Assembly: GCA_045586685.1 (NCBI GenBank)
Contig: JAZNAU010000018.1
Span: forward strand, 1 to 36,981
DNA: 36,981 bases
Direction of reading: 5' to 3'
Origin: Clostridia bacterium
GTDB lineage: Bacteria; Bacillota; Clostridia; HGM11514
The notes beneath the pieces are model-generated. The model was given only the letters and a program-made list of their open reading frames with translations, made no database searches and had not been told where the DNA came from. Positions within the stretch are counted from its first letter, which is position 1, and the number at the start of each line of letters is the position of its first letter. Below, piece by piece: positions 1 through 36,981 of the stretch. The translations under genes were made by a program, and so were the position numbers.

Positions 1-56
1 AAAACTGTCTTTTTTCTTCCATATACTTAAAAATAATAACTTTCTTAGGCTTTTTC

Positions 57-85
57 TTGCATTTAAAGAATATTTATGATATGAT
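57..85 (+). promoter_or_regulatory. sigma-A type promoter of HD-domain gene
   Basis: TTGCAT (57-62), 17-bp spacer, TG-n-TATGAT (80-85). RBS AGAGGTG precedes ATG at 105. Confidence 0.7.
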
Positions 86-104
86 GAAAGAAAGAGGTGT
101 TTTT

Positions 105-1295
105 ATGATAACAAAGGAACTAATTGACTTATTACATCAAGGAGCCAGTATTCAGCGATGGAATGACCACTTAAGACCGCACAAGGGTTTTACGGAGCTT
201 GACAAACAAGCACATAAGTTGTTTTATCTGTATGCTCTGAAAAAATTCGAACCGGACAATTCTTTGGATGAACAATTGTTAATAGAAGGCTGTATTTTCG
301 AATACCTTCACAGAGTACTGCTGACCGATATTAAACCTCCTGTTTTTCACAAGCTGATGACAGAAAAAGGAGAACAGATTAACCGTTGGGTATTGGAAGA
401 GCTTCGCCCTGCCTGTCAGCCCTTAAAAGGAAATTTCTACGAAAAATTTCAGAGCTATCTTTTGGATCAAGAGTACGGAAAGCGGGAAAAATCTCTGATT
501 TCTGCAGCACATTATCTGGCAACGGCATGGGAATTTTCCATTGTGTATCCCCTGTCCTCCTCCCTGCACGATATTCAGACTGTAAAAGCAGAGATTGATG
601 CAGAAATTGCCCAGTATTTTTCCTTACCGGGTGTTCAGCGGTATTATGCAGACGTGAATATCAAAAACTTTTTGAATTTGGTAGGACAATTACGACTGCA
701 GCAACGATGGGCACGGTGCTATCGTATTCCCGAAACCTCTGTACTGGGACATATGTTGATTGTTGCGGTTCTGTCTTATTTGTTCACCTTGGAAATTGAC
801 GGCTGTCAAAAACGGCTTTGTAATAATTTTTACGGAGGATTGTTTCACGATTTGCCAGAAGTACTGACCCGCGACATTGTCTCTCCGGTCAAGCGGTCGG
901 TAGAAGGCTTAGATGACATTATTAAAGAAATTGAAAATGATGCTTTGGAGAAAAAAATCTTTCCCCTATTGCCAAAATCCTGGCACGATAAAATTCATTA
1001 TTATATTCAGGAGGAATTTAAGAGTAAAATTATTGTGGATGGTACTATCCGATATTGCTCGGGAGACGAAATTAACAAAACATATAATAAAGAAGAATTT
1101 AATCCTCTGGATGGTGAATTGATTCGAGGAGCTGACCATCTGTCTGCGTTCATTGAAGCATATTTATCGATAGAATATGGTATCAGCTCAGATTCCTTGA
1201 TCAGCGGTCAGCACAATTTATATCCTCTGTACCAAAACAGAACGGTTTCAGGATTAAATTTAGAACCCTATTTTGCAATGTTCAAAAAAATATAA
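105..1295 (+). CDS. HD-domain phosphohydrolase (YfbR-like) with tandem duplicated HD folds
   Basis: C-terminal half has QRW...SVLGH...FHDLPE..TRDI...AD motifs. N-terminal half repeats QRW...AH in degenerate form. Start moved from 57 to ATG 105 on RBS/promoter evidence. Confidence 0.8.
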   Translation: MITKELIDLLHQGASIQRWNDHLRPHKGFTELDKQAHKLFYLYALKKFEPDNSLDEQLLIEGCIFEYLHRVLLTDIKPPVFHKLMTEKGEQINRWVLEELRPACQPLKGNFYEKFQSYLLDQEYGKREKSLISAAHYLATAWEFSIVYPLSSSLHDIQTVKAEIDAEIAQYFSLPGVQRYYADVNIKNFLNLVGQLRLQQRWARCYRIPETSVLGHMLIVAVLSYLFTLEIDGCQKRLCNNFYGGLFHDLPEVLTRDIVSPVKRSVEGLDDIIKEIENDALEKKIFPLLPKSWHDKIHYYIQEEFKSKIIVDGTIRYCSGDEINKTYNKEEFNPLDGELIRGADHLSAFIEAYLSIEYGISSDSLISGQHNLYPLYQNRTVSGLNLEPYFAMFKKI

Positions 1296-1298
1296 ATA

Positions 1299-1323
1299 AC
1301 CCCCCGTATAAAAACGGGGGGTT
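1299..1323. repeat. 25-bp direct repeat copy 1 (terminator hairpin, probable target-site duplication)
   Basis: accccccgtataaaaacggggggtt, identical to 1572-1596; forms a stem-loop. Confidence 0.9.
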
Positions 1324-1571
1324 CAGACCGTCGAAAAAGTCGGTCTAACGCAAGAAGATGAAGAGGGAATCATTATAAATATTAAATTTTTATTTTATAT
1401 TTTGCATTACAAAAAATCGTCGGAAAAACATTGAGTTTGTCCGACGATTACTTGCTTTTTGCCAAAATGAACACTTGCCGTACCCCCGTACTGTCTGCGA
1501 TTCATTTTGACAAAATATTCCTTCCTTTTTCCCAGTCTGACAGCGTGTCGATAGGTTTATCGACACGCTGT
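1324..1571. mobile_element. non-autonomous MITE-like / IS1182-like remnant inserted in a terminator
   Basis: Flanked by exact 25-bp direct repeats. Imperfect terminal IRs cagaccgtcgaaaaa / tttatcgacacgctg (11/15). Internal hairpins; no transposase. Confidence 0.65.
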
Positions 1572-1596
1572 ACCCCCCGTATAAAAACGGGGGGTT
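1572..1596. repeat. 25-bp direct repeat copy 2 (terminator hairpin)
   Basis: Identical to 1299-1323; lies 11 bp past the stop of the convergent GlmU-like gene. Confidence 0.9.
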
Positions 1597-1606
1597 ATTT
1601 ATTTCA

Positions 1607-2272
1607 TTATTTTCTTCTTTGTACAATATCATTTTGAGATTTTACGATGCTGTCCGAAGGATATACACCCCTTAGGGAAGTAAGGGGATATACAGAGGTG
1701 TTTTTTCCTAGCACCGTGCCCGGATTCAAAACACATCCGCAACCCACATCTGCACCATCTGCGAGTATTCCGCCAATTTTACGAATTCCTGTTTCATACT
1801 CCTTGTCCCCATGAATCACAACGGATTTTCCGTCTGATTTTAAATTTGAGCAAATGGAACCTGCTCCCATATGTGCACGATTACCAAGAATTGAATCGCC
1901 CACATAATTATAATGAGGCACTTGAACCTTTTCAAGGAGTACGCAGTTTTTCAGCTCGGATGAATTCCCTATCACGCAGTTTGGCCCTGTTATTACGGAG
2001 CCTCTTATAAATGCTCCGGGGCGTATTTCTGTCCCTTCTCCAATAATTGCAGGAGCTTCAATCACTGCTGTAGGATAGATTTTGACATTCTTCCCCACAT
2101 AAACACCCTCAGAAATTTCTGAAAAGCCTTCCAACCCATTTTCTATCAACTCATAGATATATGCCTTTATATGAGGCAACATTTCCCATGGATATTCGTA
2201 CTGTTCAAAAAACTTTGTCAGATAATCCGTTGTACAGTCAAACAAATCCTTTGTTTTGACAAGCTTATTCAA
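1607..2272 (-). CDS. GlmU-like glucosamine-1-phosphate N-acetyltransferase (left-handed beta-helix domain only)
   Basis: Hexapeptide repeats; PHYNYVGDS and GAGSICSN match GlmU acetyltransferase active-site motifs. No N-terminal GxGxR nucleotidyltransferase motif. Likely TTG start at 2272 after GGAGG, overlapping the glmM stop. Confidence 0.8.
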   Translation of the reverse strand: MNKLVKTKDLFDCTTDYLTKFFEQYEYPWEMLPHIKAYIYELIENGLEGFSEISEGVYVGKNVKIYPTAVIEAPAIIGEGTEIRPGAFIRGSVITGPNCVIGNSSELKNCVLLEKVQVPHYNYVGDSILGNRAHMGAGSICSNLKSDGKSVVIHGDKEYETGIRKIGGILADGADVGCGCVLNPGTVLGKNTSVYPLTSLRGVYPSDSIVKSQNDIVQRRK

Positions 2273-3884
2273 CGCTGTGCCCTCCCTTGATGATTTCATC
2301 CACAATCATTTGTGCGAACTCAACGCATTTTTCTTCACTTTCGCTTTCAATCATAACTCTGATAACCGGCTCTGTTCCGCTCTGACGAAGAAGTGCTCTT
2401 CCCTTGCCGGCAATCAACTCTTCCACTTTTTCTACGCTTTCCAGCACAGCTTTGTCCCGAAGCACCGCCGCTTTATCCTTGACTCGTACATTTTTCATAT
2501 ATTGGGGATAAAGTTTGACAGGAGCTGCAAGCTCTGCCAGAGAAAGCTTTGAATCGCATATTTCTTCTGCAATCATAATAGCAGTTAAAATACCGTCGCC
2601 TGTGGTTGCATGCTTTTTAAGTATGATATGTCCTGACTGTTCACCGCCGAGGGCATATCCCTTTTCTTGCATACATTCATAAACAAATCTGTCACCTACA
2701 GCTGTCTTTTCGCATTTTATACCCGCTTCTTCAAGACTGGCAAAAAAGCCGCTGTTTGACATAATGGTTGCAACCACTGTATCATGGTCAAGCATGCCTC
2801 TTGCTTTTAGTCTTTTTGCCAAAATGTAAAGCATCTTATCTCCATCCACGATTTCGCCATTGTTGTCTACTGCAATACATCTGTCGGCATCACCGTCAAA
2901 GGCAAAGCCTACATCAAGATGGTTCTCCTTTACAAGCTTGCACAAATTTTCAATATGAGTTGAACCGCAATTTTCGTTAACATTCAGTCCATTAGGCTCT
3001 GCACCGATTACTACAGTCTGTGCTCCCAATGCCCCAAACACCGATTTTGCTATCATCCATGACGACCCGTTTGCGCAATCAAGACCAATCTTTAAATTTT
3101 TATATGAATGAGATGCAATAGAAATAAGGTAACCAAGATATCGGTTTCTTCCTGATGAATAATCTGTAATACAACCGATTCTTTCTTTTGTGGCAAGAGG
3201 CAAATCATCTCCGGTAATACCGAGGGTTGCAAGGTCGCCGTCAAGATATGCTTCAATCAAAGCTGTTGTTTTATCGTCAAGCTTTTCTCCGTATTGATTG
3301 ATAATTTTAATACCATTGTCATAATAAGGATTGTGGGAGGCGGTTATCATAATTCCACAATCAAACCCCTCCTGCCGTGTCACATAAGAAACACTGGGAG
3401 TTGTTGTAACATGGAGCATATACGTATCTGCTGCCGAAGCTGTTATCCCTGCAACAATGGAATACTCAAGCATATAGCTTGACCTTCTCGTATCCTTACC
3501 AATCACAATTTTCGGTCTGTAGTTGCTCTTTTTACACCCTGAAAGCGGTGACGAATAATACCACCCTAAAAATCTGCCCACTTTATAGGCCTGCATTGAT
3601 GTCAAGGTTACGTTTGCCTCTCCTCTGAAACCGTCTGTGCCAAAATATTTATTCCCTTTCACTTTTTCGGTCTTTTGAGGAATGTTAACATCTTCAAGAA
3701 GAAGGCTGTCGGTTGAAATTTTAAAAAGTTCACACAACTGAAGAACTTTATCTATCTGCGGAAGGGCCTGGTCCATTTCCCATTTTGAAACTGACTGTCT
3801 GGAAACGTCAAGGTGCTCTGCCAACTGTTCCTGCGACAACCCCGCCATAATACGAAGATTTGCTATTTTTTCACCTATTTTCAT
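2265..3884 (-). CDS. glmM: phosphoglucosamine mutase with N-terminal XRE-family HTH domain
   Basis: N-terminus IANLRIMAGLSQEQLAEHLDVSRQSVSKWE is an XRE HTH. It is followed by YFGTDGFRG, phosphoserine loop TASHNP, metal loop DGDADR, GEQSGH and SGTEP. Confidence 0.92.
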   Translation of the reverse strand: MKIGEKIANLRIMAGLSQEQLAEHLDVSRQSVSKWEMDQALPQIDKVLQLCELFKISTDSLLLEDVNIPQKTEKVKGNKYFGTDGFRGEANVTLTSMQAYKVGRFLGWYYSSPLSGCKKSNYRPKIVIGKDTRRSSYMLEYSIVAGITASAADTYMLHVTTTPSVSYVTRQEGFDCGIMITASHNPYYDNGIKIINQYGEKLDDKTTALIEAYLDGDLATLGITGDDLPLATKERIGCITDYSSGRNRYLGYLISIASHSYKNLKIGLDCANGSSWMIAKSVFGALGAQTVVIGAEPNGLNVNENCGSTHIENLCKLVKENHLDVGFAFDGDADRCIAVDNNGEIVDGDKMLYILAKRLKARGMLDHDTVVATIMSNSGFFASLEEAGIKCEKTAVGDRFVYECMQEKGYALGGEQSGHIILKKHATTGDGILTAIMIAEEICDSKLSLAELAAPVKLYPQYMKNVRVKDKAAVLRDKAVLESVEKVEELIAGKGRALLRQSGTEPVIRVMIESESEEKCVEFAQMIVDEIIKGGHSVE

Positions 3885-3918
3885 TGATATCACCGCTCCT
3901 TATTCCTATATTATATTC

Positions 3919-3947
3919 ATAATATCAAAGCTAATTCGCATTATCAA
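3919..3947 (-). promoter_or_regulatory. sigma-A type promoter of HTH-glmM operon
   Basis: Minus strand TTGATA (3947-3942), 17-bp spacer, TG-n-TATTAT (3924-3919). Confidence 0.65.
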
Positions 3948-3969
3948 CCAACTTTTCTTTGAATGTTTC

Positions 3970-3984
3970 GCAACCATAGGTTGC
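3970..3984. promoter_or_regulatory. candidate operator palindrome GCAACC-ATA-GGTTGC
   Basis: Perfect 6-3-6 inverted repeat 23 bp upstream of the -35. A half-site CAACCA (3945-3950) overlaps the -35. Confidence 0.55.
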
Positions 3985-4030
3985 TTTTTTGTTTTGTTGT
4001 ACTATAAATGGGCTGTACTGCTCTATCAAA

Positions 4031-4092
4031 GGGTACAGGGACGAAGCCCCTGTGTCGTTTTAAGGGGTGCGGGGGAAATCGAAATCCCCCGC
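4031..4092. repeat. pair of GC-rich REP-like hairpins
   Basis: acaggg-ac-gaa-gc-ccctgt (4035-4053) and gcggggga-aatcgaaa-tcccccgc (4069-4092) in AT-rich intergenic DNA. Confidence 0.55.
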
Positions 4093-4106
4093 GTTTTCGT
4101 TATACA

Positions 4107-4148
4107 AAAAAGGAACTGTAGCAAAATGATTTTGATACAGCTCCTTTT
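4107..4148 (-). terminator. intrinsic terminator after madM
   Basis: aaaaggaactgtagcaaaa-tga-ttttgatacagctcctttt hairpin with A/T tracts on both sides. Confidence 0.7.
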
Positions 4149-4169
4149 AATCGCTTTTTATTTATGTAA

Positions 4170-4943
4170 TTAAAGTACAAGTAATCGAACCAAAGAATAT
4201 AATACTGACGGGCAAAGCAAACAACCTAAGCCTGTATAGAAAGTAGAGGTCATTGCACCATAGGGGACCAATTTAGGGTCAGTTGCAGCAAGAGCTGCTG
4301 TTACACCGCTGGTTGTTCCCATCAAACCGCCGAAAACCATTGCCGCACCAGGGGTGGTAAGCCCAATCTTCTTTTTTATCATGGGAGTCACAAGCATGAC
4401 GGCAATAGATTTAAATACTCCCGCAGCAATCGAAATTGCAATAACAGTTGAATCTGCCCCCACTGCTGCACCGGTAACAGGGCCAACAACAAACGTCACC
4501 GTACCTGCAGCGATTGTTGCTATGCTTTCAGCATCTCTGTATCCAAAAGCAAAAGTAATCAAAGCTCCGATAATAAATGTTAAAATAACACCGACTAAAA
4601 GAGAGGCAACCCCAATAAATCCGCATTTTTTAATTTCTGAAAATTTAGCGCCGTATGCTGTGGAAACAATGGTAAAATCACGAAGAGTAGAACTTCCCAA
4701 AATGCCAATTCCTGTAAAAACAGTTACATCAGCAAGTCCTTTTGAACCACCCGTCATCCGTCCTCCAACATATGCCAATATCAGTCCCATAAAAATGGCT
4801 AATGCAGAAGAGTGAATTCTGCCTTTGGTGACTTTGGTTGAGACAAAGTTGGCAAATAATGAGATAATTCCAACAATTAAAAACGACATTACAAATGCAT
4901 TATCTACAAATAAATCTACTATTATGTTTGCTATTTCTTTCAT
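4170..4943 (-). CDS. madM: malonate transporter subunit MadM
   Basis: Hydrophobic protein with GRIHSSALAI, GGSKGLAD, LRDFTIVSTAYG, FGGLMGTTSGV and LVPYGAMTSTFYTGLGCLL motifs typical of MadM; TAATG coupling to madL. Confidence 0.92.
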   Translation of the reverse strand: MKEIANIIVDLFVDNAFVMSFLIVGIISLFANFVSTKVTKGRIHSSALAIFMGLILAYVGGRMTGGSKGLADVTVFTGIGILGSSTLRDFTIVSTAYGAKFSEIKKCGFIGVASLLVGVILTFIIGALITFAFGYRDAESIATIAAGTVTFVVGPVTGAAVGADSTVIAISIAAGVFKSIAVMLVTPMIKKKIGLTTPGAAMVFGGLMGTTSGVTAALAATDPKLVPYGAMTSTFYTGLGCLLCPSVLYSLVRLLVL

Positions 4944-5326
4944 TATTTCGCCTCCGTTTCTTCATCAACGGCTTTCTTTGATGTAAATTTATTAAAAATG
5001 GGTAACAGTAAAAACATAATAAATACTACACCAACTCCTGCTACAAAAGCAAGAACTCCTCCATCCAATGCGCTGACAACATTTTGCGATGCTGACATTG
5101 CAATAACAACAGGAATAAACATTTCTTTCCAAAAATTAAGACCTTTTGTATACCCTTCCGGCAACTTATCGGTTATTTTTTTGGAGTTGGTAATCAGTAA
5201 AAGCAAGAGCATAGAAAAACCGACTCCGCCTATATCCGAGTTCAATCCCGTTAGAAGACCTAACAAATTTCCTATGAATGACCCTACCAGCATACAGCCG
5301 GACAAGATAGCCACTCCGTAAATCAT
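4943..5326 (-). CDS. madL: malonate transporter subunit MadL
   Basis: MIYGVAILSGC...IGGVGFSMLLL...FW..MFIPVVIAMSASQNVVSAL matches MadL. Start placed at ATG 5326. Confidence 0.9.
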   Translation of the reverse strand: MIYGVAILSGCMLVGSFIGNLLGLLTGLNSDIGGVGFSMLLLLLITNSKKITDKLPEGYTKGLNFWKEMFIPVVIAMSASQNVVSALDGGVLAFVAGVGVVFIMFLLLPIFNKFTSKKAVDEETEAK

Positions 5327-5388
5327 AACATACCATCCCTTTCCATTTTTATATATTATTGAAACAAACAAAAATATACATTACAGTT

Positions 5389-5417
5389 ATTATATCACAA
5401 AAACACTTCTGATTCAA
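5389..5417 (-). promoter_or_regulatory. sigma-A type promoter of madLM
   Basis: TTGAAT (5417-5412), 17-bp spacer, TG-n-TATAAT (5394-5389). Confidence 0.75.
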
Positions 5418-5522
5418 GTTTTTTTGCTCTTTAAGAAATATTTATCATAAATCTGAACATTTGCAACATACTTTGACGTATTTTAACAGTACATTTAGCT
5501 CGCCGTCAGGCAGATTTAGTTG

Positions 5523-5556
5523 AAAAAAGACAGATTTCAATGAAATCCGTCTTTTT
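5523..5556 (-). terminator. intrinsic terminator downstream of DUF4430 gene
   Basis: aaaaagacagatttc-aat-gaaatccgtcttttt stem-loop with U tract on the minus strand. Confidence 0.7.
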
Positions 5557-5561
5557 CCGGA

Positions 5562-5583
5562 AAAGCAGAACCATAAAGATATT
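5562..5583. repeat. 22-bp direct repeat, left boundary of B12 module
   Basis: aaagcagaaccataaagatatt, 21/22 identical to 9557-9578; abuts the stop codon at 5584. Confidence 0.85.
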
Positions 5584-6306
5584 TTATAAATCTTTTCCCA
5601 TGTTGCAAGTGTATAAGAACTCTATTTTATCTCCTTTTTTTAGTTTGTATTGAGAACATCCAACAGACAAGATTTCACCATTCACACGATATATCCATCC
5701 TGAGAGATTTCCCGCGTCAAATTCATATAAATTTCCTATGCCCTGTATATAAACACTGTCAAACATTGGATTTTTGGTAAATTCAAAATGTATGTTGCGA
5801 TTTTTTAGTTCTCTTTCCAAAACATCAAAAGCACTTTGGCCTTCTGAAAATTCAAACTCAATTTCAGGTAAAATCAATCCACTTTCAGGGATTAAATGTA
5901 TTTTTTCAGGAGCAATACGATCCATATTATCTAAAAGTGTATCACATCTTACTGTAAGGAAACAAGAAAGCGTGTTCTTTTCAACTGATTCTTCCTGAAT
6001 TTCTATCTCTTCATCACGCTCTGACGTTTCTAAAGGAGCTACAGGTGTAGGTGTTATGATCTCTTTTATCTCAGTTTCCGTATGGTCTGTTGTTTCAATC
6101 GGAACATCTTCATTAACAGGTATTATAATTTCTTGTGTTTGTGCAGATTCTACAGTTTCCTCCGTGAAATCTTCATTAACAGATTCATTTACCTGAACGT
6201 CTGTGCTTATATTTTGTGAATCAGGATAATAAAAGTTAATTGCCAGAACTATAGCAAATATCCCTATGACAACAATAGTACCCTTAAACTTTTTTATAAA
6301 ATTCAT
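5584..6306 (-). CDS. membrane-anchored DUF4430 (transcobalamin-like beta domain) protein
   Basis: N-terminal TM helix, acidic E/T-rich linker, C-terminal SAFDVL...YIQGIGNLYEFDAGNLSGWIYRVNG...GDKIEFLYT DUF4430 signature. Confidence 0.85.
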   Translation of the reverse strand: MNFIKKFKGTIVVIGIFAIVLAINFYYPDSQNISTDVQVNESVNEDFTEETVESAQTQEIIIPVNEDVPIETTDHTETEIKEIITPTPVAPLETSERDEEIEIQEESVEKNTLSCFLTVRCDTLLDNMDRIAPEKIHLIPESGLILPEIEFEFSEGQSAFDVLERELKNRNIHFEFTKNPMFDSVYIQGIGNLYEFDAGNLSGWIYRVNGEILSVGCSQYKLKKGDKIEFLYTCNMGKDL

Positions 6307-9083
6307 ATTAACTTTGCCTTTCCAAGCATTTTATATAACATAACTGCAATATCTTCTCGTGTTACATTCTTTTTAGGATTAACAAAGTTTCCATTATCCT
6401 CTAAAATTCCATCATTGATACAGTATCCCATAGAAGACATAGCCCACACCGATATGCTGTCAAAATCCTCAAAATTGTCCAGTATCTCTTCTGCTGCAGC
6501 TACATCTATATCAGTTTTTATACCGGAAAGTTTTGCCGCACGCTCAACCATTGCAGCAGCTTCTTCAAGTGTGATTGTGCCTTGCGGATTAAACTCGCTG
6601 TGGGAAACACCTTTTACAATCCCGTAATGATATGCAGTTTTGATGTATGGCGCATACCATTCTTCAGCCTTTACATCTTCAAATTCCATGCCATCTTTTT
6701 GCGGAAGTCCCAATGCATTCACGATTATCGTTGCAAATTCTGCTCTTGTCATTGTAGCATAAGGGTCATAGCTTTCTTCTGTTTTTCCGTTTATTATGCC
6801 TCTTTCACAAAGAGCCTCAATTTCAGCTTTTCCTGTGCAATTTACAATGTCAGCAAAAGTTTTTCCTTTACTAATAACTTCTTTATATGTAATATCTTCA
6901 TTCTTTCCATCAAGACCAAATTCTGTTTTGGTATCATCATAATTGGAAGTGTCTTCTTTTTCTTCCTGTGAGCCACGTTCCTTTGTATAGTCATCCGTAT
7001 AGTACCACACAACTGTCGAATTTTTTGTCAGCCTTGTTTCACGGCAGCTTGTATTTTTGTATTTTCCATCAACTATAAACATCCAGCCTGAACGTGGTCC
7101 GTGGTCGAATTCGCCGTATCCGCCAATTTCGGAAACATATCCGTCAGCTTCAGTGAAGTCAACGCCTTCATCATCAAGAGCTTTTAAAAGAGCATCATAA
7201 ACAGTGTCGTTTTTATCTATGGTAACTTTTGTTGATACTAACGCATTGTATTTAGAAGCATTATTTTTATAAGTATATCCGTTTTCACAGTCATCGTCAT
7301 GAACCATTACCTTTACATTCACACGAATTTTACTTGAAACCGAATCGACACCTGACGAAATCTGTCTTTGATTCACTGTAATTTTACATACTGCAGGAAC
7401 AATATTTTTTGCTTCGGTATATGCTACTGCATAATATGTGCCAGTCCGAGACTGTGAAGTTGAAATTTCTACTTTGCCATCTTCATCGGTAGTAAGAACC
7501 TCGGCTGTAGTTCCTAAAAGCATAATTTTTGCACCTGCATAAGGAGATGAAATCTGATTCCAATTTTCATCATACCCAAGAGCATTTAATGTCAGTGTAA
7601 CGGAAGAACCTTTATCTACCGATACTGTATTTTCGCTAAAGTATGAATAAGCATCACTCCAGTACGTTGTGTCGTAATAATTAAATGCAGTGAGATAGTC
7701 ACCATCGCTTACAACATCGTGCAAGCTCCAACAACTTGTATTGTTTAAGTAATAACCGGAAGCCGCCGAAACTCCGGGTGTACCTTTACCCCAAAGAATT
7801 GCAAGAGACAAGCCGTAGTCACCAACAAAAGTGCTATAACCTGTTTCTGCACCGCCGTCGTATAGAGCTTCGTGTGTTGCATATAAAGCCTCATCAACGG
7901 TAAGTGTGCCATTTCTGTCCCGGTCAGAAACTGTCACCTTTGCCTGCGCAACATATTCTCCATTTTTGTCAGTAACAATATCTCCGTCATCCACGATGGT
8001 CACAAATACATCAACAGGCTCAGCCTCATTTTCTTCAGGAGCAGGGTCTTGTGTGCCCGCTAGGTCATTATATGCTTGACCGTCTGTGCCAAAGTCCCAG
8101 TATAAAACACTATCCTTGTGAATCTTTCTGTATGCATCATATGCCTGCATAATCTGATATGTGGCAAGTGTATTAACAGAATCTCCAAAAAGGTAGCCGT
8201 TTCCTTCGGTATTATGGTAACTTTCAAGAGAAGTAATAATATTTTCCTGTTCGTCAGCACCAAAACCGTTAGCAGGGTCAGTGACATCAATTCCAAGAGT
8301 AGAAAGCGTCAATAAAACTTGTGCCGTAGTATTCGGATTATCGTCATAATCCCAATCCTCAGAAATAGTGTCTCTAAGGAAAACAATGGCTTTATCAATG
8401 GCGGTTTCTACGGCTGGTTCATCTTTATATGGAGCTAGAGCTTGTACACAGATTGCAGTCATATCAACATCTGTATTTTCTGTGTCAAACAAACCAAAGC
8501 CGCCACTTTCTGTCTGGAATGTCAAAAGCCTATTAACAATATCACTTTTACTCCATGTAGCATCTTGCGGAATTTCTGCGCCTGAAGCATAAAGTGCTAA
8601 AAGAGAATATGCAAGTTCGTTTGTTCCGCTTTCAAGTTGGGTACTATTGCAAATAAAATTGATTAGATTAAGGCCTTCAATATCTGCAGGGTTCATATCC
8701 ATAACGGTAAAAGCAATTACTGCTTTTGCTGCATCTGTAGGCTTAACATTTGCATGCCAGCCTTTAACAGTTTCTTTTAAAGAACAGGTGTATTCTTCAA
8801 GAATAGAAGAAGTAACGCTTTTTTTGCCGCGAAGCAATGTTATAATAGCCCAATCAGAGCCAAATCCAACGCCCGAATCATTATGCATTTCTGTCAGTTT
8901 TTCGCTGAGGTACGCTTCTGCACTTCCGATGCCCCGACTTATGACATCATAGATGTCGCCTTCTGCAACCTCGCAACTGTCTGCAAGGCAATCTGTCATT
9001 TGCACGCTTGCGAGTGATACTGTTGATGTACCGATAATTATAACTATCGACAACAACAAGCATAAAAGTTTTTTGAATTTCAT
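6303..9083 (-). CDS. S-layer-homology (3xSLH) surface protein with prenyltransferase-like alpha-barrel and DUF4430 domains; probable cobamide-binding protein
   Basis: Signal peptide MKFKKLLCLL...; Q..SGGFG..DVDMTAICVQAL alpha-barrel repeats; YVSEIGGYGEFD..SGWMFIVDG (DUF4430); three SLH repeats (e.g. GIING...TRAEFA). RBS AAAGGA before ATG 9083. Confidence 0.85.
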   Translation of the reverse strand: MKFKKLLCLLLSIVIIIGTSTVSLASVQMTDCLADSCEVAEGDIYDVISRGIGSAEAYLSEKLTEMHNDSGVGFGSDWAIITLLRGKKSVTSSILEEYTCSLKETVKGWHANVKPTDAAKAVIAFTVMDMNPADIEGLNLINFICNSTQLESGTNELAYSLLALYASGAEIPQDATWSKSDIVNRLLTFQTESGGFGLFDTENTDVDMTAICVQALAPYKDEPAVETAIDKAIVFLRDTISEDWDYDDNPNTTAQVLLTLSTLGIDVTDPANGFGADEQENIITSLESYHNTEGNGYLFGDSVNTLATYQIMQAYDAYRKIHKDSVLYWDFGTDGQAYNDLAGTQDPAPEENEAEPVDVFVTIVDDGDIVTDKNGEYVAQAKVTVSDRDRNGTLTVDEALYATHEALYDGGAETGYSTFVGDYGLSLAILWGKGTPGVSAASGYYLNNTSCWSLHDVVSDGDYLTAFNYYDTTYWSDAYSYFSENTVSVDKGSSVTLTLNALGYDENWNQISSPYAGAKIMLLGTTAEVLTTDEDGKVEISTSQSRTGTYYAVAYTEAKNIVPAVCKITVNQRQISSGVDSVSSKIRVNVKVMVHDDDCENGYTYKNNASKYNALVSTKVTIDKNDTVYDALLKALDDEGVDFTEADGYVSEIGGYGEFDHGPRSGWMFIVDGKYKNTSCRETRLTKNSTVVWYYTDDYTKERGSQEEKEDTSNYDDTKTEFGLDGKNEDITYKEVISKGKTFADIVNCTGKAEIEALCERGIINGKTEESYDPYATMTRAEFATIIVNALGLPQKDGMEFEDVKAEEWYAPYIKTAYHYGIVKGVSHSEFNPQGTITLEEAAAMVERAAKLSGIKTDIDVAAAEEILDNFEDFDSISVWAMSSMGYCINDGILEDNGNFVNPKKNVTREDIAVMLYKMLGKAKLI

Positions 9084-9116
9084 TTTTTCAATTCCTTTCT
9101 TTTTTGCCGAACAAAT

Positions 9117-9159
9117 AAAAAAGCTACGGCAATTTTTGTTGTAAAAAATCACCACAGCT
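9117..9159 (-). terminator. riboswitch expression-platform attenuator
   Basis: Minus strand agctgtggtgattttt-tacaac-aaaaattgccgtagct followed by a U run, between aptamer and RBS. Confidence 0.65.
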
Positions 9160-9261
9160 GAGTTTTCCTGTGAGTATCACAATTTGCATCAAAGAATAGA
9201 GCTCCAGATATTTTTGGATACAAAAACATTATTCCTATGCAAATGAGCACGTACGGAATAA

Positions 9262-9462
9262 CATCAAAGCAGGTCTTGTGACTCGCATCATATAGACAAT
9301 ATAGTCTGCATTTTCATATCCCGCCTTCTCAGTTTCCCAATGACTATCTTTCGATAATGGATATAAAAACTTCAATGCATACACCGACAGTTATCGTCCA
9401 GGATTCGCACCTGATTCCCTTTTCACCGACCATACCTAAGCGGTATAATCAACACTTTGTGT
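9262..9462 (-). ncRNA. cobalamin riboswitch
   Basis: Minus strand tgaaaagggaatcaggtgcgaatcctgg...cggtgta...cattgggaaactgagaaggc...gagtcacaagacctgc (B12 box); P1 caaag/ctttg. Confidence 0.93.
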
Positions 9463-9485
9463 GAGTTATTAAATTTTACTTAATT

Positions 9486-9514
9486 ATTATAGCATAGTAT
9501 TTTTTTAAAGTCAA
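9486..9514 (-). promoter_or_regulatory. sigma-A type promoter of riboswitch operon
   Basis: TTGACT (9514-9509), 17-bp spacer, TG-n-TATAAT (9491-9486). Confidence 0.85.
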
Positions 9515-9556
9515 TAAAAATATAAATCCTATTTTTAGGCAAAATTTTATTATGAG

Positions 9557-9578
9557 AAAGCAGAACCATAGAGATATT
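9557..9578. repeat. 22-bp direct repeat, right boundary of B12 module
   Basis: aaagcagaaccatagagatatt, 21/22 identical to 5562-5583. Confidence 0.85.
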
Positions 9579-9611
9579 AAAATTTTGTTTTGCATAAGCA
9601 AAACTACCTTA

Positions 9612-9704
9612 ACTTCTTCCTTATTCACTATTACCTATTACTTTCCAACAAATCCGTACTCAAATATTTTGAAGGAATAGTGAAGAGTGAATAGATAATA
9701 AGTA
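9612..9704. repeat. degenerate inverted heptamer-repeat element
   Basis: Left arm ttattca-ctattac-ctattac and right arm gaatagt-gaagagt-gaataga-taataag are roughly complementary. Confidence 0.5.
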
Positions 9705-9735
9705 AAAATCCGCACACTTTCGTGTACGGATTTTT
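9704..9735 (-). terminator. terminator of tRNA-Arg / glycosyltransferase operon
   Basis: aaaaatccgcacac-tttc-gtgtacggattttt immediately after the tRNA CCA. Confidence 0.8.
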
Positions 9736-9812
9736 TGGTACGCCTGACGCGATTCGAACGCACGACCTTCAGAGTCGGAGTCTGACGCTCTATCCAACTG
9801 AGCTACAGGCGC
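9736..9812 (-). tRNA. tRNA-Arg(CCG)
   Basis: gcgcctgtagctcagttggatagagcgtcagact-CCG-actctgaaggtcgtgcgttcgaatcgcgtcaggcgtacca; cloverleaf, 77 nt, encoded CCA. Confidence 0.97.
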
Positions 9813-9853
9813 AAATTATTGTTAAAAGAGAACAAAGCCTCTGAACAATCTTT

Positions 9854-10789
9854 TTATTGAATGGTGGAACGGAAGTAGTCGATCGTCTTTTTCAAACCTT
9901 CCTCCAACACAACCTCCGGTTGCCAACCAAGCTCTGTTTTTGCTCGGGTAATATCCGGTTTTCGTTTGCAGGGGTCATCCTGAGGCAAGGGCTCGTAAAT
10001 AAGCTTTGACTTACTTCCCGTCAACTCCAGCACCATTTGGGCAATTTCCTTAATGGTCATTTCTCTGGGATTTCCAAAATTAACAGGACCAATGATGTTC
10101 CCTTCCATCATGGCAATCATGCCACGAACCAAATCAGTGACAAAACAGAAGGAACGAGTTTGTTCGCCGGTACCGTAAATGGTAATATCCTGACCGCGAA
10201 GAGCCTGAACAACGAAGTTACTGACCACTCTGCCGTCATTTTCCATCATTCTTGGACCGTAAGTATTGAAAATACGAATGACACGGATATCAACACCGTA
10301 CTGACGGTGATAATCAAAAAACAAGGTTTCTGCGCAACGCTTTCCTTCGTCATAGCAAGAACGGATGCCAATGGGATTTACATTCCCCCAATAGCTTTCC
10401 ACTTGAGGATGAACCATAGGGTCGCCGTACACTTCACTGGTAGAAGCCTGTAAAATCTTTGCATTGCTCCGTTTCGCCAGTTCCAGCATATTGGAAGCGC
10501 CTACAACATTGGTATTAATCGTCTTTACAGGATTGTACTGATAATGCACGGGAGACGCAGGACACGCCAAATTGTAAATTTCATCAATTTCCACATCAAT
10601 AGAATTGATAATATCATGACGAATAATTTCAAAATAGGGATTACTCATCAAATGAGCCACATTTTCTTTTCTGCCGGTAAAAAAATTGTCAAGACAAATA
10701 ACCTCGCAGCCACGACGTAACAATTCTTCGCACAAATGAGAACCGATAAAACCGGCACCGCCTGTGACTAACACTCTTTTTCTAGACAT
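9854..10789 (-). CDS. uxs: UDP-glucuronate decarboxylase (UDP-xylose synthase), extended SDR
   Basis: [41 protein letters not shown] and DDP..RKPDI motifs of the UXS family. Confidence 0.9.
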
Positions 10790-10800
10790 ATCCTTCACCC

Positions 10801-11658
10801 CTACTCACGTTCTTGATTTTTTGCTTCTATTTTGTATCCTTTGGATTGATAAATCACGGACAGCAGAATCAACATTCCCACTACAGGAAACCGCCAGGTG
10901 CTTGCTTTCAGACTGTTCCAAAAAGACCACAGCCTTAACTTATAAAAACCGCCCACACTGCCCAGATTCTTTTTTATATGGTAATTTCCCCGCCCGCGGG
11001 TAATCTGCCAGCGAAGGAATCCCCCCAAGTCACCACGCTCCACGTGATACACAATCTGCTCTTTATTATACCATATCTTTTCTGATTTTGCAACTATTTT
11101 TTTTGAAAAATAGGTGTCTTCTCCACCGGGAACAGGGAAAGTGGTATTAAACCGTTCCATTTCATCGAAAAACCCTTTTCGGATTGCCAGATTACAACTG
11201 CTGATACTGTCGGTATACCCCTTTTCATCTACCTTCCACACCTTATCAAATCCTAAAATTCCGCCTCCCGGAAAACCCAAATATGCCACACAGGTACCAA
11301 AAAAGGTTTTGGCTTTTGTAATGGTGTTCCCCATAATCACATTCTCTTGCTCCAAACCCTTCATCACCTGTGATAGTGTTTGGGGTGCCAGTTCACAGTC
11401 AGAATCGGTAAAAAATAAATATTCGCTTTCACTAAGCTTGGCGCCATGATTTCGACATTTTGCCGGCCCGCCGTTTTGAGGCATCCGTTCTACCCGAAAT
11501 CGGGAATCCTGAAGTATTTGGTAATGGTCAAATTGAGAACAGTCATCCACTATTATCACTTCAAACTCCTGAAAAGTTTGATTGAGCAAAGATTGATACA
11601 ATACGGACAAATGCTCCTCCGACGTATTATAAGAAGGTACAATCACACTGACTTTCAT
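10801..11658 (-). CDS. family 2 glycosyltransferase
   Basis: [32 protein letters not shown] motifs. Confidence 0.9.
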
Positions 11659-11671
11659 TGTTTTATCCTTT

Positions 11672-13054
11672 CTATTCAGCACCGTTTCCGGTGAGAACCG
11701 TCCACAGGGTACGAAACAGTATTTTTATATCAAGGGTTAAGGACCAACGGTCGATATACTGCACATCCAGATTATAAATCTCTTCAAAATCAGTAATATC
11801 GTTTCTTCCGCTCACCTGCCACATTCCGGTCAATCCAGGCTTGATGGAAAGTCTTCTGCGGTGATACAATTCATACTCCTCCACCTCATCTACTGTAGGC
11901 GGACGGGTTCCCACCAGACTCATATCTCCCCGAAGCACATTCCAAAACTGCGGAAATTCATCCAAGCTTGTTTTTCTCAAAAACTTTCCGATAGGCGTTA
12001 CACGGGGGTCATTTTTCATTTTAAATACCGCTCCGTTCAACTCATTGTACTCTTTTAATTCTTCTAACTTTTGGTCTGCATCTGCAACCATGGAACGGAA
12101 TTTATACATTTGAAAGATTCTTCCATTTTGCCCCACCCGCTTTTGTGAATAAAACACTGGACCCGGAGAGGTCAGCTTAATGACAGGAGCAATAACAACC
12201 GAAACAAGTCCTGTTAAAACCAAACCAAAAAGTCCTCCCACAATATCCAACGCCCGTTTTAACAATAGCTGGCTTTGATTCAGAGATACGGTATGGAAGG
12301 TTAGCATGGGAACCTCACCCAAATAGCTCAATTCTGTTTTCGAAAGGGTCAAATGATACCAATCCAACAGCAATCTTGCAGTAACCCCCAATTCCTCGCA
12401 TTTTTGTAAGTACGGCTCAATATTTCCCGCCCAATCCTTAGGCAAGAAAAAAAATACCTGATCGGCAGTATGTTGAATAACCAATTCCTGTAAATGCTCT
12501 ACATTTCCCAGTCCCGATTCATCCGTCAGACTTACATAGCCTACCACATGAAAAATCAAATCCTGTTCCTGACGGATTTTTTTCATGGTTTCTTTTACTT
12601 TTTCCGGATCCCCCACCGCCAATACACGGGTTGCACCTACATTATCCTTAATTTTTGCAGTAAAGAATCGACGCAGTACCAGTTTTTCCGCAAACAGAAA
12701 ACAAAAATCAATTCCCAAAAACAAAAAAAATAAAAGTCTGCTGAAGGCATCATCCCGCATTAAGAATACAGTAGAAGAAGAAATCAGCCCACAAATTCCA
12801 AATGCCTTTAACAGCCGAAATCGCAACTGTTTTGAGGTCTTTTTAGAATCGTAAAAACCAAACAGATACAGCGAAATAAACATACTGGGAATAAATACCA
12901 GCAAAATCCAAGTATAGGAAAGCAGACCAAACAGAGGATTATCTGTTTGGAAAACCTGACTTCTGATGAAGTAAGCCACTAAAAATGCAATAACAGTCAG
13001 AAAAAGGTCGATAGTCCCTATCATCATATTCACTGCTTTTTCCGTTGATTTCAT
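11672..13054 (-). CDS. undecaprenyl-phosphate sugar phosphotransferase (WcaJ/CpsE-type priming transferase)
   Basis: Four N-terminal TM helices; KRALDI, KFRSM, DPRVT, SLDEFPQ, VGTRP, PGLTG.WQV motifs. Confidence 0.93.
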   Translation of the reverse strand: MKSTEKAVNMMIGTIDLFLTVIAFLVAYFIRSQVFQTDNPLFGLLSYTWILLVFIPSMFISLYLFGFYDSKKTSKQLRFRLLKAFGICGLISSSTVFLMRDDAFSRLLFFLFLGIDFCFLFAEKLVLRRFFTAKIKDNVGATRVLAVGDPEKVKETMKKIRQEQDLIFHVVGYVSLTDESGLGNVEHLQELVIQHTADQVFFFLPKDWAGNIEPYLQKCEELGVTARLLLDWYHLTLSKTELSYLGEVPMLTFHTVSLNQSQLLLKRALDIVGGLFGLVLTGLVSVVIAPVIKLTSPGPVFYSQKRVGQNGRIFQMYKFRSMVADADQKLEELKEYNELNGAVFKMKNDPRVTPIGKFLRKTSLDEFPQFWNVLRGDMSLVGTRPPTVDEVEEYELYHRRRLSIKPGLTGMWQVSGRNDITDFEEIYNLDVQYIDRWSLTLDIKILFRTLWTVLTGNGAE

Positions 13055-14143
13055 CTATTTCCTGCTCCTTTCTGCTATGGTTGGATAAATTGCCAAAAGC
13101 TCCGCACCTGTTTTTTCCCAACTAAGTTGCTCTGCCCGTCTCTTCCCTGCAGCAATCAGTTCATCATTCTCGTAGGCATTAACAATTCCTTTCGCAAAAG
13201 AGGCCGCATCCTCAGGCGGACAAAGAATCGCCCCGTTGTCCAACACCTCAGGAAGAGAAGCCGCATTTGATGCTACCACCGGCACGCCGTAACTCATCGC
13301 CTCTAAGGGAGGTAATCCAAATCCCTCATAAAAAGAGGGAAACAAAAACACCTTCGCTTTTCTGTACCAACCTGCAAGCTGACGTTCGTTACAATATCCC
13401 GTAAAACGAATCCTATCCTTAAAGGGACTGTTTTCCGCATAATCAAAAATGGATTCATATCGCCAACCCGGCTTTCCTGCTATAATCAAAGGAAGGGTAA
13501 ATTCAGGATTTTTCTGCCACAACAGTTCCATGGCTTTGATTGCGGTTATCTGATTTTTTCTGGGTTCAATGGTCCCTACGCACAAGACGCAAGGCTCTCC
13601 GTCTTCATCGCTATCAAAAGCGGAGTCCGTTCCCAACAGAATCGGAAAAACCTTTTCTTCTGACAGGGTAACATATCGCAGTAGCTCCCCCTTGGTAAAT
13701 TCCGAAACGGTAATCACCCCTGACGCACGCTTACAAGACAGGGGCAATAAGGTTTTTTTCGTAAAACTCATGGATTTTGTAAAGTAGTCCTCCGACGCAA
13801 AAAAACTCACATCATGCACCGTTACACAAATAGGTGCATTTACTTTTTGTAACGGAGTTACATAATCTAAAAAATGAATTAAATCATACTGTTCCCGATT
13901 CAAAATATTTCTAAATCCCGTCAGTTCAAAAAGCAATCTTTTTTTACTGGAAGAAAAACTACCCGGAGCTATAAATTTCATCTGCTCCGAGTCGTAAAAC
14001 AAATCCTTTACTGTACCATTGACATAAACCGTAAACTGATGCTCTCCCGGATTTTTCTGCAGTTCCCGAATGACATGCCATGCATAGTTTCCGACTCCCG
14101 CTTTTGTTTCCGACATAGTCAGAGCATTAAGGGCAATCTTCAT
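13055..14143 (-). CDS. family 4 glycosyltransferase (MtfB-like)
   Basis: TVHD, VGTIEPRKN, FPSFYEGFGLPPLEAM. Confidence 0.92.
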   Translation of the reverse strand: MKIALNALTMSETKAGVGNYAWHVIRELQKNPGEHQFTVYVNGTVKDLFYDSEQMKFIAPGSFSSSKKRLLFELTGFRNILNREQYDLIHFLDYVTPLQKVNAPICVTVHDVSFFASEDYFTKSMSFTKKTLLPLSCKRASGVITVSEFTKGELLRYVTLSEEKVFPILLGTDSAFDSDEDGEPCVLCVGTIEPRKNQITAIKAMELLWQKNPEFTLPLIIAGKPGWRYESIFDYAENSPFKDRIRFTGYCNERQLAGWYRKAKVFLFPSFYEGFGLPPLEAMSYGVPVVASNAASLPEVLDNGAILCPPEDAASFAKGIVNAYENDELIAAGKRRAEQLSWEKTGAELLAIYPTIAERSRK

Positions 14144-15228
14144 TTCCCTGCCTCCTCCAATGCGGCATTGACTGCTGCGGTAAAGCTTTTATCAAAGATA
14201 TCCTTACTAAACCTCAAGGCATTTTCGCGAATTTTTTCTTTAGAAAATTTCATGGATTCAAACCTCAAAATTGCATCACACAAGGAATCTACCGTTTGTT
14301 CTTCAAAAAAGATTCCCGTTTCTCCGTTCTTAACCGTTTCTAATGCTCCGCCTTTGCCGTATGCAATGACAGGTCTTCCGCAGGCTTGTGCTTCTACAGG
14401 TGTAATACCAAAATCTTCCTCACCGGGAAACAAAAATGCTTTACAATTCTGATAATACTGACGCAACTCCTCATCAGAACATCGTCCCACAAAGGTGGTA
14501 TGCGTTCCTGCCAGCTTACGCAGTTTCTTTTTTTCTCCGCCTGTCCCAGATACAATCAATTTTCGCCCTAACCGTTCGCAGGCTGAAATTGCCAAGTCAA
14601 TCCGCTTATAGTTTACAAAACGGGACGCAATAAAATAATAATCCTCTGTGGGTTGCTCAATGGGTGTGTAAAAATCCGTATTTCCAAAGGGATAAACAAC
14701 CGTACTTTCCCTCCGATAATGCTTTTTAATCCGTCGGCTGACATTTTTGGAATTTGCCATAAATGCATCCACCCGCATGGAAGAAAGAGCATCCCACATT
14801 CTGATTTTATGCATATAATGAGGAATCAACCACCGAAACAAGGGGGAGGCATGATTTTTATACTCAAAATAAAAGTCCCAGGCATAGCGCATGGGAGTTG
14901 CGCAAAAGCATATATGAACCGTATCCGCACGGGTCAGAACACCTTTGGCACAGCAAGTAGAAGAAGAAATTACCAAATCATATTCGGACAAATCAAAAGA
15001 CTCCACCGCTTTTGGAAAAAATGGCAGATATTTATTGTACAATTTGTCTGCAAAGGGAAACTTCTGAATATAAGAAGGTCTCACATTGGAAAACACTTTC
15101 CCCATAGTTTTTTCACGGAAAACTATCGTATAAATAGGAGCATCGGGATAAAGCTCCGTAATCCGCTTTAATACTTGCTCCGCACCTCCAAAATTGGTCA
15201 GCCAATCATGTACAATCGCAACTTTCAT
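14140..15228 (-). CDS. family 4 glycosyltransferase (WbaZ-like)
   Basis: [35 protein letters not shown]; RBS AGGAG before ATG 15228. Confidence 0.92.
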
Positions 15229-15238
15229 ATCATTTCTC

Positions 15239-16363
15239 CTATAATTCCTTGTATATTTCAAACACTTTATCCGTCGCCTGTTCCCAGGTAAATTGTTTCA
15301 CATGCTCAAACCCTTGTTTGATACAGGATTCGCGCAAATCACTCTCGGTCAAAATCCGTTCCATAGCATCTGCCAGTTGCTCTGAATCCTTCGGATTCAC
15401 CAGCACAGCGGCACTTCCCGTTACTTCCGGAAGGCACGAACAATCAGAGGTAATCACAGGCACACCGCACGCCATCGCCTCAAGGGGCGGGATTCCAAAC
15501 CCTTCATACAGAGAGGGAAACACAAAGGCTTTCGCTCCTGAATACAGTTTTGGTAAATCCTCCGAGGGCAAGTACCCTGTAAATACCACATCCTGTTCCA
15601 ACCCATATTCTTTCACTTTTTCAAAAATCGTATCGTATTCCCAACCTCTGGCACCGCCAAGCACCAGCTTGCAATCCCCAATTTTTGGTTTAACAATACG
15701 GTAGCTTTCCAACAGTCCAAGTAAATTTTTCCTAGGCTCCAATGTGCCCAAATACAAAAAATAATCCTTAGGCAGTCCTGACAGTCTATCTGTGACGGGA
15801 CGGAACCGATTTTGGTCGACTCCGTTATATACCACCCGAATTTTTTCCTTGGGCAGATTCATCTGGTCAATCAATTCCTGCTTCACAGTTTCCGAAACAG
15901 TAATAATCACATCCGCATCCTGACAGGAGCGTTCCAAATGCATTTTCAGTCTTCTGTAGTTTCGTTTCTCCATGGTTTCCGGAAAATTCAAATACACCAA
16001 ATCATGAACCGTATTCACAATTTTTCCGGGCACCCTTGGCGGAACCACAAAATTAAAAAAATGATAAATATCTGCAGTTGTACCAAACACCTGTCCCAAA
16101 CCAAGTCGGGGCAGTTTATTCCACAGTTCCACATATATTCCGTAGGGAAGAAGATTGTTCTGCACAATTTTTGTTTCAGGAATCCGTTCTCCCAACACTT
16201 CCCCGCTGCCCCGCCGTTTTAAAAAGTCATACAACAGCAAGGTACAGTCAAGTTCCTCTCGTCCGCAAAGACGGGAAGCAATCTCCAAAGCATGAACCCC
16301 TACCCCGCTTAATCGAGGGGACGCAATGGGGTATGCATCAAAAGCAATTTTCAAAGAAATCAC
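15239..16363 (-). CDS. family 4 glycosyltransferase (MtfB-like)
   Basis: [30 protein letters not shown]; start may be TTG at 16354. Confidence 0.92.
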
Positions 16364-17313
16364 TCCTGTTCCTTCCGTTCATAATCCATTTTGCGCACAC
16401 GATACTGCACATCCTCAATCAATTTCCGATTGGCAGAAATCACGTCCGCAAGCAGTCCGAGAGTAATGGTCTGAAATCCGATCATCAACAGGACAGCCGT
16501 TAAAATTAAAGATTGGATATGTCCGTCACCCGTTCCTGTAAAATAAAAATACAGAAATCGGCATCCCAAAATCCCACCCAGTGCAAAAATAATACTTCCT
16601 ATAGTTGCAAACAACTTAAAGGGGCGATACATGAGAAAAATCCGAAACATAGTAGAAACCGACCGCTTGATATAAGCACGCATACTCTTAAACAAACGGG
16701 ATGTTCTCAGTTGGGGATTGGTACGAACAGGCACCGATTCCAATGCCACATTTTTATTTCCTGCCTGAATGATGGTTTCCAAGGTATAGGTGTATCTGGA
16801 CACCACGTTCAGTTTCATTGCCGTTTCTCTGCTATACGCACGAAATCCGCTGGGCGCATCAGGTACATCCGTTCCTGATACCATACGCACCACCGAGCTT
16901 CCCACCCGCTGTAATTTTTTCTTCAAAGGAGAAAAGTCATCAATCGTATCAATCGGACGTTCTCCGATTACCATTTCCGCTTTCCCCTCCAAAATCGGAC
17001 GAATCAGCTTTTCAATATCCTCACCGCAATACTGGTTGTCCGCATCGGTGTTTACAATAATATCCGCACCCAATCTTAAACATGCATCAATCCCTGTCAT
17101 AAAAGCGGTAGCAAGTCCCTTATTTTTACTGTACCCCACAATGTGATGCACCCCGCAGTTTCTTGCCGCCTCTACCGTATTATCCTGACTTCCGTCATTG
17201 ATAATCAGATATTCAATTTCATCTACTCCGTCTATTTGTTTAGGAAGATCTCCCACCGCAATATGCAGGGTTTCTTCCTCGTTATAACAGGGAATTTGTA
17301 TGATTAGTTTCAC
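16360..17313 (-). CDS. family 2 glycosyltransferase (DPM-synthase/GtrB-like, two C-terminal TM helices)
   Basis: IQIPCYNEE, INDGSQD, NTDADNQY, SGFRAY. Confidence 0.9.
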   Translation of the reverse strand: MKLIIQIPCYNEEETLHIAVGDLPKQIDGVDEIEYLIINDGSQDNTVEAARNCGVHHIVGYSKNKGLATAFMTGIDACLRLGADIIVNTDADNQYCGEDIEKLIRPILEGKAEMVIGERPIDTIDDFSPLKKKLQRVGSSVVRMVSGTDVPDAPSGFRAYSRETAMKLNVVSRYTYTLETIIQAGNKNVALESVPVRTNPQLRTSRLFKSMRAYIKRSVSTMFRIFLMYRPFKLFATIGSIIFALGGILGCRFLYFYFTGTGDGHIQSLILTAVLLMIGFQTITLGLLADVISANRKLIEDVQYRVRKMDYERKEQE

Positions 17314-17345
17314 GATTTCACATCCTAAAAAATACTTATATACCT

Positions 17346-17374
17346 ATTTTACAACAAAACCAATTAAATTGCAA
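17346..17374 (-). promoter_or_regulatory. promoter of glycosyltransferase operon
   Basis: TTGCAA (17374-17369), 17-bp spacer, TAAAAT (17351-17346). Confidence 0.65.
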
Positions 17375-17424
17375 CACCTTTTTACTTTGATTCACAGTCC
17401 ATTCTCCAAACAGGTGCAATTTTA

Positions 17425-17453
17425 TTGACAAAAACGGGTTTTTCATGTATAAT
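17425..17453 (+). promoter_or_regulatory. consensus sigma-A promoter of ygiQ-folD
   Basis: TTGACA-17bp-TATAAT. Confidence 0.85.
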
Positions 17454-17490
17454 GTAGAAAGAATGAAGTTATGTAAAAAAAGGATTGAGT

Positions 17491-19365
17491 ATGAGTTTTT
17501 TACCCGTAAACCGACAGGAAATGCAAGTTCTTGGCTGGGATCGGCCTGATTTTTTATATGTGACAGGGGATGCCTATGTGGATCATCCTTCTTTTGGTAC
17601 TGCCATTATTTCCAGAGTACTGGAGCAAGAAGGCTATCGAGTGGCAATTCTTTCTCAACCTGACTGGAGAAGTAAAGAGCCCTTTTTGGAATTTGGCAGA
17701 CCAAGGCTCGGGGTTCTGGTTTCCTCCGGAAATATTGATTCCATGGTCAACCATTATACCGCCGCAAAAAAGAGAAGAAGCTCCGATTCTTACACCCCCG
17801 GCGGAAGTGCGGGAAAACGGCCCGATCGCGCGGTGATTGTATATTGCAACAGAATTCGGGAGGCGTTCGGAGACATTCCCCTGATTATCGGCGGTGTAGA
17901 AGCAAGTCTTCGTCGGTTTGCCCATTATGATTACTGGGATGACCGCGTCCGTCGTTCTGTTTTAGTTGATGCCAGAGCGGATTTGTTAAGCTACGGCATG
18001 GGCGAACGGTCCATTCCCGCCATCGCTAATCAGTTGAACATAGGAAAACGAGTGAAGGAAATCAGAAATGTTGACGGAACGGCGTACTGTTGCTCCTGCG
18101 AAGAAGAGTTACCCAAGGATACAGTTTTGCTCCCCTCCTTTGAAGAGGTGAGGGATAACAAACGGGCCTATGCCGACTCGGTACGGATTCAATATGAACA
18201 ACAGGATGCCATTCGGGGCAAACGAATGGCACAAGCACATCAGGATCGGTACGTCATACAAAACAAGCCCTCTCTTCCTCTTACCACCGAGGAAATGGAC
18301 AAGGTTTATGCCTTGCCCTATGAGAGAACCTACCATCCCTCTTATACCGATGGGGTTCCTGCCATTACCGAAATACAGTTTTCCTTGACCTCCTGTCGGG
18401 GATGCTTTGGCTCGTGTAATTTCTGTGCTCTTGCCTTTCATCAGGGAAGGGTCATCAGCTCTCGTTCTCACGAATCGTTGCTTGCAGAAGCAAAAAAACT
18501 GATTGCACATCCCGATTTTAAAGGATATATTCACGACGTGGGTGGTCCTACCGCCAACTTCCGAAAACCTGCTTGTCAAAAACAGCTTACTTCAGGAGCC
18601 TGTAAACATAAGCGGTGCTTATATCCTAAAGTGTGCAGTAATATTAAAGCAGACCACAAGGACTATCTGTCCTTGTTAAGAAAATTAAGAAAACTGCCCG
18701 GTGTAAAGAAGGTGTTTGTCCGTTCGGGAATCCGGTTTGACTATCTGCTTGCGGATCCTGACCCTACCTTTTTCCGTGAACTAAGTAACTATCACGTGAG
18801 CGGTCAATTAAAGGTTGCCCCAGAGCACGTGTCAAACAACGTCCTTTCCTATATGGGCAAGCCTCCCATGGAGGTTTATCAAAAATTTTATCAAAAATTT
18901 TATCAGCTAAATAAGGACACCAAGCAATATTTGGTCCCCTACTTTATGTCCTCCCATCCCGGGAGCACATTGCATGATGCCATTTTATTGGCACAGTATT
19001 TTAAAAAAATGCATTATATGCCGGAACAGGTACAGGATTTTTATCCCACACCGGGAACCATTTCCACCTGTATGTATCATACCGGACTTGATCCTATGAC
19101 CATGAAGAGCGTGTATGTGGCAAAAACCTATGAAGAAAAGCAAATGCAAAGAGCCTTATTACAATTTTCCAGACGGGAAAATTATTCTCTTGTAAAAAAA
19201 GCATTACTGCAAGCAGGTCGTGAGGATTTAATCGGGTTTGGAAAGGAATGTCTGATTCCACCACCCCGTGAACCAAAAAGAAATTTAAAGAATAAAACCA
19301 ACCAACGAAACGGAGGAAAACAACATGGCAGCAAAATTACTGGACGGAAAAAGCCTCGCCGCTGA
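17491..19365 (+). CDS. ygiQ: YgiQ-family radical SAM protein (UPF0313)
   Basis: [32 protein letters not shown] (CxxxCxxC), [17 protein letters not shown]. Confidence 0.92.
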
Positions 19366-20173
19366 AATTCGGGAAGGCTTAAGACTGGAAGTAGAGGAAT
19401 TGAAAAAAAAGGGACGTGCACCTGGTCTGGCGGTGGTTATTGTAGGGGACGACCCTGCCTCCCGCCGCTACGTAAATAACAAGAAAAATGCTTGCGAGCA
19501 TGTAGGAATCACTTCCTACGAATATGCCCTTTCCGCCGAAACCACTCAAGAAGAGCTTCTTGCACTGGTGGACAAGTTAAACAAAGATGATACCATTGAC
19601 GGTATTTTGGTTCAGCTTCCTCTCCCCTCTCATCTGGATGAAAAAACTGTTATTTACAACATTGACCCCAAAAAGGATGTGGATGCATTCCACCCCTTCA
19701 ATGTGGGGAAAATTATGATTGGAGAACCCATCTTTGCTCCCTGTACTCCTGCAGGAGTAATGGAGCTGATTAAACTCACGGGCATCGAAGTCAGCGGAAA
19801 AGAATGTGTTGTCGTGGGCAGAAGCAACATCGTAGGAAAACCACAGTCCATGCTATTGCTTGCTGAGAACGGCACTGTTACCGTCTGCCACTCAAAAACC
19901 AAGGATTTAGCAGAGGTAACAAAACGAGCTGATATTTTGGTAGCCGCAGTGGGAAAAGCAAAGTTGATTAAGGGTGACATGGTAAAGAAGGGGGCGGTGG
20001 TGATTGACGTGGGCATGAACCGCTTAGAAGACGGCACCTGGTCAGGTGATGTAGATTTTGAGGAAGTAAAAGAAGTTGCCTCTGCTATCACTCCCGTTCC
20101 GGGCGGTGTTGGCCCTATGACCATTGCAATGTTGATGAAGAACACAGTAACAGCTTATAAAATAAAAAACTGA
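19325..20173 (+). CDS. folD: methylenetetrahydrofolate dehydrogenase/cyclohydrolase
   Basis: [38 protein letters not shown]. Confidence 0.97.
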
Positions 20174-20178
20174 AGATA

Positions 20179-20216
20179 AAGGGGCAGTGGCAAAAATCAT
20201 TTTGTCACTGCCCCTT
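20179..20216. terminator. bidirectional terminator between folD and GH13
   Basis: aaggggcagtggcaaaa-atca-ttttgtcactgcccctt between convergent genes. Confidence 0.8.
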
Positions 20217-20220
20217 ACCT

Positions 20221-22041
20221 TTATTTCTCTACCAAAGCAAACCCGCCTGAAAAAACAGTAACGGCATCTGATTGCTCCGCATTTTGTCCAATCATCAACG
20301 TTCCTTTCACCGAATAGGGTTCCCCGTTACGGTTGACAATCAGATGAAACCGATTGCCTCGGCTGATATGAAACACCTCCTCGTTTCCAAACTCCAGGGC
20401 AGTGTCCCCTGATTGCAATTCAGCATAGGTTTTCTTTAACACTGACAACTGACGGTAAAATTCAATCAATTCCTTGTCTTCCTTTCCCCAAGGGAAACAC
20501 CTGCGGTTTAAAGGGTCCTCAAAGCCTTCCATCCCTGCCTCGTCGCCGTAATAAATACAGGGCATACCAGGGAGAAAAAACTGCATTGCCGCTGCCTGAC
20601 GTTCTTTCTTCAAAGCAATTTCCTTTTGTTTGGAGGATAAAAACCGTTCCGCTTTTTCCTCCTTGCTTCCTTCAAAAGAATCCCCCAAAAGGGTTAATAT
20701 TCTGGGAGTATCGTGAGTAGATAAGCTGTTCATCAGACAATCCACCACAGGACGGGGATAGTTTTCACAAATGGTCATTACGGTTTGTGCAAAGGAAAGT
20801 CCGTCCAGCTTTCCTGTCAAATACTTTAACATTTCATCCCGAAACGGATAGTTCATGACCGAATCCAGCTCCGCTTCTGTAAAATAAGTTCTCCGCACAC
20901 CATAACTGCACTTGTTAGAGGCATCCTCCCACACTTCTCCGATAACCAGTCCGTCAGGATTTAATTCCTTTACTCTTGCATGAAGCAAACGAATAAATTC
21001 ATCCGGCAATTCATCTGCCACATCAAGACGAAAACCGTCTGCCCCTCGCTTCATCCAATAAGAAATTACACTGTCCTCATCACGGATGATAAAATCCAAA
21101 TAAGAGTCGTTTAACTCATTAACGCAGGGCAACGTCTTTATCCCCCACCAGCTTTCATAACTGTGAGGATATTCCTTAAATTGAAACCAATCTTTATAAG
21201 GAGAATCAGCATGATGAAAGGCACCCTTTCCAAAGCGGTTATGCACATCAAAATACACACTGTCCGACCCTGTATGAGAAAACACGCCGTCTAAAATTAC
21301 CTTTATTTTTCGCTTATGTGCCTCGTTGCAAAGGGAGATAAACTGCTCTTCCGTTCCCAACATAGGGTCCACGCACTTATAATCTGCCGTATCATAACGA
21401 TGATTGGAATAGGCTTTAAAAACAGGATTTAAGTACAGCACCGAAACACCAAGCTCCGCCAGATAATTCAATTTTTCTATAATTCCGCAAAAGTTTCCTC
21501 CGTAAAAATCATTATTCTGTACAATTCCCTGTTCATCAGGATTGAAAATGGGTGATTCCTCTGTAGATTGATGAAGGATAAAGGGAGTTAGTTTATGAGT
21601 CAGGTCACAGTCCCCCGATTTTGCGAATCTGTCCGGAAAAATCTGATACATGACCCCTCCCTGATAATCACGGGGAGTTGTAAAATCCTTATCAAAGCAG
21701 GTCAACTGCCACTTCTCCCCTTCTTCCATATTGGTTTGATCATATCCTTCACGGAACAAACGGAAAGAGTTTCCCTCCTGTATTACCACAAAATAATAAA
21801 AGTACAACCCTCTCCGAAACAGAGAGAAAGTACCTCCAAATCGTTCATACTCCCCTTCATCTTCCATTTTTCCAAAGGGCACACGAAGGGAAAAGCCTTT
21901 TTCATCCTCTAAGCATAGGAGTACCTCATTGACAGCACAGTTTTTTGGAATCAGTAGACTGATGCTACACTTTTCATCCTGTCTCAGGCAACCGAAAGGA
22001 GTTTTAAATTGGGCTTGCTTGCTATCATATAAAATTCTCAT
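20221..22041 (-). CDS. GH13 alpha-amylase family (neopullulanase/amylopullulanase-like, probable glycogen debranching)
   Basis: YQIFPDRF, SNHRYDT, LDGVFSH, GFRLDVADE, GEVW, STHD, YYGDEAG. Confidence 0.9.
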   Translation of the reverse strand: MRILYDSKQAQFKTPFGCLRQDEKCSISLLIPKNCAVNEVLLCLEDEKGFSLRVPFGKMEDEGEYERFGGTFSLFRRGLYFYYFVVIQEGNSFRLFREGYDQTNMEEGEKWQLTCFDKDFTTPRDYQGGVMYQIFPDRFAKSGDCDLTHKLTPFILHQSTEESPIFNPDEQGIVQNNDFYGGNFCGIIEKLNYLAELGVSVLYLNPVFKAYSNHRYDTADYKCVDPMLGTEEQFISLCNEAHKRKIKVILDGVFSHTGSDSVYFDVHNRFGKGAFHHADSPYKDWFQFKEYPHSYESWWGIKTLPCVNELNDSYLDFIIRDEDSVISYWMKRGADGFRLDVADELPDEFIRLLHARVKELNPDGLVIGEVWEDASNKCSYGVRRTYFTEAELDSVMNYPFRDEMLKYLTGKLDGLSFAQTVMTICENYPRPVVDCLMNSLSTHDTPRILTLLGDSFEGSKEEKAERFLSSKQKEIALKKERQAAAMQFFLPGMPCIYYGDEAGMEGFEDPLNRRCFPWGKEDKELIEFYRQLSVLKKTYAELQSGDTALEFGNEEVFHISRGNRFHLIVNRNGEPYSVKGTLMIGQNAEQSDAVTVFSGGFALVEK

Positions 22042-22059
22042 CCTTTATCCTCACCATAC

Positions 22060-22087
22060 AAAAGGGCGGACAGAATTGCCCGCCCTT
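22060..22087 (-). terminator. hairpin / partial terminator between glgP and GH13
   Basis: Minus strand aagggcgggc-aattct-gtccgccctt followed by a short U run. Confidence 0.55.
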
Positions 22088-22094
22088 ATCAAAA

Positions 22095-24509
22095 TTATTT
22101 TATATTCCAGATATTGTCTGCGTATTCCTTTACCGCACGGTCTGCAGAGAAAATACCCGCCTTGGCAATATTAACCAAAGACATTTTTGTAAATCTGTCC
22201 TGATCCTGATATACTTTGGATACATCATTCTGAGCACGGACATAATCATCAAAATCTGCTAAGGTCATATAACCATCTGCCACACCGTAAGAATTGGTCA
22301 ACAGTGATTTTACAATATCGTCAAATCGTGCCCCTAATGCATCAGAAGAAAGAAGCTTCATAATATCGTTCAGCTCCGGATTTTTTCTGCAGTAATATAA
22401 GGGGTCATAGCCTTTGCGCCACAATTCTTCCACCTCGTTGGCACGCAGACCAAACAGGAACATATTTTCATCGCCCACCTGTTCGTGGATTTCCACATTG
22501 GCACCATCCAACGTTCCAATGGTGACCGCCCCGTTAATCATCAGTTTCATATTTCCGGTACCGGAAGCCTCTTTCCCCGCAATAGAAATCTGCTCGGAAA
22601 TTTCAGCCGCAGGAATAATCATTTCAGCTAACGACACCTTGTAATCTTCAATAAAGATTACTTTGATTTTGTCACGAACTGCCGGATCGGAGTTAATCAC
22701 ATTGGACAACGCCACAATCAGACGGATAATCTGCTTTGCCATAAAATAACCGGCAGATGCCTTTGCTGCAAAAATAAAGGTTCTGGGCGGAATATTTAAG
22801 TTTGGATTTTCCTTGATTCTTCGATACATATGAATAATTTGCAGAACATTCAACAGCTGGCGTTTGTATTCATGCAAACGTTTAATTTGCACATCAAATA
22901 AGGAATCGGGGTCAACCATAATTCCATTTGCCCGGGCAATATAATTGCTCAGTGCCACCTTTTTCTGATGCTTGATTTCTCTTAACTGCTGTGCTACCGT
23001 CTTATCCTCTTTAAATTCCAATAATTTTTCCAGTTGAGTAGCATTTTTTATAAATCCATCGCCAATTAAATCCTTAAGCATGGCGGTCAATTCAGGATTT
23101 GCCTGACACAGCCACCGTCGGTAAGCGATTCCGTTGGTCACATTGGTAAAACGGTCATTGTCCAAATGATAATAATCACGAAAAATACTTTCCTTCAGAA
23201 TGTTACTGTGAAGCTTTGATACACCGTTTATTTTATGGCAAGCCGCAAGACAAAGATTTGCCATTCGCACTTCTCCATTTGCAATCGCCGCCATATAATT
23301 GACTTTACCATAATCTCCCGGGTACTGTTGGAACAATTTGTTTACCAAACGGCGGTTAATTTCACAAACAATAGAATAAATACGGGGCAACTGTTCAGAA
23401 AACAGACTTTCGCTCCATCGCTCCAAGGCTTCGCTCATAACGGTATGATTGGTATAGGATAAGGTTTTTTGGGTAATTTCCCAGGCCTCATCCCAACTGT
23501 AATCATGCTCATCAATTAAAATTCTCATCAATTCAGGCACACAAAGGGCAGGGTGAGTATCATTGATATGAATTGCCACCTTATCTGCAAGTGTATCCAA
23601 AGTACCGTACTTATTCAAATGCTGGTCAATAATGCTCTGCAACGAGGCGGAAACCAGCAAATACTGCTGTTTTAATCGCAACCGTTTTCCGTCAATATGG
23701 TCATCCGCAGGATATAACGCCTTTGAAATCACTTCCGCCATAGTGTCCTGCTCCAGTGCCTTTGCGTAATCCCCACGGGAAAATGCATTCATATCCAAAC
23801 GATTAGGAGATTGAGCACTCCACAGCACCAGCTTATTCACAGCGTTAGAATTGTATCCGGAAATAAACATATCGTAAGGAACCGCAATTACAGACTGATA
23901 ATCATGATGGTTCACACGAAGTTTTCCGTCATCAAACCATTCCGATACCTGACCGCCAAATTTTACTTCATAGGATTTGTCTGTTCTGGGAACCAGCCAT
24001 ACCCCTCCTAAATTAAGCCAGTCATCCGGAAATTCCATTTGCCAACCGTCTACAATACTTTGCTTGAAAATACCAAATTCATACCGAATAGAAAAGCCGG
24101 TTGCGGGCATACCCAGAGTTGTCATAGAATCCATATAGCAAGATGCCAGACGACCCAACCCCCCATTTCCCAAACCTGCATCGGGTTCCATTTCGTATAA
24201 ATGATGAATATCGATTCCATAGCCTTTGAGAACATCTGAAAAACCCTTTTCCAAACCTAAATGAAACAGGTTATTTTTCAACGAAGTTCCCACTAAAAAT
24301 TCCATAGACATATAATAAACTTGCTTTTTCTCTTTCGCAGTTACCTCATCCGTAAATTTTTTTCTTTGTGCTGACAGCATATCTCTTACGGTAATACAAA
24401 GGGTTTTGTACACCTGCTGTTCTGTTGCATCACCCACACCACAGCCAAAGGTTCTCAGACACGTTTCCTCTAATAACTGTGTCATCTCCTGTTTGTTTAA
24501 TTTCATCAT
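22095..24509 (-). CDS. glgP: glycogen phosphorylase
   Basis: GLGNGGLGRLASC, NDTHP, KRLHEYKRQ, EASGTGNMK (PLP lysine). Confidence 0.97.
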   Translation of the reverse strand: MMKLNKQEMTQLLEETCLRTFGCGVGDATEQQVYKTLCITVRDMLSAQRKKFTDEVTAKEKKQVYYMSMEFLVGTSLKNNLFHLGLEKGFSDVLKGYGIDIHHLYEMEPDAGLGNGGLGRLASCYMDSMTTLGMPATGFSIRYEFGIFKQSIVDGWQMEFPDDWLNLGGVWLVPRTDKSYEVKFGGQVSEWFDDGKLRVNHHDYQSVIAVPYDMFISGYNSNAVNKLVLWSAQSPNRLDMNAFSRGDYAKALEQDTMAEVISKALYPADDHIDGKRLRLKQQYLLVSASLQSIIDQHLNKYGTLDTLADKVAIHINDTHPALCVPELMRILIDEHDYSWDEAWEITQKTLSYTNHTVMSEALERWSESLFSEQLPRIYSIVCEINRRLVNKLFQQYPGDYGKVNYMAAIANGEVRMANLCLAACHKINGVSKLHSNILKESIFRDYYHLDNDRFTNVTNGIAYRRWLCQANPELTAMLKDLIGDGFIKNATQLEKLLEFKEDKTVAQQLREIKHQKKVALSNYIARANGIMVDPDSLFDVQIKRLHEYKRQLLNVLQIIHMYRRIKENPNLNIPPRTFIFAAKASAGYFMAKQIIRLIVALSNVINSDPAVRDKIKVIFIEDYKVSLAEMIIPAAEISEQISIAGKEASGTGNMKLMINGAVTIGTLDGANVEIHEQVGDENMFLFGLRANEVEELWRKGYDPLYYCRKNPELNDIMKLLSSDALGARFDDIVKSLLTNSYGVADGYMTLADFDDYVRAQNDVSKVYQDQDRFTKMSLVNIAKAGIFSADRAVKEYADNIWNIK

Positions 24510-24564
24510 ACTTTACTCCTTCCAACACCGCAAAAAAGACGCGGCAAAATCAATAAAAATAATG

Positions 24565-25998
24565 TTAATGACCTACTAATTCTTGATACAACCCTAAGTA
24601 TTCATTCGCAGGATTTTTCCATCCACTATTATATTTCATAATATTTTTTATATGCTTATTCCATTGCTCCCGGTTGTGATAAAATCCCACAGCCCGTTCT
24701 ACTGCACCCAGCATATCATGAGCATTAAACAACTTAAAAGTAAAACCGCGCCCCTCCAGAGTTTCTGTATTAAGAGCAGGAACGGTATCAAAAAGTCCCC
24801 CTGTTTCTCTCACAATAGGAACTGCGCCATACCGCATGGCAATCAGCTGAGAGAGTCCGCAAGGCTCACTTTTTGACGGCATCAGAAACAAATCTGCTCC
24901 TGCATAAACCTGACTTGCCAAACCGGCATCAAACAGAATATTGGCAGATACTCTGCCCGGGTACTGATATTCCATAAAGCGGAAGCAATCTTCAAAACGA
25001 GATTCCCCCGTTCCAATCACCACCAACTGTAAATCCATACTCATAAGCTGATTTGCCATAAATTCCACCAGTTCCAGTCCCTTATGGGATACCAGACGGG
25101 AAATCAGTGCAACAATGGGTACATTGTCCCGCACCTCTAATCCAAGACGCTCCTGCAAATGCCGTTTGTTTGCCGCTTTCCCTTCCAAATCCGGGGGACC
25201 GTAATTGACAAATAACTTATTATCCTTCTTGGGATTATACACATCCGTATCAATTCCGTTTGTGATTCCACAGAGCTTATACTGATTTTCTCTCAATATA
25301 CCGTCCAGTCCATGACTGAAATAAGCATGTAAAATTTCATGAGAATAGGTTTTTGATACTGTCGTCAGCTTGTCTGCAGTCACAATGGCACCTTTCATCA
25401 GATTTACACAATCTCCAAAATGCAAAACACTTGGCCATTGGTCCCCCAACCCTAAAATTTCACTGCAAAAAGAATCGGGCATTTTTCCCTGATATTCAAT
25501 ATTATGAATAGTAAACACGGTTTTTATTTTTCCATAAGCACCAAACTGATAATGTGCTTTCAAAAAAATGGGAACCAAAGCCGTCTGCCAATCGTGACAG
25601 TGAATAATATCGGGGTAATAATTCAAATGTTGCAACGCTTCCAAAACCGCTTTAGAAAAGAAGGCATATCGTTCTCCATCATCATAATCGCCGTACAATC
25701 CTTTACGATTAAAGTAATATTCATTATCAATAAAATAATAGGTCAGTTTACGGCTTTTGGACACCGCTTTAAACACACCCGTATAAACCTGTCTCCAGGC
25801 AAGCATGGTGGCAAAGGAGGTCACATACTCAACCTGAAAATCCGATCCGAATTTAATGGAACGATGAAATGGGAGAAACACCGTAACCTCTATATCCTTC
25901 CGTCCGGAAAGCTCCACAGGAAGCCCCTGAATCACATCTCCTAAGCCGCCCGACTTTACATAAGGCGCACCTTCGCTTGCTACAAATAAAAGTTTCAT
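24565..25998 (-). CDS. glgA: glycogen synthase
   Basis: KSGGLGDV, HCHDWQT, TIHN..YQG, EPCGLSQ. Confidence 0.97.
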   Translation of the reverse strand: MKLLFVASEGAPYVKSGGLGDVIQGLPVELSGRKDIEVTVFLPFHRSIKFGSDFQVEYVTSFATMLAWRQVYTGVFKAVSKSRKLTYYFIDNEYYFNRKGLYGDYDDGERYAFFSKAVLEALQHLNYYPDIIHCHDWQTALVPIFLKAHYQFGAYGKIKTVFTIHNIEYQGKMPDSFCSEILGLGDQWPSVLHFGDCVNLMKGAIVTADKLTTVSKTYSHEILHAYFSHGLDGILRENQYKLCGITNGIDTDVYNPKKDNKLFVNYGPPDLEGKAANKRHLQERLGLEVRDNVPIVALISRLVSHKGLELVEFMANQLMSMDLQLVVIGTGESRFEDCFRFMEYQYPGRVSANILFDAGLASQVYAGADLFLMPSKSEPCGLSQLIAMRYGAVPIVRETGGLFDTVPALNTETLEGRGFTFKLFNAHDMLGAVERAVGFYHNREQWNKHIKNIMKYNSGWKNPANEYLGLYQELVGH

Positions 25999-26061
25999 AC
26001 TGTTTTCGCCTTTCCGACTCAAAAAATTTCAATCCCGCTGTGCCAGAGTCAAAGCACAGGG

Positions 26062-27186
26062 TTACTCTACCGTTTCACCCTTTTTGATGACAATGGGCGA
26101 AGTGATGGCACCTTTTAACTCCACCCCGTCGCATACAATAACATCTTTGTCCGTAATCACACGGTCCATGATGCAGTTTTCCCCAATTTCCGTTCCTTGC
26201 ATAATGACGCAGTTTTTTACCACAGAACCTTTTCCCACCTTAACATCACGGAACAAAACCGCATTTTCCACTTTTCCTTCAATACGGCAGCCGTCTGCAA
26301 TAATGCAGTCATTCACTTCGGAATCTTCTCCGTAAAAGCTGGGAATTTCATCTCTTACTTTGGTGTAAATGGGGCGGTCGCTACGGAAAATATCCTTTCT
26401 GACCGCTTCATCAGCCAATTTCAAATTATTTTGAAAGAAAACAGCTATGCTGTCATTTCTCAGCACAACACCGTCAAACCTTGCTGCATGAACAGATAGC
26501 TTCCCCATACGGAATTCCCGAAGCATAAATTCCCGTTCAAAATGATGCAAATCACGGGCAACCGAAGTTTTGATTACGTCAATCAGCTGTTCCCGTTTCA
26601 TTAAAAACATTCCCATTCCTACCAGAGAATTTTCTTGTTCTCCTTCCAATTCCACAGCCATATCCGTTACATTGCCTTTTTTGTCTGCCTGCACAAGAAG
26701 GTCATGCTTGACTCCCTTGTCCTGTTGACGAAAATTATGTGCAATGACAGTAATATCACAACCCGATGTAATATGTTCCTCCAAAAACGGATCATAATCA
26801 ATATTACAAATTGTAGTGGAATCGGACAGCAGTACATACTCCTCTCGTCGCTTTGACAAAAAATTTAATGCAACATGAAGAGCCTCCAGTTTTCCGCGGT
26901 AAACCCCCGCCTGCCCCGTAACAAAGGGAGGCAACAGGTAAATACCGCCGTTTTTGCTGTTTAAATCCCATTCCGAGCAAGACCCTAAATGATCCATCAA
27001 AGATTGATAATTATATTTGGTAATCACGCCAACCCGAGAAATTCCCGAATTCACCATATTTGATAATACAAAGTCAATCTGGCGGTAACGTCCTCCAAAG
27101 GGAAGAGAAGCAACCGTTCTGTTATAGGTTAAATTAGCCATTGCATTATCGTATATATTGGAAAAAATAATGCCAACCATTTTCAT
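26062..27186 (-). CDS. glgD: glucose-1-phosphate adenylyltransferase subunit GlgD
   Basis: LT..R.VASLPFGGRYR.IDF.LSNMVNSG; follows glgC. Confidence 0.95.
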   Translation of the reverse strand: MKMVGIIFSNIYDNAMANLTYNRTVASLPFGGRYRQIDFVLSNMVNSGISRVGVITKYNYQSLMDHLGSCSEWDLNSKNGGIYLLPPFVTGQAGVYRGKLEALHVALNFLSKRREEYVLLSDSTTICNIDYDPFLEEHITSGCDITVIAHNFRQQDKGVKHDLLVQADKKGNVTDMAVELEGEQENSLVGMGMFLMKREQLIDVIKTSVARDLHHFEREFMLREFRMGKLSVHAARFDGVVLRNDSIAVFFQNNLKLADEAVRKDIFRSDRPIYTKVRDEIPSFYGEDSEVNDCIIADGCRIEGKVENAVLFRDVKVGKGSVVKNCVIMQGTEIGENCIMDRVITDKDVIVCDGVELKGAITSPIVIKKGETVE

Positions 27187-27221
27187 TTCTCTAACCTGCC
27201 TTTTGCTTAATTTGTATACTC

Positions 27222-28418
27222 CTAATAAATCTCTTTTACAGCCACGAATTGATTTTGCTTAATCTTTTTATCTTTTCCTACAACAGCAATCCCCCATTCC
27301 TGTTCGTCATAATATTCACGCAGATCACCAATTTTAGCATTGATACCAATTTCAGCATTTTCGCCCACAATGGCATACTTTACATTGGCACCCTTGCGAA
27401 TGATGGCATTTGTCATTACCACACTGTCCTTAACGTAAGCATCTTCTTCCACCACACAGCCGGTAAATATTACAGAATTTTCCACTTTCCCCCGAATATC
27501 ACATCCTTCTGCCACAAAGGAATTGGAAATTTTAGAAGACGTCCCGATAAAACTGGAAGGTTGGGCATAGTTTCTGGCATAAATTTTGAATTTAGAATCC
27601 TTTAAATTTAAAAACCCCGGATCCCCCTCCTTCCGGAGCAAATCCATATTTGCTTCCCACAAGCTTTCAATGGTTCCCACATCCTTCCAATAGCCTCTAA
27701 ATTCGTAGCCGAACATCTTACATTGATCTGCCAGCATTTTTGGAATAATATTTTTCCCAAAATCATGGGAAGAGGTTTCGTCCTCATCATCTGTAATCAA
27801 ATATTTCTTTAACGTATTCCAGTTAAAAATATAAATCCCCATAGAAGCCTTGGTGCTCTCTGGTTTTTTTGGTTTCTCTTCAAATTCCTTTACCGAACCG
27901 TTTTTATTTAAGGTCATAATACCAAAACGGGACGCTTCTTCTATGGGAACATCCAGCACCGCAATGGTACACTCCCCTTTTTTCTCCTCGTGGTAGGAGA
28001 GCATTTTGGCATAATCCATTTTATAAATATGATCTCCCGAAAGCACCAGTACATATTCCGGATCGTACCGTTCAATAAAAGGAATGTTCTGACAAATTGC
28101 ATTTGCCGTACCCTTATACCACTCTGATTTCTTACTTCTGGAATAGGGCGGTAAAATATGGGCACCCCCAAAATTACGATTCAGTCCCCAAGGTTGACCG
28201 TTTCCTACGTACTCATTCAGTTCCAAAGGCTGATACTGAGTCAGAATCCCTACCGTATCAATTCCCGAATTGACACAGTTGGATAAGGGAAAATCAATAA
28301 TTCTGTACTTTCCTCCAAAAGGAACAGCAGGCTTTGCTGTTTCCTCTGTCAGGACCTTCAGACGGCTTCCCTGACCGCCTGCCAGCAGCATTGCAATGCA
28401 TTCTTTTCTCCTTGCCAT
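27222..28418 (-). CDS. glgC: glucose-1-phosphate adenylyltransferase
   Basis: [40 protein letters not shown]. Confidence 0.97.
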
Positions 28419-28442
28419 GGAAAAAACGCTTCCTTTCTCTCT

Positions 28443-30341
28443 TTACTTCTCCTGTTTCATTTTCTTTTTTGCCTTACCTTGCTGTTTCTGATAAAATACG
28501 GTTGACATGGACGGAATGGTAATGGATACGGATTGCCCAAAGCCATGCCACTTGATATTTTGAGTAGTCACTGTTCTAAGAGGCGTTCCTTCTCCTCCGT
28601 ACCTCTTATAATCACTGGAAAAAACGGGTTTGTAAGCCCCTTTTTCCGGCACACCGATTCGATATTGTTTTCTTTGTACAGGACAGAAATTACAAACAAT
28701 CATCATTTCTTCTTCGCCATCCGACCGACAAAAGGCAATCACACTCTGGTCACGGTCATCATTGGTCAGCCACCAAAATCCGTTCCAGTCCGAATCATTT
28801 TTCCAAAGAGCCGAATGCTCCAAATAAAATCGATTCAAATCCTTTATATATTGTTGCATCTGCTGATGATGGGGGTATTCAAGAAGCATCCAATCCAGCT
28901 CTTGCTGATAATTCCACTCAATAAACTGTGCAAATTCATTTCCCATAAAGTTCAGTTTCTTTCCGGGATGTGCCATCATATAACCATAAAAGGTTCGTAA
29001 ATTATCAAACTTCTGCTCATATTCTCCCGGCATTTTGTTAATCATAGAGCATTTTCCGTGTACCACCTCGTCGTGAGAGAGGGGCAAAATATAATTCTCA
29101 GAAAATGCATAAGTGAGAGAGAAAGTCAAATTGTTGTGCATTCCCTTTCGAAACAGAGGGTCTGATGACATATATGAAAGCATATCGTTCATCCAGCCCA
29201 TATTCCATTTAAAGTTAAAACCAAGTCCACCGTCAAATCCGGGTTTGGTTACCATAGGAAACGCGGTAGATTCCTCTGCTATCATAAGAACCGAGGAATC
29301 AAAAGAAAACGCCGCACTGTTCAACTTTCTTAAAAATTCAATGGCACCGATATTCTGATTACCGCCATACTTGTTGGGATGCCACTCTCTGTCCCGTCTG
29401 CCGTAATCCAGATACAGCATAGAGGCAACTGCATCCACACGGATACCATCAATGTGGTATAAATCCAACCAATAAATTACATTGGAAATGAGAAAGGATA
29501 CCACTTCGTTTCTCTCGTAATTAAAAATTCTGGTATTCCAGTCGGGATGCTCATTCATAACCGTATCCGAGGATTCGTAACAACAGCTTCCGTCAAACTC
29601 ATACAAGCCGTTTTCATCCTTGGGAAAATGGGCCCCTACCCAATCTAAAATTACGCCAATTCCCGCTTTATGACACCGATTGACAAAACTCATAAAATTG
29701 TGAGGTGTTCCATATCGAGAGGTAGGAGCATAATACCCCGTTACCTGATATCCCCAAGAAGGGTCATAAGGGTATTCACTCACCGGCATCAGTTCAATAT
29801 GGGTATACCCCATTTTTTTTATATAATCAATCAGTTCATCTGCCGCCTGTGTATATGAGAAATAATTGCCGTCCTCATATTTCCGCCAAGAGCCTAAATG
29901 AACCTCATAAATATTGATTGGCTGTTCCAAAGGATTCTTTTCTTTTTTTTGTCTTTGATATGCACCATCCTCCCAAAGAAATCCCTCCGGAGAATACACC
30001 TTACTTGCATTTTCAGGCGGAGTGCACATATGGAATCCGTAAGGATCGCTTTTCATGACAAAAGTACCGTCCTGACGTTCTACGTAATATTTATATTCGT
30101 CATAAACTTCCGCATTCTTCACCTGTTGTTCCCAGACGCCGTAGCCAATTTGCTCCATGGGCGGACATTTCTTATCCCAATCATTAAAACGTCCCACCAC
30201 CCGAACAGATTTTGCATTGGGTGCCCACACACGGAACACAAATCCCTGCTTTGCTTTCTGACAGCCCATAAACCGATAAGCATCTGCCGAATTGCCCTGA
30301 TAAAAATTATGCAACTGTGTTGTTAATGTTTTATTTTTCAT
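28443..30341 (-). CDS. glgB: 1,4-alpha-glucan branching enzyme
   Basis: FRVWAPNA, IYEVHLGSW, GIRVDAVASMLY, AEEST, LSHDEVVHGK. Confidence 0.97.
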   Translation of the reverse strand: MKNKTLTTQLHNFYQGNSADAYRFMGCQKAKQGFVFRVWAPNAKSVRVVGRFNDWDKKCPPMEQIGYGVWEQQVKNAEVYDEYKYYVERQDGTFVMKSDPYGFHMCTPPENASKVYSPEGFLWEDGAYQRQKKEKNPLEQPINIYEVHLGSWRKYEDGNYFSYTQAADELIDYIKKMGYTHIELMPVSEYPYDPSWGYQVTGYYAPTSRYGTPHNFMSFVNRCHKAGIGVILDWVGAHFPKDENGLYEFDGSCCYESSDTVMNEHPDWNTRIFNYERNEVVSFLISNVIYWLDLYHIDGIRVDAVASMLYLDYGRRDREWHPNKYGGNQNIGAIEFLRKLNSAAFSFDSSVLMIAEESTAFPMVTKPGFDGGLGFNFKWNMGWMNDMLSYMSSDPLFRKGMHNNLTFSLTYAFSENYILPLSHDEVVHGKCSMINKMPGEYEQKFDNLRTFYGYMMAHPGKKLNFMGNEFAQFIEWNYQQELDWMLLEYPHHQQMQQYIKDLNRFYLEHSALWKNDSDWNGFWWLTNDDRDQSVIAFCRSDGEEEMMIVCNFCPVQRKQYRIGVPEKGAYKPVFSSDYKRYGGEGTPLRTVTTQNIKWHGFGQSVSITIPSMSTVFYQKQQGKAKKKMKQEK

Positions 30342-30386
30342 ACCTCAGCCTCACATTCTGTTCAAGCATAACATGATCTTTTCTAT

Positions 30387-30395
30387 ATTATAGCA
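30387..30395 (-). promoter_or_regulatory. extended -10 promoter of glg operon
   Basis: TG-C-TATAAT on the minus strand; no recognisable -35. Confidence 0.55.
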
Positions 30396-30647
30396 AATTT
30401 TTTATAAAAAATTATGAGATTTTCATCGTTTTTTCTGCTATTGATATATGTTTTTATCTTTAAAAAAAAGGATTTTTCCGTTTTATTTTTTGTTTTTTTG
30501 CATAACTCGCCTTCCTTTTATATACAAACAAATTTTAATTTGCATGTTTTTGTCATAAATTTGGGTATCCTACTCCCAAAAAACAGCAAAAAAGGCAAGT
30601 GATTTTTATTATAATAAAGATAATAAAAAGAAAAGAAGGAATCACTT

Positions 30648-32948
30648 ATGCAAATTACAACCTTAAAAAAACGCGAATCTGTCAGATTCGCCCAAAAAGC
30701 ACCCGCATTTTTACCCGAACTGTTTCTATGCTTTCTTGTGTCACGAGCAACGTTATTCGGACAACCCTTACCTGTGGGTTTAGCTTTGACCGCTGTAGGA
30801 GCAAAATCAAAAAAAGGACGTTGGTTTTGTCTGGCAGCTTCCCTATGCGGATATTTTACCCTGTCTTTCCATCCAAGATACCCTGTTGCACTATGTTTGT
30901 TGGCATTATTTTTATGGATTGATGAAGAACGATTCTTTCGTAATTCATTTTTTACAGGGATCATGGTATCTGCCGCCACCGTAATTTCAGAACTCTATTT
31001 CTTAATTCGAAAAGGGGGAATTCCGTATGATATTCTTACCCTTGTACTTTGCACAGTCGGAGGATTTTTATGCGTAGGATTCTTCCAGAATGCTTTGCCA
31101 ATTCTAAAAAATCACTCCAGACGGTACCTTCGTCCGAAGGATTCTGTGGCACTGTTAATTTTGCTATGTGCAGCTGTCAAAGGACTTCCCGTTATTTCCA
31201 CCCAACTTTTTAATGCAAATGATACCTTTTGTATTATCCTTACCTTGTTGTTTTCCCAATCGGACCGCTTGGAAAATGCTGTAACCGCAGGGCTGATATC
31301 CGCCTTTTTAATCAGTTCGGAATGCCCTGAATTATTCTCCAGAATGGGAATGTTTGCATTGGCAGGCTTGTTGGGCGGAATGTTTCGTCCCTTAGGAAAA
31401 ACAGGTATTTGCGGCGGCGCGTTGTTATCAGGATTACTTACCTCATTAACCATGGGAGAATTATCCTCTCTTTCAGTAACTCCTTTGGATTTTCCTGTTG
31501 CCTGTCTGATTTTTTTGCTGATTCCAAACAAGTGGATTCAAGGAATGGGAATTTATCGGCTTTATCCAGAGCAGTCAGAAAATGAAACTCGAATTAAGGA
31601 ATCTCTGTATCAGCAATTAAAAAGTATTTCCGCCGCCTTTTTGCAGCTTTCCTCCTCCGTTTTTTCTCTTGCAGGTCAGCCAAACATTAAAACAGATCAG
31701 ACCCTTTTATTATCAAAAATAGAAGAGCGGGTTTGCAATGGTTGCAAATTAAAGGAGCTTTGCTGGAATCGTGAATTAAACAGCGAAATGGAACGGCTGA
31801 TTTGCCATTGCTTTGCGGTAATCGAGCAAAAGGGAACTGTTTCCCAACAGGATGTTCCCATTTATTTTCAGAAGCGGTGTAACAATCTTTCAAGATATTT
31901 ATATGAAATAAATAATCTGTATGAACTGTATAAAAACGAATTATTCTGGCAAGGCAGACTTGACCGTGCCACTGCTTTTACCATTCGTCAACTGGAGGAT
32001 GTTTCCTCCGTTGTGGACAGGCTGGCAGGACAGTTGAAGCAAAATGTCAGCTTCTATGAAGAACTGACATTTTCCGTAGCTTGTGAATTAGACCGCATGG
32101 GATTTTCCCCAAAAGAGGTAGAAGTCACTAAAAATTCCGGCGGACGATATGAAGTGCATCTTCGGATTGACAGTTGTCAGATGACGAACGGTTGTAAGGA
32201 AATCACCTCTGTACTGAGCCAGTTGTTAGAATGTCCCATGGAAAAAACAGAAGGCGATTGCAAATTAGGACAATGCGTCATAGGTTTTTCCGAAGCAACA
32301 CCCTATCGGCTTATGCACGCCGTTTCCACCACACCGCGGGCAGGACAATCCCTTTCGGGAGATACAGTAGCTGCCCTTACTCTCCCTGACGGAAATCAAC
32401 TGTTGATTTTAAGCGATGGTAAAGGTAGCGGAGATTCCGCTCATTTACAAAGCTCCGAAACCGTTCGGCTTATTTGCAGATTGCTGTACGCAGGCTTCAC
32501 TCCTACCTCTGCCGTCCGCCTTGCAAACTCTGTTTTAGGACAACAGCCAGACGACGAGGGCTTTGCCACCATTGACCTAATGATGATTGACCTTTCCAAT
32601 CCCAGGGCAGATTTTATTAAAAGCGGTGCCTGTGCCACTTATATCAAACGGCAGAATCTTGTAAAACGAATTGAATCTCAATCCTTACCTGCCGGAATTT
32701 TAGACGAAGCGGATATGGAACTGAAATCAGAATCATTACAGCACGGTGATTTACTTATCATGCTCAGTGATGGTGTTGCAGATGCTTACTCAGATGAAAA
32801 ATTTTTGATGAGCGAAATTAACCGTCTGTCCCGTCAGAACTCTCCCCGTCAGCTTGCCGCAGCCCTTTTGGATTCCGCAAAACAGCAAAAAGGCAACATC
32901 GCATGGGATGATATGACGGTGGTAGCAGCAAGAATTGTGGAAAAATAA
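30648..32948 (+). CDS. spoIIE: stage II sporulation protein E (membrane PP2C-type phosphatase)
   Basis: Multi-TM N-terminus, central VCxxCxxxxxCW, C-terminal SGD, LSDGKGSG, ATIDL, SDGV, DDMTV. Confidence 0.85.
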   Translation: MQITTLKKRESVRFAQKAPAFLPELFLCFLVSRATLFGQPLPVGLALTAVGAKSKKGRWFCLAASLCGYFTLSFHPRYPVALCLLALFLWIDEERFFRNSFFTGIMVSAATVISELYFLIRKGGIPYDILTLVLCTVGGFLCVGFFQNALPILKNHSRRYLRPKDSVALLILLCAAVKGLPVISTQLFNANDTFCIILTLLFSQSDRLENAVTAGLISAFLISSECPELFSRMGMFALAGLLGGMFRPLGKTGICGGALLSGLLTSLTMGELSSLSVTPLDFPVACLIFLLIPNKWIQGMGIYRLYPEQSENETRIKESLYQQLKSISAAFLQLSSSVFSLAGQPNIKTDQTLLLSKIEERVCNGCKLKELCWNRELNSEMERLICHCFAVIEQKGTVSQQDVPIYFQKRCNNLSRYLYEINNLYELYKNELFWQGRLDRATAFTIRQLEDVSSVVDRLAGQLKQNVSFYEELTFSVACELDRMGFSPKEVEVTKNSGGRYEVHLRIDSCQMTNGCKEITSVLSQLLECPMEKTEGDCKLGQCVIGFSEATPYRLMHAVSTTPRAGQSLSGDTVAALTLPDGNQLLILSDGKGSGDSAHLQSSETVRLICRLLYAGFTPTSAVRLANSVLGQQPDDEGFATIDLMMIDLSNPRADFIKSGACATYIKRQNLVKRIESQSLPAGILDEADMELKSESLQHGDLLIMLSDGVADAYSDEKFLMSEINRLSRQNSPRQLAAALLDSAKQQKGNIAWDDMTVVAARIVEK

Positions 32949-32978
32949 AAAGGGAGCTGTATTACAGTTCCCTTTTTT
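32947..32978 (+). terminator. terminator after spoIIE
   Basis: aaaaagggagctgt-att-acagttccctttttt. Confidence 0.8.
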
Positions 32979-32979
32979 C

Positions 32980-33008
32980 TTGCAATCCTAATCAATACAT
33001 GATATAAT
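32980..33008 (+). promoter_or_regulatory. promoter of rsuA
   Basis: TTGCAA-17bp-TATAAT with extended TG. Confidence 0.75.
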
Positions 33009-33036
33009 AAAAGAAAAATTATTGTGAGGAATATTT

Positions 33037-33762
33037 GTGAAAAAAAGACTGGATAATCTAATTGCCAATACAGGACTCGCCACCCGCTCAGAAGCCAAAA
33101 AGCTGATTCGAGGCAAGCATGTGACAGCAGACGGGAAAATTATTACCGACCCTGCCGCAAAATTTGACCCCGCAGAAACGGTGCTGGCGTTAGACGGTAC
33201 CCCCTTGCAGATTCGTACATATATTTATTTAATGATGAATAAACCTGCAGGAGTCGTATGTGCCACGGAAGACAATATCTTTTCCACTGTATGCGATTTA
33301 TTACCGGAAAGATATCAGCATTTTTCCCCTTATCCGGTAGGAAGGCTGGATAAAGATACGGAAGGGTTTGTATTGCTGACAAACGACGGCAACCTTGCCC
33401 ATCGTGTGATTTCACCTAAAAATCATGTTCCCAAACGGTACTACGCTAAAATAGAGGGCACTCTTACGCAACATCACAAAGAACTATTTGCCCAAGGCGT
33501 CACATTAGAGGACGGATATGTTACCATGCCGGCAGAGCTTTTTATTCTGTCCGAGGGAGAAATTGAACTAATCATTTATGAAGGGAAATTTCATCAGGTC
33601 AAGCGGATGTTCGAAGCCATCAAATGTAAAGTTACCTATTTGAAACGCTTGGAAATCGGCCCCCTTGTACTGGATAAAAATCTTGCTTTGGGAGAAGTGC
33701 GGGAGCTGTCGGACAAAGAATTGGAAGTTCTCAAAAATTGTTCTGCCACAAGAAAAATATAG
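33037..33762 (+). CDS. rsuA: RsuA-family rRNA pseudouridine synthase
   Basis: S4 domain, NKPAG, VGRLDKDTEG, EGKFHQVKRMF. Confidence 0.9.
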   Translation: MKKRLDNLIANTGLATRSEAKKLIRGKHVTADGKIITDPAAKFDPAETVLALDGTPLQIRTYIYLMMNKPAGVVCATEDNIFSTVCDLLPERYQHFSPYPVGRLDKDTEGFVLLTNDGNLAHRVISPKNHVPKRYYAKIEGTLTQHHKELFAQGVTLEDGYVTMPAELFILSEGEIELIIYEGKFHQVKRMFEAIKCKVTYLKRLEIGPLVLDKNLALGEVRELSDKELEVLKNCSATRKI

Positions 33763-33981
33763 CTGGTAAAAAATTACAATTTGTGCAATTTAGCCACAAA
33801 CACCCTATCTATATGGGTATGTTTGCACATTCAGTTGTTTTGTTTATGCAAAGTTACTAAAATATTTTTTTAATTTTGTGTAAAAAAGGTATGTCTTTTT
33901 GTTTCATTTTATGATATAGTATTATCATAAATTTTTTATGTCGAAAAGGCATTAAGACACAATATAGTAGGAGGTATTGTT

Positions 33982-35091
33982 ATGTCAGAGTTAAATCTCA
34001 AAAACATGTATAAAATTTACTCAGGAGGAGTAACTGCGGTAAGTGATTTCTGTCTGGATATTGCAGATAAGGAATTTATCGTATTGGTTGGACCTTCCGG
34101 TTGCGGTAAGTCCACCACACTGCGTATGATTGCAGGTTTGGAAGAAATTTCTTCCGGCGAACTGTACATTGACGGTAAGCTGGTTAACGATATGGCTCCC
34201 AAGGATCGTGACATTGCAATGGTATTCCAGAACTATGCACTGTATCCTCACATGAGCGTATTTGACAATATGGCTTTCGGTCTGAAACTGCGTAAAATTG
34301 CAAAGGACGAAATCAAACGCCGTGTAACAGAAGCAGCTAAGATTTTGGGTATTGAATATTTGCTTGACAGAAAGCCGAAAGCGCTGTCCGGCGGTCAGCG
34401 CCAGAGAGTTGCGCTGGGTCGTGCTATTGTTCGTGAACCAAAAGTATTCTTGATGGACGAACCTCTGTCCAATCTGGATGCTAAGCTGAGAGTTCAGATG
34501 AGAAGTGAAATCAGTAAGTTGCACACCAAATTGCAGACTACTTTCATCTATGTAACACATGACCAGACAGAAGCTATGACCATGGGTACCCGTATCGTAG
34601 TTATGAAGGATGGTTTCATTCAGCAGGTTGATTCTCCTCAGGTTCTGTATGATAAACCCGCTAACCTGTTTGTTGCAGGATTCATGGGCAGCCCCCAGAT
34701 GAACTTCTTTGATGTTGTTCTGAATGAAGAAGCTGGCAAATATAGCCTGACCTTTGGCAATACAACAATCATTTTACCTGAAGGTAAAGTAACTGACGAA
34801 CTGAAGGGATATATCGGAAAGACCATGGTAATGGGTCTTCGTCCGGAAGGAATTCATGATGAAGAAAGCTACTTGGCTGCATTTCCCGAAAGCATCGTAA
34901 CTGCTGAAGTTACGGTAACAGAAATGATGGGTTCTGAAACCTATTTGTATCTGACAACTGAAGGAAACAACTGTATTGCAAGAGTTAATCCCAGATCCAC
35001 CTCTAAGGTTGGAGACGAAATCAAAGTTGCTTTCGATATGACTAAGATTCATCTTTTTGATAAAGAAACAGAAAAAGCTGTAATTCACTAA
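33982..35091 (+). CDS. msmX: MsmX/MalK/UgpC-type sugar ABC transporter ATPase (orphan)
   Basis: GPSGCGKS, VFQNYALYPH, LSGGQRQR, DEPLSNLD, TOBE domain; no permease genes adjacent. Confidence 0.9.
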   Translation: MSELNLKNMYKIYSGGVTAVSDFCLDIADKEFIVLVGPSGCGKSTTLRMIAGLEEISSGELYIDGKLVNDMAPKDRDIAMVFQNYALYPHMSVFDNMAFGLKLRKIAKDEIKRRVTEAAKILGIEYLLDRKPKALSGGQRQRVALGRAIVREPKVFLMDEPLSNLDAKLRVQMRSEISKLHTKLQTTFIYVTHDQTEAMTMGTRIVVMKDGFIQQVDSPQVLYDKPANLFVAGFMGSPQMNFFDVVLNEEAGKYSLTFGNTTIILPEGKVTDELKGYIGKTMVMGLRPEGIHDEESYLAAFPESIVTAEVTVTEMMGSETYLYLTTEGNNCIARVNPRSTSKVGDEIKVAFDMTKIHLFDKETEKAVIH

Positions 35092-35105
35092 AACGTTTAA
35101 AATAG

Positions 35106-35142
35106 AAAGAGGATGTAAAAAAATTATTTTGCATCCTCTTTT
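35106..35142 (+). terminator. terminator after msmX
   Basis: aaagaggatgtaaaa...ttttgcatcctctttt. Confidence 0.8.
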
Positions 35143-35178
35143 ATTTTACAAAAACAAGATAAATTTACAAAAAAAGAA

Positions 35179-35207
35179 TTGACAAATCATAAATTTTATG
35201 CTACAAT
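35179..35207 (+). promoter_or_regulatory. promoter of tRNA-Leu
   Basis: TTGACA-17bp-TACAAT with extended TG. Confidence 0.85.
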
Positions 35208-35228
35208 ATTAAGTGCATGAAAATTCAT

Positions 35229-35317
35229 GCCCGAGTGGCGGAACTGGCAGACGCCCGGGACTTAAAATCCCGTGAGAAGTGATTCTCGTACCGGTTCGAT
35301 TCCGGTCTCGGGCACCA
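35229..35317 (+). tRNA. tRNA-Leu(UAA)
   Basis: gcccgagtggcggaactggcagacgcccgggact-TAA-aatcccg, long variable arm, ggttcgattcc, CCA end; 89 nt. Confidence 0.97.
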
Positions 35318-35350
35318 AAAAACCTGTGTTTTCAAAACACAGGTTTTTTT
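35318..35350 (+). terminator. terminator after tRNA-Leu
   Basis: aaaaacctgtgttttcaaaacacaggttttttt. Confidence 0.85.
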
Positions 35351-35392
35351 AGTTCTCCTTGTTATCAAATTTTTATATATTACCGTTACAAT

Positions 35393-35426
35393 AAAGTCTC
35401 CATGATAATCCTATCATGGAGACTTT
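35393..35426 (-). terminator. terminator after putP
   Basis: aaagtctccatgata-atcc-tatcatggagacttt, perfect 15-bp stem. Confidence 0.75.
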
Positions 35427-35442
35427 TTGTTAATTGTTATGC

Positions 35443-36978
35443 TTAATCATCTATACTGTTATCGGTTGCTTTTTCATATATTGCCAGCACTTCAGCAGAG
35501 GGAGCCTTATCAAGCAACGTTACAACAATCGCCACAATACCGCCGATAATAAATCCGGGAATAATTTCATAAATACCTGTCATTGCAGTCAATGTTAATC
35601 CGCCGGAAACAGGTAACCAAAGCCAAATCATATCCACTAATGCACCAATAATAATCCCTGCAACAGCCCCTTTGTATGTAAATCGTTTCCAAAAGAGCGA
35701 TAACAATACCACAGGACCAAATGCAGCCCCAAAAATTCCCCATGCATTAGATACCAAATCCATAATCGCCTGTGCGGCTTTTCCTTTACTGCTTGCAATA
35801 AAGAATGCAATCACCGCAATAATCAAAACGATAATACGACTTACCCACAGCATTTCCTTGTTAGATGCATTTTTTCTGATAATCGGCTTATACAAGTCGC
35901 TGGAAAAAGAAGAAGCTGCAACAAGAAGCTGGGAATCTGCAGTGGACATACTGGCAGCAATAATTGCCGCTAAAAGAATACCGGCAATAAATGAAGGGAA
36001 TACATCACGAGCAAGTTCAACAAAAATCAAGGACTGTTTTCCCTGAGCCAAAAGAACCTCAGAAAGGTCAGTTCCGTTGGAATATACAAACATTCTTCCT
36101 AAATAAGCAATCACAATGGCTGCTCCCAAGGAAAGAATTACCCAGATAATTGCAACAGTTGCGGATTTTTTTACCATAGAGGGTTTTTCGATTGCCATAA
36201 ATCTTACAATGATATGAGGCATACCAAAATAACCAAGACCCCAACCCAATCCGGATAAAATATCTTTCCAACTTGCATTAAAGAAATTAGTAACAAACTT
36301 AAATTCTTCCCCGTTAGGCCCTGTATAAATGGTTGACAGAGCAGCCGTATCCAACGTTTTGGTGAATTCCACTACAATCGGGACAACCAAAAGAGCTGCC
36401 AACATCAGCAATCCTTGGAAAAAGTCAGTCCAGCAAACTGCATTAAACCCGCCAAGGAAGGTATATACTACTACAATAGCTGCAAAAATAATCATTGCAG
36501 TTGTTCTGGAAAGCTCTGGAACTAAAGTAGTAAACACATCCGCTCCCGCAACAAATGCAGATGCAACATAAATGGTAAAGCAAACCAAAAACACAACGGC
36601 ACAGATAATACTAACCAAGTGGCTTTTGGATACAAAACGATTTGATAAATACTGGGGAAGTGTTATTGCATCAGCTGATGCTTTAGAGAACTTCCGCAAT
36701 CTTTTGGCTACTAAAATCCAGTTTGCAGCAGTACCGATAGCCAGACCAATTCCAATCCATGCCTGACCAAATCCAAAAGCAAGAATACTGCCCGGTAATC
36801 CCATTAAAAGCCAAGCACTCATATCAGATGCTTGTGCGCTCATAGCAGTAACCCAAGGGCCCATGGCACGGCCACCCAAAAAATAGTCCTTTTCACTTAC
36901 TGCCTTGGACTTAACGAAAAAATAAATGCCGATAGCAATCATTGCTACAAAATAAAGTACAAATGCAAAAATATCCAT
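35443..36978 (-). CDS. putP: sodium/proline symporter (SSS family)
   Basis: DYFLGGR, SAQASDMSAWLLMGLPG, WTDFFQG, WGLGYFGMPHI..RFM, MSTADSQLL. Confidence 0.9.
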   Translation of the reverse strand: MDIFAFVLYFVAMIAIGIYFFVKSKAVSEKDYFLGGRAMGPWVTAMSAQASDMSAWLLMGLPGSILAFGFGQAWIGIGLAIGTAANWILVAKRLRKFSKASADAITLPQYLSNRFVSKSHLVSIICAVVFLVCFTIYVASAFVAGADVFTTLVPELSRTTAMIIFAAIVVVYTFLGGFNAVCWTDFFQGLLMLAALLVVPIVVEFTKTLDTAALSTIYTGPNGEEFKFVTNFFNASWKDILSGLGWGLGYFGMPHIIVRFMAIEKPSMVKKSATVAIIWVILSLGAAIVIAYLGRMFVYSNGTDLSEVLLAQGKQSLIFVELARDVFPSFIAGILLAAIIAASMSTADSQLLVAASSFSSDLYKPIIRKNASNKEMLWVSRIIVLIIAVIAFFIASSKGKAAQAIMDLVSNAWGIFGAAFGPVVLLSLFWKRFTYKGAVAGIIIGALVDMIWLWLPVSGGLTLTAMTGIYEIIPGFIIGGIVAIVVTLLDKAPSAEVLAIYEKATDNSIDD

Positions 36979-36981
36979 TTT

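Follow-up and report, generated by a model that had tools for sequence, protein, structure and literature searches.

GlmM provides an essential, conserved step towards UDP-GlcNAc, and to our knowledge its moonlighting has so far been limited to inhibition of the c-di-AMP cyclase. Enzymes of other families act on DNA as well: BirA, NadR and PutA are trigger enzymes or enzyme-repressor fusions with established effector control, in which an enzyme and an N-terminal DNA-binding domain share one polypeptide that acts on genes of its own pathway. MocR/GabR-type regulators join a helix-turn-helix (HTH) to an aminotransferase-like domain, an enzyme fold through which they dimerise and bind ligand and which serves mostly as a sensor. 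GlmM homodimers have been solved (3PDK, 7OJR; PMC8573169), and the moonlighting described for GlmM operates at the protein level: the enzyme inhibits CdaA/DacA, which makes c-di-AMP (PMC8573169, PMC6368335). Our literature search returned no published description of an HTH-GlmM fusion or of a DNA-binding GlmM, and no enzyme-regulator fusion built on GlmM or another phosphohexomutase.

The window, the whole 36,981-nucleotide stretch of DNA analysed here, encodes an XRE-type HTH fused in frame to a complete GlmM. The fusion shares its layout, an enzyme behind an N-terminal DNA-binding-type domain, with BirA, NadR and PutA. It differs from MocR/GabR-type regulators in keeping every catalytic residue and in the housekeeping position of its gene. 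The coding features are as follows.

2265..3884, minus strand: HTH-GlmM fusion ORF (P0001), 539 aa plus stop in a single frame
3699..3884, minus strand: XRE-type HTH, residues 1-62 (Pfam HTH_3, AF2 model, alignment, dN/dS)
3654..3698, minus strand: linker, residues 63-77 (alignment; pLDDT about 51-56)
2268..3653, minus strand: GlmM core, residues 78-539 (TIGR01455 above cut-off; motifs aligned to 3PDK and 7OJR)
3336-3338, minus strand: codon of the catalytic Ser183, within the GlmM core
3896..3901, minus strand: ribosome-binding site AAGGAG, 11 nt ahead of the ATG (read off the sequence)
1607..2272, minus strand: left-handed beta-helix (LbH) acetyltransferase gene, the downstream operon member (Pfam, NCBIfam, sequence)

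The fusion ORF runs from ATG 3884 to a stop codon at 2265-2267. This start sits 11 nt past AAGGAG, against only 2 nt for the rival GTG 3893, and agrees with the MK/MTIGEK N-terminus common to all relatives. Pfam domains follow in the order HTH_3 (residues 7-60; 48.4 bits against a gathering cut-off of 23 for PF01381), PGM_PMM_I (79-215), II (256-343), III (347-455) and IV (463-529), so all four phosphoglucomutase domains are present and in order. The original prediction of an XRE HTH joined in frame to an intact GlmM, through a linker free of internal Met, is confirmed: both parts are complete, and no Met occurs between M37 and M97.

The GlmM core has the sequence marks of the enzyme. It scores 500.1 bits over residues 81-531 against the NCBIfam glmM equivalog TIGR01455 (cut-off 447.55), and matches the solved GlmMs 3PDK, 7OJR and 6GYZ over residues 74/78-533 with E-values of 1e-119 to 1e-122. 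The three motifs named at the outset were all located intact, namely TASHNP (Ser183), DGDADR (330-335) and GEQSGH (414-419); together with the domain-4 loop RQSGTEP (500-506) they align to the GlmMs of B. anthracis and B. subtilis. Across 18 fused sequences S183, D330/D332/D334, E415-H419 and R500/S502-P506 are invariant, the sole motif variation being A, C or G at position A333. In B. subtilis GlmM the residue aligned with S183 is at chain position 100 and is the one named as catalytic Ser100 (PMC8573169). The active-site GTDGFRG loop begins five residues after the linker. The fusion thus shares with canonical GlmM (3PDK, B. anthracis; 7OJR, B. subtilis; 6GYZ, S. aureus) the four-domain phosphohexomutase fold, all catalytic loops, amino-sugar neighbour genes and a domain-I homodimer, the last predicted here. 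It departs from canonical GlmM in a 77-residue N-terminal extension (HTH plus linker) that replaces the usual MG start, in two 7-residue insertions in domain I, and in the proposed kind of moonlighting, which there proceeds by cyclase inhibition and not by DNA binding. The intact conserved motifs are best read as predicting a catalytically competent phosphoglucosamine mutase. The name given by JGI is likewise 'phosphoglucosamine mutase'.

The HTH is modelled by AF2 as five helices (3-14, 18-25, 29-36, 44-54 and 58-62) at pLDDT 83-92. Its closest solved HTHs are those of the DNA-binding repressors ImmR of ICEBs1 (7T8I) and P22 C2 (1ADR), with which it shares HTH_3 and the five-helix layout. In these XRE (Cro/CI) repressors a small domain at the C-terminus or a partner peptidase takes the role of dimerisation and effector module; in the fusion that place is filled by a full metabolic enzyme. 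The putative recognition stretch S28-M37, SRQSVSKWEM, is invariant save for V/I at position 32. Measured against the window, HTH dN/dS is 0.017 (L009), 0.079 (L001), 0.13 (L004) and 0.20 (L003) in the four usable pairs, dS being saturated in the remaining nine; ratios of 0.02-0.20 show purifying selection on the HTH. The linker varies in sequence and length among fused proteins and is 13 residues longer in L006.

The domain architecture is conserved well beyond this genome. HTH and PGM domains occur together in all 120 of the best 90%-identity protein clusters. With residues 1-78 as query, 1869 proteins of 296-944 aa matched at E<=1e-15, and 120 of the 120 matches listed had PGM domains. Related genome loci (the best 80 of >600 matching stretches, each with 6-kb flanks, considered alongside the 37-kb window) comprise 14 with the same in-frame fusion and 66 unfused. 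Recurrence on this scale goes well past what chance would give. The worry that the fusion might be confined to one genome or be an artefact falls away, with at least 14 species-level genomes carrying it and the HTH under purifying selection.

The 14 fused loci are 14 species-level genomes in one GlmM clade (SH-aLRT 100), and one gain plus one loss of the HTH suffices to explain the tree. The loss is seen in L002, which nests inside the fused clade as sister of L015 (SH-aLRT 95), has neither HTH nor palindrome, and retains the enzyme. The hosts of fused GlmM are an uncultured, abundant clade of gut Clostridia. Query residues 1-77 were left uncovered by every one of the 150 top representatives of a 50%-identity library; of eight odd-length GlmM representatives inspected there, four were chimeras of truncated pieces and none carried an HTH. 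A search for naturally split HTH/GlmM forms gave none in 10 inspected out of 156 short matches (42-137 aa, E<=1e-5, query residues 1-78): four were fused proteins that a contig end truncates and that run on into NKYFGTDGFRGEAN, three were stopped early or frame-shifted, and three were unrelated XRE proteins. XRE genes near unfused glmM in L056, L058, L061 and L065 were likewise rejected as fusions; in the two inspected (L056 and L061) the gene lies downstream of glmM and encodes a protein of its own, with an HTH and a membrane part.

The gene downstream of the fusion encodes a stand-alone left-handed beta-helix protein, a homologue of GlmU's C-terminal half, the acetyltransferase. The gene starts at a TTG, with GGGAGGG 7 nt upstream, and overlaps the 3' end of glmM, stop codon included, by 8 nt. 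An LbH homologue directly follows the fused gene in 12 of the 14 fused loci (the L008 copy comprises the first 43 residues, up to the contig end), and such a gene is also a neighbour of glmM in L002, as it is in many Oscillospiraceae-type loci with an unfused glmM. The operon extends to glmS in L003 and L010 and to a nagB-like gene in L004, L012 and L015; the window holds no cdaA. With Rfam gathering thresholds the glmS ribozyme went undetected throughout: in the window, in 12 fused loci and L002, and in 12 unfused relatives, among them four whose glmS immediately follows glmM. Fused and unfused loci alike are without the ribozyme, leaving no contrast, and the idea that the fusion replaces it was therefore dropped.

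The new element here is a palindromic candidate operator ahead of fused glmM, paired with the presence of the HTH. The upstream features are as follows.

3919..3947, minus strand: predicted promoter, -35 TTGATA (3942-3947), 17-nt spacer, TG-extended -10 TATTAT (3919-3924) (promoter prediction)
3948..3953, minus strand: AGTTGG next to the -35, a possible third half-site (conserved in an ungapped alignment of 14 upstream regions)
3970..3984, no strand assigned: candidate operator, inverted repeat GCAACC-TAT-GGTTGC (GCAAC-N5-GTTGC, 15 bp) (conservation in fused loci)

Exact GCAAC-N5-GTTGC is present in a single copy in the window and in 11 of the 80 loci; all 11 are fused, with the palindrome upstream of the fused gene in each. 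Allowing at most one mismatch, it is found in all 13 fused loci that have upstream DNA, the fourteenth (L007) beginning inside the gene and hence falling outside the count. The 66 unfused loci (737,765 nt) contain no exact copy. Among the 14 aligned upstream regions the left arm is identical in all, the right arm keeps GTT in all and GC in 12, and the spacer varies. The upstream neighbour genes differ among the window and the 11 fused loci examined, which makes the palindrome a companion of the fused gene and not of its surroundings. The window copy lies within 3900-4000, the stretch singled out in the original prediction. The arm centres lie 10 bp apart, a short palindrome with half-sites one helical turn apart as in XRE repressors, which fits binding by a dimer. 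From this strict co-occurrence of candidate palindrome and domain, we infer that the HTH is a putative sequence-specific reader of a dyad operator.

Self-regulation had been proposed from the fusion itself, with transcription of UDP-GlcNAc synthesis as the target. The proposal gains a site with invariant arms, at a fixed promoter offset and with exact copies only ahead of fused genes, and it narrows to the fusion's own operon. A wider regulon is unsupported within the window and the loci, the window having one exact site and each fused locus a site only ahead of the fused gene. Exceptions are L005 and L008, where the same intergenic region has a second copy, and L015, with a one-mismatch copy at 3042. 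In the window two one-mismatch palindromes (9909 and 15366) both lie inside ORFs, and their number is within chance.

The position of the site relative to the promoter is constant. L010, L008 and L015 have a predicted promoter at an equal offset, and the distance from the start of the palindrome to the -35 is 37-38 nt in all four promoters scanned (these and the window); the palindrome's centre lies about 65 nt upstream of the predicted transcription start. A simple repressor would classically sit elsewhere than around -65, beyond the -35, so that either sign of control may apply. Promoter-like hexamers also occur upstream of the palindrome in several loci, and from these the palindrome would instead fall in the 5' leader. 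The GTTG of AGTTGG follows the right-arm GTTG by 22 nt, and AGTTGG may be a third half-site.

Structure prediction points to a dimer. Two copies of residues 1-250 gave a complex score of 0.84, a mark reached by 20 of 30 same-chain pair structures and 1 of 23 single-chain structures in calibration, with 0.00 for the best of three controls. The runs share at least 76% of contacts at a partner pLDDT of at least 84, and place residues 89-100, 134-149, 187-188 and 230-239 in the interface and the HTH outside it. Because GlmM homodimers have already been solved, the score may reflect likeness to those structures. In the mechanism that we propose, GlmM would dimerise through domain I, as in solved GlmMs, and the N-termini, adjoining the interface, would display two HTHs on flexible linkers of 15-30 residues. 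These HTHs would read the two invariant arms of GCAAC-N5-GTTGC, and binding there would autoregulate the operon (glmM and the GlmU-like acetyltransferase, joined in some species by glmS or a nagB-like gene). We would guess that the loop feeds back negatively on the amount of enzyme, and whether the active site is phosphorylated or ligand-bound may tune it. We consider it probable that the fusion is such a bifunctional enzyme, a GlmM dimer whose two HTHs sit on the palindrome and autoregulate an amino-sugar operon. A true trigger enzyme, in which active-site phosphorylation or ligand state gates HTH engagement and GlcN-6-P to GlcN-1-P flux sets operon transcription, is a more tentative proposal. 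The original prediction had put it as a possible coupling of amino-sugar-phosphate or phosphoserine status to transcription.

Metabolite sensing might play no part. A plain autoregulator, in which the HTH binds the palindrome, the GlmM body is a dimerisation module only and transcription is tied to enzyme concentration, would fit the operator and conservation evidence equally well. The variable, low-pLDDT linker argues against a rigid allosteric connection, and the location of the HTH outside the predicted interface also favours this simpler scheme. The HTH is, however, tethered five residues from the active-site GTDGFRG loop, which makes coupling sterically conceivable. We regard control without sensing as possible but less likely.

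It is improbable that the HTH is instead a protein-interaction or localisation module, with the palindrome bound by another factor or forming an RNA hairpin. Some XRE-type HTHs do bind proteins and not DNA, as in RodZ-MreB, and the palindrome, read on the plus strand, gets a weak score as a terminator-like hairpin with a T run behind it. Yet no exact site occurs without the HTH, and both are gone in L002. The arms are invariant and show no covariation around a variable spacer, and the stem would have only 5-6 bp; the differing upstream genes mean that the palindrome is not their terminator. SRQSVSKWEM, moreover, is as invariant as the palindrome arms.

Still harder to sustain is a regulatory paralogue, a fused protein lacking or not needing mutase activity while a canonical glmM elsewhere supplies the enzyme. 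The fused clade does stand on a long stem in the GlmM tree (0.37 changes per site). Against this, the protein scores above the equivalog cut-off with all catalytic loops invariant, its gene sits in a glmM-LbH(-glmS) arrangement that related taxa also have around an unfused glmM, and L002 kept the enzyme after HTH loss. No second PGM-family gene occurs within the 37-kb window, and no second locus from any fused-clade genome appears among the best 80 of >600 matching stretches; L013 has a PGM-family paralogue that is only 24% identical. An assembly or gene-calling artefact has a negligible chance: the metagenome protein library does contain chimeras, in which truncated GlmM is joined to truncated T4SS, YebC, SIS or helicase pieces, but here both parts are complete, the junction is kept across many independent assemblies from several sources, and selection maintains the HTH.

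The probable reading, a GlmM dimer that autoregulates its operon, offers a bench-ready case, with the protein, a 15-bp candidate operator whose arms are invariant, L002 as a natural HTH-loss control and candidate ligands all defined. If GlmM reads DNA, a phosphohexomutase would join the short list of enzymes that double as transcription factors, and the finding would show how a clade of abundant, uncultured gut Clostridia governs its cell-wall precursors. Should the trigger-enzyme form prove true, the supply of cell-wall precursors in this clade would be under feedback control by a protein.

The original prediction, an XRE-type helix-turn-helix (HTH) domain joined in frame to an intact phosphoglucosamine mutase (GlmM), proved right in each detail, from the ORF to the Pfam domains, the TIGR01455 match and the catalytic loops.

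3884 (ATG) to 2265–2267 (stop), minus strand: HTH-GlmM fusion gene, a single ORF of 539 aa (protein P0001)
3896–3901, minus strand: AAGGAG ahead of the fusion ATG, read from the window sequence

P0001 begins with MKIGEK, a start shared by all relatives. Pfam places an XRE-type HTH_3 domain at residues 7–60 and four phosphohexomutase domains across residues 79–529, and residues 81–531 match the NCBIfam GlmM equivalog TIGR01455 at 500.1 bits (cut-off 447.55). The GlmM core matches the solved B. anthracis, B. subtilis and S. aureus enzymes at E values of 1e-119 to 1e-122, with the phosphoserine (TASHNP, Ser183), metal (DGDADR), sugar (GEQSGH) and phosphate (RQSGTEP) loops all aligned. In an AlphaFold2 model that used 18 fused sequences (mean pLDDT 78.7, pTM 0.56), the HTH folds as five helices (pLDDT 83–92), followed by a low-confidence linker at residues 63–80 and the GlmM body. 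Every sequence-level criterion tested places the enzyme half in the GlmM family, and the N-terminal half belongs to the XRE HTH family.

Conservation of the joined architecture, on which the prediction turned, was confirmed in two collections. HTH and PGM domains occur together in all 120 best clusters (80–100% identity, 522–569 aa) of a 5.8-billion-protein collection, and an in-frame N-terminal HTH is present in 14 of 80 GlmM-gene loci (L001, L003–L015) kept from a scan of one GTDB representative genome per species, in which more than 600 stretches matched. With residues 1–78 as query, 1869 proteins of 296–944 aa matched at E ≤ 1e-15, and all 120 of those listed carry PGM domains. The fused loci are all from metagenome-assembled Clostridia of gut samples, labeled at NCBI as Clostridia, Eubacteriales, Acutalibacteraceae, Ructibacterium, Christensenellaceae, and uncultured Ruminococcus or Lachnospiraceae. 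The remaining 66 loci encode unfused GlmM that begins straight at MGKYFGTDG or similar.

In a quick IQ-TREE phylogeny of the GlmM core (LG+G4, 81 rows), the fused genes and L002, a locus without the HTH, form one clade (SH-aLRT 100, stem 0.37). Since L002 sits inside this clade, as sister to the fused L015 (SH-aLRT 95), the fusion reads as gained once and lost once. In a 50%-identity representative library, residues 1–77 of P0001 are not covered by any of the 150 best matches; the fused clade is thus narrow, and an unfused protein represents the cluster that contains it. Compared with the window, HTH dN/dS is 0.017 (L009), 0.079 (L001), 0.13 (L004) and 0.20 (L003), with dS saturated in the remaining nine comparisons; judged by these substitution rates, the HTH is under purifying selection. 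The stretch S28–M37 (SRQSVSKWEM) is invariant save for V/I at position 32 and is taken to hold the putative recognition helix, and the linker to GlmM varies in both sequence and length. Separate XRE-HTH protein genes also lie ~130 nt downstream of unfused glmM in Oscillospiraceae loci (L056, 7119–8144; L061, 7405–8217; also L058 and L065). Their products have a hydrophobic, apparently membrane-spanning tail and 37–40% identity to the fused HTH; their position may be accidental, or it may reflect a looser association of XRE regulators with glmM.

Upstream of the fused gene lies a short inverted repeat.

3970–3984, upstream of fused glmM: inverted repeat GCAACC-TAT-GGTTGC, candidate operator, found as a sequence pattern

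The exact palindrome, GCAAC-N5-GTTGC, occurs once in the window's 36,981 nt. The 80 loci total 889,572 nt, and 11 of them have it; all 11 are fused, and every copy is 5′ of the fused gene. Allowing one mismatch adds L006 and L012, bringing the palindrome to all 13 fused loci with upstream DNA; the contig of the other, L007, starts inside the gene. The 66 unfused loci (737,765 nt) contain no exact copy and nine one-mismatch copies, estimated as no more than chance, one of which lies ~230 nt ahead of the unfused glmM of L057. In an alignment of 14 sequences, the left arm is identical throughout, the right arm retains GTT in 14 and GC in 12, and the five-base spacer is variable. A conserved AGTTGG, 16–17 bases beyond the palindrome, abuts the −35 (TTGAnn), which a 17-nt spacer separates from a TG-extended −10. 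A motif scan placed the predicted promoter at a constant offset in the window, L010, L008 and L015, with 37–38 nt from palindrome start to −35 start.

The genes 5′ of the palindrome differ among the window and the 11 fused loci examined (MadM, sulfatase, ABC ATPase, EamA, radical SAM, a protein without Pfam match, epimerase, HydF, small exporter, ArgG, RpiR and aminotransferase), so the palindrome is a feature of the fused gene rather than of its neighbor. With synonymous sites saturated in most comparisons of these genomes, ten bases would not have stayed constant if the intergenic DNA were neutral. The arms are invariant and the spacer is free, the half-sites are separated by one helical turn, and the palindrome strictly accompanies the S28–M37 stretch of the HTH, which is equally invariant. 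These features are those of an operator for a dimeric HTH protein, not of an RNA hairpin, and we treat the palindrome as a candidate operator. A second copy lies 63–71 nt further upstream in L005 (5819–5833, exact) and L008 (898–912, one mismatch), a possible sign that some species use cooperative binding or looping.

In a complex prediction, two copies of residues 1–250 paired as a symmetric dimer via domain I (residues 89–100, 134–149, 187–188 and 230–239), with runs agreeing in at least 76% of contacts and a partner pLDDT of at least 84. The prediction scored 0.84 (best of three controls, 0.00). Of 30 proteins solved as one-chain pairs, 20 attain that mark, as does 1 of 23 solved as single chains. 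Because GlmM homodimers already have solved structures (PMC8573169), the result may reflect no more than likeness to them. The HTH is outside the predicted interface, which starts ~10 residues past the linker, so the two HTHs would exit the dimer near its two-fold axis on flexible tethers. In this modeled arrangement, the tethered pair would suit a compact 15-bp palindrome. Relative to the predicted promoter, the palindrome centers near −65 and AGTTGG lies near −38 to −40. Binding at the candidate operator could repress, by blocking the −35 and upstream contacts, or activate from an upstream site; we favor negative autoregulation by HTH-GlmM, without deciding between the two. The tether meets the enzyme five residues ahead of the active-site GTDGFRG loop, from which we infer that coupling of the HTH to phospho-sugar binding or Ser183 phosphorylation is conceivable. 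All the data would be explained just as well by a plain autoregulator that senses concentration and takes no ligand input.

A role for the HTH that does not involve DNA is disfavored, since HTH and palindrome co-occur and are lost together: L002 has lost the HTH, and the palindrome is absent there too.

The fused gene is followed by a second gene on the same strand.

1607–2272, minus strand: left-handed beta-helix (LbH) acetyltransferase gene, 221 aa, TTG start at 2272, stand-alone, without a nucleotidyltransferase domain

The glmM stop and the LbH start overlap by 8 nt, with GGGAGGG 7 nt 5′ of that start, and as read from the DNA the LbH gene is translationally coupled to glmM. The LbH protein aligns with the acetyltransferase half (C-terminal) of archaeal-type GlmU (TIGR03992, positions 209–390 of 393); among solved structures, it is closest to the C-terminal domain of Sulfolobus ST0452 (2GGO/5Z09, residues 236–386). 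That ST0452 domain acetylates GlcN-1-P; if the LbH protein does so, the glmM–LbH operon would encode two consecutive steps. Of the 14 fused loci, 12 have an LbH homologue after glmM (in L008, just the first 43 residues before the contig end). One also lies downstream of the unfused glmM of L002, and in many Oscillospiraceae-type loci one adjoins unfused glmM, on either side and usually upstream. Stand-alone LbH beside glmM suggests a split GlmU arrangement in these Clostridia. Further along comes glmS in L003 and L010, and a glucosamine-6-phosphate isomerase-like gene in L004, L012 and L015. The fusion thus occupies the ordinary glmM position. Just past its LbH gene, L002 carries a tRNA gene (4702–4774) and a phage-type integrase gene (4794–5690); a nearby rearrangement or integration may be connected with its loss of HTH and operator.

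That the fused protein is an enzyme-dead regulatory paralogue is disfavored by its genomic context and by its intact catalytic motifs, all catalytic residues being kept. The L002 lineage retained the plain enzyme after HTH loss. No other PGM-family gene was found in the 36,981-nt window, and no second GlmM locus from any fused-clade assembly was among the best 80 of more than 600 matching stretches, which is weak evidence against a second copy.

An artefactual fusion is excluded. Unlike HTH-GlmM, the chimeric GlmM entries in the library join truncated pieces. Short stand-alone matches to the HTH were mostly contig-end fragments of the fused protein, and none of the ten examined was a split form. 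The 50%-identity library entries P0125, P0132, P0140 and P0160, in which truncated GlmM meets truncated T4SS coupling protein, helicase, YebC or SIS pieces, look like assembly chimeras, a caution for domain-architecture counts from metagenomes.

The rest of the window holds the following features.

9251–9474, minus strand: cobalamin riboswitch, 54.3 bits
6303–9155, minus strand: 950-aa surface protein (SLH + DUF4430)
5584–6306, minus strand: second DUF4430 protein
4943–5371, minus strand: MadL-like transporter subunit
4170–4943, minus strand: MadM-like transporter subunit
9854–17313: polysaccharide biosynthesis cluster (sugar transferase, several GT2/GT4 glycosyltransferases, epimerase)
20221–30341: glycogen gene cluster (branching enzyme, two ADP-glucose pyrophosphorylase-like subunits, glycogen synthase, phosphorylase, amylase)
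30648–32948: SpoIIE, which marks the organism as a spore-former

The riboswitch precedes the surface protein gene, and everything from it to MadM may form a single uptake operon under B12 control that stops a little upstream of the glmM candidate operator. A perfect 25-nt direct repeat at 1299–1323 and 1572–1596 (273 nt apart), each copy a G/C-rich hairpin (ACCCCCCGT...ACGGGGGGTT), flanks a hairpin-rich stretch between the convergent HD-domain and LbH genes. These genes are ~60 nt apart in L009 (94% identical), so the window seems to hold a small insertion or duplication.

BirA, NadR and PutA are enzyme–repressor fusions and trigger enzymes, and by analogy HTH-GlmM would work as such a system. 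As far as PMC8573169 and PMC6368335 describe it, the second job of GlmM known so far is inhibition of the c-di-AMP cyclase. No description of HTH-GlmM was found in the literature searched, and the only database source name seen for the fused protein was 'phosphoglucosamine mutase'. HTH-GlmM represents a conserved, sizeable family with a sharply defined, testable candidate operator and a proposed mechanism.

Follow-up and report, generated by a model that had tools for sequence, protein, structure and literature searches.

A direct 22-bp repeat around a cobalamin-riboswitch operon behind tRNA-Arg: a putative end-mark of integrative islets in gut Clostridia

Introduction

In the genome of a Clostridia bacterium (assembly GCA_045586685.1, contig JAZNAU010000018.1), a vitamin B12-related operon next to a tRNA-Arg gene lies between two direct copies of the same 22-bp sequence, which raises the question of what the copies are. 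An initial annotation of the 36,981-nucleotide stretch analysed here (the window, on contig C18 of its genome) took them for att-like sites of an excisable or exchangeable cassette mobilised in trans in an integron-like manner. From comparisons across genomes, we read the 22-mer instead as the shared tRNA-distal end-mark of integrative islets of gut Clostridia, not as a private pair of cut sites. With modest confidence, we favour the view that the segment from 5562 to 9735 is a recombinase-less composite islet stacked at the 3' end of tRNA-Arg(CCG), with the 22-mer as the islet end-mark.

Results

The two copies, both on the plus strand, are identical at 21 of 22 positions (Table 1) and are the only matches to the 22-mer in the window at up to three mismatches; 100 dinucleotide-preserving shuffles yielded no match. 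They also form the sole direct-repeat pair of at least 95% identity between positions 4500 and 10500. At position 15, the left copy has A, in common with the operon-linked copy of genome G383, and the right copy has G, a base also found in the copies linked to arrays in G069 and G050. Direct reading found no palindrome in the 22-mer, and its sequence does not repeat the 3' end of tRNA-Arg. Nor is the 22-mer confined to this locus: the window's own genome contains four copies of it at up to three mismatches (none for a reversed control) and a fifth at four mismatches.

Between the 22-mers, all elements lie on the minus strand: a promoter, a cobalamin riboswitch, an attenuator and two surface-protein genes, the only genes of the unit. 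The riboswitch match scores above the Rfam gathering threshold and covers model positions 1-189 of 189, and the hairpin that follows the aptamer is likely its expression platform (attenuator). The 927-aa protein matches the Pfam families SLH (E 1.7e-23) and DUF4430 (E 3.6e-15), and its residues 740-919 match the S-layer proteins Sap and SbsB in the PDB (E 4.5e-14 to 1.7e-12); the 240-aa protein matches PF14478 (E 9.7e-18) and shares 88% amino-acid identity over 98 residues with its counterpart in G041. DUF4430 is presumably linked to B12 binding, and the cargo would serve cell-surface cobalamin capture, shut off by B12 via the riboswitch. Homologous cobalamin-riboswitch/DUF4430 operons are present in G013, G037, G006, G008, G010 and G011. 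The GC content at third codon positions (GC3) is 22-29% in the operon and 37-43% in the flanking core genes. Because the stop codon of the 240-aa gene occupies 5584-5586, the left 22-mer adjoins it with zero spacing, and the minus strand reads, in order, stop codon, 22-mer, TCCGG and terminator. The initial annotation had described this bounding repeat, the elements it encloses, the zero spacing and the distinctness of the repeat from the tRNA 3' end, all of which stand. Its claim that the window lacks an integrase was also confirmed, as profile searches with PF00589 and PF00239 gave no match on contig C18.

Table 1. Features of the tRNA-Arg locus, in window coordinates
Feature	Position	Strand	Remarks
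Older hairpin-array tail, AGCTAAAT-word type	5487-5521	+	homologous to the G001 array trailing tRNA-Arg
Bidirectional intrinsic terminator	5522-5559	.	A-run, hairpin GACAGATTTC/GAAATCCGTC, T-run; direct reading
22-mer, left copy AAAGCAGAACCATAAAGATATT	5562-5583	+	putative distal end-mark of the operon unit
240-aa protein gene	5584-6306	-	N-terminal hydrophobic segment, C-terminal DUF4430 domain
927-aa surface protein gene	6303-9086	-	signal-like N-terminus, DUF4430, C-terminal SLH wall-anchor domains
Terminator-like hairpin after the aptamer	9159..9122	-	16-pair stem, then T-run
Cobalamin riboswitch aptamer	9251-9474	-	Rfam RF00174, 54.3 bits (gathering score 31.5)
Promoter, sigma-70-like	9514..9486	-	TTGACT-17-TATAAT with TG; 11/12 matches, consensus scan only
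22-mer, right copy AAAGCAGAACCATAGAGATATT	9557-9578	+	putative distal end-mark of the inner hairpin-array unit trailing tRNA-Arg
Type-B structured array, dispersed repeat	9579-9703	+	copies in own genome and relatives
Terminator directly after tRNA-Arg	9704-9735	-	14 pairs, then T-run
tRNA-Arg (CCG)	9736-9812	-	anchor of the stack

On the tRNA-sense strand, the order is thus tRNA-Arg with its terminator, type-B array, right 22-mer, operon, left 22-mer, and an older terminator and array remnant. Synteny within the genus (six genomes) ends at the 3' end of tRNA-Arg. The type-B array recurs in the window's genome (C9:73263, C25, C30, C34 and C39), in relatives, and in G069, G050 and G085. Together with the right 22-mer, it has a 91% identical counterpart beside a different tRNA in G069, and this joint sequence of 22-mer and array shares 87% identity over 58-60 nt with the distal end of a serine-recombinase element, G041:C12. 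At the other end, the terminator left of the operon, which closes the operon on the minus strand and is part of the older unit, was unflagged by a simple scan that needs at least three G-C pairs; its hairpin family also flanks 22-mers and arrays in other genomes. The tRNA-proximal ends of array units and of the window stack have no 22-mer partner. Recombinases in the window's genome (97% complete) are limited to a pair of full tyrosine recombinases (304 and 319 aa) and a pair of small ORFs of the serine class (200 and 234 aa). A parallel case lies on C9 of the same genome, where a TPP-riboswitch operon has an array on either side, with a 22-mer beyond one array and two tRNAs beyond the other.

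In the nearest relative, G001, the same tRNA-Arg locus has a single 22-mer and lacks the operon. There, the interval between the genes for PGM (94% amino-acid identity) and an epimerase (96%) is ≈520 nt long, with a terminator and a single 22-mer followed by an array, a second terminator and tRNA-Arg. The tail of this G001-type array sits to the left of the left 22-mer in the window, where 5446-5556 aligns locally to the G001 array tail and terminator beside tRNA-Arg. The operon and its 3' 22-mer reappear in other contexts in the distant genomes G041, G075 and G383 at 78-85% identity, far above the background identity of these genomes to the window (for G041, only two segments of 67-68% over 20 kb). 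In all three, homology begins at window position 5561-5563, no more than 1-2 nt from the outer border of the left 22-mer, which is kept at the operon 3' end in G041 and G383 and has a variant form in G075. The absence of the operon from the G001 locus and its high identity in distant genomes support its reading as a horizontally moving block, and to this extent the mobile cassette of the initial annotation holds. The pairing of the two copies is not supported, with a full right-hand 22-mer in only one (G000) of the six operon-bearing genomes (G000, G041, G075, G079, G293 and G383).

The 22-mer itself is dispersed but patchy. Among 401 sampled genomes of the class it occurs at 53 sites in 35 genomes, as compared with one site for the reversed control, and within the window's own genus it is present in two of seven genomes, with no copies in the 98%-complete G006. 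These genomes are fragmented metagenome-assembled genomes, and many of the sites lie at contig ends. A scan of species representatives returned at least 118 loci, about half of them chance matches by estimate; a minus-strand tRNA lies 73-553 nt downstream in 27 of the 118, and a plus-strand tRNA ends 3 nt upstream in 11. A second sample placed a minus-strand tRNA at 138-400 nt in seven of 10 sites. The context is stereotyped, with an intrinsic terminator adjoining the 22-mer and the 3' end of an opposite-strand tRNA usually ≈140-400 nt away. The junction consensus in 44 loci is T-run, (C/T)TGGG, 22-mer, a result that is partly circular since these loci were chosen for a T-run and G just upstream of the 22-mer. 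Other genomes have different cargo between 22-mer and tRNA: defence genes in some, an AraC-type regulator or nothing but hairpin arrays in others.

Two loci place the 22-mer beside a serine recombinase. G041:C12 runs from tRNA-Arg(CCT) through a 517-aa recombinase (domains Resolvase, Recombinase and Zn_ribbon_recom), a ResIII helicase-like gene, a zeta-toxin-like gene and a type-B array to a reverse 22-mer and a terminator, and in G383:C2 two serine-recombinase ORFs (516 and 547 aa) precede a reverse 22-mer. Both elements end in the same 22-mer as the window units. A 10.3-kb island at G102:C12, the only one for which both ends could be resolved, carries inverted 22-mers, each bordered directly on its outer side by a 14-nt copy of the tRNA 3' end: tRNA-Gln ends in GTTCGGCAACCACG followed directly by AAAGCCGAACCAAAAAGATAT, and the far end reads ATATCTCAATG followed directly by GTTCGGCAACCACG. 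This island is missing in G476 between the same tRNA and downstream gene. Beyond G041:C12 and G383:C2, no serine recombinase was found within the G102 island or at 10 further 22-mer sites examined over up to 12 kb. No circle- or attP-type junction turned up among the 401 genomes. Palindromic junctions (reverse 22-mer, spacer, 22-mer) amounted to three simple hairpins in the 401 genomes against two in the control, and one public run, searched as contigs with a small share of words, gave no joints.

Discussion

Two units without a recombinase are stacked behind tRNA-Arg in the window: what is left of a hairpin array, and the B12 operon. Each unit landing behind a tRNA would bring or keep one 22-mer, and two stacked units would therefore yield a direct repeat. 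In attachment sites of large serine recombinases, a short crossover is flanked by imperfect inverted half-sites, two in number and ≈20-24 bp long; the 22-mer is probably one recombinase-binding half-site of the islets' attachment site. Integration would be performed by a large serine recombinase supplied in trans, the stack may have been built by successive site-specific events (tandem accretion), and the operon unit would now be fixed or movable only with outside help. Several observations weigh against this reading: the window has no recombinase, a serine recombinase adjoins the 22-mer at two loci only, a single island has both ends resolved, the tRNA-proximal ends want a 22-mer partner, and palindromic junctions do not exceed the simple hairpins mentioned; the constant company of a terminator would suit a role in transcription or RNA just as well. 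An att-like role, as first proposed, is plausible because the 22-mer closes serine-recombinase elements and forms inverted island ends; what does not survive is the notion of dedicated attL and attR sites, since both window copies are of the same tRNA-distal type.

Were the direct 22-mers instead the working sites of one excisable cassette, a circle of the operon and one 22-mer would have entered a resident 22-mer by a single crossover and could depart by the same route, with the enzyme encoded elsewhere. The window does match a canonical module (terminator, 22-mer, array, terminator, tRNA) with exactly the cargo and one 22-mer set into it, and the observed position-15 pattern would follow from a crossover within the first 14 nt; it however fits two independently arrived units equally well. 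Traces of a right-hand boundary may persist in G041, where the corresponding position has a candidate second copy, decayed and at most degenerate (alignment score 26, equalled in 24 of 1000 shuffles), and in G075 and G079, as 'AAAGC' near the right-hand end of homology. Given the rarity of the full right copy, the absence of circle-type junctions from the 401 genomes, a repeat length of 22 bp that is short for RecA-dependent recombination, and the direct order of same-type half-sites, an unusual substrate for large serine integrases, we regard such a cassette as unlikely. We also give little credence to a terminator-tied host signal unrelated to mobility, such as an element acting in the 3' UTR or in RNA stability, an aid to termination, or a promoter of array RNAs, for which the direct repeat would mean that two neighbouring transcription units both carry the 22-mer. 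The nearly constant spacing at which the 22-mer is fused to a bidirectional terminator, its minus-strand position within the 3' UTR of several unrelated genes, a convergent gene end 58-88 nt away in five of 10 loci examined, and the likeness of the arrays to structured RNAs (compensatory changes in 18 of 51 predicted pairs, z-scores -5 to -6) are all consistent with this. Its patchy occurrence even within one genus makes the 22-mer unlike a host signal, however, and it can face either way with respect to transcription (sense immediately behind tRNAs in 11 loci, antisense elsewhere), forms an inverted pair at the G102 island ends, and coincides with no sigma-70-like promoter called by the consensus scan at either window copy.

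A dedicated enzyme might also be dispensable if the 22-mer, arrays and terminator hairpins were dispersed repeats whose short homology permits occasional recombination, homologous or homology-facilitated illegitimate, that shuffles intergenic modules and imported operons. The intergenic regions are indeed patchworks in which modules recur and breakpoints fall at their edges, the terminator beside the operon's 22-mer differs in each of four genomes, and contigs from relatives frequently end at these repeats. We consider this explanation very unlikely: the homologies are short (≤22 nt), and the association with tRNA 3' ends, the 14-nt tRNA-end repeat at one island and the serine-recombinase elements indicate site-specific integration.

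Stacked islets at tRNA 3' ends invite comparison with known systems. The tandem ssrA genomic islands of Dehalococcoides, which include cis-mobilizable members, are described in PMC3146451 as several islands stacked downstream of one small-RNA gene, with a ≈20-bp bounding repeat, an adjacent conserved element-derived motif and metabolic operons as cargo; some members are without integration genes and are proposed there to move by accretion, whereas intact islands encode a large serine recombinase of ≈540 aa. In that account the repeat is a copy of the ssrA 3' end; by comparison, the 22-mer does not derive from a tRNA, the tRNAs involved are of many kinds, most units are miniature (≈200-nt hairpin arrays), and the window and its surroundings have no integration module. 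Streptococcal CIMEs, treated together with the tandem accretion of ICEs and IMEs in the review PMC5704250 (citing Pavlovic 2004 and Bellanger 2011), are likewise presented as decayed elements that lie at a target gene's 3' end between att-type repeats, carry neither integrase nor transfer genes, occur in stacks with other elements and can be mobilised by the recombinase of a relative. As defined in that review, CIMEs keep target-derived attL and attR, whereas the window has only distal-type sites in direct order, and the likely enzyme class here is a serine rather than a tyrosine recombinase. The window unit shares with them its place in a variable region at the 3' end of tRNA-Arg, its absence from G001, its want of recombination and transfer genes of its own (PF00589 and PF00239 scanned on C18) and the existence of recombinase-bearing relatives that end alike (G041:C12 and G383:C2); it shows no attL/attR repeating the target 3' end and no proximal-type copy beside the tRNA.

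Relative to other Firmicutes operons in which an RF00174 aptamer precedes DUF4430 surface B12-binding proteins, this copy differs in lying inside a tRNA-linked islet with a 22-mer adjoining its stop codon. Integron cassettes and CALIN arrays resemble the stack in being serial recombinase-less units with one recombination site each at the same end, but an integron gene cassette was rejected. Integron attC sites are imperfect inverted repeats (R''-L''/L'-R') with a GTTRRRY core, and integron cassettes are mostly promoterless; the operon has no attC-type imperfect palindrome, GTTRRRY core or inverted-repeat partner at its ends, no IntI (no PF00589 match on C18), and its own promoter and riboswitch, and the anchor is a tRNA gene rather than attI. 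The integron-like label of the initial annotation is accordingly dropped. Xer-dependent modules (IMEX, pdif modules) also have no recombinase of their own and are moved by host enzymes at short bounding sites, and the window's genome has two Xer-sized tyrosine recombinases. A dif-type site, however, spans 28 bp, made up of 11-bp dyad arms on either side of a 6-bp spacer, and we rejected an Xer/dif-type site because direct reading finds no dyad symmetry, and no such 11-6-11 layout, in the 22-mer or its consensus flanks. A transposon with target-site duplication was rejected as well, given no inverted repeats inside the window's two 22-mers; target-site duplications are usually shorter than 22 bp.

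It is possible, and we put it forward only tentatively, that these loci belong to a tRNA-anchored cassette system in gut Clostridia, in which recombinase-less units share one 22-bp half-site and are moved in trans. If so, the units would comprise hairpin-array RNAs, vitamin-riboswitch operons (for B12 here and for thiamine on another contig) and defence genes, and large serine recombinases acting in trans would insert, stack and exchange them across orders. Such a system would amount to an integron-like gene-capture platform that uses a different enzyme and a different anchor.

A 22-bp repeat encloses a cobalamin-riboswitch operon behind tRNA-Arg

The locus in the window is best read as a decayed, tRNA-linked composite islet that carries a putative B12-capture operon. 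The initial annotation had described a B12-riboswitch module precisely bounded by a 22-bp direct repeat, and this arrangement is confirmed by our analysis: at ≤3 mismatches the only matches to the repeat (the 22-mer) in the window are its two copies, which differ at a single base, and 0/100 shuffled sequences contained a match. The enclosed operon consists of a cobalamin riboswitch and two genes whose GC3 (22–29%) lies below that of the core genes on the flanks (37–43%). The adjacent malonate-transporter pair MadM/MadL has a GC3 of 29–34% and has copies in two comparison genomes, G041 (74% identity) and G037 (69%), both in unrelated contexts. MadLM is probably a gain separate from the B12 operon, farther out from the tRNA. 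The phosphoglucosamine-mutase-like protein beyond it has an HTH_3 domain at its N-terminus (Pfam E 9.8e-13), an unusual fusion.

Features of the window locus and related sites (window positions unless a contig is named; C, contig; G, comparison genome; L, single locus holding the 22-mer or arrays)
Feature	Location	Strand	Detail
22-mer, left copy	5562-5583	+	
22-mer, right copy	9557-9578	+	
Promoter	9514..9486	-	TTGACT-17-TATAAT; consensus scan
Cobalamin riboswitch	9251-9474	-	54.3 bits
Attenuator, terminator-like	9159..9122	-	Terminator scan
927-aa protein		-	DUF4430 and SLH domains; between the 22-mers
240-aa DUF4430 protein		-	Last gene of operon; stop codon touching left 22-mer
tRNA-Arg(CCG)	9736-9812	-	
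MadL and MadM	4170-5371		Left neighbors
Phosphoglucosamine-mutase-like gene (PGM)	2265-3893		Left, after MadL and MadM
Epimerase gene			Right neighbor
Array tail	5487-5521		
Module terminator	5522-5559		
Type-B array	9579-9703		
Array copies, own genome	C9:49320-49545; C9:52955-53145; C20:39622-39827; C42:34354-34520; C47:21465-21583		
CTGG-AAGAACCSAATGGTTTAGATGCC motif sites	own C9:49545-49570; G085:C1; G001:C64; L088; G383:C9		

The closest relative, G001, shares 86–88% identity over window positions 10.8–30.7 kb. Its PGM (94% amino-acid identity) and epimerase (96%) are only ~520 nt apart, separated by a terminator, one 22-mer (AAAGCAAAACCATAAAGATATT), a hairpin array built on the word AGCTAAAT, a second terminator, and tRNA-Arg, without MadLM and without the B12 operon. 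Directly to the left of the left 22-mer, the window retains the tail of a G001-type array and its terminator. Because this tail was kept, the segment that is extra relative to G001 (~5561–9735, from the left 22-mer through the terminator of the shorter, type-B array) can be placed exactly between the terminator of the older unit and the 3′ end of tRNA-Arg.

At an orthologous tRNA-cluster locus with flanks 91% identical (G001:C126:12500-12640 and own C20:39622-39849), G001 has only AAAAGCAGAA and 55 nt ahead of the terminator, and the window's own genome has the complete 22-mer with an array of 190 nt. This indel breaks within the 22-mer.

The 22-mer is a dispersed motif beside tRNA genes

The 1.55-Mb genome itself contains four copies of the 22-mer at ≤3 mismatches, as opposed to none for the reversed control, and a fifth at 4 mismatches. 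Across 401 genomes evenly sampled from the class, the 22-mer (≤1 mismatch) occurs at 53 sites in 35 genomes, compared with one site for the control. Its spread is patchy, with only 2/7 genomes of the window's own genus carrying it. A scan of one representative genome per species returned at least 118 loci with an exact match to a degenerate pattern, of which our own arithmetic on pattern degeneracy would expect ~70 by chance; the non-Clostridia matches listed, many within coding sequence, look like chance. The junction in Clostridia MAGs is stereotyped: a terminator hairpin is followed by a T-run, (C/T)TGGG, and directly the 22-mer. Among the 118 matches listed, 27 have a minus-strand tRNA 73–553 nt downstream, mostly at 174–260 nt. 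In a second form (11/118 listed), the tRNA lies on the plus strand with its end 3 nt upstream of a slightly variant 22-mer (...CCAAAGAGATATA), and conserved island genes come next. A further sample of 12 regions, reduced to 10 sites by removal of two that end within 1 kb (L245 and L249), placed a minus-strand tRNA 138–400 nt from the 22-mer at 7 sites.

Several other identities for the 22-mer were considered. On direct reading it is not a tRNA 3′ fragment or T-arm mimic, as it lacks a complementary T-stem and its CCA is out of register. By eye against consensus sequences, none of the sigma-70, sigma-54, sigma-D, sporulation-sigma, or ECF promoters fits, and a consensus promoter scan called none at the 22-mer. 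A literature search for the exact string GAACCATAGAGATAT found no paper containing it. A second motif, CTGG-AAGAACCSAATGGTTTAGATGCC, lies 3′ of array terminators and has AAG..AACC..TAGAT in common with the 22-mer.

Hairpin arrays usually occupy the slot between the 22-mer and the tRNA

The usual content of this slot is a hairpin array of ~190 nt: about four forward copies of a short word precede about four copies of its reverse complement, and small hairpins lie in between. The word varies by copy (CATGAATTG, CGATAT, AGCTAAAT, or ATGAAAT), and blastn ties together 31 arrays. The arrays fold with z-scores of −5 to −6 against shuffles on both strands, and 18 of 51 predicted pairs have compensatory changes among 11 aligned copies. 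No array matched Rfam; at E values up to 1, four loci with a 22-mer and an array returned tRNAs and the cobalamin aptamer, all else being noise below threshold. On the 22-mer strand, G..A tetraloops outnumber T..C ones (38 versus 11) among copies that are related to one another, a bias that gives only a hint of the array strand.

The right 22-mer of the window heads an array of the shorter type-B kind, which has copies in its own and other genomes, including one with 91% identity beside a different tRNA in G069. Other slots hold genes: that of G177 has a 6.9-kb defence set (an Mrr-type nuclease, an AbiJ/kinase protein, and an IS3-type transposase), and that of G236 has an AraC/GyrI-type regulator and a PF05635 protein. 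Convergent genes end 58–88 nt from the 22-mer at five of the ten loci examined. The module terminators belong to a few recurring hairpin families that flank 22-mers and arrays on either side (in the window and at L048, L053, L074, L089, L092, and others), as if the terminator hairpins were exchangeable modules as well.

The B12 operon recurs in other genomes and has a TPP-riboswitch parallel

Sequence comparison indicates that the B12 operon has travelled between genomes. G041 matches window positions 5562–9532 at 78–85% identity, compared with only two segments at 67–68% in the adjoining 20 kb, and the operon is also found in G075 (82–85%), G383 (78–83%), G079 (75%), and G293 (68–81%). The outer edge of the 22-mer is where the homology starts in G041, G075, and G383; the next terminator differs in each. 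Upstream of the promoter, G041 has at most a decayed 22-mer, equalled in score by 24/1000 shuffles, and in G383 the operon lies between a 22-mer and an array without its own 22-mer. Flanking repeats (≥13/14) are absent from the more distant homologous operons in G013 and G037. With the 927-aa protein as query, metagenome contigs yielded 36 stretches matching the pattern, none of which was confirmed; contigs of a bovine gut metagenome run (word share 0.09) gave fragmentary cover, by a relative, with no joints in that sparse cover.

A second locus in the same genome (C9:48800-53600) comprises a 22-mer, an array, a TPP-riboswitch operon of three minus-strand genes (riboswitch, 61.2 bits), a second array, and two tRNAs. 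This locus and the B12 locus have the same architecture and the same 22-bp end sequence, and both lie behind tRNA genes.

Islands and serine-recombinase elements end in the 22-mer

The one island with both ends resolved (n=1) is a 10.3-kb segment after tRNA-Gln in G102:C12, which encodes an HTH_17 protein, Fic, an SLFN/AlbA_2 protein, a C5 methylase, and GHKL ATPases, with no recombinase among its genes. At its ends, ...GTTCGGCAACCACG|AAAGCCGAACCAAAAAGATAT at the tRNA and ...ATATCTCAATG|GTTCGGCAACCACG at the far side, 14 nt of the tRNA 3′ end are repeated in direct orientation, and immediately inside them lie 22-mers inverted relative to each other. The island is missing from the close relative G476, where the same tRNA-Gln and the same downstream gene (86% identity) are present. 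In G041:C12, a ~7-kb element starting after tRNA-Arg(CCT) codes for a protein of 517 aa carrying Resolvase, Recombinase, and Zn_ribbon_recom domains and terminates in a type-B array, a reverse 22-mer, and a terminator; this end is 87% identical to window positions 9553–9610 over 58–60 nt. In G383:C2, the same reverse-22-mer end comes after two serine-recombinase ORFs (516 and 547 aa). A recombinase adjoins the 22-mer at these two loci and at 0/10 further sites. Contigs with tRNA-proximal (class-1) sites had a second 22-mer in 0/5 genomes, most such islands exceeding the contig, and a candidate ArdA in a class-1 island fell under the Pfam cut-off. No joined palindromic 22-mer site was found in the 401 genomes.

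Given the inverted ends in G102 and the serine-recombinase elements in G041 and G383, we take the 22-mer to mark the tRNA-distal end in a family of integrative elements linked to tRNAs, and it is probably a recombinase half-site. The sites of large serine integrases have half-sites of ~22 bp, and by analogy the geometry of the 22-mer would fit them. Array-only units would then be miniature or gutted members of the family.

Interpretation of the composite islet

The best reading of the window is tandem accretion, in which two recombinase-less units, each closed by a 22-mer end-mark, would have been stacked behind tRNA-Arg. The initial proposal of att-like sites bounding a cassette is supported in part. 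We read the repeat as the end-mark of a family, and the two copies are not CIME-type attL and attR copies of a target end. Its stricter form, a single cassette recombining between both 22-mers, seems unlikely to us. The one-base difference between the copies sorts with the lineages linked to cargo and to array, the pattern expected from a crossover in the first 14 nt, but two independent arrivals explain this pattern equally well, and a full 22-mer upstream of the operon promoter is present in the window only, the other five of six operon-bearing genomes lacking this second copy. A role in transcription or RNA alone would fit the fusion of 22-mers to terminators, but it is quite improbable in view of the patchy occurrence of the 22-mer, its two orientations, and the inverted pair at island ends.

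The closest described cases to the tandem accretion proposed here are the tandem ssrA islands of Dehalococcoides (PMC3146451) and the streptococcal CIMEs (PMC5704250). In the former, a serine integrase and a 20-bp repeat with a conserved motif next to it occur together, and integration genes are lacking from some members (PMC3146451). In CIMEs, the repeats copy their target gene's end (PMC5704250), whereas the 22-mers of the window do not and are both of the same type, so the islet falls outside the CIMEs.

Competition in the gut is shaped by vitamin scavenging, and here one small genome holds both a B12-capture and a TPP-riboswitch operon in exchangeable slots behind tRNA genes. The same 22-bp mark elsewhere closes defence islands and serine-recombinase elements. 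If the 22-mer is only a scar, the locus would be an ordinary decayed tRNA-linked islet. If it works as a recombination site, it would make imported cargo simple to locate by sequence in fragmented MAGs, point to natural pairs of serine-integrase sites and enzymes, and account for the breaks at tRNA loci in assemblies of these organisms.
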